A stretch of DNA of 64,000 bases from a virus (Duplodnaviria; Caudoviricetes): the IMG/VR virus record IMGVR_UViG_2639763197_000004, positions 1-64,000 of that record. One strand, given 5' to 3'. Numbering within the stretch: position 1 is the first letter of the stretch; each line of letters starts with the position of its first letter. The translations under genes and the position numbers were made by a program. Positions 1 through 64,000 of this stretch are shown here, in pieces. The notes under the pieces were generated by a model. It saw nothing but the letters and a program-made list of their open reading frames with translations, did not search any database and was not told the origin of the DNA.

Positions 1-1725
1 ATGAACTACCAACCCTTTACCCGAACCTTGATCGCGACGGCCCTGGTCCTGACATTCAGCGGTGTGCAGGCGGCCTCCCAGGCCCCGGTGGCCGGTGAAA
101 ACGGCATGGTGGTGACGGCCCAGCATTTGGCGACCCATGTGGGCGTCGATGTGTTGAAGGCCGGCGGCAACGCCGTGGATGCGGCTGTCGCCGTGGGTTA
201 CGCCCTGGCGGTGGTTTATCCGGCGGCGGGTAACCTGGGGGGCGGTGGGTTCATGACCGTGCAACTGGCGGACGGGCGCAAGACCTTCCTCGACTTCCGC
301 GAAAAAGCCCCATTGGCGGCCACCGCCGACATGTACCTGGACAAGGACGGCAACGTCGTCCCCGGCCTCAGCGCCAAGGGCCACCTGGCCGTCGGCGTAC
401 CCGGCACCGTCTCCGGCATGGAGCTGGCCCTGAGCAAATACGGCACCCTCAAGCGCGCCCAAGTCATCGCGCCGGCAATCAAGCTCGCAGAAAACGGCTT
501 CGCCCTCGACCAGGGCGATATCGACATGCTGCATAGCGCCACCGAAGAGTTCAAAAAAGATCAGGACCTGCGCGGCATCTTCCTCAACAAGGGTGAGCCA
601 CTGCAGGTCGGGCAGAAACTGGTGCAAAAAGACCTGGCCCGCACCCTGCGGGAAATCTCCGCCAAGGGCACCGATGGCTTCTACAAAGGCTGGGTGGCCA
701 AGGCCATTGTCGATTCCAGTCAGGCCGGCAAGGGCATCATCGCCCAGGCCGACCTGGACAAATACCAGACCCGCGAACTGGCGCCCATCGAGTGCGATTA
801 TCGCGGCTACCACGTAGTCTCGGCGCCACCACCCAGCTCGGGCGGCTTGGTGATTTGCCAGATCATGAACATCCTCGAAGGCTACCCCATGGCCGAACTG
901 GGCTACGGCTCGGCCCAGGGCACCCATTACCAGATCGAAGCCATGCGCCACGCCTACGTCGACCGCAACAGCTATCTGGGCGACCCGGACTTTGTACAGA
1001 ACCCGGTGGAGCACCTGCTGGACAAGAACTACGCCGCCAAACTGCGCGCCGCCATCGAGCCGCAAAAGGCTGGCGACTCCATGGCCATCAAGCCCGGCGT
1101 CGCGCCCCATGAAGGCAGCAACACCACCCATTACTCCATCGTCGACAAATGGGGCAACGCAGTCTCGGTGACCTACACCCTCAACGACTGGTTCGGCGCC
1201 GGCGTCATGGCCAGCAAGACCGGGGTGATCTTGAACGACGAGATGGACGACTTCACCGTCAAGGTCGGCGTGCCCAACATGTACGGCCTGGTCCAGGGCG
1301 AAGCCAACGCCATCGCCCCAGGCAAGGCGCCACTGTCGTCCATGAGCCCGACCATCGTCACCAAGGACGGCAAGGCCGTGATGGTCATCGGCACACCGGG
1401 CGGCAGCCGCATCATCACCGCCACCTTGCTGACCATCCTCAACGTCATCGACTACAAGATGAACATCCAGGAAGCCGTCAACGCCCCACGCTTCCACCAA
1501 CAGTGGATGCCCGACAGCACCAACCTCGAAACCTTCGCCCTGAGCCCCGACACCCAGAAAATCCTCGAAAGCTGGGGCCACAAATTCGCCGCCCCCCAAG
1601 ACGCCAACCACCTGGCCGCCATCCTCGTCGGCGCCCCATCCCTGGACGGCAAACCCGTGGGCAACAACCGCTTCTACGGCGCCAACGACCCACGGCGCAA
1701 CACCGGGCTGTCATTGGGCTACTAA
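1..1725 (+). CDS. ggt: Gamma-glutamyltranspeptidase
   Basis: 574-aa ORF with signal peptide, GGNAVDAA, DFRE, autocleavage site N|TTHYS, PLSSMSP and GTPGG motifs. Confidence 0.97.
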   Translation: MNYQPFTRTLIATALVLTFSGVQAASQAPVAGENGMVVTAQHLATHVGVDVLKAGGNAVDAAVAVGYALAVVYPAAGNLGGGGFMTVQLADGRKTFLDFREKAPLAATADMYLDKDGNVVPGLSAKGHLAVGVPGTVSGMELALSKYGTLKRAQVIAPAIKLAENGFALDQGDIDMLHSATEEFKKDQDLRGIFLNKGEPLQVGQKLVQKDLARTLREISAKGTDGFYKGWVAKAIVDSSQAGKGIIAQADLDKYQTRELAPIECDYRGYHVVSAPPPSSGGLVICQIMNILEGYPMAELGYGSAQGTHYQIEAMRHAYVDRNSYLGDPDFVQNPVEHLLDKNYAAKLRAAIEPQKAGDSMAIKPGVAPHEGSNTTHYSIVDKWGNAVSVTYTLNDWFGAGVMASKTGVILNDEMDDFTVKVGVPNMYGLVQGEANAIAPGKAPLSSMSPTIVTKDGKAVMVIGTPGGSRIITATLLTILNVIDYKMNIQEAVNAPRFHQQWMPDSTNLETFALSPDTQKILESWGHKFAAPQDANHLAAILVGAPSLDGKPVGNNRFYGANDPRRNTGLSLGY

Positions 1726-1794
1726 CCCCAGGCAGGGCAGGGGCCTGCCGCCCTTGCTCTGCTTCACAGAAGAATATTTTTTGAAATCAAGGGG

Positions 1795-1823
1795 TTGCCA
1801 GTCCCGGCAAATCAGTACATAAT
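1795..1823 (+). promoter_or_regulatory. Sigma70-like promoter for the tRNA
   Basis: TTGCCA-17 bp-CATAAT with an AT-rich upstream stretch and GC-rich discriminator. Confidence 0.6.
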
Positions 1824-1954
1824 TGCCGCCATCGAACGCACTGAGGCATAAAAAACTTCAATGTTTTCAATGAGATAGAGTAGAGGCTAGCTTCACATAG
1901 CCCACTCAAGTTTATATGCGGTGAATGTCGGTTATTTTGGCATTGATCGTTTGA

Positions 1955-2028
1955 GGCCGAGTAGCAAAATGGTTATGCAGCGGATTGCAAATCCGCCTAC
2001 GCCGGTTCGATTCCGACCTCGGCCTCCA
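1955..2028 (+). tRNA. tRNA-Cys(GCA); probable attachment site of the lambdoid prophage
   Basis: GGCCGAG/CTCGGCC acceptor stem, anticodon arm GCGGA-TTGCAAA-TCCGC, GGTTCGATTCC T-arm, encoded CCA. Confidence 0.97.
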
Positions 2029-2034
2029 CTCTTG

Positions 2035-2068
2035 AAAGCCCCGTAGATTAACGTCTACGGGGTTTTTT
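2035..2068 (+). terminator. Intrinsic terminator after the tRNA
   Basis: CCCCGTAGA-ttaacg-TCTACGGGG followed by a T tract. Confidence 0.85.
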
Positions 2069-2087
2069 ATTGCCTGCAGGAAAGTGC

Positions 2088-2125
2088 TGGAGTTCCGAAA
2101 CTTTAGAGGGTGGAGTTCCGAAACT
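2088..2125. repeat. 15-bp direct repeat TGGAGTTCCGAAACT x2; probable integrase arm-type sites of attL
   Basis: Identical copies at 2088-2102 and 2111-2125, between the tRNA and the original 3' end of the integrase gene. Confidence 0.7.
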
Positions 2126-2200
2126 ATCTCATTTTGAAGGTGTAAGCGCGCGTCGGATTTGGCACCGCGTTGCACGATGATTGGCACGGCCTATTCGGGG

Positions 2201-2899
2201 TCAACCTGCTGAGTTTTGCGGGATGATTGGCACCTCAGGCCACTCGATTTTCAGGGGATAACCCTGTTGCTCATGCACTCGGTTCAGGGCCACCCGATAC
2301 TTCTTCCAGGCTTTGAGTGCTGCAACCTCTGAATCGGTCGCATCATCAATATCTACGGCGTCCTGAAACGGCCTGATTGCGTAATCAGCAATGGCGCGTC
2401 GGCTGGCGATTACGTTTTGAGCTTCCTCAGCCGGAGTGGGCATTGGAACAACTCGTTCCTGATATTCCGTGACAGGCTCACCCGCTTCAATCTTTGCAAG
2501 GACTTGCTCGTAAACCTCGGGGGTCTCTAGCCTTGTGGCGTGATATGGAAGGCCCTTGTAAATGACAACGTAGCTTCCATCAGTTCGGCTTTGGATATTC
2601 TCAATCGTCGGCTCTGGCACGGAAGGCTTCAATTCATCAGAAGTACTCGACCCCAGATATTTTTCGACTTTCGCCCCAGCCTCTATGCTCGCAAGGACCA
2701 GGGTGTATAGCTCGGGTGACTCCAGTTCTACGACATGATGGGGCGCCCCGTTATAGGTCACCATATAGCTCCCATCGGACACCCTCTGGATATTCTCGAT
2801 AGTAGGCTCTGCTGGGACTCCCACCAGATCGCGGGCGATGGTTACATTTGACGACCCTACAATCGCCACTTTCTTAGTCGTCATTATGCAATCCTCCAT
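2201..2899 (-). CDS. Tail fibre assembly chaperone with duplicated N-terminal module
   Basis: C-terminal 'PFQDAVDIDDAT..WKKYRVALNRV..YP..IEWP' Tfa motif; follows the fibre gene. Start may be 2884. Confidence 0.85.
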   Translation of the reverse strand: MEDCIMTTKKVAIVGSSNVTIARDLVGVPAEPTIENIQRVSDGSYMVTYNGAPHHVVELESPELYTLVLASIEAGAKVEKYLGSSTSDELKPSVPEPTIENIQSRTDGSYVVIYKGLPYHATRLETPEVYEQVLAKIEAGEPVTEYQERVVPMPTPAEEAQNVIASRRAIADYAIRPFQDAVDIDDATDSEVAALKAWKKYRVALNRVHEQQGYPLKIEWPEVPIIPQNSAG

Positions 2900-3963
2900 G
2901 CAAAACCATTTGAACTGTTTGTGAATCCGACAGTTGTTCCACCTGTCGTCACCCCAGCACCACTTTGAGCAATCACCCCGACGTTGTTGTAGCTAACGAC
3001 AAAGTAAGCCCATGTCCCACCCGCTGGAATAGCTCCCGACCCGCTCAGGCCCACCCACTGCCCAGTGACAGGCTTCATGAACGAAGTGAGCGTGTGAACA
3101 TCTGTGAGACCGTAACCAGCAGCGGTTGATGCCCTGTCTGCCTTGAAAACGAGTTTGTAATCAACATCAACGGCACGATACGAGTCCGTGATTCGATAGT
3201 CGGCCAGAGTGGTTCCCCAATTGGCCTTGGCATCCAGCCTGTAGTCCACGTCGACTACACGATAACAGTCAGTAATTCCATAGCCTTGTATGGTCGTTGC
3301 TTTGTCGGCCTTGCCGGACAGACCATTAATTACGTCAGTCGCAAAATTTGGGTTGTTGTTGAGCGACTTAGCAAGCTCTTCAATCGTATCTACAGCACCG
3401 GGAGCGGCACCGATCAGTCGAGCAACCTCTCCGTTGATAAGTGCTTCGACCTGCGTTTTAGTAAAGGCATCGTAGATGCCATGCCCCGCTAGCGTGGTTG
3501 GTATTCCAGTCAGACTCGAAAAGGAGTGGCCGTGATTTGCAGGTGCCAAGAGGAAATTGGTGCCGGTCGATGTCTGGCGCATGTAGGGTTGTGCTGGGTT
3601 GTCGCCAGCAAACCCAATGGTATCGGCCCAATCCCCATTAATCTTGCCATTCAGCTTGTGGTCGATATCGACGGCACGATAGGTATCAGTAATGCCATAG
3701 CCACCAAGCGTGGTTGGCTTGTTCAGCAGCTTATTAAAGTCAGCTGCTGACCCTGCCAACGCGCTGACAGCCTTGGACAGTTGGGTGTCATCGTTTTTAT
3801 TGAGATTCAGCCCAGCAGCGAGAATAACCGCCACAATCTCTCGCTGAATGGCGTTCAGCCAAGCTGCCTTGATCAGTGTCGCGTCTGCCCCAGCTTGTGG
3901 GTTGCCCTCGGTAAACTCGCCATCAGCATTCGCGGTGCTGGTGCTGTCGCTGATCTTCTGCAT
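2884..3963 (-). CDS. Tail fibre protein
   Basis: N-terminal 'FTEGNP..AT.I.AAWLNAIQRE' anchor; TTLxGYGITD repeats; DTIEELAKSLNNNPNFA motif. Start taken at ATG 3963. Confidence 0.88.
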   Translation of the reverse strand: MQKISDSTSTANADGEFTEGNPQAGADATLIKAAWLNAIQREIVAVILAAGLNLNKNDDTQLSKAVSALAGSAADFNKLLNKPTTLGGYGITDTYRAVDIDHKLNGKINGDWADTIGFAGDNPAQPYMRQTSTGTNFLLAPANHGHSFSSLTGIPTTLAGHGIYDAFTKTQVEALINGEVARLIGAAPGAVDTIEELAKSLNNNPNFATDVINGLSGKADKATTIQGYGITDCYRVVDVDYRLDAKANWGTTLADYRITDSYRAVDVDYKLVFKADRASTAAGYGLTDVHTLTSFMKPVTGQWVGLSGSGAIPAGGTWAYFVVSYNNVGVIAQSGAGVTTGGTTVGFTNSSNGFAWRIA

Positions 3964-4538
3964 TAGTTGTCTCCGTAACCGAACAGCAAAATGGACTCGG
4001 CGGGCTTCATCTGGCCCAGCCGACACTCCAGGGCTCTGTTGCCCCAGACGGATAAAGGATCGCCAGCGCCCGTAGCACCGGCCCTGGCATAACTCACCGT
4101 TACGGCCGGAGCGTTAACCCGCCAGGTGAAGTCCCAGTCAGCACCGTTGATGGGGTCGCCAGCTCGCGCTATGCCAACTCGCGCTGGTCGGAATGTGGTG
4201 ATGGTGATGTCGTAGCCCAAAGACTTAGCCAGGGCGATAAAGAAGGATTTACTTTGGCCTGCACGGCCAGGCAGCTTGCTAACAACGGCCTTTACACGTT
4301 GGCCGACAGTCTGGGCTTGGCCGAGCAGGCAGGGGTCGGGCAAGGCCAGCACCCGCTCCCAATCGGCAAGCCCTTCGCCGGAATCGGGAAAAATTGTGTT
4401 GTAAACCACGTTTGCCTGGGCGTCGGCCAGGTCCATGGCATTGGCTTCGGCCTCAATGGTGGCTGACAGGTAAGGCGCCGACCCGTCATAGGAAACAGGC
4501 GGCAGCAGCAACCGGAGCTGATCGGCGAGCGTGGTCAT
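3963..4538 (-). CDS. Mu gp48/YmfQ-like baseplate protein
   Basis: LADWERVLALPD, FFIALAKSLGY, LECRL..KPA motifs; follows the J-like gene. Confidence 0.85.
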   Translation of the reverse strand: MTTLADQLRLLLPPVSYDGSAPYLSATIEAEANAMDLADAQANVVYNTIFPDSGEGLADWERVLALPDPCLLGQAQTVGQRVKAVVSKLPGRAGQSKSFFIALAKSLGYDITITTFRPARVGIARAGDPINGADWDFTWRVNAPAVTVSYARAGATGAGDPLSVWGNRALECRLGQMKPAESILLFGYGDN

Positions 4539-5605
4539 TCCAGCAGGCCCAAAATGATGGTGCCGGGGCGAATCCAGCCAATAAGCGCCGGGTCATCGGA
4601 CGCTTTGACGTTCCCGGCTGGAGCAGTGACAGCACGGTCCAGGACGCCAGCCAGGTTGTTGATCATGGCTTCGATCTGTGAGCGTTTGAGGGGCTCGCGG
4701 GGCTTTAACGCGCCCAGAAGGACGTTGTAAGCCTTTTGCGCTGCGGCCTGCACTTCGGCCAGAGTGAAGCCTGGGGCTAGTTCAATTTTGGCGGCGGCGT
4801 TGACTACGCGGATAGTTGGCGCGTAGACCCATAGGTCGGCGATCACTGAGCACTGGTCTTGTATATGTGCCAGGCATGCCGCAATGACCTCGGCCGAAGG
4901 GTTACCAGAGCTGGCGGTGATGACTACATCAACGGTGCCGCCCCCTCTACGCAGGGGGATAGGCAGCGCGTCGGCTACTCCATCGACCTCCAACGCCCAA
5001 CGACGGTAGTCATAGGCCGCACCACCGGCCGGGGGCGACTGGATGATGTCCAGGTAACGGGCCAGCAGGGATTCAACTGTCTCCCGTTCTTCGCCGCCCG
5101 TAGTCTTGCCGATGAAAGTAGCGGCCGCGTCCATGCCCAACGGCGGGCTGGTTAGCACCAGGGCGCCCGTCAGATCGTTGAGTGCAACACCGACGGTTTG
5201 GGCTTCGACCAGGACCGAGGCAGTGCCATCGGTGCCAATGTTCGCGCTAGCTTTGGCGGTGAACAGTTCGCCCGTGACAACGTGTTTTAAGGTGGCACCA
5301 AGCAGCAACGGTACGCCGGGCGTGCCTTTGAGTGCAGCCGTACCGGTGGCCGCTACGGGGTCTTTTTGTAGCACCCCCCTAAGCGCGGCCGCGTGGACCA
5401 GTTCCTCTTCGTCGGCAGTGTCCGGGAAAATCTGGCGGTATACCCAGGCCAGCTTCTGATATAGCCCCTCAATAGCCGAGGCCACAGCGGCCGAGCGTAC
5501 ATAGTTGTCGCTGTCGGGGCCGATATCGGCTTCGGTTTGAAGGTTGCGAATGTCGCGCAGGATGCCGCGCAGAATCTCGTCCAGGCCGGGGGCGGTATAA
5601 GCCAT
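4535..5605 (-). CDS. Baseplate J / Mu gp47-like wedge protein
   Basis: IFPDTADEE, GGAAYDYRRWALEVDGV, GTVDV motifs. Confidence 0.9.
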   Translation of the reverse strand: MAYTAPGLDEILRGILRDIRNLQTEADIGPDSDNYVRSAAVASAIEGLYQKLAWVYRQIFPDTADEEELVHAAALRGVLQKDPVAATGTAALKGTPGVPLLLGATLKHVVTGELFTAKASANIGTDGTASVLVEAQTVGVALNDLTGALVLTSPPLGMDAAATFIGKTTGGEERETVESLLARYLDIIQSPPAGGAAYDYRRWALEVDGVADALPIPLRRGGGTVDVVITASSGNPSAEVIAACLAHIQDQCSVIADLWVYAPTIRVVNAAAKIELAPGFTLAEVQAAAQKAYNVLLGALKPREPLKRSQIEAMINNLAGVLDRAVTAPAGNVKASDDPALIGWIRPGTIILGLLE

Positions 5606-5606
5606 G

Positions 5607-5957
5607 TCAATTCACCCTTACAGGTTGGCGAAACACCTGCGGATTGCCGGTGGCGTCGGTGATGTCGATTTGCAAGTGAAGCCAGCCGTTGTGGGGCTGC
5701 TCGACGGTGATGGTGATGTCTTGGGCACGGCCGTCATCGAGCAGCGGCTGGAGCGCCTGCTCGGCGTATTGTTTGGCGAGCTTGCCGACCCGTGGCAGGT
5801 CTTTGGAGCGTTTCAGCTCATGCAGGCGGGAGCCCACGGTGGTGTCTTTCCACCAGGTGCCGATGGGTGTCATGAGGCGGATATAAACGGCGTTGCCCAG
5901 CGTATTGATACGCTGGCCCGTCAAGTCGCCAGTGGTTGGGTTTATGCCTGCGTCCAT
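5607..5957 (-). CDS. Mu gp46-like baseplate protein
   Basis: WW.D..GSRLHEL and YAEQALQPL motifs. Confidence 0.85.
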   Translation of the reverse strand: MDAGINPTTGDLTGQRINTLGNAVYIRLMTPIGTWWKDTTVGSRLHELKRSKDLPRVGKLAKQYAEQALQPLLDDGRAQDITITVEQPHNGWLHLQIDITDATGNPQVFRQPVRVN

Positions 5958-5990
5958 AGGCTGGCATAGTGGCGCGCAGTCTTAGAAAAC

Positions 5991-6012
5991 TGAGTATCAG
6001 CGGGGTTTAAGA
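5991..6012 (-). promoter_or_regulatory. Late promoter box, copy 1 (probable Mor/C-family activator site)
   Basis: TGAGTATCAGCGGGGTTTAAGA, identical at 17556 and 26468, each upstream of a late gene block. Confidence 0.75.
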
Positions 6013-6054
6013 AAGGGCCGCATCTAGGAAAGAATGCGGCCAGCAAGCAGTCAG

Positions 6055-6306
6055 TTAATTTAGCCGGAGGTGGAGTTGTTCTGTGACATTAAGCTGCTCC
6101 TGCAAGCAGTACCTTCCACCATCAGGCGCAGGCACTAGTTTGGCGTTGGGTTGAGCCCTTCCTGCCGCACTCACAGGTACCAAACCTACGACTTCGCCAT
6201 TCTCTAAAACAGCCCAGGAAGCGACGCGATGGATGTTTAGATCACCATCCGCTCCCGAAACATGCACCCAGCCCGAACACGGTGAAATTTGCACAATTTT
6301 TGACAT
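6055..6306 (-). CDS. Accessory (moron) protein, 83 aa
   Basis: ORF with GGAG SD inserted between the spike and gp46 genes. Confidence 0.65.
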   Translation of the reverse strand: MSKIVQISPCSGWVHVSGADGDLNIHRVASWAVLENGEVVGLVPVSAAGRAQPNAKLVPAPDGGRYCLQEQLNVTEQLHLRLN

Positions 6307-6347
6307 GACGAATCTCCATTGCTGTGAACATTCGACGTTAGCACAGC

Positions 6348-6893
6348 TTATTGCTGTTGACCTGGTACTGGCCCGCCGCCGTGGTTATGACCGTTGTAGA
6401 TAAGTCGATCCGCCTGCATGGTCCGGGTATGGTCCGCAATTTCTCCCGTCGCCTTAACGTCCTCGCTCATTTCGACCAGGGGCGTTTCAAAGCGAACCTT
6501 GGTCGTGGCCTTGACCACCAGCGTGTCGGTTTCAATCTCGATCAACCGGCCGCGCTTCATGTGGATGTAGTCACCTTCATCGGTGTAGAGCGCAACTTCG
6601 CCGTCCTTGAGTACGACGCGATATCGCCCATCTTCGCTGGCGATGACAACCACATGTTTACTGTTTCCACCAATGGGGAGAGCGATAAATTCAGCGCCAG
6701 GCAGCGGGGCCGAGGTAAACCCGTAGTACTGCATCTGCTCGCCGGAAACCGACTCGCCCGCTAGGCCTTCCATTTCGATGCCAATCAACTTGCCATGGGT
6801 GTTGCGTGCTGCCGTGCCACGGAAGGCCTGGCGTACGCTGCTCATCACTCTACTAACCTGCTCGCGCACCAGGCGCGCCATATTGCTCATCAT
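6348..6893 (-). CDS. Baseplate spike V / Mu gp45
   Basis: Q.YGFTSAPL.G, GEVALY and C-terminal HNH metal-binding tip. Confidence 0.88.
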   Translation of the reverse strand: MMSNMARLVREQVSRVMSSVRQAFRGTAARNTHGKLIGIEMEGLAGESVSGEQMQYYGFTSAPLPGAEFIALPIGGNSKHVVVIASEDGRYRVVLKDGEVALYTDEGDYIHMKRGRLIEIETDTLVVKATTKVRFETPLVEMSEDVKATGEIADHTRTMQADRLIYNGHNHGGGPVPGQQQ

Positions 6894-8029
6894 GCGTTCC
6901 TGATAATTTCGACCAACTCAGCGTCCGGGTCAGCCTTCTTACCCTTGCCCTTGCGCTTCTTGGTCGGGTTGCCATCCAGCACCCACAACTTATCCTCGCG
7001 CAACCGCAACTCAGTGATGCGCCCTTCACTACGGGTCAGACGCAATGTGCGCGACATCAAAAAGTAGGTCGCATCCAATCCATGAGGTTCGCTACGAACA
7101 ATGACGCGCTGGCCTGGGCTCCAGACCTGGCCGTTATCGGCACGGTGGCCCATCACCACTGCGCGGATCTCGAAACCTTCCAGGCGACTGTCGGCTAGCA
7201 GCTTACGACCGCGAGTGGTCGCCATGTCCTGGTTCTCGCTGGAGCTATCAATGACCACCTTCGGCCGGAAGATCCCACGACGGGCCAGGGTTTCGTCCTG
7301 GATGACCGAACGTAGGTGGGCGCGCTTGCTGTCCAGGCCGTCATTGTCGTACTGCCCATGCTGGCCCAGGACGGTGATCTGGCTGTACCGATTGGCGATG
7401 GAACGCCGCACACTAAGGCGCTGCACGTTATTGCCGACACCGTCTTCGCGCATGATCAGTGTTCCTACTGGCGCCGCGTTGTAATCCGGCCCGCCAATGA
7501 TCAAACGCCCGTCAGGCTCGACCCACGGCCACAGTCCATTGGCCTCGGCAACCTGGAGCAACGCCTCCCACGCACTCTGGCCCGGTTCGATCTGCACACG
7601 GCGCCGGGTCTTGGCCTGAGCGGCGCGGATCTCGACCTTGGTAATGCCCAGCGGTTTGACGACCTGGTCCAGGATCTGTGCGAGTGTGGCTTCGCGCATC
7701 GAGACGAACGGCGCCGAACAGTCGACCAGGGGCGCCGCACGGTCTCGGCCGGTGATACGCATCGAGATACCCTGACGGGAGATGTCGTGTTCAAACTCGT
7801 CTATTTGTCCCGTCAGCACGCGATCCTTACCCAAGGTCAGCGAGCATGGCGCGCCCTCGGCCAACACGCTGGGTAAGCGTGTGGCGTCCTTGGTATATAG
7901 CTCCAGCTCGAAACCATCAGACGCGATCAACAGGTCGGATTCAATCGACCAGCCATCCCATTCTTCATGGGCCAGGCCACCAATTGATAAGCGTATGGAT
8001 TCTTCCAGAGCTTTATTTGGCGTAGGCAC
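6890..8029 (-). CDS. Baseplate hub, Mu P/gp44-like
   Basis: ITGRDRAAPLVDCSA, EPGQSAWE, RYSQITVLGQ motifs. Confidence 0.88.
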   Translation of the reverse strand: MPTPNKALEESIRLSIGGLAHEEWDGWSIESDLLIASDGFELELYTKDATRLPSVLAEGAPCSLTLGKDRVLTGQIDEFEHDISRQGISMRITGRDRAAPLVDCSAPFVSMREATLAQILDQVVKPLGITKVEIRAAQAKTRRRVQIEPGQSAWEALLQVAEANGLWPWVEPDGRLIIGGPDYNAAPVGTLIMREDGVGNNVQRLSVRRSIANRYSQITVLGQHGQYDNDGLDSKRAHLRSVIQDETLARRGIFRPKVVIDSSSENQDMATTRGRKLLADSRLEGFEIRAVVMGHRADNGQVWSPGQRVIVRSEPHGLDATYFLMSRTLRLTRSEGRITELRLREDKLWVLDGNPTKKRKGKGKKADPDAELVEIIRNA

Positions 8030-9383
8030 GCAGTACCTCCCCGGCTTCGATGTTGTGGGGCGTTTTCAGGCCGGGATTGAGGCGGATCAACTCGGAGGCA
8101 CGGGTATGGTCGCCGTACCAGCGATGGGCCAGCAGGCGCAGGCTCGCTGGGGTTTCAACCACACGCTCGATCATGGGCGGGCTTTGCAGGATGACCTGGC
8201 GGGCGCGGGCTTGGATCAATGCGGCGACGTTACGCAACGCCTCAATGATCGGCCGGGCGGTCTCCACGTCGTATAGGTGACGTTGCAACAGTATGGATGA
8301 CTGCACCAGGGAGCGCACCAGGTTAACCAATCCCTCCAGTTCCAGTGGGCTCAAGGTCGGTGTGTCGGCTTCGTCCTCGATGACGGAGGCGACCGCCTGC
8401 GCGTGGGCCAATGCCAGTTCAGTGATGACCAGGACGACCAGGGCGAAACCGCTGGCGATCACCGGATCATCCGGCATGCCGATTGGCAGTAGTACCAAAC
8501 CGGTGCCGGTGTTACCTGGCACGCCTTCGACCAGCAGCTCGACGGTCGGCGCTACGCCTTGGCGGGCACCGATCAAAAAGCCGCTGCCTGCACGGGCGGC
8601 GTCGGCCGTCAGGCTGGCACTGCCAGGCAATGCGGCGGGCACGCCAGATCTGGCAAGCAGTGCTGTCGACGAACTGGGGGTACTGCCCTGGATCGCTGCG
8701 CGGATCTCTGAGGGCGTGCGCATCAGGTCCACCAGCGGATCAAAGGCCCCCGACGGCCGTTTAGCCATCGACCCAATGCCAGACACCACACCGAGGATCT
8801 GCGAGCGCAATTGTTGCAGACGCAGACCAATGCCTGGCAGGCCCAGAGCCTTTTCGATCAGGCCAACCCAGCCGCCACCGATCCACGATTGAATCTCGCC
8901 GACCAGGGAGTCAATGCGCCCGAACAGATCAAAGATGCCATCCTGCCAGGTGTATTCGTCCTCAAGCCCCAGCACGCCGATATCGACGAACTCAAATTGC
9001 CGCTCAAAAAACGGTGCATCGGGCGTGTCCTCGACAAACAGGATGCTGATCTCAGCATAGTCGGGACGCTCGGCGTGGTGTTTAACCTCGCCGGTATTGC
9101 TTACGACATTTAGGCTGCCATAGATCGGGTGGATCAGTTCGCCCGTACCTGGAGTGTTTAGGGTACGGAGGATGTTCTGGAGTTCGATCTCGTAATTGAC
9201 ACCGAACACCACCACTTGCATGGGAAAGCGTCGGGCGCCACGGCCCAAGTCTTTGACCCGGTCGCCGTCCTTGAACGGCGTCCCATGCTCTGACAGCGCA
9301 CGCTGCCATTGCATGCTTTCGCTTTCGATCTGGAGCGGAACGCCGCGAAAAGAGGCGTCCAGCAGGTTCTCTGCCCAGCTCAT
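8013..9383 (-). CDS. DNA circularisation protein, Mu N-like
   Basis: W...LLDASFRGVP, DLGRGAR, GELIHP.YG; C-terminal LAHRWYGD. Confidence 0.9.
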   Translation of the reverse strand: MSWAENLLDASFRGVPLQIESESMQWQRALSEHGTPFKDGDRVKDLGRGARRFPMQVVVFGVNYEIELQNILRTLNTPGTGELIHPIYGSLNVVSNTGEVKHHAERPDYAEISILFVEDTPDAPFFERQFEFVDIGVLGLEDEYTWQDGIFDLFGRIDSLVGEIQSWIGGGWVGLIEKALGLPGIGLRLQQLRSQILGVVSGIGSMAKRPSGAFDPLVDLMRTPSEIRAAIQGSTPSSSTALLARSGVPAALPGSASLTADAARAGSGFLIGARQGVAPTVELLVEGVPGNTGTGLVLLPIGMPDDPVIASGFALVVLVITELALAHAQAVASVIEDEADTPTLSPLELEGLVNLVRSLVQSSILLQRHLYDVETARPIIEALRNVAALIQARARQVILQSPPMIERVVETPASLRLLAHRWYGDHTRASELIRLNPGLKTPHNIEAGEVLRAYAK

Positions 9384-11794
9384 CCGCCGCGCCTCATCTG
9401 AACACTGGTTCGGCGCTCGACCTCGGCCTGGAACATGTGCGAGTCAGTGCGAACTTCAATGACCAATGGTTGAGCGAGCAAGGCACGCAACCGCTCCTCG
9501 GCGGCTTGTGCGGCAGGATTGGCACCGGCTGCACCAGGTGCAGCGCCATTGGGACCAAAACCCGGCATACCAGGAGCATTACCGCCTGACAGTGGAGTAG
9601 CCAGGCGCTGGGCCTGGGCAGCCAACCAGTTGGACGGCTGGCTGGTGCCAGATTGCGACATCATGTCCCGCAGTTGTTGTTGGGCGGTGAAGGTTTCGGC
9701 GCCCGCTGCCAGGGCTCTATTGGCGATACCTTGCGCCCAGGTGTTGGCGCCGTTGACGGGCAAACCCGATGCTGTCAGGCCAGTTTCATGGTGCGCCAGG
9801 CGCTGGGCTTCCGTGGACAGCCAGCCTTGTGACTGGTCGGGATTCTGTTCCGCAAGGGCAATACGGTTGCGGTAAAAAGAAGTTTCATAGACGCGCTGGT
9901 CATCATTGATCAGCTTGTTACGGGGCACCATGGCTAGCCGGTCTGCATCGGTGTTCTGGCCGGTTGAGCCTCCGAGTTGGGTCGCCGTAACCCCTAATGC
10001 AAGTGGTGCCAGCCATGGGGTGATAAAGCCACCGGGCTTGCCCTTGGTTTTATCCGAGTTAGAACCGCTCGGCAGATCTGGCCCGCCAATGCCACCCAGA
10101 GAAGCAGCAGGCCAGTTGGTGACAAATACAGATGTAACGCCCGTGGCTTCTTCCAGCACCTTACCCACAGCAATACCTTTTAAGGTTTCGGGACCGCCCA
10201 TGAACTTGTTGAGCAACGCACCTGCACCCGCTTTGGCACCGCGACCGGCGTAGTAGCCTCCAACACCAAGTGCAGCACCACCGGCAAGCATTTGCTCGCC
10301 AGAAAGGTTCAAATCATCGAGCAGATACGTACCCATATCGGCAAACCCTTTATTCAAGGGTGTTGCCATCCGGTCGATAGCTTCGGCCAACGTTGCTTTC
10401 ACTCGCGCCGCCGTACCGCTTGCGCTTTCGGTGTTCTCCTTCAAATCCTGATTGAATATCGGAGCAGACTTATCAATCGTTCTTGAACCGGATTTGAAGT
10501 CTTCAAGGCGCTCACCGGTCAACATACTGCGCCAACCGCGAACCGTGTCTTGATCCATACCTTTGAATACAATCCCCATGAACTTTGCGCGCTGCTCATC
10601 AGTTTTCATGGCTTCATACTTGCGCTTCACGTCGCCGAAAACATCTTCGGGGTTACGGGTGCTTTGATCCTTATTAAAAAACTTTACGCCTGTTGACTTA
10701 GTAACTTGATCTCGATACTGCTTATTCCCGAAGACCCGCAAAGTAGACTCGGCCAAAGTGCCCAGGCGTTCGGGTTGTTTTTCAACCTTGGATAAACTCT
10801 CTGTAAATGCCAAGGCCTGAGATAGCGACATACCTGCGGCATTGGCAGCACCACCGAGCTTTGGAAACAGGCTGGCAAGGTTCTCCAGTTCAGCGCTACC
10901 CAACCGACCAGCCACAGTCATCTTTTGCAGTAAGTCGAGCGCAGCATCTTTCTTGTTCAAGTCGATGTTGAATGCCGATGCCCCCGTCATAAGAGCATCC
11001 CCTAGCACAGCCGGGTCGGCATTAGTAACAGCAGTGGCTTTGCCAATGGCATCGGCGGCGTCTTTGGCAGCATCGTAATTAACTCCTGATGCAATCAACG
11101 TATTGAAACCGATGTCTACGCCAGTACGCTCTACTCCATAGTCCTTGGCAATCCTGAAGCCTTCGGTTTTCCATTCGTTTTTTTGTGAACCTGACATATC
11201 TGCAGTTTGCTTAGTTTGAATCAGCATACGTTCCAGCACAGCGTTAGCCTTGAGGCCGGAGACCACACCAATACCAACACCCAAGCCAGCCAGTTGCCCC
11301 TGCATACTGCCACCCAACCCCTTGATGCGGTCGAACTCTTGGCGCACACCCATCGCAATGGTTTTCAACGTGCGAAGGCTACGCCCGCTGTTCTGAGCCA
11401 TGCGTCGGAAGGACGTTTCCGTCCGATCAACACTCTGGCGCAGTGGCTGCACACCTTGACGATCAGCACCCATAAGTTCGGTTTTGGCATCACGCGCAGC
11501 CTTACGGGCGGCGGTGGCCATCTCCTTGAGTTCGGCGGATGTCTTGCTGACCTCGATGCGCGTGCCGGAACCTGCCTTCGCGGTTTCACGCATGGCACTA
11601 CGGATGGTCTTATAACTGTTGGCCCCGACCTGACCCACTTTGGTGATGGCCGAGGATGCCTTCCAGCTTTCATCGGCCAGGGATTTCGCTCCCTCTTTAC
11701 CGGCTTTGCGTAAGTCGCGGTTGATCTGCTCGATCTCACGCCGACTGTTGCCCGCATGGGCCTGGAAACGGAGCGCGACGCGCAGATCGGACAT
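9380..11794 (-). CDS. Tail tape measure protein
   Basis: 804-aa Ala/Gly-rich helical ORF between the chaperone and N genes. Confidence 0.9.
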   Translation of the reverse strand: MSDLRVALRFQAHAGNSRREIEQINRDLRKAGKEGAKSLADESWKASSAITKVGQVGANSYKTIRSAMRETAKAGSGTRIEVSKTSAELKEMATAARKAARDAKTELMGADRQGVQPLRQSVDRTETSFRRMAQNSGRSLRTLKTIAMGVRQEFDRIKGLGGSMQGQLAGLGVGIGVVSGLKANAVLERMLIQTKQTADMSGSQKNEWKTEGFRIAKDYGVERTGVDIGFNTLIASGVNYDAAKDAADAIGKATAVTNADPAVLGDALMTGASAFNIDLNKKDAALDLLQKMTVAGRLGSAELENLASLFPKLGGAANAAGMSLSQALAFTESLSKVEKQPERLGTLAESTLRVFGNKQYRDQVTKSTGVKFFNKDQSTRNPEDVFGDVKRKYEAMKTDEQRAKFMGIVFKGMDQDTVRGWRSMLTGERLEDFKSGSRTIDKSAPIFNQDLKENTESASGTAARVKATLAEAIDRMATPLNKGFADMGTYLLDDLNLSGEQMLAGGAALGVGGYYAGRGAKAGAGALLNKFMGGPETLKGIAVGKVLEEATGVTSVFVTNWPAASLGGIGGPDLPSGSNSDKTKGKPGGFITPWLAPLALGVTATQLGGSTGQNTDADRLAMVPRNKLINDDQRVYETSFYRNRIALAEQNPDQSQGWLSTEAQRLAHHETGLTASGLPVNGANTWAQGIANRALAAGAETFTAQQQLRDMMSQSGTSQPSNWLAAQAQRLATPLSGGNAPGMPGFGPNGAAPGAAGANPAAQAAEERLRALLAQPLVIEVRTDSHMFQAEVERRTSVQMRRGG

Positions 11795-11846
11795 GGGAAA
11801 CTCCCGGAAAGGGTCTTACTAGAATAGGAAAGGCCCGGTATCGAGC

Positions 11847-12358
11847 CTATCTTTTGGGTTTTGGCAACGCCTTGCGCTGGCGCTGGCTGACGTAGCGGGT
11901 GCCTTTGACCTTGCCGATGATCAGATCAATACGTGCGTCGATCTCGGCCCTGGTCATCTGGCGCAGCTCTTCTAGTCGGTAGCCGTGCCGGACGAAGGCG
12001 TGTTCGATTCGTCGCCAGTCGGTGTTGCCGCGCTCGGCGGCGCGAGCTTTTTTTCCAACTCGGCATCGGCGTCGGCGATGATGGCCAAGTCGCTTTCGGT
12101 CAACTCGCCCAGGAGCAATTCAGTTGTCAGCGCCTCGACGGGGATTTCGCCCAGGGACAACAATTGACGGCGGTAGACCTCCAGGGTAATCAGTTGAAAA
12201 GGCGCGCCTGGATGCAGCTCCTGTGCCGCGACTAGGTCGCCCGCAACAGGAACGCGCAAGGTAAAGGTCTTGTGGCGCAAACCAGCGTAATAAACGCCCA
12301 TTCTCAACTCGCCGGTAATGCACAGGCCTTCCCAGCGCTTGCTCGGTTGCTCGGTCAT
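11847..12358 (-). CDS. Tail assembly chaperone (11972-12358) with a -1 frameshift extension to 11847
   Basis: Position before the tape measure gene; A AAA AAG slippery site at 12047-12053; -1 frame open to TAG at 11847. Confidence 0.8.
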
Positions 12359-12362
12359 TGGG

Positions 12363-12734
12363 TTATTCCGTGTAGTAGTTGAGAGCCGCGATGGTCAGGT
12401 CGCGGGTGGCTTCACCCTCTACTTGGTACTTACTGCCAAGGTCGATCAATGAGCAACCAGTCCAGGTCTCACGCTTACCGCCGCCATCCTGGGGATAGAT
12501 CGTCAGCTTGGCATCCAACAGGGCACGCCAGTCCGGCTCACCATTTTTAGGAATAGCCACCGAGACTTTCAGCTCGTGATCTTCAATGCCCTTTGCCGTG
12601 CCGGTTGGACGGCCGCTGCGATTCATTGTCTTGACGATCTTGCGCCCGGTCTTGAGGCTCGGCTCGACGCTCACCACCTCATAGTCGGTGCCGTTGATCT
12701 CCAGGACGATCTGCCCTACATAGTTATCAGCCAT
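12363..12734 (-). CDS. Tail tube protein
   Basis: 123 aa, immediately after the sheath gene. Confidence 0.8.
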   Translation of the reverse strand: MADNYVGQIVLEINGTDYEVVSVEPSLKTGRKIVKTMNRSGRPTGTAKGIEDHELKVSVAIPKNGEPDWRALLDAKLTIYPQDGGGKRETWTGCSLIDLGSKYQVEGEATRDLTIAALNYYTE

Positions 12735-12747
12735 CTAAAATCACCTC

Positions 12748-13848
12748 TTACAGGAGCAGGTCGATGCGACCGGCGAATACATGCAGGCCGTTGACGACGT
12801 CGACAGGAATGGTGCAGTTAAGGCGGTTTACGTCCTGGGAAGATCGCTCGACCACCAGCCCGGCCGCATTGGCCTCGACTTCTTCGACGATCTCCAGCTC
12901 CTGCGCCTTTAGCAGCACGTCCAGCAGCTCGCCGCGCACTGCTGCCGGGGTCTTTTTCGACAACTTTGAGCGCGGGAAGCGCAAGCGGATGCGATCACGG
13001 CACGCCATACGGATGTAATACAGGGTACGGATGGTTGTCAGATCCAACAGCGACACATCTGTGGCTCCCGCCGCAGACTTGGTGTAAGTGGTCACTGCAC
13101 GGACGATCTGGATAATCTCACCAGGGCCAACTTCAAGTGGAGTCACACCGTTAGCTAAGGCGGTTTCCTGCTCAGCGCGGCCAAGTCGTTTACCCATAGG
13201 CGGAACTTTAATTCCTGCAACCTCCAGGGTATTTAGTGGCCGCGCAGGATCTTCCTCGGAGGCGATCACAGCAGCGTATGCTGCGGCGACCTGACGGGCA
13301 GTCGATTCCGTGCCAGGCAACGACGCCAGGCTGATAGCGCCAGAGTTCAAGGACGTAGCCAGCGTAGTGGCTGCGGACAAACTGACGGTATTGGCTGCCA
13401 CACCAATGATGCCTTGCTGCTCCATCGAGCTGGTCCAGGTCTGAATATGCGTTCGCAATGCAGTGAGCGCAGTCTGGCTGTACCAAGCAGGAACCAGAAT
13501 GGTAAAGCCCCCCATGGCCGTAGCGTCCAGCGCCGCCTTGATATCGGGCTCGGCGTCACCTTCAACTACCACACCCACGGCGGAGATAGAGGCGTAACGG
13601 TAGGCTCTGATAAAGGCTTCGGCCATTTCTTCGGCCACAGTTCCACCGAACAAGTCTTTGGCCTCTGGCGAGCTGTAGAACGGCCTCGGGACATTTGCCT
13701 CAACTGTCGCCCCCTCGCCAAGCGGCACGATTAGGCACACGTTCTGTTTGTTAGTCGGCAGGTTGCGTACAGCCAGGCGGAGGTTGAACTCCATGTAAAC
13801 GCCCGGCTTGCGAATCGACGCCGGGATTGTTTCGAATTCGATGCTCAT
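12748..13848 (-). CDS. Tail sheath protein, Mu L-like (compact, 366 aa)
   Basis: I.F..IP.SIRKPG.Y.EF start, DPARPLNTL, GVTPL, NGLHVFAG. Confidence 0.9.
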   Translation of the reverse strand: MSIEFETIPASIRKPGVYMEFNLRLAVRNLPTNKQNVCLIVPLGEGATVEANVPRPFYSSPEAKDLFGGTVAEEMAEAFIRAYRYASISAVGVVVEGDAEPDIKAALDATAMGGFTILVPAWYSQTALTALRTHIQTWTSSMEQQGIIGVAANTVSLSAATTLATSLNSGAISLASLPGTESTARQVAAAYAAVIASEEDPARPLNTLEVAGIKVPPMGKRLGRAEQETALANGVTPLEVGPGEIIQIVRAVTTYTKSAAGATDVSLLDLTTIRTLYYIRMACRDRIRLRFPRSKLSKKTPAAVRGELLDVLLKAQELEIVEEVEANAAGLVVERSSQDVNRLNCTIPVDVVNGLHVFAGRIDLLL

Positions 13849-14039
13849 TCAGCGGATTCCTTTGCAGGTTGTTTGGCACCAGCACCTAGTTTGTCGCCGG
13901 GCATCAATTCACCCGCCGCCATCCGGCGTCGGTAGTAGGAGGTATCCGGCACATCAACAGCCTTGGCTGTTTCGATGTACTTGTACGGATCGTCTTCCAG
14001 GGGCACCCGATGACCAGGTGCAGCTTTAACTTGCATCAC
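13845..14039 (-). CDS. Mu gp38 / DUF2635-like protein
   Basis: VKAAPG.RVP...YYRRR...GEL motif. Confidence 0.75.
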   Translation of the reverse strand: MMQVKAAPGHRVPLEDDPYKYIETAKAVDVPDTSYYRRRMAAGELMPGDKLGAGAKQPAKESAE

Positions 14040-14605
14040 ACGTCCCTCAGTTCAATGTTGTCGGTAGCGACCGGGTTGGGGTTGTCCGATGGGGTGTGGT
14101 AGTTCAGATCAACGCCCAGTAAATCGGGCAAGGCCTCTTTCGGCTTTTCCCAGTCCAGTTCGATGTTGAATGACTGCCCCAGGACAGACAGGTGGTCGCT
14201 GGCAAACTTGCCGTTGACCAGGTTGGAAAGCTCCATCGGTTTGATGGCTGCGCGGCCCTCCCAAGGTTGCCAGTCAACCAGTTGGTGCATGCAGGCCTCC
14301 CATAGCGCATAGGTGCCAACATCCTTGTCAGTTGTGCCGCGCCGCGTTTCCTTCTCCCCGCGAGGGTGGCGAGCCGCAATCACCAGGCGGAAAGTGATAC
14401 TTATGCTGTAGCGACCCTGGGCCTTGGGCCTGATCATGGCCTTGGGCACCATCAGCAAAATCGACGGGCAACGCTTGAGCAATTCCGGCAACAGATCAGG
14501 GTCGCCTAATTCGCCGCCGTAGCTCGCCACGCGCAAGCGCGGCAGGCTTTTGCTCAACTCGTTGAGTCGGCCTTCGATCAAGTCTTCCAGGTCGCCCAGC
14601 ATCAC
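14036..14605 (-). CDS. Mu gp37-like tail completion protein
   Basis: VASYGGEL motif and position. Confidence 0.7.
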   Translation of the reverse strand: MMLGDLEDLIEGRLNELSKSLPRLRVASYGGELGDPDLLPELLKRCPSILLMVPKAMIRPKAQGRYSISITFRLVIAARHPRGEKETRRGTTDKDVGTYALWEACMHQLVDWQPWEGRAAIKPMELSNLVNGKFASDHLSVLGQSFNIELDWEKPKEALPDLLGVDLNYHTPSDNPNPVATDNIELRDV

Positions 14606-15093
14606 AAGTCCCTCAAAGTCCTGCGAGTCATCAGCCGAGGCTGGTGGCTGATCTGGAAACCAGACTGCCCACCATCCGAAGCCCCACGCTCCTTGTCTTC
14701 CCTGGCAAGGGTCTCCAGGCGCTTGATCACGTCCTTGTAAAGCACCCGCACGGTCGACTCTTCCTTGCCTGCGTCGTCGTACAGGTGATAGCGGGCGATC
14801 TCGGCCAGGTCATCCGTGACCCATGCAGGAGCATCCTCGCCAGCCGCACGGAACCGCAGGTAAAACGACACTTCGCTACGCGCCCGTGTGACGGCGTCGG
14901 CGATCCTTGCCAACGTCGCAACAGCAGTAGCTACGTCCTCGGACGGCCATTCGTCCAGGGGCTGACCAGCCGCCGCCGCTACCAGCAACTCAGAGGCGAT
15001 TACCCGATCTGTATCCGGGACGGCAACCTGTGCGATATCGCGGGCGCCAAATCGGACAATGAGCTGGCTGGCGGACGGTAGCGAGAGGTTCAT
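14602..15093 (-). CDS. Mu gp36-like head-tail connector
   Basis: IARYHLY and Y..VIK.LE motifs and position. Confidence 0.75.
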   Translation of the reverse strand: MNLSLPSASQLIVRFGARDIAQVAVPDTDRVIASELLVAAAAGQPLDEWPSEDVATAVATLARIADAVTRARSEVSFYLRFRAAGEDAPAWVTDDLAEIARYHLYDDAGKEESTVRVLYKDVIKRLETLAREDKERGASDGGQSGFQISHQPRLMTRRTLRDL

Positions 15094-15626
15094 TTATCTT
15101 TGTTCTCGGCCTTGTTGCCATTGGGTTTCCGGGGTTTCGCTGGAGGTTTCGGGGCCTCTGCCTTGGCCGCTTCACGCGCCAGCTCTTCCAGGTTGGCCTC
15201 TTCCCAGAGAGCGTCGAGTTCGATGTCGGCCGCGTTCAGTGTCTCTATGTCGTGCTCGATCACAGGGGAAGTTGCCCCTGGTGCCGGACCGTTGAATACA
15301 AGCCGACCTCCGACAACGGGCGCGCTGCCGGATAGAACCACTGCATCACCCAGAGCTGTAGCGTTTGCTTCAGTCGCCTGCGACTGGGTGTTTTGTACGG
15401 CGTTGGACGTTTTCTGTAGGTCGGCTTCCTGGAGGTTTTCATCGCGGCGGTCCTGTACCTGGTCGAATTCGTCCTCCACATAAGCGAGGACCAATTGAGG
15501 CTCTTTGCTGAGAGCCTTTAACTGTTCTTCCGTGAAGAAGTCGTCCGGATATGGGGTTGGCTGGCTGGAGTGCGCGATACCGCAACGACGGAAGCCGTCG
15601 CGCTTTGAGGTGATAACGATCGTCAT
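15090..15626 (-). CDS. HI1506-like Mu protein
   Basis: I.ITSKRDGFRRCG.AH...EPQL N-terminal motif. Confidence 0.75.
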   Translation of the reverse strand: MTIVITSKRDGFRRCGIAHSSQPTPYPDDFFTEEQLKALSKEPQLVLAYVEDEFDQVQDRRDENLQEADLQKTSNAVQNTQSQATEANATALGDAVVLSGSAPVVGGRLVFNGPAPGATSPVIEHDIETLNAADIELDALWEEANLEELAREAAKAEAPKPPAKPRKPNGNKAENKDK

Positions 15627-15635
15627 AACGCCCCC

Positions 15636-16529
15636 TTATCCCAGCCAGCTCGGCGCCAGGATTTCGGCGGTGCCTGCCCATTCGTTGCCGCTGTTGGCAT
15701 CCTTCACCAGGAGCTTGCGCGCAGCGCCTTCCAGCGGGGACGGCACCACCAACAGGCCGGGGTTTACGCCGAGTGGGCGACCACCGTCAGCATGGAAACC
15801 CTTCATCGCTGCACGCGCTGCGGCGTAGTTCTCTGCGTTGAGGGGTGCCTTTGAGCAGAACGCGAACTGCCAGAAACCGAAACCGACGTTCGCACGAGCA
15901 TCGACGCCATAGCGGTATTCATCGCGCATAAAGACATTTTCGTCGTCCATGCTGGTCATGGCTTTGAGGTCATACTTACGGCGCAGTTGGAAGATGATGG
16001 GCTTGATCGCCCGGCTGACATCGAGCAGATACCAGGCTGGGCCTTCACCGTCCTGGTAGTTGCTGACGGAGATTGCAGTGCCGGTGCCGTCAGTGTTCGG
16101 GTAGACCGGATGATCGGTGTCGAAGAAGTTCTGGCCGTCATAGCACAGGGTGGTCAAGCCAGCTTTCAACAGACTGAACACCAACTCGTCCGGGTGCGCA
16201 GTAGACGCCCGGCCCATCTCGGCAAACAACGGCTTATAGACGCCGATCTGGTCATCTTCGATGGCGTCACGCGGCACGCCCACGGACGACTCATACTTCT
16301 TGTTGGTGATCGAATAGCTGTGCGCCGCCATGTTTTTGAGAACACGGTCGCCGATCCACTCGCGAAAGTTCGGGAACTGCCCCAACCAACCATAGGTGTT
16401 GCTGGCCGACGTCGACGGCACGGTCGTGGCAATGCGCGCCCAATCGGTCGGCGTGGCTGCCTGGGCATTTTGGAACTCGGCCCGGTACGCGGTGAACAAC
16501 GCGGCCAAGGTGCCAGAAGTAATGATCAT
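15636..16529 (-). CDS. Major head protein, Mu T-like
   Basis: YGWLGQFP.FREWIGDR, CYDGQNFFDTDHPV, YGVDARANVGFGFWQ. Confidence 0.95.
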   Translation of the reverse strand: MIITSGTLAALFTAYRAEFQNAQAATPTDWARIATTVPSTSASNTYGWLGQFPNFREWIGDRVLKNMAAHSYSITNKKYESSVGVPRDAIEDDQIGVYKPLFAEMGRASTAHPDELVFSLLKAGLTTLCYDGQNFFDTDHPVYPNTDGTGTAISVSNYQDGEGPAWYLLDVSRAIKPIIFQLRRKYDLKAMTSMDDENVFMRDEYRYGVDARANVGFGFWQFAFCSKAPLNAENYAAARAAMKGFHADGGRPLGVNPGLLVVPSPLEGAARKLLVKDANSGNEWAGTAEILAPSWLG

Positions 16530-16555
16530 GAATCGCTTCCTTTATATAGAGGGCG

Positions 16556-17524
16556 TTACGCCTTGCCCTTGATGAAGTCCGCTTCGCTCATGTCCAGCAG
16601 CTTGGCGACGTGTTGCTCTTCGGAGTTGAGCGCAGTGGTGGTTTTATCGTGCTTGCGCTCGTCCAGGTTGGAGGGGGCAGCAACGACTGGCGCCGCGTCC
16701 ACGAATGCCTTAAAACGCGCCAAACCGGTTTCGTCCTGGCAAGCGGCGCGGTGATAGTCGGCCGTTGCCGGGGTTATTTTTCCGGCCTGGGTGGCCGAGG
16801 TGATCAGCGCATCAACTTGCTTGTTGTGTTCGGTTTTCTTCTGATCGGCCAAGGCTTGCTCGGCATTGGTGGCTCGTAGCAAAACGCTGTCGTAGTCCGC
16901 CCGTGGCATGAACTGCTCAAGGTTGGGTTTTTCGGTGTTCGTCGCTTGCGCGGTTGCTTTGAGTTGAGCCGTGGCCGCAAGGGCCTGTTCTTCGGTCGCC
17001 GTAGCAGGCAGGCCGAGTGCAGTCAGAAGCGCAGGTGAAAGCGTCACAGGCGTGACCTCCGTGTTTTCTTGATTGAGGGCGGTCAGCAGGAAGTTGGGTT
17101 TATTCGTCAGGCCCGCGCTGACCAGGCGAGCAATACGGGTGGTGTCGGGATCGAAGTCAAAGACGGGGGAAAGAAAGCGGTACTCGCGGTTGATGACTTG
17201 CTCGGAGGCACGAGGGGTCCAATCGACCAAGCCCCACAGGGCGCCGTTACGCAGCTCCAATTGCTTGATCCAGCCAGCCGCTGGTGCGGACTCGCCCTTG
17301 CTGGCGCGGTGCTGGGTGGCGTGTTCCCAGTCAATGGGCAGGTCAATAGCGCGACCGTGGAAACTGGACTGGACCAACGTCCCGGCTTGTTCGTCGAACA
17401 GCCATTGCCGACCATCGCGGCCGGTGACGTTGGGACCAGGGGGGATTAGTTCGACCCACTCCGGGGCCTTGCCGTCAGAGACGGTGGCGGAAAGGTCGGT
17501 GTTTAGTGCGAGTTGGGTTTTCAT
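16556..17524 (-). CDS. Prohead protease/scaffold, Mu I-like
   Basis: GRDGR, PIDWEH, APAAGWI, EYRFLSPVF, GLTNKP. Confidence 0.93.
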   Translation of the reverse strand: MKTQLALNTDLSATVSDGKAPEWVELIPPGPNVTGRDGRQWLFDEQAGTLVQSSFHGRAIDLPIDWEHATQHRASKGESAPAAGWIKQLELRNGALWGLVDWTPRASEQVINREYRFLSPVFDFDPDTTRIARLVSAGLTNKPNFLLTALNQENTEVTPVTLSPALLTALGLPATATEEQALAATAQLKATAQATNTEKPNLEQFMPRADYDSVLLRATNAEQALADQKKTEHNKQVDALITSATQAGKITPATADYHRAACQDETGLARFKAFVDAAPVVAAPSNLDERKHDKTTTALNSEEQHVAKLLDMSEADFIKGKA

Positions 17525-17555
17525 GCCGCCAGTGTGTGAGAACTGGCGGCATGAG

Positions 17556-17577
17556 TGAGTATCAGCGGGGTTTAAGA
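17556..17577 (-). promoter_or_regulatory. Late promoter box, copy 2
   Basis: Identical 22-mer upstream of gene I; adjacent 13-bp inverted repeat at 17521-17554. Confidence 0.75.
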
Positions 17578-17603
17578 CTTTCGGGAGAAGGAGTAGCTAA
17601 AAG

Positions 17604-18038
17604 CTACTCCTTGAAAAAGGAAAATGGTTTGAGTTTTCTAAGAAGTCTCATGCGCAATGACTTAATTCTCTTCTCTAGAAAAGATGCGCCAACTGTTAAC
17701 TCGCTCCGCAATCTTGAATGCTTGACCCAAGCGTCATTGGTAAGCAGATGACTGAGCATTCTTAGTGTTTGTGGGTCATATCGTGGATAAAATCTAAGTT
17801 CGAAGATTACCGCGCATTGCCGGTCAACATACATTATGTCGCCTAGATCTTGAGGTTTCACCAGGTCGCGTATTAGTCCGTGGTATGTCTCAAATTCTCG
17901 TAGGCGCGCTTCTCGACCCTTCTCAAAAACATACCGGCCAACACCCCACATGAAAGTAACGGCGGCGCCGAACATCCCCAATGGAACCACATTGTCTTTC
18001 AGAAGCGTAAAAAACGCCTCAAGGGTGAACCACTCCAT
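17604..18038 (-). CDS. Accessory membrane-anchored protein (moron) between G and I
   Basis: AT-rich 144-aa ORF, AAGG SD, one hydrophobic N-terminal segment, upstream TAGAAT -10. Confidence 0.75.
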   Translation of the reverse strand: MEWFTLEAFFTLLKDNVVPLGMFGAAVTFMWGVGRYVFEKGREARLREFETYHGLIRDLVKPQDLGDIMYVDRQCAVIFELRFYPRYDPQTLRMLSHLLTNDAWVKHSRLRSELTVGASFLEKRIKSLRMRLLRKLKPFSFFKE

Positions 18039-18230
18039 TTTACCTTCCTTGCTTAGCTATTTGCTGCGAAGGCGTCATTCTATACACGACCCGGAAAAAT
18101 CGTCTCACTGTCATAGCCTGTACATGGGGCCTCCAGCCAATCTAACGCAGGTCTAACGCACAATCGCCCCACCACAAGCGGCGGATGTACCCGTGAGACG
18201 AGTTCGCCTCGCCTGTGGGATTTGGCGGGA

Positions 18231-18713
18231 TCAGTCTGTTACTGGCTCCAACAGGTACTCTTGAATGATCAATAGCACCTCTGTTTCGTCGTCTGCCGAA
18301 AGGCCCAGATACTCCCGCGCCGGGATGTCACCCCAGGGAATAGACTGACCTTTACCTGTCTTACCTGACGCTCCTTTCCTCTGCCCAAACTGGTGGACCG
18401 CGCCATAGGGACGGTCTGTACCGAAGGCCAGCTCCGTGCTGGTGACTTGTTTGCGCAGCGTGTCCTGGAGCGTGCCTTTCTCTCGCAGGATTCCGGGGCC
18501 TTTCTTTCTGGCGAGGGTGACGGGCGAGAGTGGCGCCCAGGGCGAGCCATCCGGGGCCACCTTCTGTCTAAACCGCTCATCGGTGGATATCTGAAGGTAT
18601 TCACCTATGTCATTGAGCGGGGTTGTCAGGTCGCCCAGGCGGTCGGCCAAATCGTCCAGGACCTTGCCGACCTGGCTGGTATCTAAGGTGACATCGAGCA
18701 TTGCACCTGCCAC
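18231..18713 (-). CDS. Virion morphogenesis protein, Mu G-like
   Basis: PDGSPWAPLS, YGAVHQFG, IPAREYLG. Confidence 0.9.
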   Translation of the reverse strand: MAGAMLDVTLDTSQVGKVLDDLADRLGDLTTPLNDIGEYLQISTDERFRQKVAPDGSPWAPLSPVTLARKKGPGILREKGTLQDTLRKQVTSTELAFGTDRPYGAVHQFGQRKGASGKTGKGQSIPWGDIPAREYLGLSADDETEVLLIIQEYLLEPVTD

Positions 18714-18729
18714 GGTTCTCTCCTACTAT
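18701..18729 (+). promoter_or_regulatory. Sigma70-like promoter, antisense to the late operon
   Basis: TTGCAC-17 bp-TACTAT. Confidence 0.7.
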
Positions 18730-18735
18730 CAGTAC

Positions 18736-18817
18736 ATCCCATCGGATGAGCAGCCCCTGTCAGGGCCTCCATGCCTACATCCGGGGCGGCCCCGGCGTGA
18801 CAGCGTCGGGGCTTTTT
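18736..18817 (+). ncRNA. Candidate ~80-nt kissing-loop small RNA
   Basis: Two hairpins with complementary 6-nt loops CTGTCA (18757-18762) and TGACAG (18798-18803); the second hairpin ends in a T tract; promoter directly upstream. Confidence 0.65.
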
Positions 18818-20084
18818 ATTGGGGGCGGCGATACAACCTAACGCCGAGGCGCAGATCATCCAGGTAGTCTTCGCTGTCAGCAACAAAGCCCGTTACGCCA
18901 TCCCAGCCATCATCGCCTACTTCAAACACAGCAAGCGCAGGTGCTGGGTTGCCCTCGACTTCAAAGCGCGCAAGGTAACGGCGGCGAACTACCGCTTTTT
19001 GCTGTGCATAGAGCCATTCCAAGCGAACCCAAATTTCATCAGGTTCTCGCAATGCCTGAGCAACAAGAAGTAGCGTGCGCTCGCGGCCACGCTTTTGTAC
19101 CTTCAAGGCCCCTGTGCGCTTGACTGTGAACATATCGCGACCAATCACCACAGAGTCACCGGTCACATCCTTGAACAATGCTGGCGCGCTTTGTTTGGCA
19201 CCGAACTCGGCCAGGAAGCGATCCACGTATACATCGTCGGTCAAACCCGATGGCAGCAACTGACTGGCAGGAACGGAGCGTGGTGCTGGCAGTGCATCGC
19301 TAGCGCGGCGATTAGGCAGGCCTGCCGCGTGAGCGCTGGCGGGCTTGCCCTCAATTTCAGGCAGTGGATCATGTGCCCGCAAAGGAGGGACCGCGCCGGA
19401 AAGTTTCGACTGACCTGGTGCATATTCGAAGCCTGGGTCAATTCCCTTTGGCACACGAACAGTTCGCGGTCCTTCGGGGCTGTTCTTGCCAATGACCCTG
19501 TCTTCCCACTCGATGGCGGGCGCCGAGCCAACTGTAAGCCCCATCCGCTCTACATCTCTGGCTGAGACCATGAACTTTTTGCACTTGCAGCCCCAACCAT
19601 TTTGCGGGGTATGGGTTGCCCACCACGGATCATCAAGCGGGAGGGTTGTACCGTTCCAGGACAAGTGCATCGGCCGAGGGTGAGCGCTGTCGCCGTGGCG
19701 ATAAACAGCATATGGGCGACGCTTGCGCAGTTCAGGATCAGCCATCTGCGCTTCGCGCCCGGCGTTATAGGACTGCCGCAAGTTTGTTTCCCAAATGACA
19801 TTAGTGCGCCATCCACGACCGCCGTTGTACTGCCAGCCATGTTTGCCGACTACCTGGTCGAAATCTTTTCTGAACTGTTCCAGGGTGGTTCCGCTGGCGA
19901 TAGACTTCTCTACAGCGCCCCGCAAGTCGGTCAGCAGATCTCTTTTTACTGCACCGGCTACAACAAAGGCATAGTCATGTTCAGTGGTATAGATATCCGT
20001 CCAGGAGCGAGTTGGCAGATTAACTTTGTTGCGGAAGTAGTCGATCTGCTCTTTGAATGGCAATGAGCCATGAGAGACGGCCAC
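18816..20084 (-). CDS. MuF/gp30 minor head protein with C-terminal nuclease-like (PBECR-type) extension
   Basis: AFVVAG, TNLRQSYNAGR, R..H..W.G, P.NGWGCKC, IDPGFEY; extra ~150 aa containing 'AQALREPDEIW' and 'W.GVTGF'. Confidence 0.85.
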   Translation of the reverse strand: MAVSHGSLPFKEQIDYFRNKVNLPTRSWTDIYTTEHDYAFVVAGAVKRDLLTDLRGAVEKSIASGTTLEQFRKDFDQVVGKHGWQYNGGRGWRTNVIWETNLRQSYNAGREAQMADPELRKRRPYAVYRHGDSAHPRPMHLSWNGTTLPLDDPWWATHTPQNGWGCKCKKFMVSARDVERMGLTVGSAPAIEWEDRVIGKNSPEGPRTVRVPKGIDPGFEYAPGQSKLSGAVPPLRAHDPLPEIEGKPASAHAAGLPNRRASDALPAPRSVPASQLLPSGLTDDVYVDRFLAEFGAKQSAPALFKDVTGDSVVIGRDMFTVKRTGALKVQKRGRERTLLLVAQALREPDEIWVRLEWLYAQQKAVVRRRYLARFEVEGNPAPALAVFEVGDDGWDGVTGFVADSEDYLDDLRLGVRLYRRPQ

Positions 20085-20086
20085 TG

Positions 20087-21649
20087 TTATAACCCTCTCA
20101 AAATATCATTACGTCCAGCCAAACTAGCCGCCATCATTCCATCGGCCATGGCGTCGGCCAGTTGATTGGTGGTCATAGTTGGATAGGTCTCTATCAACCT
20201 ATCCCGGAACTCTTCCAGGCTGCTGACGGAGTCGAGCAGCTCCTTGACCTGGTCGACCATATCATCCAGATATGTCCCGGCTGTTCGCTCCAACGTCTGC
20301 ACCTGGTTGTCCACGATGTCCGGTATCGCTATCGGTTTTTTGGGCACTTGCTCGCTATTGGTCGCCTGCGCCAGTACTGGTGCAGCGACTGGCGCAGCTA
20401 TACCGAGCAGATCGGCACCTGCGGCCGGTGCCGGGATATTGAGCTTGTCGCGTATAACTGATTGCTCGGCCTTCAAACCTAGAGGCACCAGTTCCTTTAG
20501 CGCCTCGATCAGGATTTTGGTGTTTTCTGGCTTCGGTACATCAATGATTAACCGGGGATATGGCCGACCAGGTGCAAAGTTCAGTTCGCACCAGGGCCGC
20601 ACAAAGTAGCGGTTCAAAGTGTTCGATTCGGCCTTGGCGTCAGCTTGCAACAGATCCAGGCGGACTTCGTTATGGATCGTTGCCTGGGCCTGGCTAGAGC
20701 CGTCATCGGTGGACATGGTCTGGCCGACCACCGCTTTGCTGATCTGCTTGTCCCACCACTCGGCGAGGCCTTTAAAGAAGTCGCCTGCGCCGGTTACGTT
20801 CGCCGCCTGGGTGAAGTCGATACGCATGCTGTCCGGGATCACCGCTGCTGCATCGCTGCCCAGGTTGGCTACGGCTGACATCAGGGTATTGATATCGTCT
20901 TTGCTCGCGCCTGGACCATAGCGGCCCACACGCATAGGCATGCCGAAGATATCCGCGAAGCCCATCCAGTCCTTCCAGGTCCAGGCTTTGCACATGTAGC
21001 CAACCGCCGCCAAACGCGCCAGACCACCCCTGATCGGCAAGCCCGAACGGATGCGCGGCAGGTGGACAATGAACTTGTACGGCGTCAAGGCAATGCCATT
21101 GACCATATCGGCCTCATCGAGCAGGCGCAGCTCCCGGCCGGTGTCGCGGTCGAACTGGAAAAACCGCTGATCCCGTGGTTCAAAGCGCGATGGGTTCCAG
21201 GTCTTGCCGCTACGGTCCCACATGATTTCGGAGACGGCATAGCCCTTGCCCATGGCATCGGTGAGGTCGGCTTGCAGTTCCCCGAACTCTGGAGACTCCA
21301 CAATTTCCTTGAGTTGGTCGGCGCGCCTTACGTCCTCGGCGTCGTCGCTGGCAGCTTCTACCCGGATAGCAAGGCCAGACACCGCCAACTTACGTGTGCC
21401 TAACACCGAGGCGTAATGCAGATCCCGTTCTTCCATCTCCTCGGCAAGGGTCAGGTAGTCATGGGCCGACCCTTCGGCGGCGGCTTGCAGGATGGCGGCA
21501 AGACGACCAGGCGTCAGACCGCTGGCTACCGACTGGTGCCAAACTTGGCGAATGCCGGTGGTGCGGGCTGCGGCCAGTTCTTCGGTGAGCTTGTCGTATT
21601 GGATCGGGCGACCGTATTGGTCCACGATTTTGGATTGAGCCATTACCAA
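20087..21649 (-). CDS. Portal protein, Mu gp29/DUF935-like
   Basis: EEMEERD.HY, FGMP.RVGRY, ISKAVVGQT. Confidence 0.92.
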   Translation of the reverse strand: MVMAQSKIVDQYGRPIQYDKLTEELAAARTTGIRQVWHQSVASGLTPGRLAAILQAAAEGSAHDYLTLAEEMEERDLHYASVLGTRKLAVSGLAIRVEAASDDAEDVRRADQLKEIVESPEFGELQADLTDAMGKGYAVSEIMWDRSGKTWNPSRFEPRDQRFFQFDRDTGRELRLLDEADMVNGIALTPYKFIVHLPRIRSGLPIRGGLARLAAVGYMCKAWTWKDWMGFADIFGMPMRVGRYGPGASKDDINTLMSAVANLGSDAAAVIPDSMRIDFTQAANVTGAGDFFKGLAEWWDKQISKAVVGQTMSTDDGSSQAQATIHNEVRLDLLQADAKAESNTLNRYFVRPWCELNFAPGRPYPRLIIDVPKPENTKILIEALKELVPLGLKAEQSVIRDKLNIPAPAAGADLLGIAAPVAAPVLAQATNSEQVPKKPIAIPDIVDNQVQTLERTAGTYLDDMVDQVKELLDSVSSLEEFRDRLIETYPTMTTNQLADAMADGMMAASLAGRNDILRGL

Positions 21650-23196
21650 ATGCCTTTAGTGGAGCGCCAGCCGGCGCCGATCTGGATCTCGCGATCATGC
21701 TGGGACGCGGGCAGGACTCGGTGATATTCGATGATCTCGACTTCCTGGCGAGAGGCGTAGTCGGCCAACACAGCAGCGATACCCGCGTCGCCATGGCGCT
21801 TGGGGCCGGACTTTTCGCCTTTCTCGTTGGTGCGCTTTTCTGGAATACGGGCCACGCCCTTGACCATCCGAAAGGCGCGCACGTCGCTAACCACGTCCTT
21901 GTCGGCCGGGATGTCGTAGAAGGTGTCGTCTTCAAGGGCAGCCTTGAACGGCGGCATGTTGTCGCGATACCAACCTTCGGTGAGCATCACCCGCTCAATA
22001 CGGTTAAAACCGAACTCAACGGCAGTGTCTTCCGATAATTGCGAACCGTTGCCTCTGGCGTCATCGGCGCCATTGAGGAAATTGGGTAAGCGACGAATGA
22101 TGTAAAACTTGATTTGCAGTTGCTGCTTGAATGGGACGTTACGCAGCTCAACCACAAAGGGTGTGCGTTTGCGTAGGTTCTGTTCCTTGAGCAACGGCCA
22201 GAAGACTGAGAGGTCGCCAGAGCGTCCGAAGTCCATACCGTAAAAACTTTGCACGTCCAGTGGAATGGCTGACAGAAGCGGGAGCAAATGCTCTTCGCAC
22301 CATTCCAGGGACTCGGCCAGGCGCAGATGTTCAGCGATGGTTTCATAACCCTGCGGATAGGCCAGGCGCAGAACCGGCACGTTACGGTTACTACGCTGCT
22401 CGACCAGGGCCATACTGAGAAAGGCACCGCCGCCTTGGGACGGCACGCAGTCCAGTTCCTCGTCGGCTGCATCGCCGTAGAATCCGTATACATCCTTCAC
22501 CCAGGCAAGTTCGTCCTCAAGCCTGTACTCAATTCCCTTACGCAAGCAGACACGTTTGTACAGCCCGTCAGCTACCGCTTCACCGAACGTGCAGCGGAAC
22601 ACTTCGCCATTGCGCTTGCCTGCCCGAATCTCGTTGACCAGGTCATTAAAGGGATTTTCGGTTCCATCGTGGGTGCTGATCACATGGACTTCACCACCCC
22701 AAATCAGAAGAGCCATGGCCGCTTTCAGCAACTCGGCCAAGTCCGCATGGAATGCAGCTTCGTCGATCACCACAACACCCTGGCGGCCGCGCAGGTTGGA
22801 TGGTCGGCTGGTCAGCGCCACGATGCGGTGGCCGCTGGGAAACGCGATGGTGTAGGTTTTGATGTGTTTGTCGGGGTCGCTATCGGGCCAAATGCCTTCT
22901 TCTATTTGCTCGGCCGCGTAGTTGTAGGCCCGCGCCCACATGGCGCAGGCCTGGATATATTCGACTGTCATGTCCTGGTTGTAGCCCAGGTAGTAGACCG
23001 TCTGGCCGCCCGCCGATTTTTCTGAGGCTGCCACCAGGACGTTATCTGCTGCTTCGGCCCAGGTGAGGCCAATACGCCGGGACTTCTCGCCCACCTTGAG
23101 CGGGGCGCGGATACCGATCCATTCCTTCTGATAGTCGAGTAGCACGGCCGGTGCGAGCAAGGTGGCGGTGCTGTCCAGGATAAGGGGGAGGCTCAC
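21643..23196 (-). CDS. Terminase large subunit, Mu gp28-like
   Basis: EKSRRIGLTW, VIDEAAFH, GMDFGR, RHGD. Confidence 0.93.
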   Translation of the reverse strand: MSLPLILDSTATLLAPAVLLDYQKEWIGIRAPLKVGEKSRRIGLTWAEAADNVLVAASEKSAGGQTVYYLGYNQDMTVEYIQACAMWARAYNYAAEQIEEGIWPDSDPDKHIKTYTIAFPSGHRIVALTSRPSNLRGRQGVVVIDEAAFHADLAELLKAAMALLIWGGEVHVISTHDGTENPFNDLVNEIRAGKRNGEVFRCTFGEAVADGLYKRVCLRKGIEYRLEDELAWVKDVYGFYGDAADEELDCVPSQGGGAFLSMALVEQRSNRNVPVLRLAYPQGYETIAEHLRLAESLEWCEEHLLPLLSAIPLDVQSFYGMDFGRSGDLSVFWPLLKEQNLRKRTPFVVELRNVPFKQQLQIKFYIIRRLPNFLNGADDARGNGSQLSEDTAVEFGFNRIERVMLTEGWYRDNMPPFKAALEDDTFYDIPADKDVVSDVRAFRMVKGVARIPEKRTNEKGEKSGPKRHGDAGIAAVLADYASRQEVEIIEYHRVLPASQHDREIQIGAGWRSTKGIW

Positions 23197-23705
23197 GATG
23201 CCATCCCCAGAATCTCGCGGCGGATTTCGTCGGCCGTTGCCTGAGTCATCCCACCTTTCTTGGCAATTTTATCAACGCGAGCCGCTGCTGTTTCGACCTT
23301 CTCCCGCCACTCGGCTTGCCATTTCTTCTGCACCACCGAAGCCTTGCCCAGCTCGGCCACAGCTTTGGCTACCTTCGGCAAGTCCATCTGATCACCATCA
23401 GTCATCAGCAATTTGAATAGGTGCTCCTGGACCAGGCGCATCAACGCTTCGTTGACCGCGCCTTCTTCATCCGGCGCAGCGGCCACCACGGCGCGAGCCT
23501 GTTCGCTTGCCATTTTCAAGGCCGAGAGTTTGGACTCGAAGTCCTGACCATAACGATGCAGCGCAGACTTGCTGATTGAAAAACCCTGGGTCGACAGCTC
23601 GTTAGCCAGGGCTTCGTAATCGCTGAAGTTGTTTTCGGCCAAGGCTTTGTCGAGCCAGTTTTTAACTGACTTGGGCAGACTGGCGACTTTGCTGCGCGGG
23701 GGCAT
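23193..23705 (-). CDS. Terminase small subunit, Mu gp27/DUF3486-like
   Basis: SKV..LP, ISKSALHRYG; start at ATG 23705. Confidence 0.85.
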   Translation of the reverse strand: MPPRSKVASLPKSVKNWLDKALAENNFSDYEALANELSTQGFSISKSALHRYGQDFESKLSALKMASEQARAVVAAAPDEEGAVNEALMRLVQEHLFKLLMTDGDQMDLPKVAKAVAELGKASVVQKKWQAEWREKVETAAARVDKIAKKGGMTQATADEIRREILGMAS

Positions 23706-23709
23706 GGCG

Positions 23710-24021
23710 TCAGCTCCAGTATTTTTCTGGGCGGGCAATACCAGGATTGCAGTCGATGGTGTACTCGGCCACGTCGACACCGTAGTGGGTCAATCCGCAG
23801 ATCCACGCACCGCTAGACTGTTTCTTCAGGGTTGTCAGGCTGCGGTCGGCCAGGTAGTCCAGTTCGCGCCGTAGTTCCAGGCTGGTGGCATCGGGGAAGA
23901 TGCCCTGGATGGTCGACAGCACCACCGCTTCGTGGGGGTCAACGGGGCGCGATGTGTTGAGGGTAAGGATGATGTACCAACGCAGGGATTCCCGGCGGGC
24001 CTTGGCTGGATCAATGTTCAT
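23710..24021 (-). CDS. Mu gp26-like protein
   Basis: Position; LRRELDYL and PGIARP motifs. Confidence 0.65.
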   Translation of the reverse strand: MNIDPAKARRESLRWYIILTLNTSRPVDPHEAVVLSTIQGIFPDATSLELRRELDYLADRSLTTLKKQSSGAWICGLTHYGVDVAEYTIDCNPGIARPEKYWS

Positions 24022-24329
24022 GGGCGTAGTCCTTTGAGCTGAACGTTTTCTAACTTGAGTGCCAGGCCGTCGAGCTTGGCTTCGATAATGGATTGATTGC
24101 GTGCCCAGTCTTCTCGGCGGACGTAGTGCAAAGGCATCTCGCCACGCAGGCGCTCCATGCCGATCTCCATCTCGCGCAGGCGCTCACTGTCCTTGTCCAC
24201 CACGGCAAAGCGTTGATCCAGGCGCCGTTCCATTTGCACCAGGAGCATTTTCATAACGCCGACAAATGCGCCGAGGATGGTCACGGCGATACTGATCATT
24301 TGCCACACCGGCATTTCGAGTGTCGCCAT
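24018..24329 (-). CDS. Membrane-anchored Mu gp25-like protein
   Basis: TM segment plus LHYVRRED motif; start at ATG 24329. Confidence 0.65.
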   Translation of the reverse strand: MATLEMPVWQMISIAVTILGAFVGVMKMLLVQMERRLDQRFAVVDKDSERLREMEIGMERLRGEMPLHYVRREDWARNQSIIEAKLDGLALKLENVQLKGLRP

Positions 24330-24547
24330 TAGTGCTTGCTCCTTTCGCGACGGGTTTGGCACTGCGCGCAACGCTGCACACCGGGGATGGCTTGGCGCCG
24401 TTCTTCGGGTATCGGCATGTCGCAATCAGCCACCTGGCAGAACTCGGCCGAGGGGCCGATCAAAATTTCTTGCTGTGCCAAATGAGTCGCTAAAGCGCTT
24501 TCGTTGTGCAGGGCTTCCAGGACGCTGGCGTAGTCACTTGCTTTCAT
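24329..24547 (-). CDS. TraR/DksA C4 zinc-finger protein
   Basis: C....C..IPEERRQAIPGVQRC..CQ. Confidence 0.85.
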   Translation of the reverse strand: MKASDYASVLEALHNESALATHLAQQEILIGPSAEFCQVADCDMPIPEERRQAIPGVQRCAQCQTRRERSKH

Positions 24548-25154
24548 TGCGGGTCCAATTGATCAGGTCTTTGAGCTGCGCCCGGCAGATTCCATACAGC
24601 TCGCCATTGCGTACCTGGTTGGTCAGGAGTTGTTCCTGGGTGACGCCTGAGTCGAGGTCGTCAGCGTTTCCGGTTCCGCTGGCAGGCGCAGGAGTTCGGC
24701 CGGAGCCGTTCGGGGTTGGCATTGCGGAACTGGGGGTAATACCGTTTGCGGCGTTCCACACGCGGACAAAGCCAGTAGTGAACACAGCAGCAGGCAGTGG
24801 CTCAGGCTTCGCATCCAAGGCGCGGCGATAGAGTTTGGTAACACGGGCAACATCTCCTGTGAGTCGGTCAGTGGTCTGACGCAGGGTTTCTTTGGTGTCT
24901 GCAAGCTGGCTAACCAGTTGATTATTTTTGCCTTGCTCGATGCGTAGCCGCGCCAGATCTGCATCGGCGGCGAGCTGCTTTTCCACGGCGTGTTCTTTAC
25001 GCAGAACCTCTACAGCGGTTTCCCCTTCGGACTTAGCCAGGCTGTAGCCTTCGTCGTAGCCGTCCTGGCGGTTCAAGTGAAAGCCGTACACCACGACGCT
25101 GATAACAGCCACGTACCAGAGCAGCGGCTTGACCAGGTCAAACAGGCTTTTCAT
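24534..25154 (-). CDS. Inner-membrane spanin (Rz-like)
   Basis: N-terminal TM plus coiled coil, after the endolysin. Confidence 0.75.
   Translation of the reverse strand: MKSLFDLVKPLLWYVAVISVVVYGFHLNRQDGYDEGYSLAKSEGETAVEVLRKEHAVEKQLAADADLARLRIEQGKNNQLVSQLADTKETLRQTTDRLTGDVARVTKLYRRALDAKPEPLPAAVFTTGFVRVWNAANGITPSSAMPTPNGSGRTPAPASGTGNADDLDSGVTQEQLLTNQVRNGELYGICRAQLKDLINWTRNESK
24623..24814 (-). CDS. Embedded outer-membrane lipoprotein spanin (Rz1-like)
   Basis: Alternate-frame ORF MRSLSHCLLLCSLLALSAC with lipobox and Pro-rich mature part. Confidence 0.7.
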   Translation of the reverse strand: MRSLSHCLLLCSLLALSACGTPQTVLPPVPQCQPRTAPAELLRLPAEPETLTTSTQASPRNNS

Positions 25155-25783
25155 TGGCAGACCCCCTGGCCCCAGCCATCAGCGACATACAGGGCTTCCC
25201 AGCGCAGGAGGATCAGGCGCGGGTATTGGCGGTTTTCCTTGAATGCAGCGGCCGAGCGGCCGTTGTTGAACCGCTCGACAGAGTTGAACCAGGTCAGCGG
25301 ATCGGCCCCTTTAGCCGATGCCAACTTGCGATCTTTGATGACCCAGCCCAAACCGCCGTTGTAGGCAGAAAGGATCAGCGCCCCTTGTTCGCAGGGGCCA
25401 CGCGCCTGGATGCGGTTCGCCAGCCAACGGTCATAGCTGACAAGCGCTTGCATGGACCAAACCGGGTTATACGGCTCGACCTTGCCAAGGGCTTTGGGGA
25501 ACAGCCCTGCGAGCCAGGTGGCGGTCGAGGGCATCACTTGGCCCAAGCCTTGCGCACCGACGGGCGACCGGGCGTCGAACCTCCAGCGGCTTTCCTGGTG
25601 GATCTGGGCGGCGAAGGTGGACACCGGGGCGTCCAAGCCCCATTCGGCTTGGGCGATACGGGTTAGGTCGCGGCGGTAGCGTTCGGCCTGGTCTGGGATT
25701 TCGGCTCTGGCTGTTGAGCAAGCGCTCACAACTACGAGCAATACCAGGCAAGCCGCCGCAAGGTTGAGTAGATGTTGTCGCAT
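25151..25783 (-). CDS. Lytic transglycosylase endolysin
   Basis: QES, GAQGLGQVMP, AYNGG motifs; N-terminal hydrophobic signal; start at ATG 25783. Confidence 0.9.
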   Translation of the reverse strand: MRQHLLNLAAACLVLLVVVSACSTARAEIPDQAERYRRDLTRIAQAEWGLDAPVSTFAAQIHQESRWRFDARSPVGAQGLGQVMPSTATWLAGLFPKALGKVEPYNPVWSMQALVSYDRWLANRIQARGPCEQGALILSAYNGGLGWVIKDRKLASAKGADPLTWFNSVERFNNGRSAAAFKENRQYPRLILLRWEALYVADGWGQGVCQ

Positions 25784-25785
25784 CG

Positions 25786-26079
25786 TTAAAGCCCCAGCGT
25801 CAGGCCAAGGACGCAGCCCAGTACGACCAGGGCGCGGCGGATGCCCGCCATGGGGCGGTCGCAAGCGGGGACCGTATCTGGTCGTGCATAGGGGAACAGA
25901 GCCCGGTCGAGCCAATAGCCCAACACACAACCCAGTGTGACCAGGCCACATTTATAGAGGACAACGGGCAATTTGGTTGGGGCGACAATTGCCAGACAGA
26001 ACAGCAAGGCGATGGTGATCAACGCCCAAAAGGTCATGCGAGGCGTGCGGGGTTTCCGTTTCGATACGGTGCTAGTCAT
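25786..26079 (-). CDS. Holin
   Basis: Three hydrophobic segments, GYWLDRALFPYARP; upstream of the endolysin. Confidence 0.8.
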   Translation of the reverse strand: MTSTVSKRKPRTPRMTFWALITIALLFCLAIVAPTKLPVVLYKCGLVTLGCVLGYWLDRALFPYARPDTVPACDRPMAGIRRALVVLGCVLGLTLGL

Positions 26080-26411
26080 TGGGATACTCGCGGTGAATGC
26101 ATGGTGGCACGCAGTGCGGCCAGTTGTTGAGCGGCCACAGAGGCATTGCCGCGCACGTAGGTGGGGGCTTGGTATTCGGCAAAGGTTGGTGTGATGGTTC
26201 TTACAGGGGGGCGTAACTTTTCCTGTTCCCGGACGTGTTGCTCGGTGCGGGCTTCGGCTTGTGAGATATGCGACTGCACCAACTCCCGCCAGTCGGCCGG
26301 AACCTTGGCCCACAGCACCGCACGCGCTGCATCATCACCTGCGGCTTGAATAAGCTGGGCGAACTGGCGCGGCCGTTGGGGCCGGGAAACTTTGGGGGGA
26401 GCGGAATGCAT
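26076..26411 (-). CDS. Hypothetical protein, first gene of the lysis block
   Basis: 111-aa ORF overlapping the holin start. Confidence 0.6.
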   Translation of the reverse strand: MHSAPPKVSRPQRPRQFAQLIQAAGDDAARAVLWAKVPADWRELVQSHISQAEARTEQHVREQEKLRPPVRTITPTFAEYQAPTYVRGNASVAAQQLAALRATMHSPRVSQ

Positions 26412-26467
26412 AGCGCGAACCTGCCGTTGAGGGAACGGTGCCAGCTTCGCGTATAGAAGGTATTGGT

Positions 26468-26489
26468 TGAGTATCAGCGGGGTTTAAGA
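26468..26489 (-). promoter_or_regulatory. Late promoter box, copy 3, abutting a terminator hairpin at 26489-26511
   Basis: Identical 22-mer; CCCGCC-accg-AGCGGGG-TTTTT on the minus strand just upstream. Confidence 0.75.
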
Positions 26490-26519
26490 AAAACCCCGCT
26501 CGGTGGCGGGGATGGAGAC

Positions 26520-27053
26520 TTACGAACTGCGAATTTTCTTCATAAAAGCAATGTCCTCATCGGATACGCCTTCTTTCTTTCTTTCCGCCTCCCACTCCGC
26601 TTCTGTCTGCTCTTTAACTGGTTCAGCGCGTGTCAGATCTGGATTTGCAATCTCAGCATCACAACTCAGTGAGTCTTCTTTCCAGACTCTATTTGAATAA
26701 TCAATCTCATGCTGTGTAGGTGGCTTGCTAAGGCAAGCACCATTAATGAAAGACACATTGAGAAGCATCTGTCTGCAACTGGAATGAACAAATCGAGCAC
26801 TGTACGTCAAATTATTTGTCGGTTGCTCTTTAAGTCGTTCGTTAATCACCTGCATGACAGCAGACTGTTTTTGCCTGTCTTTTATCATGCACGCCTGTTG
26901 AGCATGAGCCCGTAGGACATTTGCAAACTCACGATTTTCTAAAGCCTCTGTAGTCGCTTGTTCAATTGAAACGCTTCCCGGATTAGCGGCAAGGCAGCAT
27001 CCGGTAAAGCCGATGAGCAATGCCATAGTGCTGATTGCGGCTAGTCCTTTCAT
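26520..27053 (-). CDS. Exported Cys-rich accessory protein (moron)
   Basis: AT-rich ORF with signal peptide and several Cys; coupled to the mor-like stop. Confidence 0.7.
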   Translation of the reverse strand: MKGLAAISTMALLIGFTGCCLAANPGSVSIEQATTEALENREFANVLRAHAQQACMIKDRQKQSAVMQVINERLKEQPTNNLTYSARFVHSSCRQMLLNVSFINGACLSKPPTQHEIDYSNRVWKEDSLSCDAEIANPDLTRAEPVKEQTEAEWEAERKKEGVSDEDIAFMKKIRSS

Positions 27054-27490
27054 CAGTGCATCGTCCCTTCGTCAAATCCAAATAGGTCAGGCTCGTTCTT
27101 GCGATGCAGCGCCCGTTGTCGGCGAATGATGTCATAAATGGTCTGGTTCGCAAGGTCGTACTTGCTGACCAGGTCCGGGATCTTAATGTCGTTATCCTTC
27201 CAGTCCCGATAAATCATGGCATCGCGTAGCGCCCGTTTGAGTGCATCCCCGCGTGGCAAGTACACCACTCGCCCCCCCATCACGGAGCAAATCGCAAAAA
27301 CAACATGCCGAGCCAATTCCGCGGCTTCCACACCCGGTTTGATCTCGACCAGGAGCTTGGCCTCGGCGATTTCCACCATTTCACGCAATGAGCCCTCCCA
27401 GCGGGATATAACCGTAGGGTCTTGCATGTTCGCCAGTACTTTCTTGGCGTCCAGTTGATCAATGTCATCCGGGAACAGTTCTTCGTTCAT
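27053..27490 (-). CDS. Mor/C family transcription activator
   Basis: GGRVVYLPRG..L...RD..IY and C-terminal HTH (KYDLANQTIYDII). Confidence 0.9.
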   Translation of the reverse strand: MNEELFPDDIDQLDAKKVLANMQDPTVISRWEGSLREMVEIAEAKLLVEIKPGVEAAELARHVVFAICSVMGGRVVYLPRGDALKRALRDAMIYRDWKDNDIKIPDLVSKYDLANQTIYDIIRRQRALHRKNEPDLFGFDEGTMH

Positions 27491-27903
27491 CGCTCAGGCC
27501 TCCCGTGTCGGCGGGCATCGTAGGTCAATGCCGCAACCAGTTTTTGCAGTTGTCCAGGGTCGAGCCATTCAACGCGCTCAACCTTGAACATGCGCAAGGC
27601 CATACCATCGGCATACGCCCAGGAGCGTTTCGCCTCGGCGAGAAAGGCCTTAATTTTACCCACCAGCTTCTCCCGGTCTGGCGCAGGTTTCGGCGTTTTG
27701 CGGCCATGCTTTTTAGCCGGTGCTGACGCCCAGCCCAACCGGGCGAACTCGGCTAGTACTGCGCCGGTCTGGCGTGGAGTCAGGTCTTTGGCCGAACGCA
27801 CACCAGCCACACGGACCAGTAAGGCGCGGTAGGTTTCGTCATCTAGCCCCAGATCTTTTTTGGCGATATGGATTTTGCTCAGTTGCATGTTTCGCGTGCT
27901 CAT
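27487..27903 (-). CDS. GemA/gp16 (DUF1018) family protein
   Basis: IHIAKKDLGLDDETYR..L...G..SAKDL. Confidence 0.9.
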   Translation of the reverse strand: MSTRNMQLSKIHIAKKDLGLDDETYRALLVRVAGVRSAKDLTPRQTGAVLAEFARLGWASAPAKKHGRKTPKPAPDREKLVGKIKAFLAEAKRSWAYADGMALRMFKVERVEWLDPGQLQKLVAALTYDARRHGRPER

Positions 27904-28178
27904 TGTCTTCCTCCTTTGATCAGGGCCTGGAACGCGGCCGGGTCGTTTCGGGACAGTGCGGCGACACCATGAATAGCCATGGTGAGCGCATGTTCTGTTT
28001 CATCGAACGCCCCGGCGCTGCGGATCTGTTCCACTTCGCTCCTGGTGCCGCTATAGATTTCCATCTTGAGTTTGCTAGCGCCCATAGCCAGGCGCTTATC
28101 CTTGTCGCGCTTGCGCTGGGCGCGTTTACGCTCGCGAGCCAGGCGGGTTTTGCGCTGTGTGGGTGATTCGTCTGTCAT
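27900..28178 (-). CDS. Hypothetical basic protein
   Basis: ATG at 28178, immediately after ribozyme copy 1. Confidence 0.6.
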   Translation of the reverse strand: MTDESPTQRKTRLARERKRAQRKRDKDKRLAMGASKLKMEIYSGTRSEVEQIRSAGAFDETEHALTMAIHGVAALSRNDPAAFQALIKGGRQ

Positions 28179-28180
28179 GG

Positions 28181-28247
28181 GTGGCTGCTCATCAGTACCG
28201 GACAACCACGTCCGGCAGACCGCCCCAGCAAGTCGGGACGGTTTCGC
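28181..28247 (-). ncRNA. Hammerhead ribozyme type II, copy 1
   Basis: GC-GAAAC-stem III-GUC|stem I (UGCCGGAC/GUCCGGUA)-CUGAUGA-GC; loop GUGGUU pairs with 3' AGCCAC. Confidence 0.88.
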
Positions 28248-28919
28248 TTAGTGCAGGGCAAGCTGTTCCTGACCGTTAACCCCATGGTTTAAGCGCACAT
28301 CACCCGCTGCAAGAATGCCGTGCAGGGCGTCGGTCATCGCACGCACGCCATTGCCCTTGCTGGCGTTGCGGTCGCGACAGCCGAGCTTTTCCGTTTCTGC
28401 GTGATGCTTGAGCATGTACGCCGAAGTCGCCGGGGATGGTTCATCGTTACCGGCAAAAGCCATGACCTGCTTTCGTACCGCCGATACCCAGGCCGCACAG
28501 AACACGTCGGCGCGCTTCGTCTTGGTCGCGGTCTTGCAACGCTTCAACTGAGTGTTGATAAAGTCGCGTCGAGACTGCCGAACCTGGCGCAGCAATAGCG
28601 TCATGGTGTAGCTGGCCAACTCCGCCAGTTCGCCGATAAAACGCCACTCACCGATACCAGCCATGAACAGGACTTTGCAGGCGTAGGCTTGAGTAACGGC
28701 TCCAACCAGGTTGGCTTCCCATTGCGGCGGGGTCATCTTTGAACCACTACGGGCGGCACATTCGTAGACTTCGGATAGCTGGATATCCGATTCTTCTAAG
28801 CGATACTTTTCCATCAAGGCACGGGCCTGGCGCATGGCAGCGGCGGCTTCGTGCGGGTTGTCGCTTGCTGCCAGGCGCAGCAGTTTTTTGATCTTGTCTA
28901 AGGCTTTGCTGTGATCCAT
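28248..28919 (-). CDS. DUF2786-domain protein
   Basis: KIKKLLRLA.S.NPHEA.AA...A..LM.KY N-terminal motif. Confidence 0.8.
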   Translation of the reverse strand: MDHSKALDKIKKLLRLAASDNPHEAAAAMRQARALMEKYRLEESDIQLSEVYECAARSGSKMTPPQWEANLVGAVTQAYACKVLFMAGIGEWRFIGELAELASYTMTLLLRQVRQSRRDFINTQLKRCKTATKTKRADVFCAAWVSAVRKQVMAFAGNDEPSPATSAYMLKHHAETEKLGCRDRNASKGNGVRAMTDALHGILAAGDVRLNHGVNGQEQLALH

Positions 28920-28928
28920 GTCTTCCTC

Positions 28929-28994
28929 GGCTGCTCATCAGTACCAGGCAACCACGCCTGGCAGACCGCCCCCAGCAAGCCGGGACGGTTTCGC
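28929..28994 (-). ncRNA. Hammerhead ribozyme type II, copy 2
   Basis: Same core; stem I UGCCAGGC/GCCUGGUA has two compensatory pair changes relative to copy 1. Confidence 0.88.
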
Positions 28995-29216
28995 TTATTG
29001 AAGGGTCGTGGTGCTCGGTTGCCAGCGGCAGGCAGGAATGGCACCCAACATCTTTTCGCTGGCGACCAGGTCGAATAGCTTGTTGGAAAGTCGCACGGCT
29101 TCCGTCTGCCGGGGTGCGCCCAGGGGGCTGGTCGGTACGCCTGTCATATCGACGGTGACGGAGGGCTTGCCGTTGCCTTCGGTGCGGTCCTCCAGGGTGA
29201 TTGTGATCTTTGCCAT
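28995..29216 (-). CDS. Hypothetical protein
   Basis: 73-aa ORF with AGGA SD in the early operon. Confidence 0.6.
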   Translation of the reverse strand: MAKITITLEDRTEGNGKPSVTVDMTGVPTSPLGAPRQTEAVRLSNKLFDLVASEKMLGAIPACRWQPSTTTLQ

Positions 29217-29224
29217 GGGGCTTC

Positions 29225-29632
29225 CTATCGTTGAGTGTGGAAATTGATGTGGTAGTCGCGAGCCACCTGGCGCACGTACTTTTCGGTCATGTGGTGCTTA
29301 CGTGCGATCCACTTGGGTGAGTTGCCCAGTGCTGCATCTGCCATGATCAACGTGGCGTGCTTGCGGGTATCCGGCACGACTTCCTCAAGCTCGGCAGATA
29401 CAGAGGGCGAAGTTGCGGCCACAGAGACAAACAAGTGGGCATAGACCGGTGTCCGCTCTGGGTTAATAGTGAAGGTCGCAGGGGCGCTGCTCATCTGGTG
29501 GCCTACCTTCTGAATTTTTCCGCCGCGTCCCAAAAATTGCTCAGTCAGGCGGTCGAGGTTGGCGCGTTCAACATCGTGTTGCGGCGAGTGAATGGGCAGA
29601 GGATCGCTGCGGGTGTCGTGATAGCGCTGCAT
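29225..29632 (-). CDS. Hypothetical protein with C-terminal HTH-like segment
   Basis: FL.RGGKIQ motif; IARKHHMTEKYVRQV. Confidence 0.6.
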   Translation of the reverse strand: MQRYHDTRSDPLPIHSPQHDVERANLDRLTEQFLGRGGKIQKVGHQMSSAPATFTINPERTPVYAHLFVSVAATSPSVSAELEEVVPDTRKHATLIMADAALGNSPKWIARKHHMTEKYVRQVARDYHINFHTQR

Positions 29633-29634
29633 GG

Positions 29635-29913
29635 TCAGGCCCCCGATGCTCTGAAACCTGATTGGTTGCGTTTACCCAGCCACTGGATAAAGCGCGCCAC
29701 GGCGGTCATACCTTCACGCGGGTTTTGTGCCTCAGGAACACCGGGAACAAAGAGCGTTTCGTTGTCCAGTCGAGATAATCGAGCGCACGCGGTGAGGATG
29801 TCGCGGACCATTTTTTCTTCGCCGGTGGCTAGCGCAATGGCACCCTCTGGGAGGGTGACGCCGAAGTCGATATGGCCGGATGAAAAACAATAGGCGGTGA
29901 TGGTTTTTTTCAT
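29635..29913 (-). CDS. Small conserved Mu-like early protein
   Basis: AYCF.SG.I.FG and LFVPGVPEA motifs; start at ATG 29913. Confidence 0.6.
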   Translation of the reverse strand: MKKTITAYCFSSGHIDFGVTLPEGAIALATGEEKMVRDILTACARLSRLDNETLFVPGVPEAQNPREGMTAVARFIQWLGKRNQSGFRASGA

Positions 29914-29914
29914 T

Positions 29915-30535
29915 TCAAACTCCCGCGATATCGAGGCTGATAGCTTCGTACTGGTCAGTATCACCAACACGCTGATACACACGGATGTAGGACTTGGAGC
30001 CAACCACCTGACAGGCGTCACCAATGGCCTGCATGGCGCTCTGCCAGCGTTCATCTGTGATTTCCATACGGCGCAACGCCAACACACGGGCCGTGCGAAT
30101 GTCGCCTTTCTGGTCAGTCCGAAAGGCGTCATTCACCAGCGTGACAATTTCGGGGCGTGCCCCGGTGGTCCAGTCGCGTAGGCATTCATCAATCAATGCC
30201 CGCGCTGCCTGGAGGCGTTCGTCGAAGGCGATGCTTTCCTGGACGGCGCGCATGATCTTGTAGCGACCATCAAAACTAATCAGGCTGACATTGCCCTTCT
30301 TGCCGCCGATCTGAGCCCCGTACTGCTCGGCGCTCAACTCGACGAAGGCTTCGATATCGCCAAATGCCGCCGCTTTGAACTGCGACAGTACGGCGCTGGC
30401 TGCTCGGGCTTTTTCAACCAGTGCGAGAACCAGGGCGTCACGTTCCAGGTCGATAGGCTTGATCAGAATTTCGGGAATCAGCCGCTTTTGAGCGTCAACG
30501 CGGTAGCCTTCGGGAATGGTTTGTTGTTGTGTCAT
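29915..30535 (-). CDS. DUF3164 family protein
   Basis: GGKKGNV.L.SFDG, FDERLQAA, SKSYIRVY. Confidence 0.85.
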   Translation of the reverse strand: MTQQQTIPEGYRVDAQKRLIPEILIKPIDLERDALVLALVEKARAASAVLSQFKAAAFGDIEAFVELSAEQYGAQIGGKKGNVSLISFDGRYKIMRAVQESIAFDERLQAARALIDECLRDWTTGARPEIVTLVNDAFRTDQKGDIRTARVLALRRMEITDERWQSAMQAIGDACQVVGSKSYIRVYQRVGDTDQYEAISLDIAGV

Positions 30536-30546
30536 TGCAAGGTTCC

Positions 30547-30870
30547 TCAGTGGAGAGTCGGGCGCGACCAGTCAGCAGGACGGGCGGCGCTAATGGGTTC
30601 GCGCCATTCCAGGGTCACGCCCTGAAACTGCACGTTGTAACGAGTGCTGCCGGCCGTGCCGTGGCGTTGGTAGCCGTCGGTATGGCCGAGGTTGATCAGG
30701 CGCTGACCTGATTCGGGAGTGATCACCAGGAGATTGTTTGCAGGGTGAAACGCCTGCACGCGGATGCCATGCGCCTGCAAATTGCGGGCGGCGGCGTTAA
30801 ACACCCGCAGACGGTCTGCCAGGGTCGGGGTCAGGACTTTCAATGGCGTGCGGTTAGTGGAGGCGAGCAT
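30547..30870 (-). CDS. Hypothetical protein
   Basis: ATG 30870 with AGGAG SD; C-terminal FQGVTLEW. Confidence 0.6.
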   Translation of the reverse strand: MLASTNRTPLKVLTPTLADRLRVFNAAARNLQAHGIRVQAFHPANNLLVITPESGQRLINLGHTDGYQRHGTAGSTRYNVQFQGVTLEWREPISAARPADWSRPTLH

Positions 30871-31231
30871 GGGCGTTCTCCTGGTTGCAGCAGTCGGGGT
30901 TGATTGGGCAGTGTTGGCAGGCGCGCCAGTGCTGCATCGCCTGCGGGTTGTGAGTCGGTGCCGGTTTTTCGCGGTAGCTTTGGCACTGGTCAGAGGTGAT
31001 GGTCTCGTCCAGAGCGACGCATTCAATACGGCCCAGGGTTTCCATCACACGCCGCTCCACGCCCGCAGTGCTGGGGGATGCGTAGCGGTTGGATAGAATC
31101 AGACTGACGGCCGTGCGGCTCATACCAATGCGCTGGCTGGCCTTGGTTTTGTTGGTGGCTGCGACCTCGGCGGCAAGCAGGCGCACGAACAGCGGCGCTT
31201 CGCTACCCCAAGCGGACAGGTTGACGTTCAT
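30854..31231 (-). CDS. HTH plus Cys-cluster protein
   Basis: A..IGMSRTAVSL HTH; C..C motifs. Confidence 0.7.
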   Translation of the reverse strand: MNVNLSAWGSEAPLFVRLLAAEVAATNKTKASQRIGMSRTAVSLILSNRYASPSTAGVERRVMETLGRIECVALDETITSDQCQSYREKPAPTHNPQAMQHWRACQHCPINPDCCNQENAHARLH

Positions 31232-31842
31232 AGGTCAGCCTCCGCAGGTGCAGGCTGACGGAACACGACCTTGCCCAGGTTCGGGTCAAACACCTGCCCG
31301 ATTTTCTGAATCATCGGCGGACGGGGTCCGGTGTATTTGCCAGGGGCCAAGCGATAGCGAGCCTTTTGTTTCTGGCTGCCGGGCTGAACCTCAATCACAT
31401 AGCCCGCACGCTTGAGCCAAACCAGATAAGAGCCAGCGGTTGAGACAGTTGTCGGCGTTACGGTTGAGGCCTGGGCCGCTAACTCGTTGGCGTCCAGTTC
31501 CCCAAGAATGCGCAGCGTGCGCCACATTGCTTCGGTGCCTTTGCCCGAATTGCTTGGTTTGCCTTCCTTGGTGAGGGAAGGGGCTTCAGCACCTACGTCC
31601 TTGATCAACCGCAGTGTTTGCGCTTTAAACAGCTCACCGGAAACTACCTCGACAAAGTCACCACGTATCAGCGACTGCACGTAGGTATTGACGACAGTTC
31701 GGTCTGTTTTGGAACGCTGGGTAATTTCGGCAATTTTGAAGCCGTCACGGCCTGCACGGATGGCTTCCCAGATGCGCTGGCGATTGCTTTTGCTGCCGCG
31801 CATTTCCAGATCAATGGATTTACGACCACGACCGCCAGCCAT
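31228..31842 (-). CDS. Winged-helix-like protein downstream of B
   Basis: MWRTLR, YL.WL..AGY, TGPRPP, VFDPN; start at ATG 31842. Confidence 0.65.
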   Translation of the reverse strand: MAGGRGRKSIDLEMRGSKSNRQRIWEAIRAGRDGFKIAEITQRSKTDRTVVNTYVQSLIRGDFVEVVSGELFKAQTLRLIKDVGAEAPSLTKEGKPSNSGKGTEAMWRTLRILGELDANELAAQASTVTPTTVSTAGSYLVWLKRAGYVIEVQPGSQKQKARYRLAPGKYTGPRPPMIQKIGQVFDPNLGKVVFRQPAPAEADL

Positions 31843-32564
31843 CACGCGCCCCTCCGTACAGGAGCCTCGCCGGTAAACCAGCCCCGTGAGCCCCAGCCAG
31901 CGAGGTCGATGCTGTCGATGCACATGGCTTGGGTTTCGCTATAAACCTTGTAGAGATTGACAGCGACACGACGCAGGCAGCCGCGCACCTTGACGCGCAG
32001 ATCTTCCAGCAGGTCATCGGCAAAACTCAGTTTCGGATAGCTGGCCTGGGCCAGGGCGCGCAGATCGTCGAGGGTCGCGGGTTGAGCGGGCACCCACTCC
32101 AACACCCGGTTATGCAGGCGCTCCAGTTTGGCCAGGCTACCCGGCACACGTTCTTCCCCGATCAGCACAATGGTGCCCTGACTGGCGTTATAGATGTCGG
32201 TCAACACGTTGGCGACGGCCTTTTCCAGCAGGTATTGCACGTCGTCTATTAGCAGGGGGCGACCACTGCGGGACAGTTGCTCGGCAACCTGATCAACCAT
32301 CACCGACAGAGTCAGACCAGGTGCGATACCCATCTCGCGCAGGATGGCTTGCAGAAAGGCTTTTTTGCTCCAGGTGTCGCGACACTCGACGTAATAGGCA
32401 CGGTGCTGGTTGGCTGCGAAGGCCGCACCAACGCTTTTACCCAGCCCACTCGCGCCATACATCACCACTAGCCCAGGCAACCCCGCAGGGCGTGCATGGG
32501 CACGGGCAATGGCGGCAGACAACAGGCCGACATTTGTCAGGGGAACAATCTTGGTAACACTCAT
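31842..32564 (-). CDS. Transposition ATPase, MuB-like
   Basis: Walker A GASGLGKS, Walker B LLIDD; follows the transposase. Confidence 0.92.
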   Translation of the reverse strand: MSVTKIVPLTNVGLLSAAIARAHARPAGLPGLVVMYGASGLGKSVGAAFAANQHRAYYVECRDTWSKKAFLQAILREMGIAPGLTLSVMVDQVAEQLSRSGRPLLIDDVQYLLEKAVANVLTDIYNASQGTIVLIGEERVPGSLAKLERLHNRVLEWVPAQPATLDDLRALAQASYPKLSFADDLLEDLRVKVRGCLRRVAVNLYKVYSETQAMCIDSIDLAGWGSRGWFTGEAPVRRGA

Positions 32565-32588
32565 AATTCGACTCCTAAAGGTCTTGGG

Positions 32589-34649
32589 TTAAGCGCGGGC
32601 CTGGTCGGCGAACGCGAACATTTGCTGAATGGATTTGAAGTCCGGGTGTTGCGGGTAGCGGGCATGCCACTGCATTTCCTCGGCCGTCGGCGATTCGCCG
32701 CTAGTGATGCGGCCATCGATCAGGAGCCAGAGGCGGTATCGGGCGGTTGGGTCGGCTGGCAATTCAAAGGCCGAGGCCTGCGGTGCAGCCAATTGAGCGA
32801 AGCGCTGGGCCTCGGCGAGTTGGTCAGGCGACAGGTCGTACTGGCTCGACTGCGAAGCAATGACGCGCATTTCCACGTCTTGCCCGGTAATGGTTTTGGC
32901 TTTTTTGACCAAGCGGGACAACTGGCCGCGCTCGCGCTTCTCGCTGGCTTTTTCCAGCATTGTTTTCGGCATGGCAGGGCTAGCGTTGCCGTCGAGCAGC
33001 GCCTCGCCGATCAGATCGCCCTCCAGGGAGTGGACCCAAACACGGCTGGCGTCACGGAAGTCATAGGCCACGCGGACCTGTTCCCCGTGGAAACCGTCCA
33101 GGTCTTTAAGGAAGTAGGTGCCGCTGTTCCATTGCACCTGGCAACGGTGAACGGTGCGCTCGACCTGTGGCCGGGTCAGGCTCTCGACGATGTTGCTGTC
33201 AGCCAACAATGGTTCCCAGCCCTCGGCCTCTGCCGACTTCCAAGACTCCATTGGGCTTTGGTGGCGCTTGCGCATGGTCGCAAGGTCGCGGAATTTCGGC
33301 AGACCGCGATGTGGGCGGCGGTTGTAGTCATCGAGTGCTTCTTGCAGGGCCGCGAAGAACACCGAAAATTCAGGCACAACTGTCGGCGCGATACCCAGGG
33401 CGAGCTGTTTACGGGACAGCTTGTGGGTCTTGGTAGCGGCCTCTTTATCCATGTCGGCGCCGATGTAACTGTCGAACGTCTTGGCGAGCCGAACCAGAAT
33501 GGTTTTATGGGGGCGCTCAATTACGCCGCGAGCCTGGGAGTTGTAGGGCAGCGAGTGCGTGATAGTGCCGCCCAGGCGGTCGTTGACCTCATAAACAACG
33601 GCGTTGTCAAAGCCGCTGCCGTTGTCCACGTAAAACACCTTGTACATGCCGCAACGACTTACGCCGTCACGTAAGGTGTCCAATGTGGCTAGGGTTGACT
33701 CGGCCAGGTTGACGGAGAAACCGACGATACGGCGGGTGCCCCAATCAATGACCATGGTGATTTCCGGGCGGAAAATCTGCCCCGTCAATGGATTGATCAC
33801 TTCGGCGTCAAAGGTGTGGCCGTCAGCCACCCACACGTCATTCGGCCAGAGCATGTCGGCCTGACGGCGGTTATAGGCTTTTAAGGCGTTCAGTTCGTGC
33901 GGACCCATGCGCCCATGCTCACGCACCGACGGGCTGAGTTTTTTCAGCCAGCGGCGTACCGCGTGAATGCTGGGGCAAACACTGGAATTGATGTTCTGGT
34001 GCAATTGCTTGAACTGTTCATAAGCGGCTTCAACGCTTGGTTTCTGCGGGCGTTGGTAGTGCTTGAGGAATGCTTGCGCCCAGGACGGGACGCTCATGTC
34101 TTTTTGACGACGGGCCGGAGCCAGGCCTATTTCGCCGTGGGCGCGGTAGTCCGCCAGCCAACGCTTGAGGGTGCGCTCAGACAGGGTGCGGTCTTCGGTC
34201 TTGCGGTCGTTGGCGCGGATTACTCGGTCATTCAGATACGGACTGAGGTCGCCGGTTTTCGCCAACCCAACCAGGGTAAGAATGGCGCGGTTTTGGCTGA
34301 CTACCTTGCTCATGCGTTCGATTTCACGCACGAACGCAAGGCGCGCAGTCATTACAGAAGACTGTGAGTCGTTCAAGCGTGACGCTTTTTCTGAGTCACG
34401 CCCGGCTATTACTATGTGTGAATCAACTGCTGGCTCAGGTGTATTACTGACGACAGCCGCTGTTATGAGCGCAGCTTGGGTTTCCTTCGGCAAGACAGCA
34501 AATGCATATTCAGTGGCCTTGCTGCCAAGACGTCGCTGACCTTCCCAGCACTCACGCAAGGCAAGCTTACGGATACCCTGCACCGTGCCTGGCATGCTGG
34601 GCAGCCCAGCCAGCTCTTGGGGCGAGTACCAACTACGCATGGTCGTCAC
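32589..34649 (-). CDS. DDE transposase, MuA-like
   Basis: N-terminal Mu HTH; WVADGH, YVDNGSGF, ARGVIER catalytic motifs. Confidence 0.95.
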   Translation of the reverse strand: MTTMRSWYSPQELAGLPSMPGTVQGIRKLALRECWEGQRRLGSKATEYAFAVLPKETQAALITAAVVSNTPEPAVDSHIVIAGRDSEKASRLNDSQSSVMTARLAFVREIERMSKVVSQNRAILTLVGLAKTGDLSPYLNDRVIRANDRKTEDRTLSERTLKRWLADYRAHGEIGLAPARRQKDMSVPSWAQAFLKHYQRPQKPSVEAAYEQFKQLHQNINSSVCPSIHAVRRWLKKLSPSVREHGRMGPHELNALKAYNRRQADMLWPNDVWVADGHTFDAEVINPLTGQIFRPEITMVIDWGTRRIVGFSVNLAESTLATLDTLRDGVSRCGMYKVFYVDNGSGFDNAVVYEVNDRLGGTITHSLPYNSQARGVIERPHKTILVRLAKTFDSYIGADMDKEAATKTHKLSRKQLALGIAPTVVPEFSVFFAALQEALDDYNRRPHRGLPKFRDLATMRKRHQSPMESWKSAEAEGWEPLLADSNIVESLTRPQVERTVHRCQVQWNSGTYFLKDLDGFHGEQVRVAYDFRDASRVWVHSLEGDLIGEALLDGNASPAMPKTMLEKASEKRERGQLSRLVKKAKTITGQDVEMRVIASQSSQYDLSPDQLAEAQRFAQLAAPQASAFELPADPTARYRLWLLIDGRITSGESPTAEEMQWHARYPQHPDFKSIQQMFAFADQARA

Positions 34650-35073
34650 CGAGCATTTTTTTCAGGTCACGGACTTTTCGCGTTGCATCGTGCGCCACGC
34701 GCGATAGCCGTCCGATCTCCGCGTCCAAAGCCTCGCGTCCGTATGCAACACGGCCACCGCGCAGGTGTACCTGCCAATTAGTCAGGACATGGCTTGCACA
34801 AACTTCTTCCAGCAACGCTGCTCTATATAGAGGAAGGTTGTGATCTGTACGGGCAGGACTCGACCAAGCGTCTAACATGTTCTTACTTACGTCGTCGCCA
34901 GAGAGGCGGGACATGCGAGCCGCAATCTCATAGCGGTCTAGATCAGACTCTTTGAGGACTTCGCTCACAAGCTCGCTGACCTGAGCGCCGTAGTTGCCAA
35001 GGCCTGGTATAGAAAGCACAGGCTGCGGAACAGAGAAGATGTCTAAGGTTCTGTCGTCTTTTTGGTTACGCAT
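34633..35073 (-). CDS. Conserved early protein between ner and A
   Basis: R.EIAARMS.L.G..VSK.MLDAW motif. Confidence 0.7.
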   Translation of the reverse strand: MRNQKDDRTLDIFSVPQPVLSIPGLGNYGAQVSELVSEVLKESDLDRYEIAARMSRLSGDDVSKNMLDAWSSPARTDHNLPLYRAALLEEVCASHVLTNWQVHLRGGRVAYGREALDAEIGRLSRVAHDATRKVRDLKKMLGDDHA

Positions 35074-35075
35074 GT

Positions 35076-35411
35076 TCAGGCACTCCTTGCCGCTTTACAG
35101 TGTCCAACCGGCTGTAGTCCGGTATCCTTGCTGTAGGAAGTGTTTACTTCTGCACGGCTAGGTCGCTGCCGGTGCGGAGTGCCATCAGCGTTCCAGCGCT
35201 CCGGCCAAATGTCCGCAGGCTCTAGGCTCAGGACGATGGCAAGTGAGCGTTCAATGCGCGGATATGGGGTGTTTTTGGCGTTACGGATTGCGCGGTCGGT
35301 TACGTCTAGCTGGCGCGCAAGCTCAGCCATGGACGTGCCACGAACACGGAGTTGATATTTGATCCACTCCCATCTGCTGGCAGGGTCGGTGGGCATGACG
35401 ATATCGCTCAT
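35076..35411 (-). CDS. Ner-like HTH regulator
   Basis: WIK.QL..RG.S.A.LAR, YP..E..IWPER; divergent from the repressor. Confidence 0.85.
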   Translation of the reverse strand: MSDIVMPTDPASRWEWIKYQLRVRGTSMAELARQLDVTDRAIRNAKNTPYPRIERSLAIVLSLEPADIWPERWNADGTPHRQRPSRAEVNTSYSKDTGLQPVGHCKAARSA

Positions 35412-35477
35412 AGTTTTGAACCATCTTCACGGGTGGTTTTTTTGGGACGTCTAACGTCCTGTTGCGGATAAACATAT

Positions 35478-35510
35478 CTCGAAAACAGGATTCGGTAAAC
35501 TGTTTTCGAG
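35478..35510. promoter_or_regulatory. Inverted repeat; probable repressor/Ner operator
   Basis: CTCGAAAACAG-11 bp-CTGTTTTCGAG; a further TCTCGAAAACAGG copy lies at 35676-35688. Confidence 0.6.
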
Positions 35511-35570
35511 AGTTTCTATTCCCTTTTTCGGTTTCCGATCCCGAAAAATAGATTTAGAGCATAGGATTCA

Positions 35571-36290
35571 ATGCCTTACGACGAAAAGAAACAAAAGAAA
35601 CTCGCTGGAAAAGATGTTTCTTTTCCATATTCGGGATTGGAAACTCGAATTGCGGCTGTTGCCGACCTTTACGAGTCTCGAAAACAGGCTGCGCTGACAG
35701 CCGATGCCGCGCTGTCTTCACTCCAGCGCTGGATCGCAGGCGAAGGTATGCCCGCGTTTGACTCCGTAGCGTTGCTGGCTACCGCCAAGGGCGTCTCTCT
35801 GGACTGGATTGCTACGGGCAAGGGGGAGATGTTTGTGGGGGCGGCCAAAAAGGAGGCTGTGGCAGACACTGAGGGTGTCTATTCTCACGTACCGCTTTAC
35901 GACGCCCGCTGTAGTGCGGGCCATGGCTCTTGGACCGACGGGACTAAGGTGCTCACGCACCTGGCTTTCACGACGTACTCACTGCGTAAGAAGGGCCTTG
36001 AGCCATCTAAGCTGTCAGCTATCCGTGTGGATGGTGATTCAATGGAAGGGCTGTTAAGCGATGGCGACACCGTCATGATTGACCATGGCCGCAATTCGCT
36101 TGAGGGTGAGGCGGTCTACGTGATTCGTCTCGATGACCACCTCTACGCAAAGCGCCTGCAACGGCAGTTTGACGGTTCGGTTAGCATCATCAGTCAGAAC
36201 AAGGAATACCAGCCAATGGTCGTCCCCAAGGAACGCTTGGGAGACCTGGAAATAATCGGCCGTGTGGTATGGGCTGGTGGCTGGATCTAA
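35571..36290 (+). CDS. Phage repressor, HTH plus S24 autopeptidase
   Basis: SAG.G cleavage site, V.GDSM, KRL catalytic motifs. Confidence 0.9.
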   Translation: MPYDEKKQKKLAGKDVSFPYSGLETRIAAVADLYESRKQAALTADAALSSLQRWIAGEGMPAFDSVALLATAKGVSLDWIATGKGEMFVGAAKKEAVADTEGVYSHVPLYDARCSAGHGSWTDGTKVLTHLAFTTYSLRKKGLEPSKLSAIRVDGDSMEGLLSDGDTVMIDHGRNSLEGEAVYVIRLDDHLYAKRLQRQFDGSVSIISQNKEYQPMVVPKERLGDLEIIGRVVWAGGWI

Positions 36291-36496
36291 GTAATGCACC
36301 TATGTCAAAGAGCCCGCTAAATCTGGGCTCTATGACTAATTTCGATTGTTTACCCGCTTGCATTGCTTTGGCACCGTTTTTTCTGGTTTGCAGGACCATC
36401 CTTGCCTGCAACGTCCCGGTTTGCCTGGCTTGTCACGAGTTGTCCTGTTTTATCCAGCTTCTTCCCACCAGATCCTCCCCAGTGCCAAAGCTGCCA

Positions 36497-37549
36497 CTAA
36501 CCCACAGAAGGCTGCGCAACCGCACCGATGCGCCTGTAAACGCGCTTGGTGATCTCCTGCTCCGAGTGCCCGAGAAGGAGGCTGGCGTCTGCGATATCTG
36601 TAATTTCGGATGCCGCCTTCGGTCGGATATCCTTGAACTGAAACTGTTGGATCTTCTCCGCGTCATCAACTCGTCCCTCACTGGCGGCCAAAGAGCGAGC
36701 AGCTTCTCGGGCGTCGTCCCACCGGTTACGCAGCATTTGTTGAGACACGCGCATCCCCGTTCTGCTGAGGATGAAGTGCTGCGAGTTGTGCTGGCTGTTC
36801 CTGGCAATGATGTCCTCAATGAGTAGGCCGAGGGTGTTCTTCACACCGCCTGCCTGCATTTGAATCCTGAGACGCTTGCCTGTTTTTCCCTGCTGCACGG
36901 TTAGGTAATCCCCCTCGATATCCCCCCGCCTCATTGCGATTACGTCTGCCGGGCGCTGGCCGGTCAGATAGGCCAAGTCCATCGCGTCCCTAAGCTCTTG
37001 TGGAGCCTTGCCATACACAGCGGTCCAAACCATTTCATTGGCGTAGTAGTCGCGGACCTTCTCTTTATTCTTCCGGACACCGGCGCAAGGGTTTTCCCGA
37101 TCCGTAAAGCCCCATTCTCGGGCCATGTTGTAGACGTGGGAGAGCAGGGCGATCTCTCTGTTTGCCCTAGTCTTCGCCGTTCTGGCGTCCCGGTACTGCG
37201 CAACCATGGAAGGGGTGATTGCATCGATGGGCGCCCCCTCGAACCCTTTGCGTAGGTGCTTGAGCTCTGCCTTGTTGTCTTTCTGCGTCCGCGGCGCTTT
37301 CTTCGGGATGATGTCCCGCTCGTACCTGTCAAAAATTCCCTTCATGATCTTCAGGTCTGCCGGCTTTGCCTTGGACTCAAGTTCGGCCCACTTGAGCCTG
37401 GCTTTGTCCAAATCTCCACCGAGAGACAATTCCTTTCCATTTGCATCTCGGTAGTAATAGCCGACCCACGCTGTACCGTTCTTGCGTGGGCGCTTGCGCC
37501 GAACCATCCCGGGGGGCAAGTCCCTATTCTCTGTCTTGCGGGGGCGCAT
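36497..37549 (-). CDS. int: Tyrosine integrase of the lambdoid prophage; last two codons supplied by the Mu-like end
   Basis: TGQR, KTG, KDIR, LLGH, VY catalytic motifs. Confidence 0.93.
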   Translation of the reverse strand: MRPRKTENRDLPPGMVRRKRPRKNGTAWVGYYYRDANGKELSLGGDLDKARLKWAELESKAKPADLKIMKGIFDRYERDIIPKKAPRTQKDNKAELKHLRKGFEGAPIDAITPSMVAQYRDARTAKTRANREIALLSHVYNMAREWGFTDRENPCAGVRKNKEKVRDYYANEMVWTAVYGKAPQELRDAMDLAYLTGQRPADVIAMRRGDIEGDYLTVQQGKTGKRLRIQMQAGGVKNTLGLLIEDIIARNSQHNSQHFILSRTGMRVSQQMLRNRWDDAREAARSLAASEGRVDDAEKIQQFQFKDIRPKAASEITDIADASLLLGHSEQEITKRVYRRIGAVAQPSVG

Positions 37550-37550
37550 A

Positions 37551-37793
37551 TCAGTTCACTCTTGAAAAGTCTGGCGTCCAAGCCGGTCGTGCCGGAGGCG
37601 GATTGTTCTCGACTATGCTGGGGCTGACCATGCCCAGCTTCATGCGCGCGAACATGCGGCCCACCAGGGGGCGACCACCACGGCTTTCGACGTAGACCCA
37701 GTTGCGGTCTTTGAGCCACTTTCGTTGGTGGGCTCGGTGTTTGTAACCGGTCAGGTCGGCGAGCTCGTCGTCCGACAGGATCTCTGCCTCCAT
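37551..37793 (-). CDS. Excisionase-like protein (DUF4224)
   Basis: LS.DELADLTGY...Q..WL; directly upstream of int. Confidence 0.8.
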   Translation of the reverse strand: MEAEILSDDELADLTGYKHRAHQRKWLKDRNWVYVESRGGRPLVGRMFARMKLGMVSPSIVENNPPPARPAWTPDFSRVN

Positions 37794-37795
37794 TA

Positions 37796-38017
37796 CTACC
37801 TCCCGCCGCCCGCTGTAGGCCGCGCTGTCTTGATGATGTGGATGATGAAACCGAAGGTGAGCAGCATCCAGGCGACGGTGCCGGCGAATGCTGCGATCAG
37901 GGGTTGTTCGGTACCGGTGGAGAGCAGCTCCGGCACCTGCCAGAAAAACCAGAAGGTGGACCCCGCCACGTACAACACGATGGCTGTCAAGAGCAGGGTG
38001 AGTTTCGTTGCGTACAT
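37796..38017 (-). CDS. Small two-TM membrane protein
   Basis: 73 aa, two hydrophobic segments, AAGGA SD. Confidence 0.65.
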   Translation of the reverse strand: MYATKLTLLLTAIVLYVAGSTFWFFWQVPELLSTGTEQPLIAAFAGTVAWMLLTFGFIIHIIKTARPTAGGGR

Positions 38018-38053
38018 GGGGTGTCCTTGCCGCGCTGGGCGGCAGAAGGTGGG

Positions 38054-38671
38054 TTACTGAGGTTTTGATTTCATCAGGTCGGAAATCTCATCCGCTTCCT
38101 TTTCGACCTGCCAGCGCTTCACCTCGGTCCAGTCGGCCGGGGCCTCCCATAGCAGAGCATCCAGGTCACGGTCGAAACCGGTCTTGGCCGCCTTGATCGC
38201 CTTGTACTGCTCCAGTTCATCCGGATCGACATCCTTCCAAGGGACGCTGACAAACCAGATGTTGCGCGGAGCCCCGTAGCCCCACAGGGTTGGTGCGTAC
38301 CATTTTCCTGCATCGGTGAGCATCGGCAGCCCTGGCTCCAAGTCGACCAGGCGCAGCGCGTGCTCGATGGGTGCCGGGGTTGGCAGCGATTTGATGTTGG
38401 CCCAGATTGCTTTGCCCGCTGGCGTGTTCTTGCGAGGCACCCACAGGCGCGTCTTCTTGTCGTGGCGGTAGATGTCCTGATCGGGCGTAGTTGCGAAGGT
38501 GAAGCCAGCAAAGGTGCCGGCGCGGTCGTAATTTTTCGAACCGGTGGCGCCGTGCTTCACAGCCAGCTCATCGTAGAGCTTGCCGGCGGCAATACGCAGC
38601 TCGAACAGGCGATCGATCTCGTCAACCATCGGGCCTTGGGTGATTCGGAAGTAGCGCTGATATACGCTCAT
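38054..38671 (-). CDS. Hypothetical phage protein
   Basis: ATG 38671 with GGAG SD. Confidence 0.65.
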   Translation of the reverse strand: MSVYQRYFRITQGPMVDEIDRLFELRIAAGKLYDELAVKHGATGSKNYDRAGTFAGFTFATTPDQDIYRHDKKTRLWVPRKNTPAGKAIWANIKSLPTPAPIEHALRLVDLEPGLPMLTDAGKWYAPTLWGYGAPRNIWFVSVPWKDVDPDELEQYKAIKAAKTGFDRDLDALLWEAPADWTEVKRWQVEKEADEISDLMKSKPQ

Positions 38672-38720
38672 GGCATAGCTCCGCCCGCCGCTCACCGGCA
38701 GGCATGTAGGGGGATTGGGG

Positions 38721-39785
38721 TTAGGCTGCTGGGTGTTGCGCTGTATCGCGGAAAACATCCATCTGCGCCGCGCCGTCGAGCCATGCCGCTGCGATCCGGT
38801 GTTCAGCCATTGCGGCGTATTCCGGGTTTAGTTCGCACAGGATCGATTTGCGACCTTCCTGCATGGCGACCACCGCCGTAGTGCCGGCACCGCCGAAAGG
38901 GTCAAGCACGACGCCGCCGAGTGGCGCGCCGGCCAGAATGCAGGGTCGGATCAGGTCCGGAGGGAAGGTCGCGAAGTGCGCACCCTTGAAACCTTGCGTC
39001 GGCACTGTCCACACACTGCGCTTGTTACGAGTATCCAATGAATAGGCGCTTTCCTCTCGATCTGGCCGGTGTGTTCCCAGTGATTGCCCAGGGATAGCTT
39101 GCTCTCGCTTTGAATCATCGCGCTTGAAACTATCGCGCTTGCTACGAACGGCTTTCATTGGCCCGTTTGACTTTCCGGGCACTCGGTCGCTGCCCTGCTG
39201 TTGCTCGATATCCTGCGCCAGTCGCTTGATCGAGCTGTGCGCTACAGGCTCCTTGATCGCATCCTGGTCATAGTAATAGCGCGGTGACTTGCTCAACAGG
39301 AACAGGTATTCATGCGACTTTGTGCACCGGTCTCTGGTGGATTCAGGCATGGGGTTCGGCTTGTGCCAAATGATGTCCTGGCGCAGGTACCAACCATCAT
39401 CTTGAAGGGCGAAGGCGAGGCGCCAGGGGATGCCCATGAGGTCTTTCGGCTTGATGCCAGTCGGATCTCGAGGGCGGACGCTCATTGTGCGAGCCTCCAG
39501 CTTTTCATCTACGCCGCGAGTGGTCCTGCCCCCGTTGGCGTAGCTATCGCCCATGTTCACCCAGATTGTTCCGTCATTGCGCAGCACCCGACGTACCTCG
39601 CGAAACACTTCAACGAGGCGCCCGACGAATTCAGCAGGTGTCTCCTCCAAGCCGATCTGGTCGGCCATACCGTAGTCACGCAGCCCGTAGTAGGGCGGAG
39701 ACGTGACGCAGGTGTTCACCGACTGGTCCTTCAGCGTCCGCATCGACTCAATGCAGTCGCCGATCAAAACGCGATGTTGTTTCAT
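38721..39785 (-). CDS. Orphan N4-C/N6-A DNA methyltransferase (beta class)
   Basis: TSPPY motif IV precedes VLDPFGGAGTT motif I; HFATFP. Confidence 0.93.
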   Translation of the reverse strand: MKQHRVLIGDCIESMRTLKDQSVNTCVTSPPYYGLRDYGMADQIGLEETPAEFVGRLVEVFREVRRVLRNDGTIWVNMGDSYANGGRTTRGVDEKLEARTMSVRPRDPTGIKPKDLMGIPWRLAFALQDDGWYLRQDIIWHKPNPMPESTRDRCTKSHEYLFLLSKSPRYYYDQDAIKEPVAHSSIKRLAQDIEQQQGSDRVPGKSNGPMKAVRSKRDSFKRDDSKREQAIPGQSLGTHRPDREESAYSLDTRNKRSVWTVPTQGFKGAHFATFPPDLIRPCILAGAPLGGVVLDPFGGAGTTAVVAMQEGRKSILCELNPEYAAMAEHRIAAAWLDGAAQMDVFRDTAQHPAA

Positions 39786-39894
39786 GGGCGAGTTAGTCCT
39801 TGCCGCTATAGCGGCTGACTTTGAAGGGGGAGGGGTTACATCAAATCAGTTGTGCCAGTGCCAGCAGGCACCAGCAGTAGGCGGGGAGTTGGAT

Positions 39895-40209
39895 TCAGTA
39901 CGGCACGCATTCTTTGCAGTTCGCCGTCCAACCCCTGGAGCCGCAGCCATTGCAGACGTGTTCATCCTTGGCTGGCTCTGCTGGCTTGAGCGTATCCAGG
40001 ATGTCGCGCAGGTAGCCGGTTGCGATTGATGGCTGCCTTCCTGCGCATTCAATCAACCGAGTGACAAACGTTATCGCTGAATCCGCTCGCTCATCCTCTG
40101 CGGTCAGCAGGGCTTGCAGGGCGTCACGCTCGGCGGTTACCCGGGTCAGTGCTTCGGCGTAAATGCGTCCTGCGTCTGGATGCCCAGTGCTAATCGTTAT
40201 CTCACTCAT
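39895..40209 (-). CDS. Hypothetical protein with C-terminal Cys4 ribbon
   Basis: GGAGG SD; CNGC...CKEC. Confidence 0.6.
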   Translation of the reverse strand: MSEITISTGHPDAGRIYAEALTRVTAERDALQALLTAEDERADSAITFVTRLIECAGRQPSIATGYLRDILDTLKPAEPAKDEHVCNGCGSRGWTANCKECVPY

Positions 40210-40233
40210 GACCCACCTCCAAATAATCAGAAA

Positions 40234-40359
40234 TCACAACCGACGGCCTCTGTAGGCAACCGGCATAAACACAAAATTGCCTCGTTTGTCTTTGATGACG
40301 GTCACCTTGTCACTGGTCAGACGCTTCATCAGATCTTCGAAACTGTATTGGCGGACCAT
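40234..40359 (-). CDS. Small 41-aa ORF absent from the track (MVRQYSFEDLMKRL...)
   Basis: Open frame with upstream AAGG, filling the gap after the RT. Confidence 0.4.
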   Translation of the reverse strand: MVRQYSFEDLMKRLTSDKVTVIKDKRGNFVFMPVAYRGRRL

Positions 40360-40404
40360 AGGAGTAGCCTTGCCGGGCCATGCCCTGGCGGTGGAGTTGG
40401 TGGG

Positions 40405-41496
40405 TTACTTCTTCAGGAATGTCTTGGTCAGCGCCGCATTGACGCTGTTGCCGCGCTTCAACACGACGCGAGCCAGTGCTGCCCTGTCTTTCTCGCTGTG
40501 GCTGGCCTGGCTGAGCAGGCCGAAGTAGCTGTTTGCGGTCTCGCGCAGATCCTCGGCGGGCGCCGCGGCTGTTCGCTTCAGCGCCTGGGCCAGGGATCGT
40601 TTGCGGGTGGTTCGCCGCCAGGGCTTGATGACGTGACCAACGAAGTCGACGCCCCGATCCACGGGTTGCAGAATCGTCTTAGTGGGGTTCAGCTTAGCGC
40701 CGAGCCTTGGCAGGAACGCTTCGACCTCGGCCAACCACTGGTTGAGTTGCTGCGGGGACTCATGCAGAAACACGAAGTCATCGACGTACCGGATGTAGTG
40801 CTTGGCGCGCAGCGTGTGCTTGGCGAACTGGTCCAGGGCGTCGAGGTAGACGTTCGCGAAGAACTGCGACGACAGGTTGCCGATCGGCAGGCCGAGGTGA
40901 GCGGGCTGCGCAACCAGGCGCTTGTGCTGCGGCACCCGGTTGAACAGGTGCGCCGGGCTGCGGATCTCGTAATCCTCACGCGGGTCGTGCATGAGGATCT
41001 GCGTGGCTAGGGCCAGCCACCAGGGTTCGGTGATCTTGGCCTCCAGTTGCTTGCGCAGCACGGCCTTGTCGATGGCGACGAAGAAGTTTGCCAGGTCGCA
41101 CTTCAGGTAGAAGATCGGTTTCGACCAGTTCTGCGAGGCGCTGCGGATCTTCGACTCAAGCCGTGTGGCGGCGTACAGCGTGCCGCGCCCTGGAATGCAT
41201 GCGCAACTGTCCGCTATGAATCTGGCGTAGAAGCGCGGTGCCACATGGTTGTACATGAGGTGGTGGACGACGCGGTCCCGAAAGGCTGCTGCCCAGACTT
41301 CCCGGGCTTTCGGTCGGGTGACCACGAAACAGATAGATCGGCCTGGCCGGTATGTGCCGGCAATCAGGTCGTCGTGCAGTTGGATCAGGTTCCGCTCCAG
41401 GTCGATCTCGAAAGCCAGCGCGCTGTCGCTGTTGCGCTTGGTGCGCCGGCAGTCGTAATAGGCCTGCACCAGATCCTGAAACGGGTAGGGGCCCAA
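40405..41496 (-). CDS. DGR reverse transcriptase
   Basis: KAREV..FRDRVVH, D..NFF, GLPIGNLSSQ, YIRYVDD, GVDFVG; start uncertain (TTG 41496 assumed). Confidence 0.95.
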   Translation of the reverse strand: MGPYPFQDLVQAYYDCRRTKRNSDSALAFEIDLERNLIQLHDDLIAGTYRPGRSICFVVTRPKAREVWAAAFRDRVVHHLMYNHVAPRFYARFIADSCACIPGRGTLYAATRLESKIRSASQNWSKPIFYLKCDLANFFVAIDKAVLRKQLEAKITEPWWLALATQILMHDPREDYEIRSPAHLFNRVPQHKRLVAQPAHLGLPIGNLSSQFFANVYLDALDQFAKHTLRAKHYIRYVDDFVFLHESPQQLNQWLAEVEAFLPRLGAKLNPTKTILQPVDRGVDFVGHVIKPWRRTTRKRSLAQALKRTAAAPAEDLRETANSYFGLLSQASHSEKDRAALARVVLKRGNSVNAALTKTFLKK

Positions 41497-41500
41497 AGTC

Positions 41501-41605
41501 GAATCTGCGGACGGGGCGGACACGGAGCTCGTTGTTCTTGTCGTTGTTGTTCTGATTGCCATCATCGAAGTTCATGTTGAATGCGTTGTTGGCTGAGCGC
41601 TGCGA
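41501..41605 (-). repeat. DGR template repeat (TR)
   Basis: AAC-rich 105 bp; differs from both VRs only at its adenines. Confidence 0.96.
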
Positions 41606-41776
41606 CCTATCGTGCTATCTACGTCGCCAGGCCGAAGGCAAAGCCGATCAGCAAGGAAACTGCGCAAGACCTGCCCGGTCGCTTTAGACCGGCGGTATCT
41701 CTTGTGCGCATGGCGGTGACCCAAGGGTCAGCGGCACGACCAGATTCAATTCGCACAGACCAGAAAGCCGTAACCT

Positions 41777-42133
41777 TCAGGTAGCGGGCGCGGTTGGGGT
41801 GGAGCGTTTCCAGGCGTTTGCTTGCTTGCCTATTGAGGCCGTTACCTCAATTGCCTGGGCGTGTTGCGGAATGCTGATGAAGCGGTTGTCTTTGAAGAGT
41901 CGCATCAGGAACTCGACCACTTGCACCTTCTCGACCAGCAAGGTGAGGTGTGGCCGCTTGTCCTGGGTTGCGTTGGCCCGGGCAATTAGCATCAGCACTT
42001 CGATGCATTCGTCGATCACTCGCTTGCCGAGTGACTGCTTCAGGTCGCGGGGGATGTTCCGGGTCATCGTTGTGGCCATATGCAGCAGGCCCATCGAAGC
42101 CTTGTAGATCGCAAGTTCCGTATGCATTGCCAT
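41777..42133 (-). CDS. avd: DGR accessory variability determinant (Avd-like four-helix bundle)
   Basis: 118-aa basic helical protein, 'PRDLK.SLG' and 'IGKQ.NAW'; between targets and TR. Confidence 0.88.
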   Translation of the reverse strand: MAMHTELAIYKASMGLLHMATTMTRNIPRDLKQSLGKRVIDECIEVLMLIARANATQDKRPHLTLLVEKVQVVEFLMRLFKDNRFISIPQHAQAIEVTASIGKQANAWKRSTPTAPAT

Positions 42134-42155
42134 GTGGCTCGCTCTCCAAGAGCAA

Positions 42156-42173
42156 CCGGCCGCAAGCGGCCGG
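42156..42173. other. GC hairpin downstream of VR2; probable DGR target-recognition element
   Basis: CCGGCCGC-AA-GCGGCCGG. Confidence 0.65.
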
Positions 42174-42187
42174 ATTAAATAAGCGAA

Positions 42188-42808
42188 TTAATCAATAAGC
42201 TCGCTGCGGACGGGGCGGACACGGAGCTCGTCGTACTTGCCGAGGCTGAGCTGAGTGCCACCACCGAAGGTCATGTAGAAAGCGTAGTAGGCTGAGCGCT
42301 GCGAACTCGACCAGTACCAGGTGTCGCGGAACGCTTCAGCACCGCCTTCCTGGAACACGGCGTGGAGGGTCTGCGCCGGGTCTTCTTCGCTGTACAGCAG
42401 GCCTACAGGCTCGCTGTTTGGGTTGTCGCCATTGCGCGAGCTCGCCCAGTTCTCTTCGGTGGTCGGCTTGAAGTGGCGGTACTGCAGCTCCTGCACATCG
42501 CGCGCCGGGATCGCCCAGTCGTTGTAACCGCCAATGCTCAGGGCCAGCACCTTCGCTGCAATCTCGCTGCCCGCCGCCGCCATGGCCTGGGTGTTGGCCA
42601 AGCTGTCGGTGAAGCTGTCGGCACCTTCGATCTTGACGCCGTACTCGCCCCACTTGCCGACCAGTTCATGCGCCGCCCCGGAGCTGATGTGCAGGGAGCG
42701 CTTGCCGGTGGATGGGTCGCGGGTAATGCCGGTGACGAAGCCGCCGCCGTAGGCCTGGCCGATTGCCGGGATGGTTGCTGCTGGCGCTGCTTTCTCAACT
42801 GCGGACAT
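42188..42808 (-). CDS. DGR target 2, Lcl/DUF1566-like CLec-fold protein
   Basis: DWAIPA..., WYWSSSQ, C-terminal VRPVR; VR at the 3' end; start at ATG 42808. Confidence 0.9.
   Translation of the reverse strand: MSAVEKAAPAATIPAIGQAYGGGFVTGITRDPSTGKRSLHISSGAAHELVGKWGEYGVKIEGADSFTDSLANTQAMAAAGSEIAAKVLALSIGGYNDWAIPARDVQELQYRHFKPTTEENWASSRNGDNPNSEPVGLLYSEEDPAQTLHAVFQEGGAEAFRDTWYWSSSQRSAYYAFYMTFGGGTQLSLGKYDELRVRPVRSELID
42204..42304 (-). repeat. DGR variable repeat VR2
   Basis: 101 bp, 16 mismatches to TR, all at TR adenines. Confidence 0.95.
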
Positions 42809-42887
42809 GGTGCTTCCTCTTTTCGAAGGCAACAAAAAAGGCGCTGTGCGCCCTGGTGTGCCGGATCAAGAACGAATGGATGAAGGA

Positions 42888-43499
42888 TTAAATAAAGAAT
42901 CTGCGGACGGGGCGGACACGGAGCTCGTCGAGCTTGACGTCGTAGCCCTGATGGCCATCAACGAAGTCCACGTAGAATGCGAAGTTGGCTGAGCGCTGCG
43001 AGGATGACCAGTAGTAGCAGTCTTGGGCGAATACCTCGGGGCAGTTCAGCCACCCCTGGTACAGCTCGGCAGCGGCCGGCAGGTAGAAGTCATGATGACC
43101 ATCGGCCTGGTACTCGGCGCACGCATCGGCGGCGGGATACTTGCGCTCGTCGTCGTTACCAATCAGCACCTGGGTGTTGGTGTAGCCGTCGGTTTTGCTG
43201 AGCCCCTTTACCTCAACTCCACGGCCACCCCATTCAAGGCTGCCCACATCTTTTTCGGCGAAGATCAGGTAATGCGCTGGGACGTCACCGCGAGCTTGAA
43301 CGAATCCGCCATTGATACCGCCCTGGCCTGGCCAAGTCTGGCCGATCTCAGGAGCGGCTGACGCCACTGCCGGCTGAACATTCGCGGCCGGTGGCAGAGC
43401 ATGCACAAACAAGCTAGCCGCGAGCAGCTGAATCATACGTTCGGCAGTGCCTTTGATTTTGAGGCCGTCAGCCTCGATAGAAATTGTCTTGGCTTTCAT
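42888..43499 (-). CDS. DGR target 1, Lcl/DUF1566-like CLec-fold protein
   Basis: DFYLPA..EL, YYWSSSQ, VRPVRR; paralog of target 2. Confidence 0.9.
   Translation of the reverse strand: MKAKTISIEADGLKIKGTAERMIQLLAASLFVHALPPAANVQPAVASAAPEIGQTWPGQGGINGGFVQARGDVPAHYLIFAEKDVGSLEWGGRGVEVKGLSKTDGYTNTQVLIGNDDERKYPAADACAEYQADGHHDFYLPAAAELYQGWLNCPEVFAQDCYYWSSSQRSANFAFYVDFVDGHQGYDVKLDELRVRPVRRFFI
42897..43001 (-). repeat. DGR variable repeat VR1
   Basis: 105 bp, 15 mismatches to TR, all at TR adenines. Confidence 0.95.
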
Positions 43500-43557
43500 C
43501 GGTGTTCCTCGGGTAAGCGCCGCCCTCCGCGTTACCGGATGCAGCGAGTAGGGTGGG

Positions 43558-43869
43558 TTATTCGTCGTGGTAGATGCGAAGGGCTTCGCGGTTGTAGGCG
43601 AGCTGCAGTTTTGCCGACACGTTTTCGGGTATCACGTATTCGTGTCGCGGCGGTGCGAGAAACTGAGCTGATCCCGCTTGGCCCAGGCCGTGCAGGTGGT
43701 GAATCATCAGCGTCATGGCCTCGCCCTGTTCCTTGATGCTGTGCCAGGCCATCAGGTCAGCCAAGGCCTGGCGGGTTCCGGACATGGTGTGGAGTCGCAA
43801 TTCTTCCTCGCCGCGAGTCTTTCGCCTCGCCGCAGTCTTTGCCGATCGGTCTTTCTGCGCGGCAGCCAT
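43558..43869 (-). CDS. Hypothetical phage protein
   Basis: GAGG SD; 103 aa. Confidence 0.65.
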   Translation of the reverse strand: MAAAQKDRSAKTAARRKTRGEEELRLHTMSGTRQALADLMAWHSIKEQGEAMTLMIHHLHGLGQAGSAQFLAPPRHEYVIPENVSAKLQLAYNREALRIYHDE

Positions 43870-43953
43870 GGCCTACCTCTTCTATTCCGCTGGCCGGCAG
43901 TGCGAGCCAGGTTTGACGTTTGCGTTGCTGGATGCGGGTTATGGGGCGCATGG

Positions 43954-44616
43954 TCAGGCTCCCAGGCGGTGGGCTTGCGCCCGTGCCTTGTCTGCGACCT
44001 CGTCGACCATGCGATTGAGTTCCAGGTTGAACTGGACCAGCTCCTTGTGCAGGTTTGCGATGTAGTCCTCGTCGCGGTAAATCGTCTCGATATAGAGCTG
44101 ACACTCCTCATCCTGACGGGAATCGAACGAAATGAAGTCCCACCACTTGCGACCTGTAACGAACATGCATCCCTGAATCTGCGGGATGTGTTCTTCGGGC
44201 ATGCCTTCGAGCCAGGTCCTGATGTGAATTGCTTCGTTGAAAGGGCACTTTGATTCAGTACCGCCGTCATCGTTGATCAGGCCGTCGGGAGAGCAGCCAA
44301 GCCAGTCGTACTTGGGGTGGACGATGAACTCGGAGGGGAGGACGATGTTGCCGGTCAGCATCTCGTAGGCGTCCTGGGCCTTTTGCTCTTCAGCGTGCCC
44401 CCATTTCAGGGAGGCGCTGCTGACGTTGTGTTTGGACTTCTTTGCCAGCCGCTCGAAGCACAGTTCGCGCATATAGGAGGTGCGCGCGCCCATCGGCTCG
44501 CGCTTCCCATGTTTGTCAGGCTTTCCCCAGGCCAACGCGTCTTTAAAGCGGCTGGCTGTCACGCGACCAGATCGGTCTGCATGCCACTTGTCCGTGCCCT
44601 GAAGCTCAGTTCTCAC
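43954..44616 (-). CDS. YqaJ/lambda-exonuclease family protein
   Basis: W...R.G.VTAS, WG...E, SPDGL, ESKCP, QIQG. Confidence 0.92.
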   Translation of the reverse strand: MRTELQGTDKWHADRSGRVTASRFKDALAWGKPDKHGKREPMGARTSYMRELCFERLAKKSKHNVSSASLKWGHAEEQKAQDAYEMLTGNIVLPSEFIVHPKYDWLGCSPDGLINDDGGTESKCPFNEAIHIRTWLEGMPEEHIPQIQGCMFVTGRKWWDFISFDSRQDEECQLYIETIYRDEDYIANLHKELVQFNLELNRMVDEVADKARAQAHRLGA

Positions 44617-45605
44617 TACGCGGCCTCCTCTGAATGGGGCTGGTCTGCGTTGGAGCCGCTCATGTCGGTGAAGTCAGCATCAACGGTCGCCGCCATGCTC
44701 TTGAGTGCTTCGTGGCATTCAAGACCGATTGCCGCTCGCTGCTTCGGCTTGAGGCCCGCCCAAGCTGCTGCGTAGGCTTCGATGTCCTGGCGCTTCGCGA
44801 CGACCAGAAGATCCGCAAATACTCCGTCGATGTCAGGCGATGAAGATTTAGGCCCGAACGACACGCCTGCCGCGGCAGCGGTGTTCGCAGTCTGCTTGGC
44901 GGGGGTGATATCGATCTCGCCGCCGTACGAGTCCTCGAATTCGTCAGGGGTGTAAACACCAAGGATCACGTCAGGGCAGAAGAGTCGCGCCCATTTTTTG
45001 GTGACCAGGTATGCGATTTGCTGCTTCGGGTCTTCCGCCCAGAGCGTAGAGTTGCGTGTGCGAACCTGGGTCAGCAACAGCTCAAGAGTGCGGGGTTCGT
45101 CTTCGCCTTTGAAAGTTGCCCAGACCTTGATCCCGAGGCCTTTTTCGTCGTCAAAGCTCCAGGCCGGGACACGATACTTTTTGGGCTCGCCTGTATCCTC
45201 GTCCTTCTTGGTCTTACTGGTGACTTCGCGCATCTTCCCGATGACGTTTTCCCAGGAGCCGAACCACTCAAAGTTCAAGCGACCTTTGACCGGCGCCTTG
45301 GCGGTGATCACTGCGTTCACGAGCTGGGCCTCATAGCTCAATGCGCCACCGTTGACGATAAAGGTCTTCTGCGCCACCGCGAATGGGTTCATCTGCCATT
45401 GCATCGCTTGCAGCACTACCGCCATGCAGTCAGCCTGGTTGCCTTTGAGGTGCTTAGGGACTGTTGTAACGCCCTTTGACATCATCATCGCGAGATCGCT
45501 CATCGACTTCATGGTGCCCGGGTCGAGGATGAGTGCTGCAGCGTTGTGCGATGGGTCGTGATAAGTGGCGAGGCCTGTTTGGGCTTGGGTGTCTGTGTCG
45601 GTCAT
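44616..45605 (-). CDS. RecT-like single-strand annealing protein
   Basis: P.HL.G..ADC.AV..QA.QW.MNPFAVAQKT, W..DPKQQ, PDVILGVY; paired with the exonuclease. Confidence 0.85.
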   Translation of the reverse strand: MTDTDTQAQTGLATYHDPSHNAAALILDPGTMKSMSDLAMMMSKGVTTVPKHLKGNQADCMAVVLQAMQWQMNPFAVAQKTFIVNGGALSYEAQLVNAVITAKAPVKGRLNFEWFGSWENVIGKMREVTSKTKKDEDTGEPKKYRVPAWSFDDEKGLGIKVWATFKGEDEPRTLELLLTQVRTRNSTLWAEDPKQQIAYLVTKKWARLFCPDVILGVYTPDEFEDSYGGEIDITPAKQTANTAAAAGVSFGPKSSSPDIDGVFADLLVVAKRQDIEAYAAAWAGLKPKQRAAIGLECHEALKSMAATVDADFTDMSGSNADQPHSEEAA

Positions 45606-45658
45606 AGCGCTCTCCGTAGCCAGCATGGGTTGTGCTGGCCGTCAGATGGAAAGGGTGG

Positions 45659-46819
45659 TTAGAAGCTGAGGGCACGCAGCCAAGTGCGAGCGGTGTCGAT
45701 GTCAACGTCGAAGCCCAGGGCGACCACTTCGACAATTTCTTCAGCCGGGGGTGAAGTCGGGTCTACGTCGATGGAAGCCATGGAGGCGGCGACTACTGCA
45801 ACAGGCGCAGTTTCAACTTCCTTTTCGATTGGAGCGGCAGCGACAGCCGCTACTGGAGCAGGCGCGGCAGCCTGGGCGCGCAGACGGGCCAGCTCTTCCT
45901 GGTCGCGCTGATACTGTGCCTCGCGCTCGCGCTGCTGGCGTTGTTGCTCTTCCTGCTGCTCACGCTGCTGACGTTGCTGAGCCTCCATGTCACGGCGTTG
46001 CTGGTCCAACTCATCCTGTTGCTGCTTCAAGCGCTTGCGGTCTTCTTCTGCGCGCTGTTTGCGAAGTTCTTCAGCCTCTGCGTCTGCGATTCGTTGCTTC
46101 TCGCGGAGCTCATCAAGCTCCCTTTGCTGTGCCAGTAGCTTTTCGGCGGCCGCTTCGCGCTCCAGGGCAGACTTGTGCAGTGCTTCCAACTGATCAATCG
46201 CATTGTCGCGAGCGATGGTGGCTTCAGCTTCAAACTCGCCATACTCTTCGGGCAGGATCACCGCTTCCTTGACGCCCTGCAGGATGTTATAGACGTCGGC
46301 TGCGCTTCGGCTTGCATAGGCGGCAGCGACAGAGCTGAAGCGGTTGATTCTTGTCCGGATGGCTTCGATGCGCTCATGTTCCAGGCGCTCTTTCTCGGCC
46401 TTCGCGTCAGCGACACGTTTTTCTTCGGCTTTGATGGCGTCATCAACAGGCTCTTCGAGCACCAAAACACGGGCCTTCAACGCTTCGCCAAAATCTTTGA
46501 CCTGATTAACTCGTGCCTGCGCTTCTTTCACCTTCTGCTGGTATGGCACCAATGCTGTCTTGGTGGTGTTCGCCAGGGCATAGCGCACGTCGCGGATGTC
46601 GACGCGAACCTCTTTGGCATTTGCCAAACCTTCGCTCGTCGAGCAATCAACGACCAGCTTCGCGTAGGTGGTCTCTAGGCGAACGATCTGTTCTTCATGC
46701 GGTTGATATTCGACGATGTCGGTTATCGAAACGGCAGGCGTTACAGATTTGTTCACTTCTGGGGCCTCAGATGTTTCGAGCGATTCTTGTGCAAGTGCTT
46801 GATTGGTATTTTTGGACAT
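45659..46819 (-). CDS. Long coiled-coil protein
   Basis: Q/E/R-rich heptad region; start at ATG 46819. Confidence 0.7.
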   Translation of the reverse strand: MSKNTNQALAQESLETSEAPEVNKSVTPAVSITDIVEYQPHEEQIVRLETTYAKLVVDCSTSEGLANAKEVRVDIRDVRYALANTTKTALVPYQQKVKEAQARVNQVKDFGEALKARVLVLEEPVDDAIKAEEKRVADAKAEKERLEHERIEAIRTRINRFSSVAAAYASRSAADVYNILQGVKEAVILPEEYGEFEAEATIARDNAIDQLEALHKSALEREAAAEKLLAQQRELDELREKQRIADAEAEELRKQRAEEDRKRLKQQQDELDQQRRDMEAQQRQQREQQEEQQRQQREREAQYQRDQEELARLRAQAAAPAPVAAVAAAPIEKEVETAPVAVVAASMASIDVDPTSPPAEEIVEVVALGFDVDIDTARTWLRALSF

Positions 46820-46876
46820 GACGATTCCTCGCCGCGCCAGGCGCAGCATTGAAAGTAGTAAGGTTGGGTGATGCCG

Positions 46877-47104
46877 TCAGGCGGCAGTAACGGGCGATGC
46901 GTTGTAGTTGGAGTAGATCTCGTCGATGCGCGCGCGGAAGCGCCGATGCTCGTTGTCGTCTATAACTCTCAGCATGAAAGCTAGGGTGACGCACGATGTA
47001 GCGGCCGCGCTGGCATTGGTCTTTCCCAGGTCGCGAATCATGTTTTTGATCTCGCCCTCGATCCAGCTCACGGCGTTCTGGTGGTCGCGCTGAGCGATGT
47101 TCAT
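46877..47104 (-). CDS. Hypothetical protein
   Basis: 75 aa, coupled to the upstream ORF. Confidence 0.55.
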   Translation of the reverse strand: MNIAQRDHQNAVSWIEGEIKNMIRDLGKTNASAAATSCVTLAFMLRVIDDNEHRRFRARIDEIYSNYNASPVTAA

Positions 47105-48362
47105 TCAGCGCCCCTTACTGGCGGGCAGATCAGTTCCATCTGCCCCATGGCTACGCTGATACGCAGCTTTAAGCTGGCGCGCTCTCTAAGGCGGCGCGCT
47201 TCAATCTTCGCCAGGTCTTCTGCCGTGTATTCGTGGAACAGATCGAAATGCTGAGTTTTACCGAAGTTCGGTAAATCCCAGCGCCTGTCGGATTCCCGGG
47301 CCTGGGCGCTATCCGCGTAGCTGGTTGGCATGGCGAGACTCCAGGGACCGGGAAAGGGCACAGGCTTCATTGTGGTCTTGGCGGAACCCCTTCACCTTTC
47401 CGGTGGAGGCTTCGACGACGTGGAAGAACTCGTGGCCCGCTGGAACTACACGGTAGCGGGGGGAGCTCTTTGGCGTGCTGGAGCCGACCATGCCGAGACA
47501 AAAGGCTATGGAGATATTGCGGCGTTGGTTCATTGCAAGTGCTACATCGCAGTGAGCTTGGTGACTTTGGATCATGGTCGCCTCCAGATTGGCGGGTTGT
47601 TCACCTATATTCGTCAACACTCATGCCTTCCGCTGGTTGCCGATGGGCGCGGGGGAGGAGTGCTGACGGGTAGAGGCGCGTAAAAAAGCCCAGTCGAAAC
47701 CGGGCTTTTCCCTCTTTACGTACAAGCCTGCCGGGCGCATGTGGCGTCGGGCAGCTATTGGCTAGTCCATGGTGAAACCCTCCTATCGTTCGCTCACTGG
47801 GAAGGCAGTGGCCACCTATTGAATTAATCCGCATGTGCGGGCTGCTGCTACCTTTCGGCTCCCTCCCGGCGGGATGTGCAGTGGGCCCCGGGGCTTCCAA
47901 ATACCTCCAGGGGGACTAGAGGCATTTGTGAAACCAGATGGCAGGCCTGAAACAGCAGGGCGCCATCTGTGATGCAGGTGGTCGGTTATAGGCCGCAGTT
48001 TCGTCCGCATCCGTCTGCCCACTCGGCGGAATGGACAGAGGTGATGCTTCATGCTGGAAACAGTTCTTTCTGAGCCACCCGTCTAGCCTTGTACTCATCA
48101 ATCACACCGTTAACCGTCTCCAGATATCGAGTCAGAATTTCCGTGGCAATCTCTCCAACCCCCTCAGTAGCCAGCGCCTCTTCAAACCTTGTCTTGAGTT
48201 TGACTACAGCCGGAAGCGCTACACGCTCTTGGTAGTCAACCGTTCGCATGTCGTTCGACGAAATTTGCAGACATTCGATGTTTTGCGTTTCGATGTGCAT
48301 TTGAGTTTGTCTCCGGTTGTTTTCCCAATGCCCACCGCTCTGGATGGGCATCAGTGAAAAGG

Positions 48363-48905
48363 TCAGTACGGCTTTTCAGCCTTGCCTTGGTCTTGCAAGC
48401 TTTTGATGTGAAACAGGCCGTCCAGCATGGTGTCCATCTGTTTGGCCAGTTGGATGCGAAGGCCGTCTTTCAGGGCGCCCGATACGTTGCGCACGCTCTG
48501 GGTCATTTCCTTTGTGAAGTCTTCGGCGCAGACCTGAGTCATGATGTATTCGGCTCGGGTGACCGTGTTGTAGTCGCTCGTTGCCGCTTTGCCGGTGCGC
48601 GGTTCAACCTTGGCTGACCAGTAAGCGTTCACGGTCTTTTCCAACTCTTTGCGGATGGTGGTGGCCGGGCCTTCTGGCTCGCCCCAGGTGTTAACTCGGC
48701 GATATTCGCGTTCGAACGAACCGTTGATGGTTTCGTTGATTGCGGCTTCAATTTGCGCTGTTACGCGCTCGTTGAAGATCTTGTCGATGCGTTTTTTCAG
48801 TTCCGCAGCGACCATGCCGGAAAGGTCATCGCCGGCGCGCAGAAGCTCATCAGATACCTTGGCTACGATTGCGGTTTTCAGATCGTCTTCGTTGATGTTG
48901 AGCAT
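48363..48905 (-). CDS. Hypothetical phage protein
   Basis: GGAG SD; preceded by a hairpin. Confidence 0.65.
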   Translation of the reverse strand: MLNINEDDLKTAIVAKVSDELLRAGDDLSGMVAAELKKRIDKIFNERVTAQIEAAINETINGSFEREYRRVNTWGEPEGPATTIRKELEKTVNAYWSAKVEPRTGKAATSDYNTVTRAEYIMTQVCAEDFTKEMTQSVRNVSGALKDGLRIQLAKQMDTMLDGLFHIKSLQDQGKAEKPY

Positions 48906-48965
48906 TTTGTGACTCCCGTTGATTTCCAATGCCGCCTCATAGAAGCGGCATCAGGAATATTCGGA

Positions 48966-49199
48966 TCAGCCATGCGCATAAGGCACGCCGTTTGCGATAA
49001 GCCACTTCTCCATCCATGCATTGGTGGAGTGTTCAATGCTCCGGCAGTCGAAGCTGAGGCAGTCCTCGGCATCACTGTTGAAGTGACCGCCGTCTGGCAT
49101 CACCACTCGCAGCCATGTTTCGTCATGGCCTTTATGCATGCTGAGCGTGCAACCTGCTTTCAGCAGCGGCACCAAGCTCACCGTTACCTGTCTGCCCAT
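48966..49199 (-). CDS. Hypothetical protein, first clear gene of the PL operon
   Basis: AAGGAG SD; ATG 49199. Confidence 0.6.
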   Translation of the reverse strand: MGRQVTVSLVPLLKAGCTLSMHKGHDETWLRVVMPDGGHFNSDAEDCLSFDCRSIEHSTNAWMEKWLIANGVPYAHG

Positions 49200-49467
49200 C
49201 TTTGTATCTCCTTGCTTGTTTGATTTTCCGGATGACCCTGTCGCCAAGGTCATCGAGGAAATCTGCTCTCTCCACCACGCTCATCGCCCGATTCATATCT
49301 CTAGTCGGCGTCACACATTTCGTGGACGGTGTTCTTCGCCGACCGGCTTGCGTGGTTTCGCGTACTCACATCTGGTGAGCACGGCCAGTTCCAGAGCTGG
49401 CGTGGAGATCGAATTTATTGTTCGCGCTGTGCCCGTTGCCGGGGATCGATCTGCGAAGTTCCTGAGC

Positions 49468-49479
49468 TGTTAAAGAGCG
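49468..49479 (-). promoter_or_regulatory. boxA antitermination element
   Basis: CGCTCTTTAACA about 50 nt after PL. Confidence 0.75.
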
Positions 49480-49530
49480 GTCAGGCCCTGAGGCCCTGGC
49501 GAGTCCCTGTTGGGTGACTCGATGGGGTGA

Positions 49531-49590
49531 ACATTAGGCATTCCTTCTTTTGTAGTCAATAGGTATGCCTAATTATTTTTCGTTAGGCAT
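49531..49590 (-). promoter_or_regulatory. PL promoter and operators
   Basis: TTGACT-17 bp-TAATGT overlapped by AGG-N4-CCT palindromes shared with OR (AGGTATGCCTAA). Confidence 0.8.
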
Positions 49591-49633
49591 GAAAAAACCC
49601 GCTCAGTGGCGGGCTTCTACATTTCCTGTTCGG

Positions 49634-49870
49634 TTACGGCGCGTAGCCAAACTGTTTTCTGAAATCATCCTCAAGCTTGCGGCAGGCGCCGCTGATTATT
49701 CCTTTAGCTCCAGCGGAGCCTGTGTAGCTGCTTTCCTCTCGATGGCATAGATCAATTGCATCGCGTGCACGCGCTTTTGCTTTTCCCTCAGGTGTGTTTC
49801 CGACAATGGCGCCAAACCCTAGGAACAGCACAACCGCCACTACCAGACCTATCACTATCTTCCCGATCAT
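49634..49870 (-). CDS. Small membrane-anchored protein with a Cys pair
   Basis: N-terminal TM; GGAGG SD. Confidence 0.65.
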   Translation of the reverse strand: MIGKIVIGLVVAVVLFLGFGAIVGNTPEGKAKARARDAIDLCHREESSYTGSAGAKGIISGACRKLEDDFRKQFGYAP

Positions 49871-50025
49871 TGGTATCCCTCCCGTAATTGAGCCAGCACT
49901 TTACCATTCGTGGCGTACAGCCACCATTGGCATCCAGGGCGAGGGTGCGCAAGAACCAAGTGGGGCTGGTCGTTAACATGCCAGGCACCTACTGCGGAGT
50001 TAATTGCGTTGGATACGCGGGCAGA

Positions 50026-50259
50026 TCAGTGGAGTACAGGGGAAAAGAGCGCCCTGGCAGCCTCGTCCAGTAGCCTATCGATCTCAACCAGTTCGGCCTC
50101 TTTGATATCAATCGCACTTTTATAGGCGCATGCCATGAACTGCAGCACCTCAAGGTCTGAAATCTTCGCAAGATCTTCTTTAAGGTCGGGGCGCTGGCTG
50201 AGTAGAAGCGCTCGAATCTCTTGTGCTGTTTTCGATTTTTCCATGCGTGATTCCTCCAT
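50026..50259 (-). CDS. Hypothetical helical protein
   Basis: GGAGG SD before ATG 50244. Confidence 0.55.
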   Translation of the reverse strand: MEESRMEKSKTAQEIRALLLSQRPDLKEDLAKISDLEVLQFMACAYKSAIDIKEAELVEIDRLLDEAARALFSPVLH

Positions 50260-50383
50260 AGCTCAGCCCAAGTCTAGCCCAAGAGAATGCGTAATAACGC
50301 CCGCTGATCGCCAGATTGCCGAAGGGGTGGGTCTAGATACAAGAAGCCCGGCGCTGGGCCGGGCTATTGAATACAGCTACATT

Positions 50384-51142
50384 TCAAGCAGCGCGGAGCG
50401 CCGAAGTTAACTGCGCTGGCGAGGTGTAGATCAGAACGGATGCGCATTCAGCTAGAGCGGCAGAGGCCTTGGCAATTTCATTCGCAGCCGCTTCCTCAAA
50501 AATCACCGTCCGACGAATGCCAGGTATCGCATTCTTGATGTCGATCATTTTTCCAAGCGCCTGGTACACAGAGGGCCAGTAAGGAGTGCCGCCTACCGCG
50601 CTGATAGTTTGCACCACTTGAATCTCAGCCTTGTCGACGTCAATGGCAAACGGAAATTTCAGCTGGTGCCCGCTGGCTCCTGTAATTGAGTAATTACGCT
50701 TCACCTTGCCAGGGAAGGTCTTTCTCAAGGCGGCGGAGATAAGGCTCTCGAATCTGGACTCTCCACTCGCTTCCCATTGCCCGCAATGGTGGCTTATAGC
50801 GGTGGCAGCATCGATTATCTGCGTTAGATAAAACGGTGCCTCGGCTTGATCGCAGGCAACGAAAATCTCACCATCATCAGAAAGCTGGACATGATTTTCC
50901 ATAGCTATCGCTGCCAGCTTTCTGCCGCGCGCGGCCGTTGGCTGGATGCCGACAGTCATCGCGTGGAAAAGGGTGTCTGCGTTATCCGAGATTCGGACCC
51001 TGCCGCGACCTATGTCTTGGACGTAGGCACCGATCAAGTTGCCGTCGTACGGGACGGAGACATGGCTTTCCATGTAAATAACGCTTTCGCTTACCGGGAT
51101 ACAGGTTAGAGCGAGTGCGCTTCCAAGGTCTGCGCAGTTCAT
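50384..51142 (-). CDS. DUF1828/DUF1829-like protein
   Basis: PYDG..I..YV...ISD..DTL N-terminal part; I.GASGH..KF.F C-terminal part. Confidence 0.7.
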   Translation of the reverse strand: MNCADLGSALALTCIPVSESVIYMESHVSVPYDGNLIGAYVQDIGRGRVRISDNADTLFHAMTVGIQPTAARGRKLAAIAMENHVQLSDDGEIFVACDQAEAPFYLTQIIDAATAISHHCGQWEASGESRFESLISAALRKTFPGKVKRNYSITGASGHQLKFPFAIDVDKAEIQVVQTISAVGGTPYWPSVYQALGKMIDIKNAIPGIRRTVIFEEAAANEIAKASAALAECASVLIYTSPAQLTSALRAA

Positions 51143-51675
51143 ATCAGCCTCAATTGGCCGTCATGGCCTATCTCATCAGGTAAATTCAGTTTTGGTGCGC
51201 CTGTGATATTGGCACGCATCAGAAACAGCTGCCATAGCTGTTCAGCGGATTCTCTGGGAATGGGCTCAGCGTACCCATAGGACGCCTCAAGCACTGGGAT
51301 GTGCATGTGTGGATGGCCTATGGTTTGCTGGTAGTAGGCGAGACCTTTTCCGACCTTGTTTCGATGGCGAGTGAAGCCACCTTCGTCGACGGCGAATGAG
51401 CGGCTGCTTTTCACAAAGAACCCGAAGTAAAGGTGCTCGGGTACGCCATCAACCTTGCCAGCCTTATACTCAAGCTGGACGAAAAGACCCTCCAGGGTTC
51501 GCTCGCCTACCATGAGCGTTGCACGATACTTGTGCGTCGATGGCCACTTATGAACGCTGGTCATGACCCAATCAATTCGGTCCCCGCCAAACCATCGTTT
51601 CTGAGTATTGATGCCCTTCATAGCCTCTTCATAAGGTATGAGATTCTTAGAAACCATCCTGGTACTACTCCTCAC
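51139..51675 (-). CDS. Hypothetical His-motif protein coupled to the DUF1828-like gene
   Basis: RHRN...HPHMH...GYAEP; ATGA overlap with the next gene. Confidence 0.7.
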   Translation of the reverse strand: MRSSTRMVSKNLIPYEEAMKGINTQKRWFGGDRIDWVMTSVHKWPSTHKYRATLMVGERTLEGLFVQLEYKAGKVDGVPEHLYFGFFVKSSRSFAVDEGGFTRHRNKVGKGLAYYQQTIGHPHMHIPVLEASYGYAEPIPRESAEQLWQLFLMRANITGAPKLNLPDEIGHDGQLRLI

Positions 51676-51711
51676 CCTTATTAATGCAGCTTACAATTCC
51701 CGCCGCGCTAC

Positions 51712-51951
51712 CTACTCAGCCCGTTCCCGCACGATCCGGCCATCCCGCACCTCATCCGCATACCCGGCGAGCTTGTCCTCGGCGGACTGCATCACCCGGC
51801 AGATCTTCAGCACGGCCTGGGCGTCTGCCTCATTTCCGGCCAGGCTCAATCGCTCAGCGATTCGCATCAGTTCGACAGCGGACCACTTGAGGTCCGAGGC
51901 GATGCCCTGGAGGTCGCGCTTTAGGTCTTGATTAGGTTTGGTTAGGGTCAT
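51712..51951 (-). CDS. Small helical protein (MTLTKPNQDL...)
   Basis: Paralog of 52276-52476. Confidence 0.6.
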   Translation of the reverse strand: MTLTKPNQDLKRDLQGIASDLKWSAVELMRIAERLSLAGNEADAQAVLKICRVMQSAEDKLAGYADEVRDGRIVRERAE

Positions 51952-52222
51952 GCTTTAACCTCAGATCTTCTGCGAGCCTCTGACTGAACCGCTCCACAGG
52001 AATGCCGGTAAGCTTAAGAACCGCTTGAGCAACCTCAATGTCTAGAGCCTTAGTACCTAGAAAATAATTATTAATGGTCGAAGTGGATACCCCTATCTCG
52101 CTCGCTATGGCGCTCCGAGCTAGACGATCCGCCTTTTGCCTGCTTGCGTTATAAGCGGCAATCGCTCTGCGAAGGGCTAGGCACTCGTCTTCTTCCCATA
52201 TCCACAAGCCATGATTACGCAT
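51932..52222 (-). CDS. XRE-type HTH protein
   Basis: IASEIGVSTSTINNYF.G..AL; resembles a CI N-terminal domain without the peptidase. Confidence 0.65.
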   Translation of the reverse strand: MRNHGLWIWEEDECLALRRAIAAYNASRQKADRLARSAIASEIGVSTSTINNYFLGTKALDIEVAQAVLKLTGIPVERFSQRLAEDLRLKHDPNQT

Positions 52223-52275
52223 AAATTCTCGCTCAAGTGCGCAATGCCATTCTGGCTAGGTAGGTCGCACAACCT

Positions 52276-52476
52276 TCACGCCTTCACCGCATCCGCAAGC
52301 GCCGCCGCCCGATCCGCATGCTTGTAGAGTTTCGCAATCAGCATAAGGGCAGCTGTCGCATCGACATCTCGGCAGTCATTAGTGATTCTCAGCACTTCGT
52401 CTGCGGCCTGCTCGATATCAAGCGCTAGGGTCTTGAGTTCGCGGCTTAGCTCTTGGTCGGGCTTGGTGAGGGGCAT
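52276..52476 (-). CDS. Small helical protein (MPLTKPDQEL...)
   Basis: Paralog of 51712-51951. Confidence 0.55.
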   Translation of the reverse strand: MPLTKPDQELSRELKTLALDIEQAADEVLRITNDCRDVDATAALMLIAKLYKHADRAAALADAVKA

Positions 52477-52505
52477 GGGGCCTCCGGCAGAACTCTGTGC
52501 AATTT

Positions 52506-52949
52506 TTATCCGGCTTTAGCTTTGCAAAGTCGCATCGCCACGTTTTGAGCGCCGCCAAGCCTTTCAACAATTGACTCCCAGGACTTGCTGCTGGCAACGG
52601 AGAGAGCCGCCGCGTGCTTTCCTGTGCTACGGGATTCAACTGCCTCACGGATAGTCAGTAGAAAGCGCAAGAAGTCGCCGCCACTTACTGGGATCTGACC
52701 AATTTCGGAGGCCATCGTCGCCTCGTATTCGAAAAGGCCGGATAGCCTTGTGCACGGCACCCAAATGCCCTGCCAGGACCTTTCGATAATCTTCGGCGGG
52801 GGCTGCGTGCGATCCCAGTGAGTATCGTTATGGTGCTGCAATATCCTAAGTGGCGTCCTTAGCTGCATAGTTGCGCAGAATTTGAAGTGCTGGATCAGTT
52901 CTGCATCATCCCACTGCGGCACTTCGCTCTTGTGCGTCATCCGTGGCAT
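52506..52949 (-). CDS. Hypothetical protein directly downstream of cI
   Basis: 147 aa, starts 12 bp after the cI stop. Confidence 0.6.
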   Translation of the reverse strand: MPRMTHKSEVPQWDDAELIQHFKFCATMQLRTPLRILQHHNDTHWDRTQPPPKIIERSWQGIWVPCTRLSGLFEYEATMASEIGQIPVSGGDFLRFLLTIREAVESRSTGKHAAALSVASSKSWESIVERLGGAQNVAMRLCKAKAG

Positions 52950-52961
52950 TTTGGTAATCGC

Positions 52962-53693
52962 CTAAAGCTTCCGGGCATTCCAGACAAGCAGAACACGGGC
53001 CTGGATATGCACTTTGGCGAGCATATCCCCCTCGATCATGATTGCTGGGTACACGGGGTTATCTGAAATCATGCGCAGGGAGCCGCCTGTCAGGCGCTGA
53101 AGCCGCTTAATGAAAAGCTCGCCCTCCAGCGTGAAGACATAGATCGCATCGGTTCGGATCTCGGTTATGCCGCGATCTACCAGCAGGGCGTCGCCATTAC
53201 GGAAAGTGCCCTCCATGCTGTCACCATCGCCATCGATGATGGCCAGGTTCTCTAGCTTGGAATACGACAAGCCCTGAGTCTTCAGCCAGTCGAGATGAAC
53301 GGTAATATCCCTGATCACTTCGATGTGATCGGGCGGCACTCTTCCCGGCCCCATTGAGCCGGCCACGTCCAGCTGAGGGATCGTGATGAAGCTGGAATCT
53401 TGCGATTTTCGGCGAGACTCAATCAGCACGACATTGCTCTCCTTGCTTGCAGGCTGCGCTCCACCATCCACCCCCTTACGCATCGGCCCCTTTCCAGTAG
53501 CCAGCCACATCGGCATCACCTTCAGATAGTCGGCAGCGATCAAAAGATTCTGCCCCTCAATCGTCTTTGTTTTCCCTGAGATCCAGTCGTTTACAGACGG
53601 CGCGCGAATGCCACAAGCGCGAGCCAGGGCGGCCTGCGTAACTTTTGGCGGGCCGGCCATCACCAGTTTTAACCGTTCTTGAAGTGTCCTCAT
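52962..53693 (-). CDS. CI-like repressor, HTH plus S24 peptidase
   Basis: TQAALARACGI...SVNDW HTH, GDSM, KRL; divergent from cro. Confidence 0.92.
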   Translation of the reverse strand: MRTLQERLKLVMAGPPKVTQAALARACGIRAPSVNDWISGKTKTIEGQNLLIAADYLKVMPMWLATGKGPMRKGVDGGAQPASKESNVVLIESRRKSQDSSFITIPQLDVAGSMGPGRVPPDHIEVIRDITVHLDWLKTQGLSYSKLENLAIIDGDGDSMEGTFRNGDALLVDRGITEIRTDAIYVFTLEGELFIKRLQRLTGGSLRMISDNPVYPAIMIEGDMLAKVHIQARVLLVWNARKL

Positions 53694-53765
53694 TAGGGGA
53701 GCCTAACACCAGGCATCTAAGGTATTCCTATTGACCTAAATAAAAGGTATGCCTAATATCCGTAC
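53694..53765. promoter_or_regulatory. OR region with PR and probable leaderless PRM
   Basis: PR TTGACC(53731)-17 bp-TAATAT; operators AGGGGAGCCT, AGGTATTCCT, AGGTATGCCT; TGtTAGGCT 6 nt before the cI ATG. Confidence 0.8.
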
Positions 53766-53792
53766 CTATGCGAATAGCCGGAGAAATCAGGC

Positions 53793-53987
53793 ATGAACCC
53801 AAATGAAATTATTGACGCTCTCGGTGGCACTTTCCGTGTCGCCGAGTTGTGTGAAGTGCGACCTCCATCAGTAAGCGATTGGAGGAAATACGGCATCCCA
53901 AGGGCTCGGATGATGTTTCTGCGCATCGCCAGGCCAGACGTGTTCAAGGAACTGGACGCCCAAGGCGCCAAGAAAACCGCCGCCTGA
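53793..53987 (+). CDS. Cro-like protein
   Basis: IIDALGG..VAELCEV..PSVSDW..GIP. Confidence 0.88.
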   Translation: MNPNEIIDALGGTFRVAELCEVRPPSVSDWRKYGIPRARMMFLRIARPDVFKELDAQGAKKTAA

Positions 53988-54069
53988 CATCCCCGTCCGC
54001 CGTTCCATTGAGCAAATGATCGCCTCTGCACCTGCAGGGCGCCACGTAAAGAATTTCGAGGTTTTAGGC

Positions 54070-54492
54070 ATGCAGGATTTTTTGAGGGCTTGCGACACCG
54101 CCGTAGAAGAGGCGAACACCAAGAATCTCGCCACGTTGATGAGTATGCCTCCTGTGAGCCTGCTTCAGCGTGCCAACGCGAATTACGACAACGCCTGGTT
54201 CAACGTAAAGCACCTGTATGCCTTGCTGCTGCATACGGATGACATGCGCCCCTTGGCTGCACTGGCTGGCGAGTTTGGTTATTCGATCATGAAGACGGAT
54301 CAGCCTAAGGCTATCGACATTCATGACGCACTGGGGCGCGCAACCCTGGAGTTTGCAGAAGTCACCGTCGAGACGCATGCGGCGATGGCTGATGGTCGAG
54401 TAGACCAGGTTGATCGCGCCCGGATTCTTCGCGAGATCGATCATGCCGAGAGCGCCCTGGCGCAGTTGAAAGCCTCGGTGAAGGTGGCCTGA
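54070..54492 (+). CDS. CII-like regulatory protein
   Basis: Position after cro; A.ADGRV...E C-terminal motif. Confidence 0.7.
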   Translation: MQDFLRACDTAVEEANTKNLATLMSMPPVSLLQRANANYDNAWFNVKHLYALLLHTDDMRPLAALAGEFGYSIMKTDQPKAIDIHDALGRATLEFAEVTVETHAAMADGRVDQVDRARILREIDHAESALAQLKASVKVA

Positions 54493-54754
54493 TGTTTCGC
54501 CCGCACCCTGCGCGTCATATCAATCAGGTTCTCGATGAGGCCTTGGAAAAACTCGCTGACTCAGTGCCGGTGGAGGCGGGCACCCGTGAGTTTCATCAAT
54601 TCGCAGCAGAGAAGGCTGCGCTACTGGTTCGGCTTTCCTACAGCGATCCAGCCAAGAAAAAAGCCCGCAACGACTGCATGAGTCATTTGCGGGCTTCTTT
54701 GTCTCGTTCGGCTGCAACCGAAGCGAGCATTTCAAATATCAGGACGCATTAAGT

Positions 54755-55579
54755 ATGAGCAATGTCATCCCACTTCGCAATACCGGGGGATTTACCCGGA
54801 TGGACAACGACCTGTACGAAGCCTTGATAGGTGCAGACCTGTCAGGCCGTGAGCTGCGTGTCGCCCTGGCGATCCACAGGCTCACCAGCGGCTACAACAA
54901 GGAAGCGGTGAAGGTAGCGGCCCTCTACATCGCCAAGATGATGTACAGCGACGAAGACAAGGCTGTGTCTGAGCGCGCAAACGTATCTCGGGCCATCAAC
55001 TCCCTGATTCGCCAGCGGGTTTTGTTTCGTAATGGTGGAAGCCGTGATCCGATCACTTTCCTACCCGTCAACGAATGGAAAATTGACCATAAATCCATTG
55101 TGTTGAAATCTACACACTGTGTAGAAAAGACACCTGCCACTGTGTCGAAAATTACACACATAAAAGACATAAATACAAATCTAACTGCTAACGCAGTTGT
55201 CGCCGCTGACGCTTCGACCGGCGAGGATTTGGAATCTGAACCGGAACAGCAGGGCACCCCAGAACCTGATCAGCCTCCTGCAGCCAAGGTTGATCGAATC
55301 CCATACGGACGCATCGCTGAGATCTACAACACCGTATGCGGCGAGAAGCTGCCGAAGTGCCTGAAGCTCTCGAACAAACGCAAGAACCTGATCAAGGGCT
55401 GCTGGAACCTGGAGATCAACGGCGTTCATCCCTTCCGCAAGGGTGAGTTCTGGACTGCGTACTTCACCGATTGCCTGACCAACAAGCACTGGATCGGCGA
55501 GAACGACCGTGGCTGGACTGCTGATATTGAGTTTCTGACCCGCCAGGACAAGGTCCTGAAAGTGTTGGAGGCCCTATGA
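54755..55579 (+). CDS. Replication initiator, lambda O-like
   Basis: GFTR.DN.L.EAL..ADLS.RE; C-terminal NDRGW.ADIEFL. Confidence 0.88.
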   Translation: MSNVIPLRNTGGFTRMDNDLYEALIGADLSGRELRVALAIHRLTSGYNKEAVKVAALYIAKMMYSDEDKAVSERANVSRAINSLIRQRVLFRNGGSRDPITFLPVNEWKIDHKSIVLKSTHCVEKTPATVSKITHIKDINTNLTANAVVAADASTGEDLESEPEQQGTPEPDQPPAAKVDRIPYGRIAEIYNTVCGEKLPKCLKLSNKRKNLIKGCWNLEINGVHPFRKGEFWTAYFTDCLTNKHWIGENDRGWTADIEFLTRQDKVLKVLEAL

Positions 55580-56976
55580 TTACTGACCGTCCACTGGTTG
55601 CGATGGAAGCGGAGTACGGCGTTGTCGGCTCCCTGTTCATCAAGCCAGACCTGATTGAAACGATCGGCGCCATGGTTAGCCCGACCGACTTCTACGACCA
55701 AGACGTTGCTGAGATTTACACGCTGATCCTTGCCGCCCGTTCCGCTGGCCGCCCTGCAGACCCTGTTTCGATTGCTGACATTCGCCACGAACTGTCCAGC
55801 GGCGAACTGACCATGATTCGGGCCTCCGAGATCTATAACGGTGTGCCAAGCGCCGCGAACGGTCTTGAATACGCCCGAATCGTGGTAGAGCGATCCAAGG
55901 CCCGCAAGGTCGCGGAGATCGGTCAAGCCATCATCGACATGGCGAGCCACGCACGACCATTGGCCGGGATCATCGCCGACGCTCAAGAGGCCGTCCTGGC
56001 CCTGAACAGCGAAGACGACGAGCCGGATGTGATCAGCCTACGTGAAGCGCTCGGCCCGGTCGTTGACGAAATGGACGCTCGCTTCAATGGCGAGGGCATC
56101 AACGGACACGCCACGGGGTTGAAGGATCTGGACGAGTTGGTCCAAGGCCTGCGCGGCTCACACGTCATCATCATCGCTGGGCGTCCGGGCACTGGTAAAA
56201 CCACGCTGGGCCTGGGTATCGCCGAAAACCTGACTATCCGAGAAAGCAAGTCAGCGCTGGTGTTCTCGCTCGAAATGTCTGCCAAGGAGCTTTCCAAGCG
56301 CAGCCTGGCGTCTTCTTCGGCGGTAACGCTTGGCAGCATCGACACCGGCCAGGCCATGGGCAACGGCGAATCGATCACGCGCATTACCGGCGCCGTGAGC
56401 CGCATGCACTCTGCCGATCTGCGCATCTGTCAGAAGGGCGGGCTGCCACTGAGCCGCATCCGCAACATCGCCCGGTTTCAGCACCGCGCAAAGCCGCTGG
56501 ACTTGATCGTCATCGACTACATCGGCCTGATCGCACCAGAGGCTAGCTCTCGCCAGCAGAACCGGAACCTGGAGCTGGGCGCCATCAGTCGGGGCATCAA
56601 GGCAATGGCCAAGGAACTGGACATCCCGATCATCGTCCTGGCCCAGCTCAATCGCAGCATCGAGACGCGCTCGACCAAGAAGCCGCAAATGTCCGACCTG
56701 CGCGACTCCGGCGAGATTGAGCAGGACGCCGACATCATCATGATCGCCCACCGCGACGCTGATTCAGACCTTGGGCGCAGCGGCGTAACCGAGATCGACG
56801 TGGTGAAGCACCGTCATGCAGCAGTCGGCCACTGCCTGCTGCAGCACCAGGGCGAGTATGCACGGTTCGTGAATTACGCCGGGCAACGTGAGCAGCAGCA
56901 AGAGGCCGCCGCGCCAGCGCCCCGCAAGTCCTCCAAATCCCTTCTGAACGACTTTAACCCACGGGGTGGTTTCTGA
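55576..56976 (+). CDS. Phage DnaB-like replicative helicase
   Basis: GRPGTGKT, FSLEMS, IVIDY, LAQLNR, DLRDSGEIEQDAD. Confidence 0.95.
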   Translation: MITDRPLVAMEAEYGVVGSLFIKPDLIETIGAMVSPTDFYDQDVAEIYTLILAARSAGRPADPVSIADIRHELSSGELTMIRASEIYNGVPSAANGLEYARIVVERSKARKVAEIGQAIIDMASHARPLAGIIADAQEAVLALNSEDDEPDVISLREALGPVVDEMDARFNGEGINGHATGLKDLDELVQGLRGSHVIIIAGRPGTGKTTLGLGIAENLTIRESKSALVFSLEMSAKELSKRSLASSSAVTLGSIDTGQAMGNGESITRITGAVSRMHSADLRICQKGGLPLSRIRNIARFQHRAKPLDLIVIDYIGLIAPEASSRQQNRNLELGAISRGIKAMAKELDIPIIVLAQLNRSIETRSTKKPQMSDLRDSGEIEQDADIIMIAHRDADSDLGRSGVTEIDVVKHRHAAVGHCLLQHQGEYARFVNYAGQREQQQEAAAPAPRKSSKSLLNDFNPRGGF

Positions 56977-57479
56977 TGAACGAATCCAGACAGCAACAGA
57001 TTCTCGCCGGTCAGTCCTCAATCGCTCAGAAGGTTTTCACCCTCGTTCCCATCCAGGCGGCTTGGAGCAATCACGAAATCCACGGTGCCGCCCTCACAGC
57101 CAAGGCCACCGGCGCATCGCCCTACGCCATCCGCCGCGCCTTGGGCGAACTCAAGGAAGCCGGTCTGATCCGTGAGCCGGTTGGTGGCAAGTTTCAGCGT
57201 GACGCAGCGACCCCCAAAAAAATCAAGGAGCAAGCCGTGACCCAGGTAGCCAAACAAGCCGTTGTTTCGATCAAGAAGCCCGAAGGTGCCCTGGATGTTC
57301 TGGCCAGCCTTTCCGGTGAGGTTGTGAGCCTGGCTGATGATTTCAGCAGGCGCATGAAGGCGCTCGCCAGTCGCATCGAAGAGGTGGCGCTGTCCGTGGA
57401 GGTTGAGCGCGAAACCAACGCAGCGGCCGTGGGCAAGCTGAAACAGCTGCAGGAACTGCTGAAGGGGATCTCGCAATGA
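56976..57479 (+). CDS. Hypothetical wHTH plus coiled-coil protein
   Basis: Coupled ORF in the nin region. Confidence 0.6.
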   Translation: MNESRQQQILAGQSSIAQKVFTLVPIQAAWSNHEIHGAALTAKATGASPYAIRRALGELKEAGLIREPVGGKFQRDAATPKKIKEQAVTQVAKQAVVSIKKPEGALDVLASLSGEVVSLADDFSRRMKALASRIEEVALSVEVERETNAAAVGKLKQLQELLKGISQ

Positions 57480-58111
57480 CCGACTACACCGAACTGCAGC
57501 GTCTGGCCGAGCATCATCTTTCGCTTGGCCATGCCTACACGGTAGCAACTCCATCCGCAGTCCTGGCCCTGATCGCCGAGAACGATCGGCTTCGGGAAGC
57601 GCATGAGCAGATCTGCACGAATTACAACAAGGTCAGCTACGCGTCAGAAGAGCGAGGCAAGCAGATCGACCAGCTCAAGGCAGAGCTTGAACACACTGGG
57701 TACGACCACGACCTGTTGCGCAATGAGCGCGACCAGCTAAAGGCCGAGAACGAGTCGCTGCGCGACGATATTGAGCAGACCCAGTACGACACCAACGCTT
57801 GGCGCAATGGTGAAGAGTCGGTCTGGATCGAGGTCTTTAACAGCGAAGGCGATGACCCATTCATCAGCGCTATCAGCGGCCAGATTACCGTCGAGCAGTT
57901 GGCCCTGATCCAGGCTGAGATCCTTGAATATCGGGAGGACTATTTCGAGAAGGGTTCGGGACTTTACGTTTTCAGGTGTGCCCATCACCAGGCCCATCAC
58001 GACAACGTAGGCATGACTGAGCCTGCTCACTGGGAGACTGACTTTGAGTCGTATAGCCCTTTCCCATGGGAAGAAGAGGCCGCCGCCATGGGCAATGGAG
58101 AGCAGTCATGA
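57476..58111 (+). CDS. Ea22/Ead-like protein
   Basis: TDY.EL.RLAE...P..VLALIAE N-terminus plus coiled coil. Confidence 0.65.
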   Translation: MTDYTELQRLAEHHLSLGHAYTVATPSAVLALIAENDRLREAHEQICTNYNKVSYASEERGKQIDQLKAELEHTGYDHDLLRNERDQLKAENESLRDDIEQTQYDTNAWRNGEESVWIEVFNSEGDDPFISAISGQITVEQLALIQAEILEYREDYFEKGSGLYVFRCAHHQAHHDNVGMTEPAHWETDFESYSPFPWEEEAAAMGNGEQS

Positions 58112-58584
58112 ACCCGATCATCACTCACCAGATGCAACCGTGCGCTTACAGCTGCGTGTCGACCTGCATGGCAATGATCGTTGGCCGGCCGGCACAGGAA
58201 GTCATCGAAGAGATGCATCAGCCATATCGCGCCGGCGAGCTGACTTTGCGGCAGATGCTGGAGCGCCTCGGCGTTGAATACACGGCCTTCTTCAGTCTGG
58301 ACTGCCCACCGCTAGCCGATGAAGGCGTTTATATGTGCACGTCACCTTCGCTCAACATCGAAGGCGGCAACCATCAGATCCTGATCGAGGTTACCGACCA
58401 GGGCTACTTCGTATTTGACCCGGTGCAGGGTCGCGAGGATCGCAAATATTACGTGGCGCGCGGTCGCGGCGAGGGCATTCCGCTGGCGATCGACCTTGGC
58501 GGCTTCGTCGTCGACGCCTTTATCTCGCGTGAACATCTTTTGGCCCGGCGCGCCGGCGAACCTTTGACGGAGGTTGCAGCATGA
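58108..58584 (+). CDS. Papain/C39-like fold protein (tentative)
   Basis: Q.....SCV.TC.AM, later H and FDP. Confidence 0.5.
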   Translation: MNPIITHQMQPCAYSCVSTCMAMIVGRPAQEVIEEMHQPYRAGELTLRQMLERLGVEYTAFFSLDCPPLADEGVYMCTSPSLNIEGGNHQILIEVTDQGYFVFDPVQGREDRKYYVARGRGEGIPLAIDLGGFVVDAFISREHLLARRAGEPLTEVAA

Positions 58585-59096
58585 CCAAGCCTGCCAAGCC
58601 TCGCCCAATGCCCGTGTACCTGGTGCTGCGCCGTCTGGTCGACCCTGCCACCGGCAAGGAGGTGGCCGCTTTCGTGCCTTCCTCCGACGCTGACCGGTCG
58701 ATCCTTCGCGAGCGGGATTTCCGGATCAACACGAAGATCCGCGCCGACCTCAAGCAGCCGCGCAATCCTCGGTTCAATGGATTGGTCCACGGCCTGGGCC
58801 GGGTGCTGAGCCAGAACATCGAACGGTTCTCCGGAAAGCAGTCCCACGACGCAATCAAGGCCCTGCAGCTGGAGTCTGGCGTTTACTGCGACGAGGAGCT
58901 GTTCGACATCCCTGGTCTGGGCCAACTCACCCGCAAGACGCCGCGCAGCCTCTCGTACGACTCGATGGGCGAAGAGATCTTCCAAGACTTTTGGCGCCAG
59001 TGCTGCGCATACCTCGTGCTGCATGATTGGCCGACGCTCACCGAAGAGCGACTGACCGAGATGGCCGAGTTCGAAGCATTCAAGGAGGTCGCATGA
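58581..59096 (+). CDS. Conserved nin-region protein
   Basis: PRNPRF and PRSLSYDSM...F motifs. Confidence 0.65.
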   Translation: MTKPAKPRPMPVYLVLRRLVDPATGKEVAAFVPSSDADRSILRERDFRINTKIRADLKQPRNPRFNGLVHGLGRVLSQNIERFSGKQSHDAIKALQLESGVYCDEELFDIPGLGQLTRKTPRSLSYDSMGEEIFQDFWRQCCAYLVLHDWPTLTEERLTEMAEFEAFKEVA

Positions 59097-59692
59097 GCCT
59101 CCAAGCCAAACAACCCAAGCCAAAGACCTGCAAGAACCCAGCATGCAGGGCCTCATTTGTCCCGCAGCGCCTCGGTCAGGCGGTGTGCAGCCCTAAGTGT
59201 GCGCTGGCCACCGTAGAGGTGCAGAAGGCCAAGGAGAAGAAGTCGCTGGCCCAGGCCGGCCGCCGGGAGATCAAGGTGCGCAAGGAGGCGCTCAAGACTC
59301 GTGGCTACCACATTCGCGAAGCACAGCAGGCGTTCAACGAGTACATCCGCACCCGGGACCAGGCCGCCGGCCACCTCTGCATATCCAGCGGCAAGCCATT
59401 GGACTGGAGCGGTAACGCGGTAGATGCAGGCCATTACCGCAGCGTCGGCTCTGCGCCGCACCTGCGCTTCGATGAGCGCAACTGCCACGCACAGAGCAAG
59501 CAGGATAACCGATTCCTCTCCGGCAACGCGGTGGACTACCGGATTGGCCTGATCGCGCGCATCGGCCAGGAGGCGGTCGACGCCCTGGAATCCGACCAGA
59601 GCGTGCGCAAGTACACCGTGGATGAGATCAAGGTCATCAAGGCTGCGTACCGGGCAAAGACCAGAGAACTGAAGAAGGGGCAGGTAGCATGA
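59093..59692 (+). CDS. NinG/Rap family nuclease
   Basis: FN.YIR.RD, CISSG, DAGHYRSVG, LRFDE.N.H.Q. Confidence 0.9.
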   Translation: MSLQAKQPKPKTCKNPACRASFVPQRLGQAVCSPKCALATVEVQKAKEKKSLAQAGRREIKVRKEALKTRGYHIREAQQAFNEYIRTRDQAAGHLCISSGKPLDWSGNAVDAGHYRSVGSAPHLRFDERNCHAQSKQDNRFLSGNAVDYRIGLIARIGQEAVDALESDQSVRKYTVDEIKVIKAAYRAKTRELKKGQVA

Positions 59693-60270
59693 AGATCAAC
59701 TCAGCGCGCCAGGCGTGGCATGACTGCAAATACAACCCGGCCCCGGGCCAGACCTCTGATGTTGTGCAATTGGGCGTGGTGGTGCAGAACACCGAGCGCG
59801 GCCCTACGGCGAATCATGCGGTGCATGGGGCGCTGGCGGGGCATATCCAGTCGGCAATCGCTCGGCTACATCCGCAGATCCGCGTCTTCGGCGACTTCAT
59901 GTACGCCGCTGAGCAGAGCGACGACATCCGTGAGGCAGCCGAGGAGGTGGTATTCCTGGCAGTGCAGAGCAAGTCGCCACGCATGACGGCGGCCAAGCGG
60001 GAGAAGCTGGAGTATGTGGTGAAGGGCGTCATGCGTCGGTACCAGTACATGCACCAGGGCGGCCAGTCGGCCAACGAAGACCCGTTCGCCAATCCCGAGA
60101 AGTTCAGGGAGTGGATGTGGCAGTTCTACGGTGTGCGCCTGGAGTCGGTTCGATGGGATCGGGAGTGGGGTGGCTATATCAAGCTCGCATTCGAGTGCTG
60201 CGAGGATCTGGACCGCCGAGCGCTCAGCCCGGTTGCGGCGGTAATTTACGAAATGCGCGAGGCCGCTTGA
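59689..60270 (+). CDS. Late antiterminator, Q-like (by position)
   Basis: Last early gene before a promoter-terminator pair and the holin. Confidence 0.65.
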   Translation: MKINSARQAWHDCKYNPAPGQTSDVVQLGVVVQNTERGPTANHAVHGALAGHIQSAIARLHPQIRVFGDFMYAAEQSDDIREAAEEVVFLAVQSKSPRMTAAKREKLEYVVKGVMRRYQYMHQGGQSANEDPFANPEKFREWMWQFYGVRLESVRWDREWGGYIKLAFECCEDLDRRALSPVAAVIYEMREAA

Positions 60271-60277
60271 GGCCCTA

Positions 60278-60383
60278 TTGCGTTCCCGCTCGGCTGGTGG
60301 CATATTAGCGCCATCCTGATAATTTTGCCTTCGGCAACTTAATTACTGATCCAAGAAAACCCGGCCATCGAGCCGGGTTTTTT
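60278..60383 (+). promoter_or_regulatory. Late promoter PR' and terminator tR'
   Basis: TTGCGT-17 bp-CATATT; AAAACCCGGC-catcga-GCCGGGTTTTTT. Confidence 0.7.
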
Positions 60384-60706
60384 ATTGCTCAAAATTCACT
60401 GCAGCCAGGGCAGCCCTCGGGAGGCCTGGACGCTGATAAGCCGGTAGTGCAGCGCTACGGAAAAACACCGGCAGCCCGTGCACTCTGACCTCACATGCTT
60501 GTGGAGTGGCGCGAGACAGGAAGGGCGAGATCGATGCATTGGGGCGTCGACGCTTGGATTGTCTCTGGCAGACAGCGCGGAAAGACGCGCACACTTATTC
60601 AGGGCCTCGACATTGATCGGGGCCTTTTCGTTTTCGGCCCCGCCACACCCATTGCCCCGAGCTGGGAGTGCTGCCGGGACTGATTCAACTCGCAATGGAG
60701 AGAGCA

Positions 60707-61030
60707 ATGGCAGAACCAGCGAGCACAGCCGCCAGCGTATTGCTGGTGAAGTACGGCGTGGTCATGGCTGCATTCATTGGCTCGATCTTGTCTCTTGGCT
60801 TCCTCAGAGATCTGACTCGGGGCCAGGCAGCCGCAGCGGTGGCCACCGGCTTCTTTTTCTCTGTGTACCTGACACAGCCCGTCACTGGCTGGCTCGCTAC
60901 AAGACTGGAACTTGTAGTAGACGACAACCTCCTGTGCGGTGTTGCCTTCGTACTTGGCCTGACCGCCATGAACATCATCCCAGCCATCAAAGCAGTCATA
61001 GGGTCTTTCCCGACGACGCGAGGTGCCTGA
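60707..61030 (+). CDS. Holin-like membrane protein
   Basis: Three TM segments; first late gene. Confidence 0.7.
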   Translation: MAEPASTAASVLLVKYGVVMAAFIGSILSLGFLRDLTRGQAAAAVATGFFFSVYLTQPVTGWLATRLELVVDDNLLCGVAFVLGLTAMNIIPAIKAVIGSFPTTRGA

Positions 61031-61031
61031 C

Positions 61032-61304
61032 ATGAACAGCATCCTAGTTTCAGTGATGGGGGTATTTGATGCGCTTCTGTGCGTATTGGTGGCCCTGGCT
61101 GCGTGTGACTATCTTCGCCGGATTCGCCCCGTAGACCAGCCGCTTCTGTGTTCAGCCTTCTACCTGGTAGCCATTGGTGCGTTCGGCGCGTTCGTGACCG
61201 CCATCCAAGGCCATTGGGTCAACCCGTTCGGCGTGATGCTTCATGCCGGTGTGGTGGCTTATGCCTGGGCGAGACGCGGCTATGTCTTCGGCAAGGTCGA
61301 ATAA
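61032..61304 (+). CDS. Small multi-TM protein (holin/antiholin-like)
   Basis: Three hydrophobic segments. Confidence 0.6.
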   Translation: MNSILVSVMGVFDALLCVLVALAACDYLRRIRPVDQPLLCSAFYLVAIGAFGAFVTAIQGHWVNPFGVMLHAGVVAYAWARRGYVFGKVE

Positions 61305-61357
61305 TCCGCGCCACGTTTTCGAATGTGCCAAATCGTGGCGCGCAATTGGAGTAGGGC

Positions 61358-61600
61358 ATGAGCGACCAATCAGGCGAACACGTCCACTACAGGGATGATG
61401 GCCGAGGCCGGCGTTAGGTGATCATCGACGGCCAGCCCGCTACACACGTGATCTGGTGCGACACAAAGGCCGGTATCGCAGTTGTTGCCGACCAGCCGAT
61501 CAAGTCCACCGATGGCGAGACAGTCGACTTTCACCCGGTATGGGGTGAGATCAAGGTGATCCCAATTGAACAGGCCTCTTCCCCCGGCGAACCTGCTTGA
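61358..61600 (+). pseudogene. Small gene interrupted by an in-frame TAG at 61415-61417
   Basis: GGAG SD plus ATG 61358, 19 codons, TAG, then the same frame stays open for 60 codons. Confidence 0.55.
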
Positions 61601-62189
61601 GCTGTCCGATCTCTCCGACTTCGGTATCCGCCTGACGCCTGCGCCCGAAGTGTGGGAGTGGCTCCAGGCCGAGATCCTTGCTGACACCGGCAGCATTCAC
61701 AATGAAGACCATGCTCATCTACTGGATGCAGACATCCGGATCATGTGGGCCTCGTCTAGCTTCGAGAAGCAGGGTCGTACAATTCTAGGCCAGGCCGAGC
61801 AGGTAGCGTTCCGCGCTGGTGGCTGGCAGAAGGCCCGGATGGAACAACAGATGCGTGATTGGTTCGGCGATGTGCCGGCCTTCATCATCACCTTGGCTGC
61901 CGACTACTGCGCCCAGTGCAGCGACCTTGAGTTCTGTGCGCTCCTGGAGCACGAGCTTTACCACATTGCTCATGCCATGGATAAGTACGGTCAGCCAGCC
62001 TTCACCAAAGAAGGGGCGCCGAAGCTCGAGATGCGTGGCCACGATGTCGAGGAGTTCGTCGGTGTCGTCCGCCGCTACGGTGCAAGCCCTGACGTTCAAG
62101 CGTTGGTGGATGCTGCAAACAGTCCTGCTGAGGTGGGGAAATTGAACATTGCGAGGGCCTGCGGAACCTGTCTGCTGAGATCGGCCTGA
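61566..62189 (+). CDS. Putative phage metallopeptidase
   Basis: LEHELYH (HExxH) and HDVEEF. Confidence 0.85.
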   Translation: MNRPLPPANLLELSDLSDFGIRLTPAPEVWEWLQAEILADTGSIHNEDHAHLLDADIRIMWASSSFEKQGRTILGQAEQVAFRAGGWQKARMEQQMRDWFGDVPAFIITLAADYCAQCSDLEFCALLEHELYHIAHAMDKYGQPAFTKEGAPKLEMRGHDVEEFVGVVRRYGASPDVQALVDAANSPAEVGKLNIARACGTCLLRSA

Positions 62190-62220
62190 TTCTTGACAGG
62201 CTCTAGACGGATGAGAATTT

Positions 62221-62697
62221 ATGGCAGCCCTGAAAAATGAGGTTAAGAGCTTCATCGTTCAGGCGCTGGCGTGCTTTGACACCCCCTCCCAGGTGGTGGA
62301 AGCCGTCAAGAACGAATACGGGGTTGTGGTGAGCCGCCAGCAGGTGGAGACGCACGACCCAACCAAGTCTGCTGGGAAGGGGCTGGCGGTGAAGTGGGTG
62401 ACCCTGTTTCACGATACTCGTAAGCGATTCCGCGAAGAGACCGCAGAGATACCCATCGCCAACCGCGCCTATCGACTTCGTGGCCTGGGACGAATGGCTG
62501 AGAAGGCCGAGAGCATGCGCAACCTGGCGCTGACCGCTCAGCTGTACGAGCAGGCCGCCAAAGAGGTGGGCGACGTCTACGTGAATCGCCGCCTCGAACC
62601 TGAGAAACCTCTGGGCTCCCAAGCGGACCAGCAGCACGCCGTTGCTGAGTACACCTTGGAGCCTGATGAGAATGTCCCCGCTACCCCGTACCTTTGA
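62221..62697 (+). CDS. Terminase small subunit (DUF2280-like)
   Basis: FIVQALACFDTPSQV, IPIANRAYRL; precedes terL. Confidence 0.85.
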   Translation: MAALKNEVKSFIVQALACFDTPSQVVEAVKNEYGVVVSRQQVETHDPTKSAGKGLAVKWVTLFHDTRKRFREETAEIPIANRAYRLRGLGRMAEKAESMRNLALTAQLYEQAAKEVGDVYVNRRLEPEKPLGSQADQQHAVAEYTLEPDENVPATPYL

Positions 62698-63994
62698 CCC
62701 ACCAGTGAAACTGACGACCAAGCAGGCGAACATTTACTGCTGGGGCTTCCAGCCTGAGGCCCGCTTCCGCGATGCGGTGTGTGGCCGCCGGTTCGGCAAG
62801 ACGTTCCTGGGCAAGGCCGAAATGCGCCGTGCTGCCCGCCTGGCTGCTGAGTGGGGCGTGAGTGTTGAGGACGAGATCTGGTATGGCGCGCCGACGTTCA
62901 AACAGGCCAAGCGCGTGTTCTGGCGGCGACTGAAGCAGGCTATCCCCGAAGCATGGCGTGCACACCGCCCGAACGAGACGGAATGCTCGATCACCCTTAA
63001 GTCCGGCCACGTCATGCGCGTGGTGGGGCTCGACAACTACGACAACCTGCGCGGCTCCGGCCTGTTCTTCGTCCTGGTGGATGAATGGGCCGACTGCCCG
63101 TGGGCGGCGTGGGAAGAAGTTCTGCGGCCGATGCTATCGACTTGTCAGTACCAGATTCCTGACGTTGGTATGCGAAAGGGAGGCCATGCACTTCGCATTG
63201 GCACTCCGAAGGGCTTCAACCACTGCTACGACACTTATCTGGACGGTAAACCAGGTGGCGAGCCGGACCACAAGAGCTGGCAGTACACCTCGTTACAAGG
63301 CGGCAACGTTCCTCCTGAAGAGCTTGAGGCGGCACGCCGGAAGATGGACCCGCGCACCTTCCGGCAAGAGTACGAAGCCGGCTTTGAGAACTACGCGGGC
63401 GTCGTCTACTACACGTTCAATCGCGACGAGTGCCGAACCAGCGAGCGAATCAAGCCGGGCGAGGCGTTGCACATCGGCATGGACTTCAACGTCATGAAGA
63501 TGGCGGCCGTTGTCTATGTCGTGCGTAACGATTTGCCGATGGCCCTGGATGAGTTTCACGGTGTTCGGGACACACCGGAGATGATCGAGAAGATCCAGGC
63601 ACGATTCCCTGGGCACTCGGTGGCGGTCTATCCCGACGCCAGCGGGCAGAACACCAGCAGCAATAACGCGAGCGAGTCCGACTTGTCTCTGCTGAAAAAA
63701 GCAAAATTCACGGTGATCGTCGACTCCACAAACCCTGGTGTGAAAGACCGCGTGAACTCGGTAAACGCCATGTTCCTGAACGCCTACGGCGAGCGACGAC
63801 TGAAGGTCAATATCGACCAGTGCCCTCAGCTCACCTTGTGCCTGGAGCGACAGACCTACACCGACAAGGGCGAGCCGGACAAAGACCCGAAGAAGGGTCA
63901 TGACCACATGAACGACGCCGCCGGCTACTTCATCGCCAAGCGCTATCCGATCAAAGCGATCGTCACTTCTATCAAAATGGGATACGCCCGATGA
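62672..63994 (+). CDS. Terminase large subunit
   Basis: CGRRFGKT, VLVDE, IGTPKG, IGMDFN, DH.NDA.GY. Confidence 0.93.
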   Translation: MSPLPRTFDPPVKLTTKQANIYCWGFQPEARFRDAVCGRRFGKTFLGKAEMRRAARLAAEWGVSVEDEIWYGAPTFKQAKRVFWRRLKQAIPEAWRAHRPNETECSITLKSGHVMRVVGLDNYDNLRGSGLFFVLVDEWADCPWAAWEEVLRPMLSTCQYQIPDVGMRKGGHALRIGTPKGFNHCYDTYLDGKPGGEPDHKSWQYTSLQGGNVPPEELEAARRKMDPRTFRQEYEAGFENYAGVVYYTFNRDECRTSERIKPGEALHIGMDFNVMKMAAVVYVVRNDLPMALDEFHGVRDTPEMIEKIQARFPGHSVAVYPDASGQNTSSNNASESDLSLLKKAKFTVIVDSTNPGVKDRVNSVNAMFLNAYGERRLKVNIDQCPQLTLCLERQTYTDKGEPDKDPKKGHDHMNDAAGYFIAKRYPIKAIVTSIKMGYAR

Positions 63995-64000
63995 GCAACG

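Follow-up and report, generated by a model that had tools for sequence, protein, structure and literature searches.

The MuF–G Junction of a Mu-like Pseudomonas Provirus

The window, which is the whole stretch of 64,000 nucleotides analyzed here, comes from a Mu-like Pseudomonas provirus and carries the genes of MuF and of the virion morphogenesis protein G (Table 1). The two are separated by a gap of 102 nt (18714–18815), overlapped by open reading frames at 18607–18867 on the plus strand and 18683–18886 on the minus strand. An earlier note, made from the sequence of the window, had remarked that MuF is not followed by the immunity protein usual for MuF toxins, and this appears to be correct: the gap leads directly to G, and its pattern of covariation is that of an RNA. 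The gap is occupied by an RNA gene in antisense orientation, present as a single copy in the provirus record of 91.5 kb, whose parts are collected in Table 1 together with those of the neighboring protein genes.

The elements described in the earlier note are all present, i.e., the hexamers TTGCAC and TACTAT separated by a spacer of 17 nt, two hairpins with mutually complementary loops, G-U pairs restricted to the plus-strand RNA, and the overlap with the MuF stop codon. The putative promoter matches the consensus at 7 of 12 positions and was missed by a generic promoter scan; the ribosome-binding site and the start of G lie beneath it. Hairpin P3 with its T-run is the best terminator-like site between 14 and 26 kb (11 pairs, eight of them G-C). 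With its G+C-rich stem and the U-run behind it, P3 qualifies as an intrinsic terminator, an identity that leaves P1, P2, and the loop–loop helix unexplained. Two of the pairs of P3, G18795.U18806 and G18788.U18813, are wobble pairs that can form only in the plus strand. Folded as a single sequence, the plus strand reaches −45.4 kcal/mol, a modest excess of stability (z −2.26, with 6 of 200 shuffles equally good), and the minus strand gives no excess stability over its shuffles (z −0.72). Metatranscriptome runs contain the stretch as contigs of flat depth, which carry neither strand nor ends.

Table 1. Features of the G–MuF region of the provirus, in coordinates of the window.
Feature	Position	Strand	Remarks
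G, virion morphogenesis protein, Phage_tail_S family	18231–18713	−	160 aa; GTG start at 18713; E 5.9e-35
−35-like hexamer TTGCAC	18701–18706	+	inside the first codons of G (opposite strand)
RNA gene (covariance-model match)	18722–18818	+	model R1, 95 bits, E 3.1e-23; spans the −10 box through the MuF stop
−10-like hexamer TACTAT	18724–18729	+	overlaps the Shine-Dalgarno sequence of G (opposite strand)
Predicted transcript	~18737 to ~18817	+	~80 nt; putative start site
P1/P2 domain (hairpin 1)	18738–18786	+	pairing supported by the alignment of homologues
P1 outer	CCC 18738–18740 with GGG 18784–18786	+	AU bulge 18741–18742
P1 inner	UCGGAUG 18742/43–18748 with CAUCCG 18778–18783	+	CGGATG = 18743–18748
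P2 inner stem	GCCC 18753–18756 with GGGC 18763–18766	+	
Loop L2, CUGUCA	18757–18762	+	5′ half of the kissing-loop (pseudoknot) helix; pairs with 18798–18803
P3 terminator hairpin (hairpin 2)	18788–18797 with 18804–18813	+	U-run to 18817 overlaps the MuF stop codon
Loop L3, UGACAG	18798–18803	+	exact reverse complement of L2
MuF, minor head/DNA-pilot type protein	18816–20084	−	422 aa; stop TAA 18816–18818; Phage_Mu_F, residues 54–169
PBECR2 domain of MuF	18828–19220	−	residues 289–419; Pfam PF18810, E 3.4e-29
T398 codon, conserved alcohol residue	18891–18893	−	strand 4 of the model
Basic motif K328-V-Q-K-R-G-R334	19083–19103	−	R/H at its end is the first residue of the N-terminal BECR helix

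A Conserved Structured RNA

Homologues of the gap sequence retain the fold while changing its letters. When 22 homologues were aligned with MAFFT (unfitted), 98.1% of the cells were paired, compensatory changes were present at 22 of the 28 pairs, and none of 500 shuffles was as good. Among 59 distinct homologues the paired fraction was 98.5%, with compensatory changes at 24 of 28 pairs. Slid controls gave paired fractions of 35–47%. Double changes are spread over the whole structure: they were found at all nine pairs of P1, three of four of P2, and eight of nine of P3. The 6-bp loop–loop helix, whose covariation had been proposed as a check, is paired in 99.4% of the cells over the 59 sequences and has double changes at four of its six pairs. 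Because of this comparative evidence the feature stands far above chance, and because G.U pairs outnumber A.C combinations across the homologues by 105 to 6, the plus strand is fixed as the one that folds; a U.G wobble in P3 is present in 46 of the 59 homologues.

The flanking signals and the unpaired segments are also conserved. The TTG of the −35 element is kept at 17–18 nt from the −10 element (TTGACT or TTGACG in Pasteurellaceae, TTGCRC in Pseudomonas), and the T, A, and final T of the latter are nearly invariant in two sets of 26 and 22 aligned homologues, with the variants TATATT, TATAGT, TATACT, and TATAAT. At least four U within six columns 3′ of P3 are found in 47 of the 59 homologues. 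The unpaired segments of the P1/P2 domain, AGCA and CCUCCAnnCCUA, are conserved, and the unpaired GAGCA and CCUCCA..CCUAC are kept from Pseudomonas to Pasteurellaceae. The interval 18722–18818 of the window is thereby confirmed as a conserved gene for a structured RNA with a covarying kissing loop.

The earlier impression that the RNA belongs to no named family held. A search of 17500–20500 against Rfam 15, which includes tRNA, C4 antisense RNA, ToxI, and small ribozymes, with E values up to 10 returned no family at its gathering threshold; the best overlapping matches, anti-hemB and suhB, scored 19.1 and 15.2 bits against gathering scores of 49.5 and 41, respectively. No description of an RNA at the MuF–G junction was found in a literature search of limited reach. 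Several other identities were considered and rejected: hammerhead, twister, and pistol ribozymes had no match in Rfam, a REP- or MITE-like repeat does not agree with the single copy in the provirus record and at most three copies per genome, and the AUG that might open a mini-ORF or CreT-like toxin in the window RNA is not conserved among the homologues. The RNA would constitute a new and well-supported family of structured RNAs with an intramolecular kissing loop, carried by Mu-like prophages of Pseudomonas, Pasteurellaceae, Orbaceae, Brenneria, Thalassospira, and other hosts.

The PBECR2 Domain of MuF

MuF, for which the literature suggests packaging into the virion and entry into the cell along with the DNA, has the layout of polymorphic toxins, with an N-terminal Phage_Mu_F domain and a variable C-terminal domain of toxin type. 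The C-terminal domain matches the PBECR2 profile (PF18810) over positions 1–120 of 120 with 101.9 bits against a cut-off of 27.1. It had been regarded in the earlier note as an extra domain resembling PBECR folds; the resemblance is borne out by Pfam, but the domain is not extra, since Iyer et al. 2017 (PMC5512222) describe Mu F-type proteins as canonically ending in a PBECR-type domain. An AlphaFold2 model of residues 281–422 (mean pLDDT 86.9) consists of one helix and four strands; the BECR helix begins with R334, whereas T398, which is the nearly invariant T118 of the domain, is located in strand 4 (118–121). These are the sites of the catalytic positions given by Iyer et al. 2017 (PMC5512222), and a catalytic role of T398 would follow from that account. 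In its general form the basic motif is K-x-x-K-R-G-[R/H], the R/H being the predicted catalytic residue; the activity of the MuF domain in the window is not assured because Arg, not His, is found at this position.

Structure searches with the model hint at the BECR fold, but within the noise. Foldseek against the PDB returned nothing at E ≤0.001 (best E 0.21). In a wide VIA-align search the top Z-score was 3.5; the colicin D tRNase was found at Z 3.5 and 3.0, and several CdiA-CT toxins and colicin E5 at Z 2.8–3.0, in each case amid unrelated proteins of equal score.

Distribution of the RNA and Its Link to the Catalytic Motif

All matches to R1, with the exception of the orphan copies described below and a partial one (L075) where a contig begins, are located just 3′ of the MuF stop codon and antisense to the gene, and the RNA was found beside MuF of the PBECR2 type only. 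The co-occurrence anticipated earlier is borne out: in 151 Pasteurellaceae genomes the RNA accompanies 13 of 13 PBECR2-type MuFs and none of the 36 matches with the N-terminal domain only. Of three short MuFs (256–258 aa) none has an R1 match; the gap is 0 or −10 nt in two of them, and G was not found for the third. No R1 RNA was detected alongside MuFs with other C-terminal domains. Nearly every locus has a single copy of the RNA; the only tandem pair was encountered in a Pasteurellaceae genome.

Of the 112 distinct PBECR2-type MuFs sampled, half (56) are without the RNA. The basic motif is intact in 52 of the 56 MuFs linked to the RNA, the remaining four having R332 replaced by P or C, versus 0 of 48 MuFs without it, and residue 334 is R or H at 64 of 64 loci that have the RNA or whose gap is at least 90 nt long, versus 4 of 48 loci with a short gap. 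The RNA is therefore dispensable to MuFs with a decayed catalytic motif. In the youngest RNA-less clade (L242–L268) the body of the RNA is cleanly deleted, and several different decayed motifs are present; in one RNA-less lysogen (G005), searched for a relocated RNA, there was no R1 match anywhere in the genome. On a tree of full-length MuF, motif included, there are 5–8 independent contrasts, of which 3.6–4.5 have the motif changing in the same direction as the RNA and 0.0 in the opposite direction; the median p of a sign test is 0.06–0.125, a value of 0.05 being out of reach with so few contrasts. A further covariation between RNA and protein, in which four RNAs with ACG(U/C)CCA instead of ACCUCCA accompany MuFs with K..K-P-G-H-(S/C) instead of K..K-R-G-H-A, may represent a single evolutionary event. 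The link between the integrity of the active site and a neighboring RNA gene stems from the present analysis.

Other RNAs in the Same Gap

Two further families of MuF C-terminal domains have different RNAs in the F–G gap, one of them tRNA-like. The latter, also antisense, is found beside Mu-type MuF-C domains that keep the His (motif DILHALRD), and is folded into a cloverleaf with a T-arm (loop UUCGAAU) and a covarying acceptor-like stem. ARAGORN called no gene in this family, and Rfam gave no tRNA match for it or for the window RNA. The tRNA-like decoy suggested earlier for the window RNA is echoed by this sister family; the window RNA forms no cloverleaf, P3 being located outside P1. The elements designated B and C (L043, L047, L048, and L049) were folded singly, their homologues being too few for covariation analysis. 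In phage Mu the F–G gap is absent and the MuF C-terminal domain, compared by eye, is without that His; the corresponding domain of Mu gp30 is called inactive, and its orthologues active, by Iyer et al. 2017 (PMC5512222). The relatives of L049, with Mu-type MuF-C, comprise 11 loci, too few for a rule connecting the gap with the His, and the Pasteurellaceae sample was used instead.

Orphan Copies and CRISPR Arrays

Of five orphan copies of the RNA, four occupy the trailer end of a CRISPR array, the repeats being of four types; next to two of these, cas genes or Cas families were identified. The orphans keep the fold without MuF, even in genomes in which no PBECR2-type MuF was found, which fits action in trans. 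A CRISPR repeat on the promoter side of the orphan is perfect at L311 and matches at 21 of 32 positions at L074 (shuffle maximum 20); none was found at L316 or L293. Comparison of the RNA with the four neighboring repeat types, by eye only, revealed no convincing likeness. PBECR RNases have been speculated to target CRISPR RNAs (Iyer et al. 2017, PMC5512222), and RNA anti-CRISPRs exist (PMC10651486).

A Proposed Role of the RNA and Its Alternatives

Beyond the gene anatomy, fold, strand, distribution, and motif link observed, we infer transcription of the RNA, its binding to the MuF domain, inhibition, and any toxicity of that domain. The explanation that we favor, at about an even chance, is that the RNA is the cognate inhibitor, or "immunity" RNA, of a virion RNase, the PBECR2 domain of MuF. 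A sigma-70-type promoter of its own would drive the RNA of ~80 nt in the direction opposite to the late operon, and the RNA would fold into the P1/P2 domain and the terminator hairpin P3, the loop of P3 pairing with that of P2. As the cognate partner of the C-terminal PBECR2 RNase domain, it would be bound by the basic catalytic face (K328..K331-R332-G-R/H334, T398) as a pseudo-substrate that is not cleaved, by which the RNase would be kept harmless in the lysogen and in the producing cell. It could also neutralize the RNase of incoming related phages, in the manner of a type III antitoxin.

The data fit a role as cofactor, cargo, or substrate equally well as that of inhibitor. Under such a scheme the RNA would serve MuF-C in a positive function, for example by being co-packaged and delivered with the DNA, by guiding or activating the RNase, or by being matured by it. 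The link with the catalytic motif would be expected here too, as would the restriction to one C-domain family, a role in RNA binding has been predicted for Mu-type MuF-C (Iyer et al. 2017, PMC5512222), and the tandem pair of copies at one locus would be in keeping with it; nevertheless, a cofactor would be useless in genomes in which orphans persist and no PBECR2-type MuF was found, and MuF is presumably a late product, in contrast to the constitutive look of the sigma-70-type promoter. We regard this possibility as unlikely. A part in conflicts with CRISPR-Cas, in which the RNA is a decoy of Cas proteins, or the RNase and its RNA target crRNA, the array-embedded copies being a result of that activity or a counter-measure to it, is also a doubtful proposition. 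It draws on the position of four of the five orphans at trailer ends of arrays of four repeat types, two of them beside cas, on the speculation of Iyer et al. (PMC5512222) on PBECR RNases and CRISPR RNAs, and on the known RNA anti-CRISPRs (PMC10651486); it is opposed by the lack of convincing resemblance, by eye, to the four repeat types, by the free covariation of the loop sequences, and by the number of orphans, which is only five.

Three further alternatives were considered. As a cis-antisense regulator of type I character, the RNA would act on the complementary F–G stretch of the late mRNA, triggering its cleavage or changing the translation of G, or would hinder late transcription through its promoter. 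The complementarity is perfect by construction, the orientation is convergent, and the promoter overlaps the ribosome-binding site and start of G, but neither the conserved unpaired GAGCA and CCUCCA..CCUAC nor the covarying loop–loop helix would be needed, the orphans retain the fold without a target in cis, and the link to the catalytic residues of MuF is not predicted; we consider this role quite improbable. It is very improbable that the RNA is a moron-type sRNA acting in trans on host mRNAs, e.g., through the conserved, anti-Shine-Dalgarno-like CCUCC: even in distant hosts it keeps one place and one orientation, beside one MuF C-domain family only, and the coupling to the catalytic motif is left unexplained, although the RNA has its own promoter and terminator, varies in presence between close relatives, and conserves the single-stranded CCUCCA. 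Finally, a bidirectional or antisense-blocking terminator with loops complementary by chance, and no RNA gene at all, is scarcely credible. The hairpin with its T-run is a textbook terminator and the z-score of the single-sequence fold is just −2.26, but P1, P2, and the loop–loop helix covary well outside a terminator, and the −35 and −10 elements are conserved.

Relation to Known Systems

In the type III toxin-antitoxin systems ToxIN, CptIN, and TenpIN, an endoribonuclease is neutralized by a small pseudoknotted RNA encoded alongside it. The inhibitor proposed here would be of the same kind, belonging likewise to a phage-related module and acting on a protein, not on an mRNA. Evidence for such binding and inhibition is indirect, from the motif coupling and the covariation between RNA and protein. 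As to the endoribonuclease itself, the PBECR2 match has an E value of 3.4e-29 and the catalytic positions are occupied, with structural Z-scores for colicin D and CdiA-CT of only 3.0–3.5. In contrast to type III systems, the RNA is a single unit, whereas type III antitoxins are tandem arrays of short repeats matured by the toxin; its gene lies downstream of MuF and convergent with it in all phage loci, whereas a type III antitoxin gene precedes its toxin on one strand, with a terminator between the two; and the putative RNase is a BECR-fold domain of a structural virion protein, not of the ToxN/AbiEii type. Unlike in type I systems, the partner is the 422-aa MuF and not a small hydrophobic toxin peptide, and the antisense overlap covers only the stop codon and an intergenic part of a polycistronic mRNA.

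The locus resembles the MuF polymorphic toxins described by Jamet et al. 2017 (PMC5576092) in joining a MuF N-terminal domain to a C-terminal domain of nuclease type within the packaging and head module of a temperate phage. A protective factor is expected directly downstream in those toxin-immunity pairs (PMC5576092); in the provirus, that place is taken by a non-coding RNA encoded on the other strand. The domain belongs to the PBECR/MuF-C family of Iyer et al. 2017 (PMC5512222), which sets active orthologues against the inactive Mu gp30 and does not mention an associated RNA in section 19. Small phage-derived RNAs or modules in or beside CRISPR loci, with a part in the conflict over CRISPR immunity, are also represented by the Racrs (PMC10651486) and CreTA (10.1101/2024.01.05.574328), as these are described there. 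Racrs mimic CRISPR repeats (PMC10651486), whereas the window RNA has no mimicry evident by eye and its phage site is the MuF–G junction; in CreTA a crRNA-like antitoxin represses the promoter of the toxin (10.1101/2024.01.05.574328). With tRNAs the likeness, a cloverleaf and T-arm, is confined to the sister RNA.

A more general module may be envisaged, although as a whole it must be considered unlikely. BECR-type MuF-C RNases would be effectors delivered by the virion, and each family would have its own antisense decoy RNA in the F–G gap, of the kissing-loop kind for PBECR2 and tRNA-like for the His-bearing Mu-type MuF-C. By sitting on the catalytic face, the decoy made in the lysogen would confer immunity to the injected nuclease. 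Bacterial CRISPR arrays would have repeatedly acquired the decoy gene as their last unit, at the trailer end, where the captured decoy would shield the production or function of crRNA from the nuclease as an RNA "anti-anti-CRISPR".

Significance

The function of the C-terminal domain of MuF is a long-standing blank in the biology of Mu, for which the RNA gives a first testable handle. If the RNA inhibits the RNase, the logic of type III systems would be extended to phage proteins resembling polymorphic toxins, and the RNA would be, to our knowledge, the first RNA "immunity" factor against a nuclease delivered by the virion. The two other types of gap RNA beside other C-domain families suggest a rule and not a one-off, and the repeated embedding of the RNA at the ends of CRISPR arrays ties the module, in a testable way, to CRISPR biology.

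An Antisense RNA Gene between MuF and G

The late head genes of the provirus, whose record measures 91.5 kb, lie on the minus strand of the window (see the table), and the MuF of a Pseudomonas proteolytica DSM 15321 locus (L018) is 100% identical to that of the window. G and the gene for protease I are separated by a 144-aa ORF that has no match in Pfam or PHROGs; it contains a promoter-like site, and its position is one where Mu-like Pseudomonas phages carry anti-CRISPR genes.

In the gap between MuF and G, all the elements named in an earlier note are present where it placed them: two promoter-like hexamers, two hairpins, and a T-run over the MuF stop codon. The two 6-nt loops are exactly complementary, and two G.U pairs are unique to the plus strand, as that note had claimed. 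Judged singly, the sequence departs only mildly from the ordinary: the plus-strand fold has −45.4 kcal/mol (z −2.26) and the minus-strand fold z −0.72. The second hairpin, P3, is the top terminator-like site across 12 kb; the promoter agrees with the consensus at 7 of 12 positions, and a generic promoter scan missed it.

Among 65 MuF loci collected from genomes, the F-G gap lengths are two-peaked, ~100 nt versus 8-10 nt, occasionally ~30 nt; the ~100-nt gaps, from Pseudomonas, Pasteurellaceae, Thalassospira, Thiohalophilus, Arenimonas, and several MAGs, are mutually alignable. The proposed structure (P1, P2, P3, and the loop-loop helix) was tested on a MAFFT alignment of 22 sequences made with no fitting to structure. 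In that alignment 98.1% of 616 cells were paired and 22 of the 28 pairs had both-sided changes; none of 500 shuffles attained any of five measures, and sliding the partners by 1-3 columns lowered the pairing to 35-47%. A covariance model, R1, built without the pseudoknot (i.e., the loop-loop helix), gave 29 matches among 69 sources, the window and the identical L018 included, and was positive in 21/80 viral loci from a pattern scan, 34/80 viral MuF loci, 3/151 genomes of the genus Pseudomonas, and 12/151 Pasteurellaceae genomes. Across 59 distinct RNA sequences pairing reaches 98.5%, with compensatory changes at 24 of 28 pairs. The loop-loop pairing noticed in the single sequence does covary: pairing in this helix is 99.4%, and four of its six pairs have double changes (CUGUCA/UGACAG in the window; elsewhere CCGCCA/UGGCGG, CUGCCA/UGGCAG, CUGCCC/GGGCAG, CCGCCC/GGGCGG, and CCGCCG/CGGCGG, among others). 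As evidence from sequence, these comparative data establish a structured RNA.

The strand is indicated by the same 59 sequences: 105 G.U pairs versus six A.C cells, 98.5% pairing on the plus strand versus 92.5% in the mRNA sense, and U.G at one P3 pair in 46 of them. The −10 box TAnnnT is near-invariant across aligned homologues, with TTG 17-18 nt upstream, and the predicted Pasteurellaceae promoters are near consensus (TTGACT or TTGACG with TATATT, TATGAT, or TATAGT). At least four U residues occur within six columns after P3 in 47/59 sequences, and among the unpaired bases GAGCA and CCUCCAnnCCUAC show conservation of 70-90% or more. The earlier note had recognized no named family, and a search of Rfam at E up to 10 gave nothing relevant; no description of an RNA at the MuF-G junction was found in a limited set of literature. 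Relative to Rfam and that limited set, the kissing-loop RNA represents a new family.

Some gaps have a different arrangement. In one Pasteurellaceae genome the RNA gene is duplicated in tandem between MuF and G (L298/L299), with 214 nt from start to start. In L025 and L042 a 503-nt gap separates the MuF stop from G; an RNA of like layout, though divergent, adjoins G, and by eye an ORF of ~100 aa, coded on the strand of MuF, separates MuF from this RNA. Two Pseudomonas-type loci, L002 and L223, have ~300 nt extra between the RNA gene and G, in gaps of 408 and 413 nt.

Coordinates of the head genes, gap elements, and orphan RNA copies (window positions unless a locus is given)
Feature	Location	Strand	Remarks
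Terminase-like gene	21643-23196	-	
Mu-type portal gene	20087-21649	-	
MuF gene	18816-20084	-	422 aa; Phage_Mu_F residues 54-169; PBECR2 residues 289-419, E 3.4e-29
G (Phage_tail_S)	18231-18713	-	
ORF without family	17604-18038	-	144 aa
Promoter-like site in this ORF	17861-17833	-	
Mu-like protease I gene	16556-17524	-	
Major head gpT gene	15636-16529	-	
Tandem RNA genes	G214:C1:2182116-2182426		L298/L299
Gap with extra ~300 nt	L002:3767-4178		
Gap with extra ~300 nt	L223:2776-3190		
Second gap element (L336-L354)	L338:783-885	+	example
Second gap element (L336-L354)	L345:2743-2845	-	example
Second gap element, distant relative	L278:2467-2569	-	
Second gap element, distant relative	L281:2707-2805	-	
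Further gap element	L043:3740-3863		
Further gap element	L047:3740-3867		
Further gap elements	L048:3773-4036		both in tandem
Further gap element	L049:3776-3897		
Remnant with orphan L078	L274:9195-18860		heavily deleted; beside tRNA-Ser
Orphan L074 (= L310)	L074:1447-1800		Aggregatibacter kilianii; between degenerate repeat and 32-nt-repeat array
Orphan L293	L293:1160-1600	-	Pasteurellaceae genome; repeats presumed I-F-like directly after
Orphan L316	L316:1590-1720		Azomonas macrocytogenes; ends 3 nt before last repeat of 38-repeat array
Orphan L311	L311:2316-2534		betaproteobacterial MAG; 145-nt "spacer" between repeats 23 and 24 of 24-repeat array
Membrane-protein ORF	L074:1066-1278	-	
Membrane-protein ORF	L293:1736-1963	-	

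Coupling of the RNA to the PBECR2-Type Domain

The co-occurrence of the RNA with the C-terminal domain is borne out in Pasteurellaceae. In 151 genomes all 13 full-length MuF matches, one of them split in two pieces, directly adjoin an R1 RNA; the 36 other MuF matches are confined to roughly the first 217 residues, with R1 beside none of them. Of three short MuFs (256-258 aa), two are separated from G by 0 or −10 nt, and beside the third no G was found. In JBD25 the gap is 1 nt and the motif described below is altered; in phage Mu, F and G overlap.

The domain, which had been taken for an extra one, is not an add-on, because Mu gp30 itself bears a PBECR-type C-terminal domain. According to Iyer et al. 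(2017, PMC5512222), this domain has no activity in Mu itself and is "probably" RNA-binding, its orthologues are likely RNases where their sites are intact, and the site consists of a His (Arg in one of the families) that belongs to the N-terminal helix, plus Ser/Thr in strand 4. In an AlphaFold2 model of MuF residues 281-422 (mean pLDDT 86.9) the core helix begins at R334, and the fourth strand contains T398; searches for similar structures with the model gave weak support for a BECR fold.

The motif K328-x-x-K331-R332-G-[R/H]334 was surveyed in 112 distinct full-length MuFs of the PBECR2 type, aligned together. It is intact in 52 of the 56 MuFs linked to an R1 match, the remaining four differing at R332 alone, in 0/48 of those with a gap of up to 31 nt, and in 4/8 R1-negative MuFs with a gap of at least 90 nt; several of these last loci have, by eye, the same hairpin and loop-loop layout. 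R or H occupies position 334 in 64/64 loci that have either the RNA or a long gap versus 4/48 short-gap loci. Mapped on the MuF tree, the RNA label requires eight changes, and well-supported branches force at least five of these; with labels shuffled the mean was 37.8, and 0/500 shuffles required as few as eight. This distribution reads as that of an ancestral RNA which would have been lost repeatedly. The youngest RNA-less clade retains a −10 remnant while the RNA body is absent, and its decayed motifs differ from each other (KIGE-RGN, KLGQ-RTN, KVGE-RSQ, and small deletions). The association is limited by having only 5-8 phylogenetically independent contrasts on a tree of full-length MuF; of these, a mean of 3.6-4.5 go in the direction of the RNA-motif association and 0.0 in the opposite one (sign test, median p 0.06-0.125).

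The change of ACCUCCA to ACG(U/C)CCA occurs in exactly the four RNAs (L005, L217, L231, and L012) whose MuFs have K..K-P-G-H-(S/C), the usual form being K..K-R-G-H-A; this possible RNA-protein covariation may represent one single event. The RNA variant is also present in orphan L078.

Other RNAs in the MuF-G Gap

Pasteurellaceae MuFs with a Mu-type C-domain retain, by eye, the His (DILHALRD) at the position where Mu has Thr. A second conserved antisense element occupies the gap in 16 of 17 distinct Mu-type C-domain loci among those listed. The element combines a −10 box (TATAGT) with an acceptor-like stem that covaries, a hairpin that is invariant, one variable arm, and a T-arm whose loop is UUCGAAU; its fold is a tRNA-like cloverleaf, recognized by neither ARAGORN nor Rfam. 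In an alignment of 18 sequences, the distant relatives L278 and L281 included, eight of 17 predicted pairs have compensatory changes. Two further conserved structured elements, with too few homologues for covariation, lie beside other C-domains, which match PBECR3 weakly or match nothing in Pfam; both elements are present in L048.

Orphan Copies and CRISPR Arrays

Five R1 copies are located away from any MuF or G, and all retain the fold. L078 belongs to a degraded Mu-like remnant. Besides genes like MuA/MuB, this retains a gene for the major head protein and a truncated tape-measure gene, which matches just the first 604 of 1465 profile positions. The other four orphans are situated at the trailer end of CRISPR arrays of four different repeat types. 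The L074 array adjoins cas2 and cas1, and its orphan keeps a 24-residue remnant of the MuF C-terminus; neighbors of the L316 array match the Cas2, Cas1, CRISPR_assoc, and CT1975 families. The "spacer" of L311 consists of the RNA gene and the last ~12 MuF codons between perfect 37-nt repeats. Subtype names and the direction of array transcription are presumed from repeat orientations and cas gene direction; on this basis three of these orphans would converge with the array and one would be co-directional. In three array-orphan genomes the array copy is the sole R1 match, and no PBECR2-type MuF was found with the query P0001. It can be conjectured that a phage fragment was captured into the array and retained by selection while older units beyond it were lost, which would account for the terminal position.

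Homologous small membrane-protein ORFs (common LLPYEIGLLF) lie beside L074 and L293, which differ in repeat type; therefore these two cases may share a locus history.

Possible Role of the RNA

An RNA acting in trans on the MuF C-domain would fit the data best, because it has a defined tertiary fold and unpaired bases that are conserved, is restricted to a single C-domain family, and is lost together with the catalytic/basic motif, and because of the matched RNA-protein change, the sister RNAs beside sister domains, and the orphans persisting without MuF. Control in cis by antisense pairing is less probable, since conserved unpaired GAGCA and CCUCCAnnCCUAC would be unexpected of a purely cis-antisense element; a host-directed sRNA and an RNA with a direct CRISPR-related role are also given lower odds.

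Among the roles in trans, that of an inhibitor is favored, at about an even chance: the RNA would block the RNase domain as a pseudo-substrate, an "immunity RNA". The promoter looks constitutive whereas MuF is late and packaged, loss of the RNA always goes with loss of the catalytic configuration, and orphans are retained by genomes with no MuF to serve. A cofactor, cargo, or substrate of the domain is a less likely identity. If the RNA is an inhibitor, the analogy with type III toxin-antitoxin systems drawn in the earlier note would apply to the mode of action but not to the layout, as the RNA is a single unit, convergent, and partnered with a structural protein. What was unexpected is the generality of gap RNAs across MuF C-domain families and the embedding of the RNA in CRISPR arrays.

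What the first reader, a model, noticed from the sequence alone, without database searches (positions are those of the whole stretch)
40405..43499. Two-target DGR in a prophage early operon, diversifying non-structural proteins
Seen: the order is target1-target2-avd-TR-RT. TR (41501-41605, 33 adenines) differs from VR1 at 15 and from VR2 at 16 positions, every one a TR adenine, and the two VRs carry different substitutions. RT motifs are intact. The targets are ~200-aa paralogs with no evident signal peptide, TM segment or tail-anchor domain. The cassette lies between exo/recT and the methyltransferase/xis/int in the PL operon, far from any tail gene. Known: the model DGR (Bordetella BPP-1) varies a tail receptor-binding protein. 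Inference: these are hypervariable intracellular binders made early in infection, for example adaptive anti-defence proteins, host-takeover adaptors or sensors of competing phages, possibly acting as a heterodimer.
Basis: partly seen in the sequence, partly recalled or inferred. Interest (0 to 1): 0.88.

Follow-up and report, generated by a model that had tools for sequence, protein, structure and literature searches.

The report
Active two-target DGR in phage early operon
A temperate Pseudomonas phage carries a working mutagenic retroelement that rewrites the binding tips of two small, anchor-less lectin-like proteins encoded among its early genes rather than its tail genes, so what these proteins bind is an open and testable question.

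Summary
On the minus strand lie target 1 (VP1), target 2 (VP2), avd, a structured RNA (Rfam RT-15), TR and the RT gene. TR differs from VR1 at 15 and from VR2 at 16 positions, and all 31 are TR adenines.

The element is active. A 3,328-nt contig from another assembly (L006) is identical to the window except for 19 changes. All 19 lie in VR2 at TR-adenine positions. Public proteins with identical scaffolds carry four VR1 and four VR2 alleles, counting the window's.

The cassette sits in the leftward early operon of a lambda-like prophage, between exo/RecT and MTase/xis/int. Isolated phages and many prophage loci show the same placement, including a myophage and Mu-like early regions.

Both targets are about 200-aa DUF1566/C-type-lectin-fold proteins without a signal peptide or fibre-like domain.

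Their function is not shown. An intracellular early binder is my leading guess (about 0.4). However, every solved structural relative is an extracellular binder, so a virion-associated or lysis-released role remains possible. The DGR class itself is known. The conserved early-operon context has hardly been described.

The parts
42888..43499 (-). Target 1 (VP1, type A). 203 aa: N-terminal beta-hairpin plus helix (residues 1-34), linker, then a DUF1566/C-type-lectin-like domain (54-203). VR1 is at its 3' end.
   Evidence: ORF. Lcl_C 29.8 bits (below the cut-off of 34.9). phrog_4245 E 1.3e-30. AF2 model pLDDT 93.6. Lcl-CTD Z 13.9.
42897..43001 (-). VR1 (105 nt)
   Evidence: 15 of 15 mismatches to TR fall at TR adenines. 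Public scaffold-identical proteins differ only at residues 172-191.
42838..42854 (-). GC-rich hairpin followed by a T run, about 45 nt after VR1. It may be a terminator and/or a DGR target-recognition hairpin.
42188..42808 (-). Target 2 (VP2, type B). 206 aa from the ATG at 42808 (the ORF is open to 42835). Lectin-like domain with an insertion of about 43 aa and no N-terminal extension. VR2 is at its 3' end.
   Evidence: Lcl_C 28.5 bits. phrog_4245 E 5.8e-30. hhalign probability 100% against the VP1 family. The 206-aa form is in the public collection and the 215-aa form is not.
42204..42304 (-). VR2 (101 nt aligned to TR)
   Evidence: 16 of 16 mismatches fall at TR adenines. 19 of 19 differences to contig L006 lie here at TR-adenine positions.
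42156..42173 (-). Hairpin of 7 G-C pairs with a 4-nt loop, about 31 nt after VR2
   Evidence: z -3.1, and 0 of 200 shuffles fold as well.
41777..42133 (-). avd accessory gene (118 aa)
   Evidence: PF22296 bAvd 48.4 bits (cut-off 40). phrog_3206 'Avd protein of DGR' E 2e-30. NF033474 51.1 bits (below the cut-off of 80).
41603..41793 (-). Structured RNA element RT-15 (Rfam RF03018). It runs from the last bases of avd to the first 3 nt of TR.
   Evidence: 182.4 bits against a gathering score of 82, E 1.2e-45, full length 1-192
41501..41605 (-). Template repeat (TR), 105 nt with 33 adenines. It has 9 AAC and 1 AAT codons in the target frame.
40405..41565 (-). DGR reverse transcriptase. The ORF's first ATG lies inside TR. 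The conserved protein starts near 41496.
   Evidence: RVT_1 59.7 bits. phrog_1423 E 1.8e-116. Relatives match from query residues 1-6 onward.
43558..43869 (-). Conserved small early gene (103 aa, phrog_5439) just upstream of VP1 in many relatives. Whether it belongs to the system is unknown.
   Evidence: tblastn synteny.
43954..45626 (-). YqaJ-type exonuclease and RecT: the upstream flank in the early operon
36497..39785 (-). Downstream flank: N6/N4 DNA methyltransferase (38721-39785), unknown ORF, excisionase (37551-37793), tyrosine integrase (36497-37549)

Best explanation
SHOWN:
- This is a canonical, currently active diversity-generating retroelement. The RT, with Avd and a TR-containing RNA preceded by the RT-15 structure, copies TR with adenine-specific errors into the 3' ends of two adjacent genes. 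By my arithmetic from the TR codons, 14 codons in each target can vary, giving about 1e14 variants per target.
- The cassette (about 40202..43529) is an accessory module in the leftward, cI-proximal early operon of a lambda-like siphovirus prophage, between the recombination genes and MTase/xis/int.
- This placement, and the pairing of a type-A target (short N-terminal hairpin-helix plus lectin domain) with a type-B target (bare lectin domain with an insertion), recur in Pseudomonas and betaproteobacterial temperate phages.

INFERRED (the part the confidence figure refers to):
- The two targets are soluble proteins made with the early genes. They are not tail-fibre components. They act as diversifiable binding modules inside the infected or induced cell, for example by binding and neutralising variable host or competitor proteins.
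- DGR variation would then let the phage lineage re-tune these binders as hosts change.

That it is a DGR and is active I hold at above 0.95. The intracellular early-binder role I hold at about 0.4.
For: DGR identity: A-only TR/VR mismatches, 31 of 31. RT, Avd and RT-15 hits.

Activity:
- L006 equals window 43529..40202 except for 19 differences. All lie in VR2 at TR adenines, and 0 of the other 3,309 positions differ.
- In the 90% clusters, 4 of the 11 other VP1 members (3 distinct alleles: P0001, P0277/P0280, P0282) and 3 of the 7 other VP2 members (P0284, P0285, P0288) differ from the window only inside the VR.

Context:
- Every family-scanned ORF from cI (52962-53693) leftward to int is on the minus strand and carries early or lysogeny functions.
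- The structural genes form a separate plus-strand block from 62.6 to 85.9 kb with its own J fibre, side fibre and Tfa.
- The shared GC-rich VR/TR end occurs only 3 times in the 91.5-kb record, so no fibre gene is a remote target.

Conservation:
- 60 of 79 RT-related loci have 2 or more VRs upstream of TR.
- 19 of 79 have an integrase downstream on the same strand, 3 have Mu Gam or Mor, and 0 of 79 match this phage's TMP, J, MCP, portal or major tail protein within the fetched flanks of up to 6 kb.
- Of 8 non-Pseudomonas loci scanned with Pfam, 5 have an integrase downstream on the same strand, 1 lies between Mu transposase/MuB and Gam/Mor, and none shows a tail gene.
- Isolated phages Cruim01, phPA-G and Magia show the same layout.
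- Magia is described as a myophage (passages) and Cruim01 as a siphovirus (table passage). The cassette is therefore not tied to one tail type.

Proteins:
- No export signal.
- The family length is tightly fixed: most of the 120 listed hits are 203 aa.
- Only 1 longer relative was found.
- The model shows only a 34-residue N-terminal module before the lectin domain.
Against: - No expression, localisation or binding data exist. 'Early operon' rests on gene order and strand alone.
- All solved structural relatives bind extracellular ligands: Lcl-CTD Z 13.9, Bacteroides fimbrial protein Z 13.3, Bdellovibrio Bd2740 Z 11.0, TvpA 6.8, Mtd 6.7.
- In BFVD the fold mostly sits in long proteins, among them a Peptidase S74 domain protein, a collagen triple-helix protein and one named tail fibre protein.
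- On the excised circular genome the cassette would be only a few kb from the side-fibre genes.
- No known defence or anti-defence family matched, and no partner is known.
- The structural-gene absence used only this phage's five proteins as queries, so it is weak for distant phages.
- In 4 of 4 sequencing runs laid, the assembled contigs carry the window's VR1 and VR2 unchanged. Diversification is therefore not constant.
Confidence: 0.4

Rival explanations
1. The targets are virion-associated accessory receptor-binding proteins. Type A would dock on the tail through its N-terminal hairpin-helix module, perhaps carrying type B with it. The DGR would then switch adsorption specificity, as Mtd does in Bordetella phage BPP-1. 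The early-operon position would be a historical accident.
For: - The fold family is used at the C-termini of long proteins named as or resembling phage tail fibres.
- Mtd and TvpA share the fold.
- Published surveys find that phage DGR targets are mostly tail proteins (PMC8144416 section 9, read; PMC12636319 passages).
- The type-A N-terminal module is conserved across distant relatives. That would suit a docking role.
Against: - The genes are on the opposite strand from the late operon and among early genes.
- The same small pair occurs in a siphovirus, a myophage and Mu-like phages, whose tail tips differ.
- Type B has no extra domain at all.
- Fused longer forms are almost absent: 1 hit.
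Confidence: 0.25
2. The targets are soluble lectins that accumulate in the cytoplasm and act only after lysis releases them. They would bind surface structures on debris or neighbouring cells. Possible effects are masking receptors, limiting futile adsorption of progeny, or blocking competitors.
For: - They have no signal peptide, yet their fold family has extracellular, glycan- or surface-binding relatives in all solved cases.
- Release at lysis would reconcile the two facts.
Against: - This is pure inference. No known precedent was retrieved in my literature searches.
- No data exist on abundance or release.
Confidence: 0.15
3. The targets are expressed from the prophage in lysogens and serve the host-prophage pair as variable sensors or blockers of superinfecting phages, that is, as a lysogenic-conversion defence.
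For: - VR2 changed between two otherwise identical prophage copies in bacterial genome assemblies. This requires that homing products become fixed in lysogens.
- The accessory region next to int commonly carries lysogeny-expressed cargo (established knowledge of lambdoid phages, recalled).
Against: - No sigma-70-like promoter was found in 39800-44000: 0 found against a mean of 1.0 in shuffles.
- No effector domain is present, and there is no PADLOC match.
- The VR change could equally have arisen during a lytic cycle followed by re-lysogenisation.
Confidence: 0.1
4. The cassette is a selfishly maintained retroelement, and its targets have no function useful to the phage.
For: Medea1 has lost avd, TR and most of the RT gene. 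The DGR machinery is therefore dispensable.
Against: - Medea1 keeps both target genes intact.
- The target scaffolds are strongly conserved. Mean column identity is 82% over 49 sequences, with variation concentrated in the VR and the N-terminal segment.
- TR adenines avoid third codon positions: 3 of 33.
- Adenines in the Q184 and K189 codons stay unchanged across the family. This indicates selection on the proteins.
Confidence: 0.03

Closest known systems
Bordetella phage BPP-1 DGR (mtd-avd-TR-brt)
   Same: - Order target-avd-TR-RT.
- Adenine-specific TR-to-VR changes.
- The VR lies at the 3' end of a C-type-lectin-fold domain.
- GC-rich identical VR/TR 3' ends, and a GC hairpin downstream of each VR.
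   Different: - Two tandem targets instead of one.
- The targets are about 200 aa with no Mtd-like N-terminal domains.
- The genes lie in the early operon, not at the end of the tail genes.
- A structured RNA (RT-15) lies upstream of TR, and TR abuts or overlaps the RT ORF, so there is no intergenic spacer after TR.
- The hairpins lie about 31 and 45 nt after the VRs. In BPP-1 the distance is a few nt (recalled).
Short DUF1566-only DGR targets ('category d', CLec2 VRs) of Wu et al. 2018
   Same: [quoted passage not shown] A two-target DUF1566 DGR is shown as an example in PMC6642488 (passages).
   Different: - In the passages I read, those surveys do not place these DGRs in phage early operons.
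- Wu et al. called a DGR phage-associated only when structural genes flank it within 20 kb. A cassette like this one could be missed by that rule.
- The category's named exemplar, Legionella LdtA, is a surface lipoprotein. These targets have no lipoprotein signal.
Burkholderia phage Magia DGR (MT701587)
   Same: - Same lineage: RT 67% identical.
- Same layout: RecT ... small lectin-fold targets-avd-RT ... integrase.
- The authors noted 'relatively short reading frames' as targets (PMC7883833, passage).
   Different: - Magia is a myophage.
- Its targets are smaller (120 and 154 aa), and a third one lies about 6 kb upstream.
- The authors only suggested adaptation or host-range change.
Legionella Lcl C-terminal domain (PDB 8Q4E)
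   Same: It is the best structural and the only PDB sequence match for the lectin-like domain: Z 13.9, and profile E 8.4e-10.
   Different: - Lcl-CTD is a secreted, trimeric, glycosaminoglycan-binding head on a collagen-like stalk (PMC11162425, passages), and it is not DGR-diversified.
- The oligomeric state of VP1 and VP2 was not tested.
Intracellular DGR targets fused to signalling domains (cyanobacteria and multicellular bacteria)
   Same: They are a precedent for DGR-diversified lectin-fold domains that work inside the cell. I saw only the search listings and abstracts of PMC7517822 and PMC10907252.
   Different: Those are cellular, multi-domain proteins. These are phage-encoded, stand-alone domains with no effector or signalling part.

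Membership tests
Diversity-generating retroelement | A TR/VR repeat pair whose differences fall on TR adenines | tested here: met
   15 of 15 (VR1) and 16 of 16 (VR2) mismatches at TR adenines
Diversity-generating retroelement | A reverse transcriptase of the DGR type next to TR | tested here: met
   - RVT_1 59.7 bits. phrog_1423 E 1.8e-116. YVDD is present.
- The RT co-occurs with Avd and TR/VR pairs in 71 of 79 related loci.
- No DGR-specific RT model appeared among the NCBIfam hits. The group II intron RT model scores far below its cut-off, 92.5 against 300.
Diversity-generating retroelement | The Avd accessory protein | tested here: met
   PF22296 48.4 bits, above the cut-off of 40. phrog_3206 E 2e-30. 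NCBIfam NF033474 51.1 bits, below its cut-off of 80.
Diversity-generating retroelement | The VR lies at the C-terminal end of a C-type-lectin-fold target | tested here: met
   VR1 codes for residues 167-201 of 203. The model has pLDDT 93.6. C-type-lectin-like matches.
Diversity-generating retroelement | An IMH at the VR end that differs from IMH* at the TR end, plus a downstream hairpin | tested here: inconclusive
   - The last 29 or more nt of TR, VR1 and VR2 are identical. No IMH/IMH* difference lies inside the repeat.
- GC hairpins follow both VRs and not TR, but at about 31 and 45 nt.
Diversity-generating retroelement | Evidence of mutagenic homing in nature | tested here: met
   19 of 19 differences to L006 fall at TR-adenine positions of VR2, and 0 elsewhere in 3,328 nt. 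Scaffold-identical VR alleles exist in public proteins.
DUF1566 / Lcl_C (PF07603) | A score at or above Pfam's gathering threshold | tested here: not met
   - 29.8 bits (VP1) and 28.5 bits (VP2) against a cut-off of 34.9.
- Many close homologues carry a precomputed PF07603 hit.
- Several betaproteobacterial counterparts pass, for example at 46.2 and 39.9 bits.
DUF1566 / Lcl_C (PF07603) | The fold of the solved family member (Lcl-CTD) | tested here: met
   8q4e_A: Foldseek E 4.4e-6, TMt 0.70. VIA Z 13.9, rmsd 3.7 over 121 residues. Profile against PDB sequences E 8.4e-10.
Phage tail fibre / Mtd-like receptor-binding protein | The gene lies in the tail module, and an N-terminal domain attaches the protein to the virion | tested here: not met
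   - The genes are in the minus-strand early operon, whereas the tail module is plus-strand at about 71-86 kb.
- Only a 34-residue module precedes the lectin domain in VP1, and nothing precedes it in VP2.
- Similarity to Mtd is limited to the lectin domain, Z 6.7.
- Virion presence itself cannot be tested with these tools.
Known anti-phage defence or anti-defence proteins | A match to a described family | tested here: not met
   No PADLOC hit for VP1, VP2, Avd or the flanking unknown ORFs. No NCBIfam family. No library of anti-defence families was available.

The most novel reading that the evidence does not exclude
Temperate phages of Pseudomonas and Betaproteobacteria carry an adaptive repertoire of intracellular binders. 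A DGR continually rewrites a pair of stand-alone lectin-fold proteins made early in infection. These proteins would neutralise variable host defence proteins or components of competing phages. That would extend DGR-driven tropism switching from the cell surface to the cytoplasm.
Probability: 0.3. Interest if true: 0.9.

Novelty: new variant of a known kind. Interest (0 to 1): 0.62.

Why it matters
Phage DGRs are generally read as devices for changing tail-fibre specificity (PMC8144416 section 9; PMC12636319 passages). Here a demonstrably active DGR sits in the early operon, and this placement is conserved across phages with different tails. Its targets are two minimal lectin-fold proteins with no export signal and no virion-attachment domain.

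If these proteins act inside the cell, they would be a new functional class of DGR target. They would also be a natural system of programmable intracellular binders.

If they prove to be virion or extracellular proteins, that would show that receptor-binding accessories can be encoded and diversified from the early region.

Either answer is within reach of ordinary experiments, because isolated phages such as Cruim01, phPA-G and Magia carry the same cassette. The case also shows a blind spot in surveys: a rule that calls a DGR phage-associated only when structural genes lie nearby (PMC5758913) could miss this lineage.

Tried and rejected
- **Complex prediction.** The heterodimer idea is untested.
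- **First structure model.** The first AF2 run used a shallow alignment (49 sequences, all 68% or more identical) and gave an unusable model, pLDDT 48. It was replaced by a run with a diverse 121-sequence alignment.
- **Sequencing runs.**
  - All 4 runs laid are assembled contigs, not reads, so within-sample VR frequencies could not be measured.
  - In 4 of 4 runs the laid contigs that cover VR1 and VR2 carry the window's sequence there.
  - In X13 the unitigs break inside VR2, and the window-allele piece has depth 7.7 against 18-21 in the flanks. This hints at a mixed VR2 but proves nothing. Other alleles would fall below the 90% likeness I set.
  - X11 is an RNA library that covers the whole stretch, but DNA carry-over cannot be excluded, so I make no claim of expression.
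- **Longer homologues.** The 'longer' homologue search found 1 protein. This is weak evidence that fused forms are rare.
- **ESM Atlas.** A search with VP1 residues 1-50 gave no usable hit.
- **Family libraries.** PADLOC and NCBIfam gave no family for the targets or the flanking unknown ORFs.
- **Promoters.** The scan found 0 sigma-70-like sites in 39800-44000. This is a consensus scan only.
- **Literature.** Searches found no paper that describes stand-alone early-operon DGR targets as intracellular or that tests their function. Supplementary tables of the large surveys (Wu 2018, Roux 2021) were not opened and may list members of this lineage.
- **Rejected: a third, remote target in a fibre gene.** The shared VR/TR end occurs only 3 times in the 91.5-kb record.
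- **Rejected: a signal-peptide reading of VP1 residues 22-34.** They form a confident helix packed in the N-terminal module. They are preceded by 20 residues and lack a charged n-region.

Full report
**1. What is there**

All elements lie on the minus strand of 40405-43499.
- VP1: 42888-43499, 203 aa.
- VP2: ORF 42188-42835. Its likely start is the ATG at 42808, behind a GAGGAAG Shine-Dalgarno sequence read. That 206-aa form is in the public protein collection and the 215-aa form is not.
- avd: 41777-42133.
- Structured RNA: 41603-41793.
- TR: 41501-41605.
- RT ORF: 40405-41565.

An ungapped three-way comparison anchored on the shared 3' end gives these results.
- TR is 105 nt with 33 adenines.
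- VR1 differs from TR at 15 positions and VR2 at 16. All 31 are TR adenines.
- The substitutions differ between the two VRs.
- 30 of the 33 adenines sit at codon positions 1 or 2 of the target frame.
- TR reads S-Q-R-S-A-N-N-A-F-N-M-N-F-D-D-G-N-Q-N-N-N-D-K-N-N-E, with nine AAC codons and one AAT codon.
- By my arithmetic (15^10 x 3 x 4^3), the 14 codons that vary in practice allow about 1e14 variants per target.

Family hits support each part.
- RVT_1, 59.7 bits.
- phrog_1423, E 1.8e-116.
- bAvd, 48.4 bits, above its cut-off.
- phrog_3206, 'Avd protein of DGR'.
- Rfam RT-15, 182 bits against a gathering score of 82. The match runs from the end of avd to the third base of TR.

Three details need adjusting.
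- The first in-frame ATG of the RT ORF lies inside TR. Relatives match only from about 41496 onward, so the true RT start is uncertain. There is no intergenic spacer between TR and the RT coding sequence.
- VP1 and VP2 are only distant paralogs. BLASTP aligns only the TR-templated last 45 residues. Profile comparison aligns the whole domain at 33% identity, with an insertion of about 43 residues in VP2 and a 46-residue N-terminal extension in VP1.
- GC-rich hairpins follow both VRs and not TR, but they lie about 31 and 45 nt downstream.

**2. Is it active?**

Yes.
- Locus L006 is a 3,328-nt contig from a bacterial genome assembly. It is identical to window 43529-40202 except at 19 positions.
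- All 19 lie in VR2 and all correspond to TR adenines. TR, VR1 and the remaining 3,309 positions are identical.
- I also read the members of the 90%-identity clusters of the two proteins.
  - For VP1, 4 of the 11 other members differ from the window only within residues 172-191. These are P0001 (9 differences), P0277 and P0280 (14 differences, the same allele) and P0282 (9 differences).
  - For VP2, 3 of the 7 other members differ only within residues 174-193. These are P0284 (12), P0285 (12, the L006 allele) and P0288 (6).
  - The other members also differ outside the VR, are fragments, or are identical to the window (P0274).
- Both targets are therefore diversified in nature.

Against constant activity, the assembled contigs of 4 of 4 public runs carry the window's own VR1 and VR2. 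One run (X13) has unitig breaks inside VR2, with the window allele at lower depth than the flanks. I treat that as no more than a hint of a mixture.

**3. Context**

The window holds two prophages.
- From about 1.9 to 36.3 kb lies a Mu-like transposable myovirus. It has a transposase, a MuB-like protein, sheath, tube and baseplate, and its own S24 repressor.
- From 36.5 kb onward lies a lambda-like siphovirus.

The minus-strand genes of the lambda-like prophage, from left to right on the window, are:
- int, xis, an unknown ORF, a DNA methyltransferase and another unknown ORF
- the DGR
- phrog_5439
- a YqaJ exonuclease and RecT
- further early ORFs
- a cI-type repressor

The plus-strand genes follow: cro, cII, O and DnaB homologues, NinG and terminase. 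In the rest of the record come portal, capsid, major tail, tape measure, M/L/K, a 1,326-aa J protein, a side-fibre ORF with a Tfa-like chaperone, endolysin and Rz.

Three points follow.
- The shared VR/TR end occurs only three times in the 91.5-kb record, so no fibre gene is a remote target.
- The cassette lies in the leftward early (PL-like) operon. This is inferred from gene order and strand, not from transcripts.
- After excision the tail-fibre end of the genome would join the int end. The cassette would then be only several kb from the side-fibre genes, though on the opposite strand. Phage Magia's linear map shows exactly this neighbourhood.

**4. How general is it?**

The RT retrieved 79 loci from genome contigs. 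My A-tolerant repeat scan gave these counts.

| VRs found | Loci (of 79) |
|---|---|
| 3 | 8 |
| 2 | 52 |
| 1 | 11 |
| 0 | 8 |

The scan requires runs of at least 60 nt with no non-A mismatch, and several loci are cut by contig ends. These numbers are therefore lower bounds.

The two-target layout holds in Pseudomonas and, with smaller targets (about 118-158 aa), in Janthinobacterium, Undibacterium, Gallionella, Sideroxydans, Methylophilaceae, Chromobacterium and others.

The flanks point the same way.
- tblastn with this phage's proteins and with a few integrases found an integrase in 21 of 79 loci, 19 of them downstream on the RT strand.
- It found Mu Gam or Mor in 3 of 79 loci.
- It found no match to this phage's tape measure, J, capsid, portal or major tail protein in any locus. 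That last result is weak for distant phages.
- Pfam scans of 150 ORFs from 8 non-Pseudomonas loci gave the following.
  - Five loci (L043, L051, L055, L064, L070) have an integrase downstream on the same strand.
  - L054 has DUF2303, a C5-methylase and a Bro-N protein nearby.
  - L050 has the cassette between Mu transposase/MuB and Gam/Mor.
  - L048 has a ParB-like gene upstream and host genes downstream.
  - No tail gene was seen in any of the eight.

Isolated phages carry the same cassette in the same place.
- Cruim01 has two targets of 203 and 205 aa, with RT-15 annotated.
- phPA-G has one target downstream of cI.
- Burkholderia phage Magia has RecT, two small targets, avd, RT and integrase in that order.

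Magia is described as a myophage whose DGR targets are 'relatively short reading frames' (PMC7883833, passages). Cruim01 is listed as a siphovirus, and its paper does not mention the DGR (PMC11256456, passages). Medea1 keeps both target genes but has lost avd and TR. It retains only a 74-residue RT remnant with a stop codon.

**5. The proteins**

VP1 has 867 homologues at E 0.001 or better in the near-length search, and most of the 120 listed are 203 aa. Only one longer relative appeared. The exhaustive representative search found 3,639 relatives. Most of the 150 listed are 160-260 aa, and a few are giant multi-repeat proteins.

In an alignment of 49 close relatives the scaffold is nearly invariant. 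The VR positions are free, and the N-terminal 46 residues come in a few variants.

With a diverse alignment, AF2 gives a confident model, pLDDT 93.6 and pTM 0.79. It shows:
- a beta-hairpin (residues 5-18) and a helix (19-34)
- a less confident linker
- a compact domain (residues 54-203)

The compact domain matches the following structures.

| Structure | Score |
|---|---|
| Legionella Lcl C-terminal domain (8Q4E) | Foldseek E 4.4e-6; VIA Z 13.9 |
| Bacteroides fimbrial protein (4EPS) | Z 13.3 |
| Bdellovibrio Bd2740 C-terminal domain | Z 11.0 |
| C-type-lectin-like domains in general | Z up to about 8.7 |
| TvpA | Z 6.8 |
| Mtd | Z 6.7 |

The only PDB match by sequence profile is 8Q4E, at E 8.4e-10. 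Lcl-CTD is a trimeric, secreted, glycosaminoglycan-binding head (PMC11162425, passages).

In the viral structure library the fold appears in long proteins, among them a Peptidase S74 domain protein, a collagen triple-helix protein and one named tail fibre protein. It also appears in small stand-alone proteins, including an uncharacterised 186-aa protein of Pseudomonas phage D3.

Neither target has a signal peptide, lipobox or TM segment. The hydrophobic stretch at VP1 residues 22-34 is a packed helix in the model. No defence family matches either protein.

Across the lineage a type-A protein (with an N-terminal extension) is paired with a type-B protein (without one), in either gene order.

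**6. Interpretation**

What is shown:
- an active DGR of a known class
- two stand-alone lectin-fold targets
- a position in the early or lysogeny-proximal accessory region that is conserved across phages with at least two tail morphologies and two genome architectures (lambdoid and Mu-like)

What is inferred is the role of the targets.

The conserved early position, the lack of any fibre or anchor domain, the independence from tail type and the near-absence of fused forms all argue against a classical tail-fibre role. They make an early, soluble, intracellular binder the single most likely reading, at about 0.4.

Two things argue the other way. Every characterised relative of the fold binds something outside a cell. 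The conserved N-terminal module of type A could also be a docking element.

I therefore keep these rivals:
- a virion-accessory role (0.25)
- a lysis-released extracellular role (0.15)
- a lysogen-expressed defence role (0.1)
- a functionless selfish element (0.03)

The selfish-element reading is unlikely because the scaffolds are strongly conserved and because Medea1 keeps the targets after losing the RT.

**7. Comparison with what is known, and novelty**

- The DGR mechanism, multi-target DGRs and short DUF1566-only targets are all in print (PMC5758913 category 'd'; PMC6642488).
- The Magia authors noticed the short targets.
- The general view is that phage DGRs diversify tail proteins (PMC8144416 section 9; PMC12636319; bioRxiv 10.1101/2024.10.15.618418 passages).
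- My nine literature searches found no paper that describes the conserved early-operon placement, the A+B pairing or any functional test of such targets. I did not open the surveys' supplementary tables.

I therefore rate this a new variant of a known kind, with moderate-to-high interest. It is real, active, widespread and experimentally tractable. Its proposed intracellular function remains a hypothesis.

Noticed in passing
window 1900-36300: A second, unrelated prophage abuts the int end of the lambda-like prophage. It is a Mu-like transposable myovirus: transposase 32589-34649, MuB-like 31842-32564, late activator, lysis genes, terminase, portal, capsid, sheath, tube, baseplate and a fibre chaperone. 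Its own S24 repressor is at 35571-36290 (+). The 91.5-kb 'provirus' record is therefore a composite of two phages.
   Followed up: partly
L088 (Pseudomonas phage Medea1, MW862109) 6244-7552 and record 48452-48673: Medea1 keeps both DUF1566 target genes in the same early position. It has lost avd and TR, and it retains only a 74-residue C-terminal RT remnant with an internal stop. This is a decayed DGR with preserved targets.
   Followed up: yes
window 40202 and 43529: The ends of the identical contig L006 coincide with the cassette borders. Run X15 has loose ends at 43530, 43531 and 43567, meaning a different upstream flank. This suggests that the DGR cassette moves as a module between phage backgrounds.
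   Followed up: partly
window 41679: All 4 laid runs read A where the window has T on the + strand. The site lies inside the RT-15 RNA, at a stem position of one hairpin. It is the only non-VR difference common to all four runs. X15 also has C>T at 41821.
   Followed up: no
L012, L027, L036, L039, L043, L056, L062, L065: Eight related loci carry a third VR 2.5-5.5 kb upstream of TR. Where the tblastn reported a match there (L012, L027, L036, L039, L056, L065), it is a further VP1/VP2-like gene.
   Followed up: partly
window 43558-43869 and 27900-28205: The small gene just upstream of VP1 (phrog_5439, with a weaker hit to phrog_4093) is conserved next to the cassette in many Pseudomonas loci. 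A phrog_4093 protein is also encoded in the neighbouring Mu-like prophage. Its function is unknown.
   Followed up: no
G000 88832-91303 (L086 4832-7303): An SOS-response-associated peptidase (phrog_1599) and UmuD/UmuC-like genes lie beyond the lysis genes at the right end of the record. Phage Magia also has an SRAP gene next to its integrase.
   Followed up: no
window 41156-41575 (-): A 139-aa ORF starts inside TR in the target reading frame and overlaps the 5' part of the RT gene. It is probably spurious.
   Followed up: no
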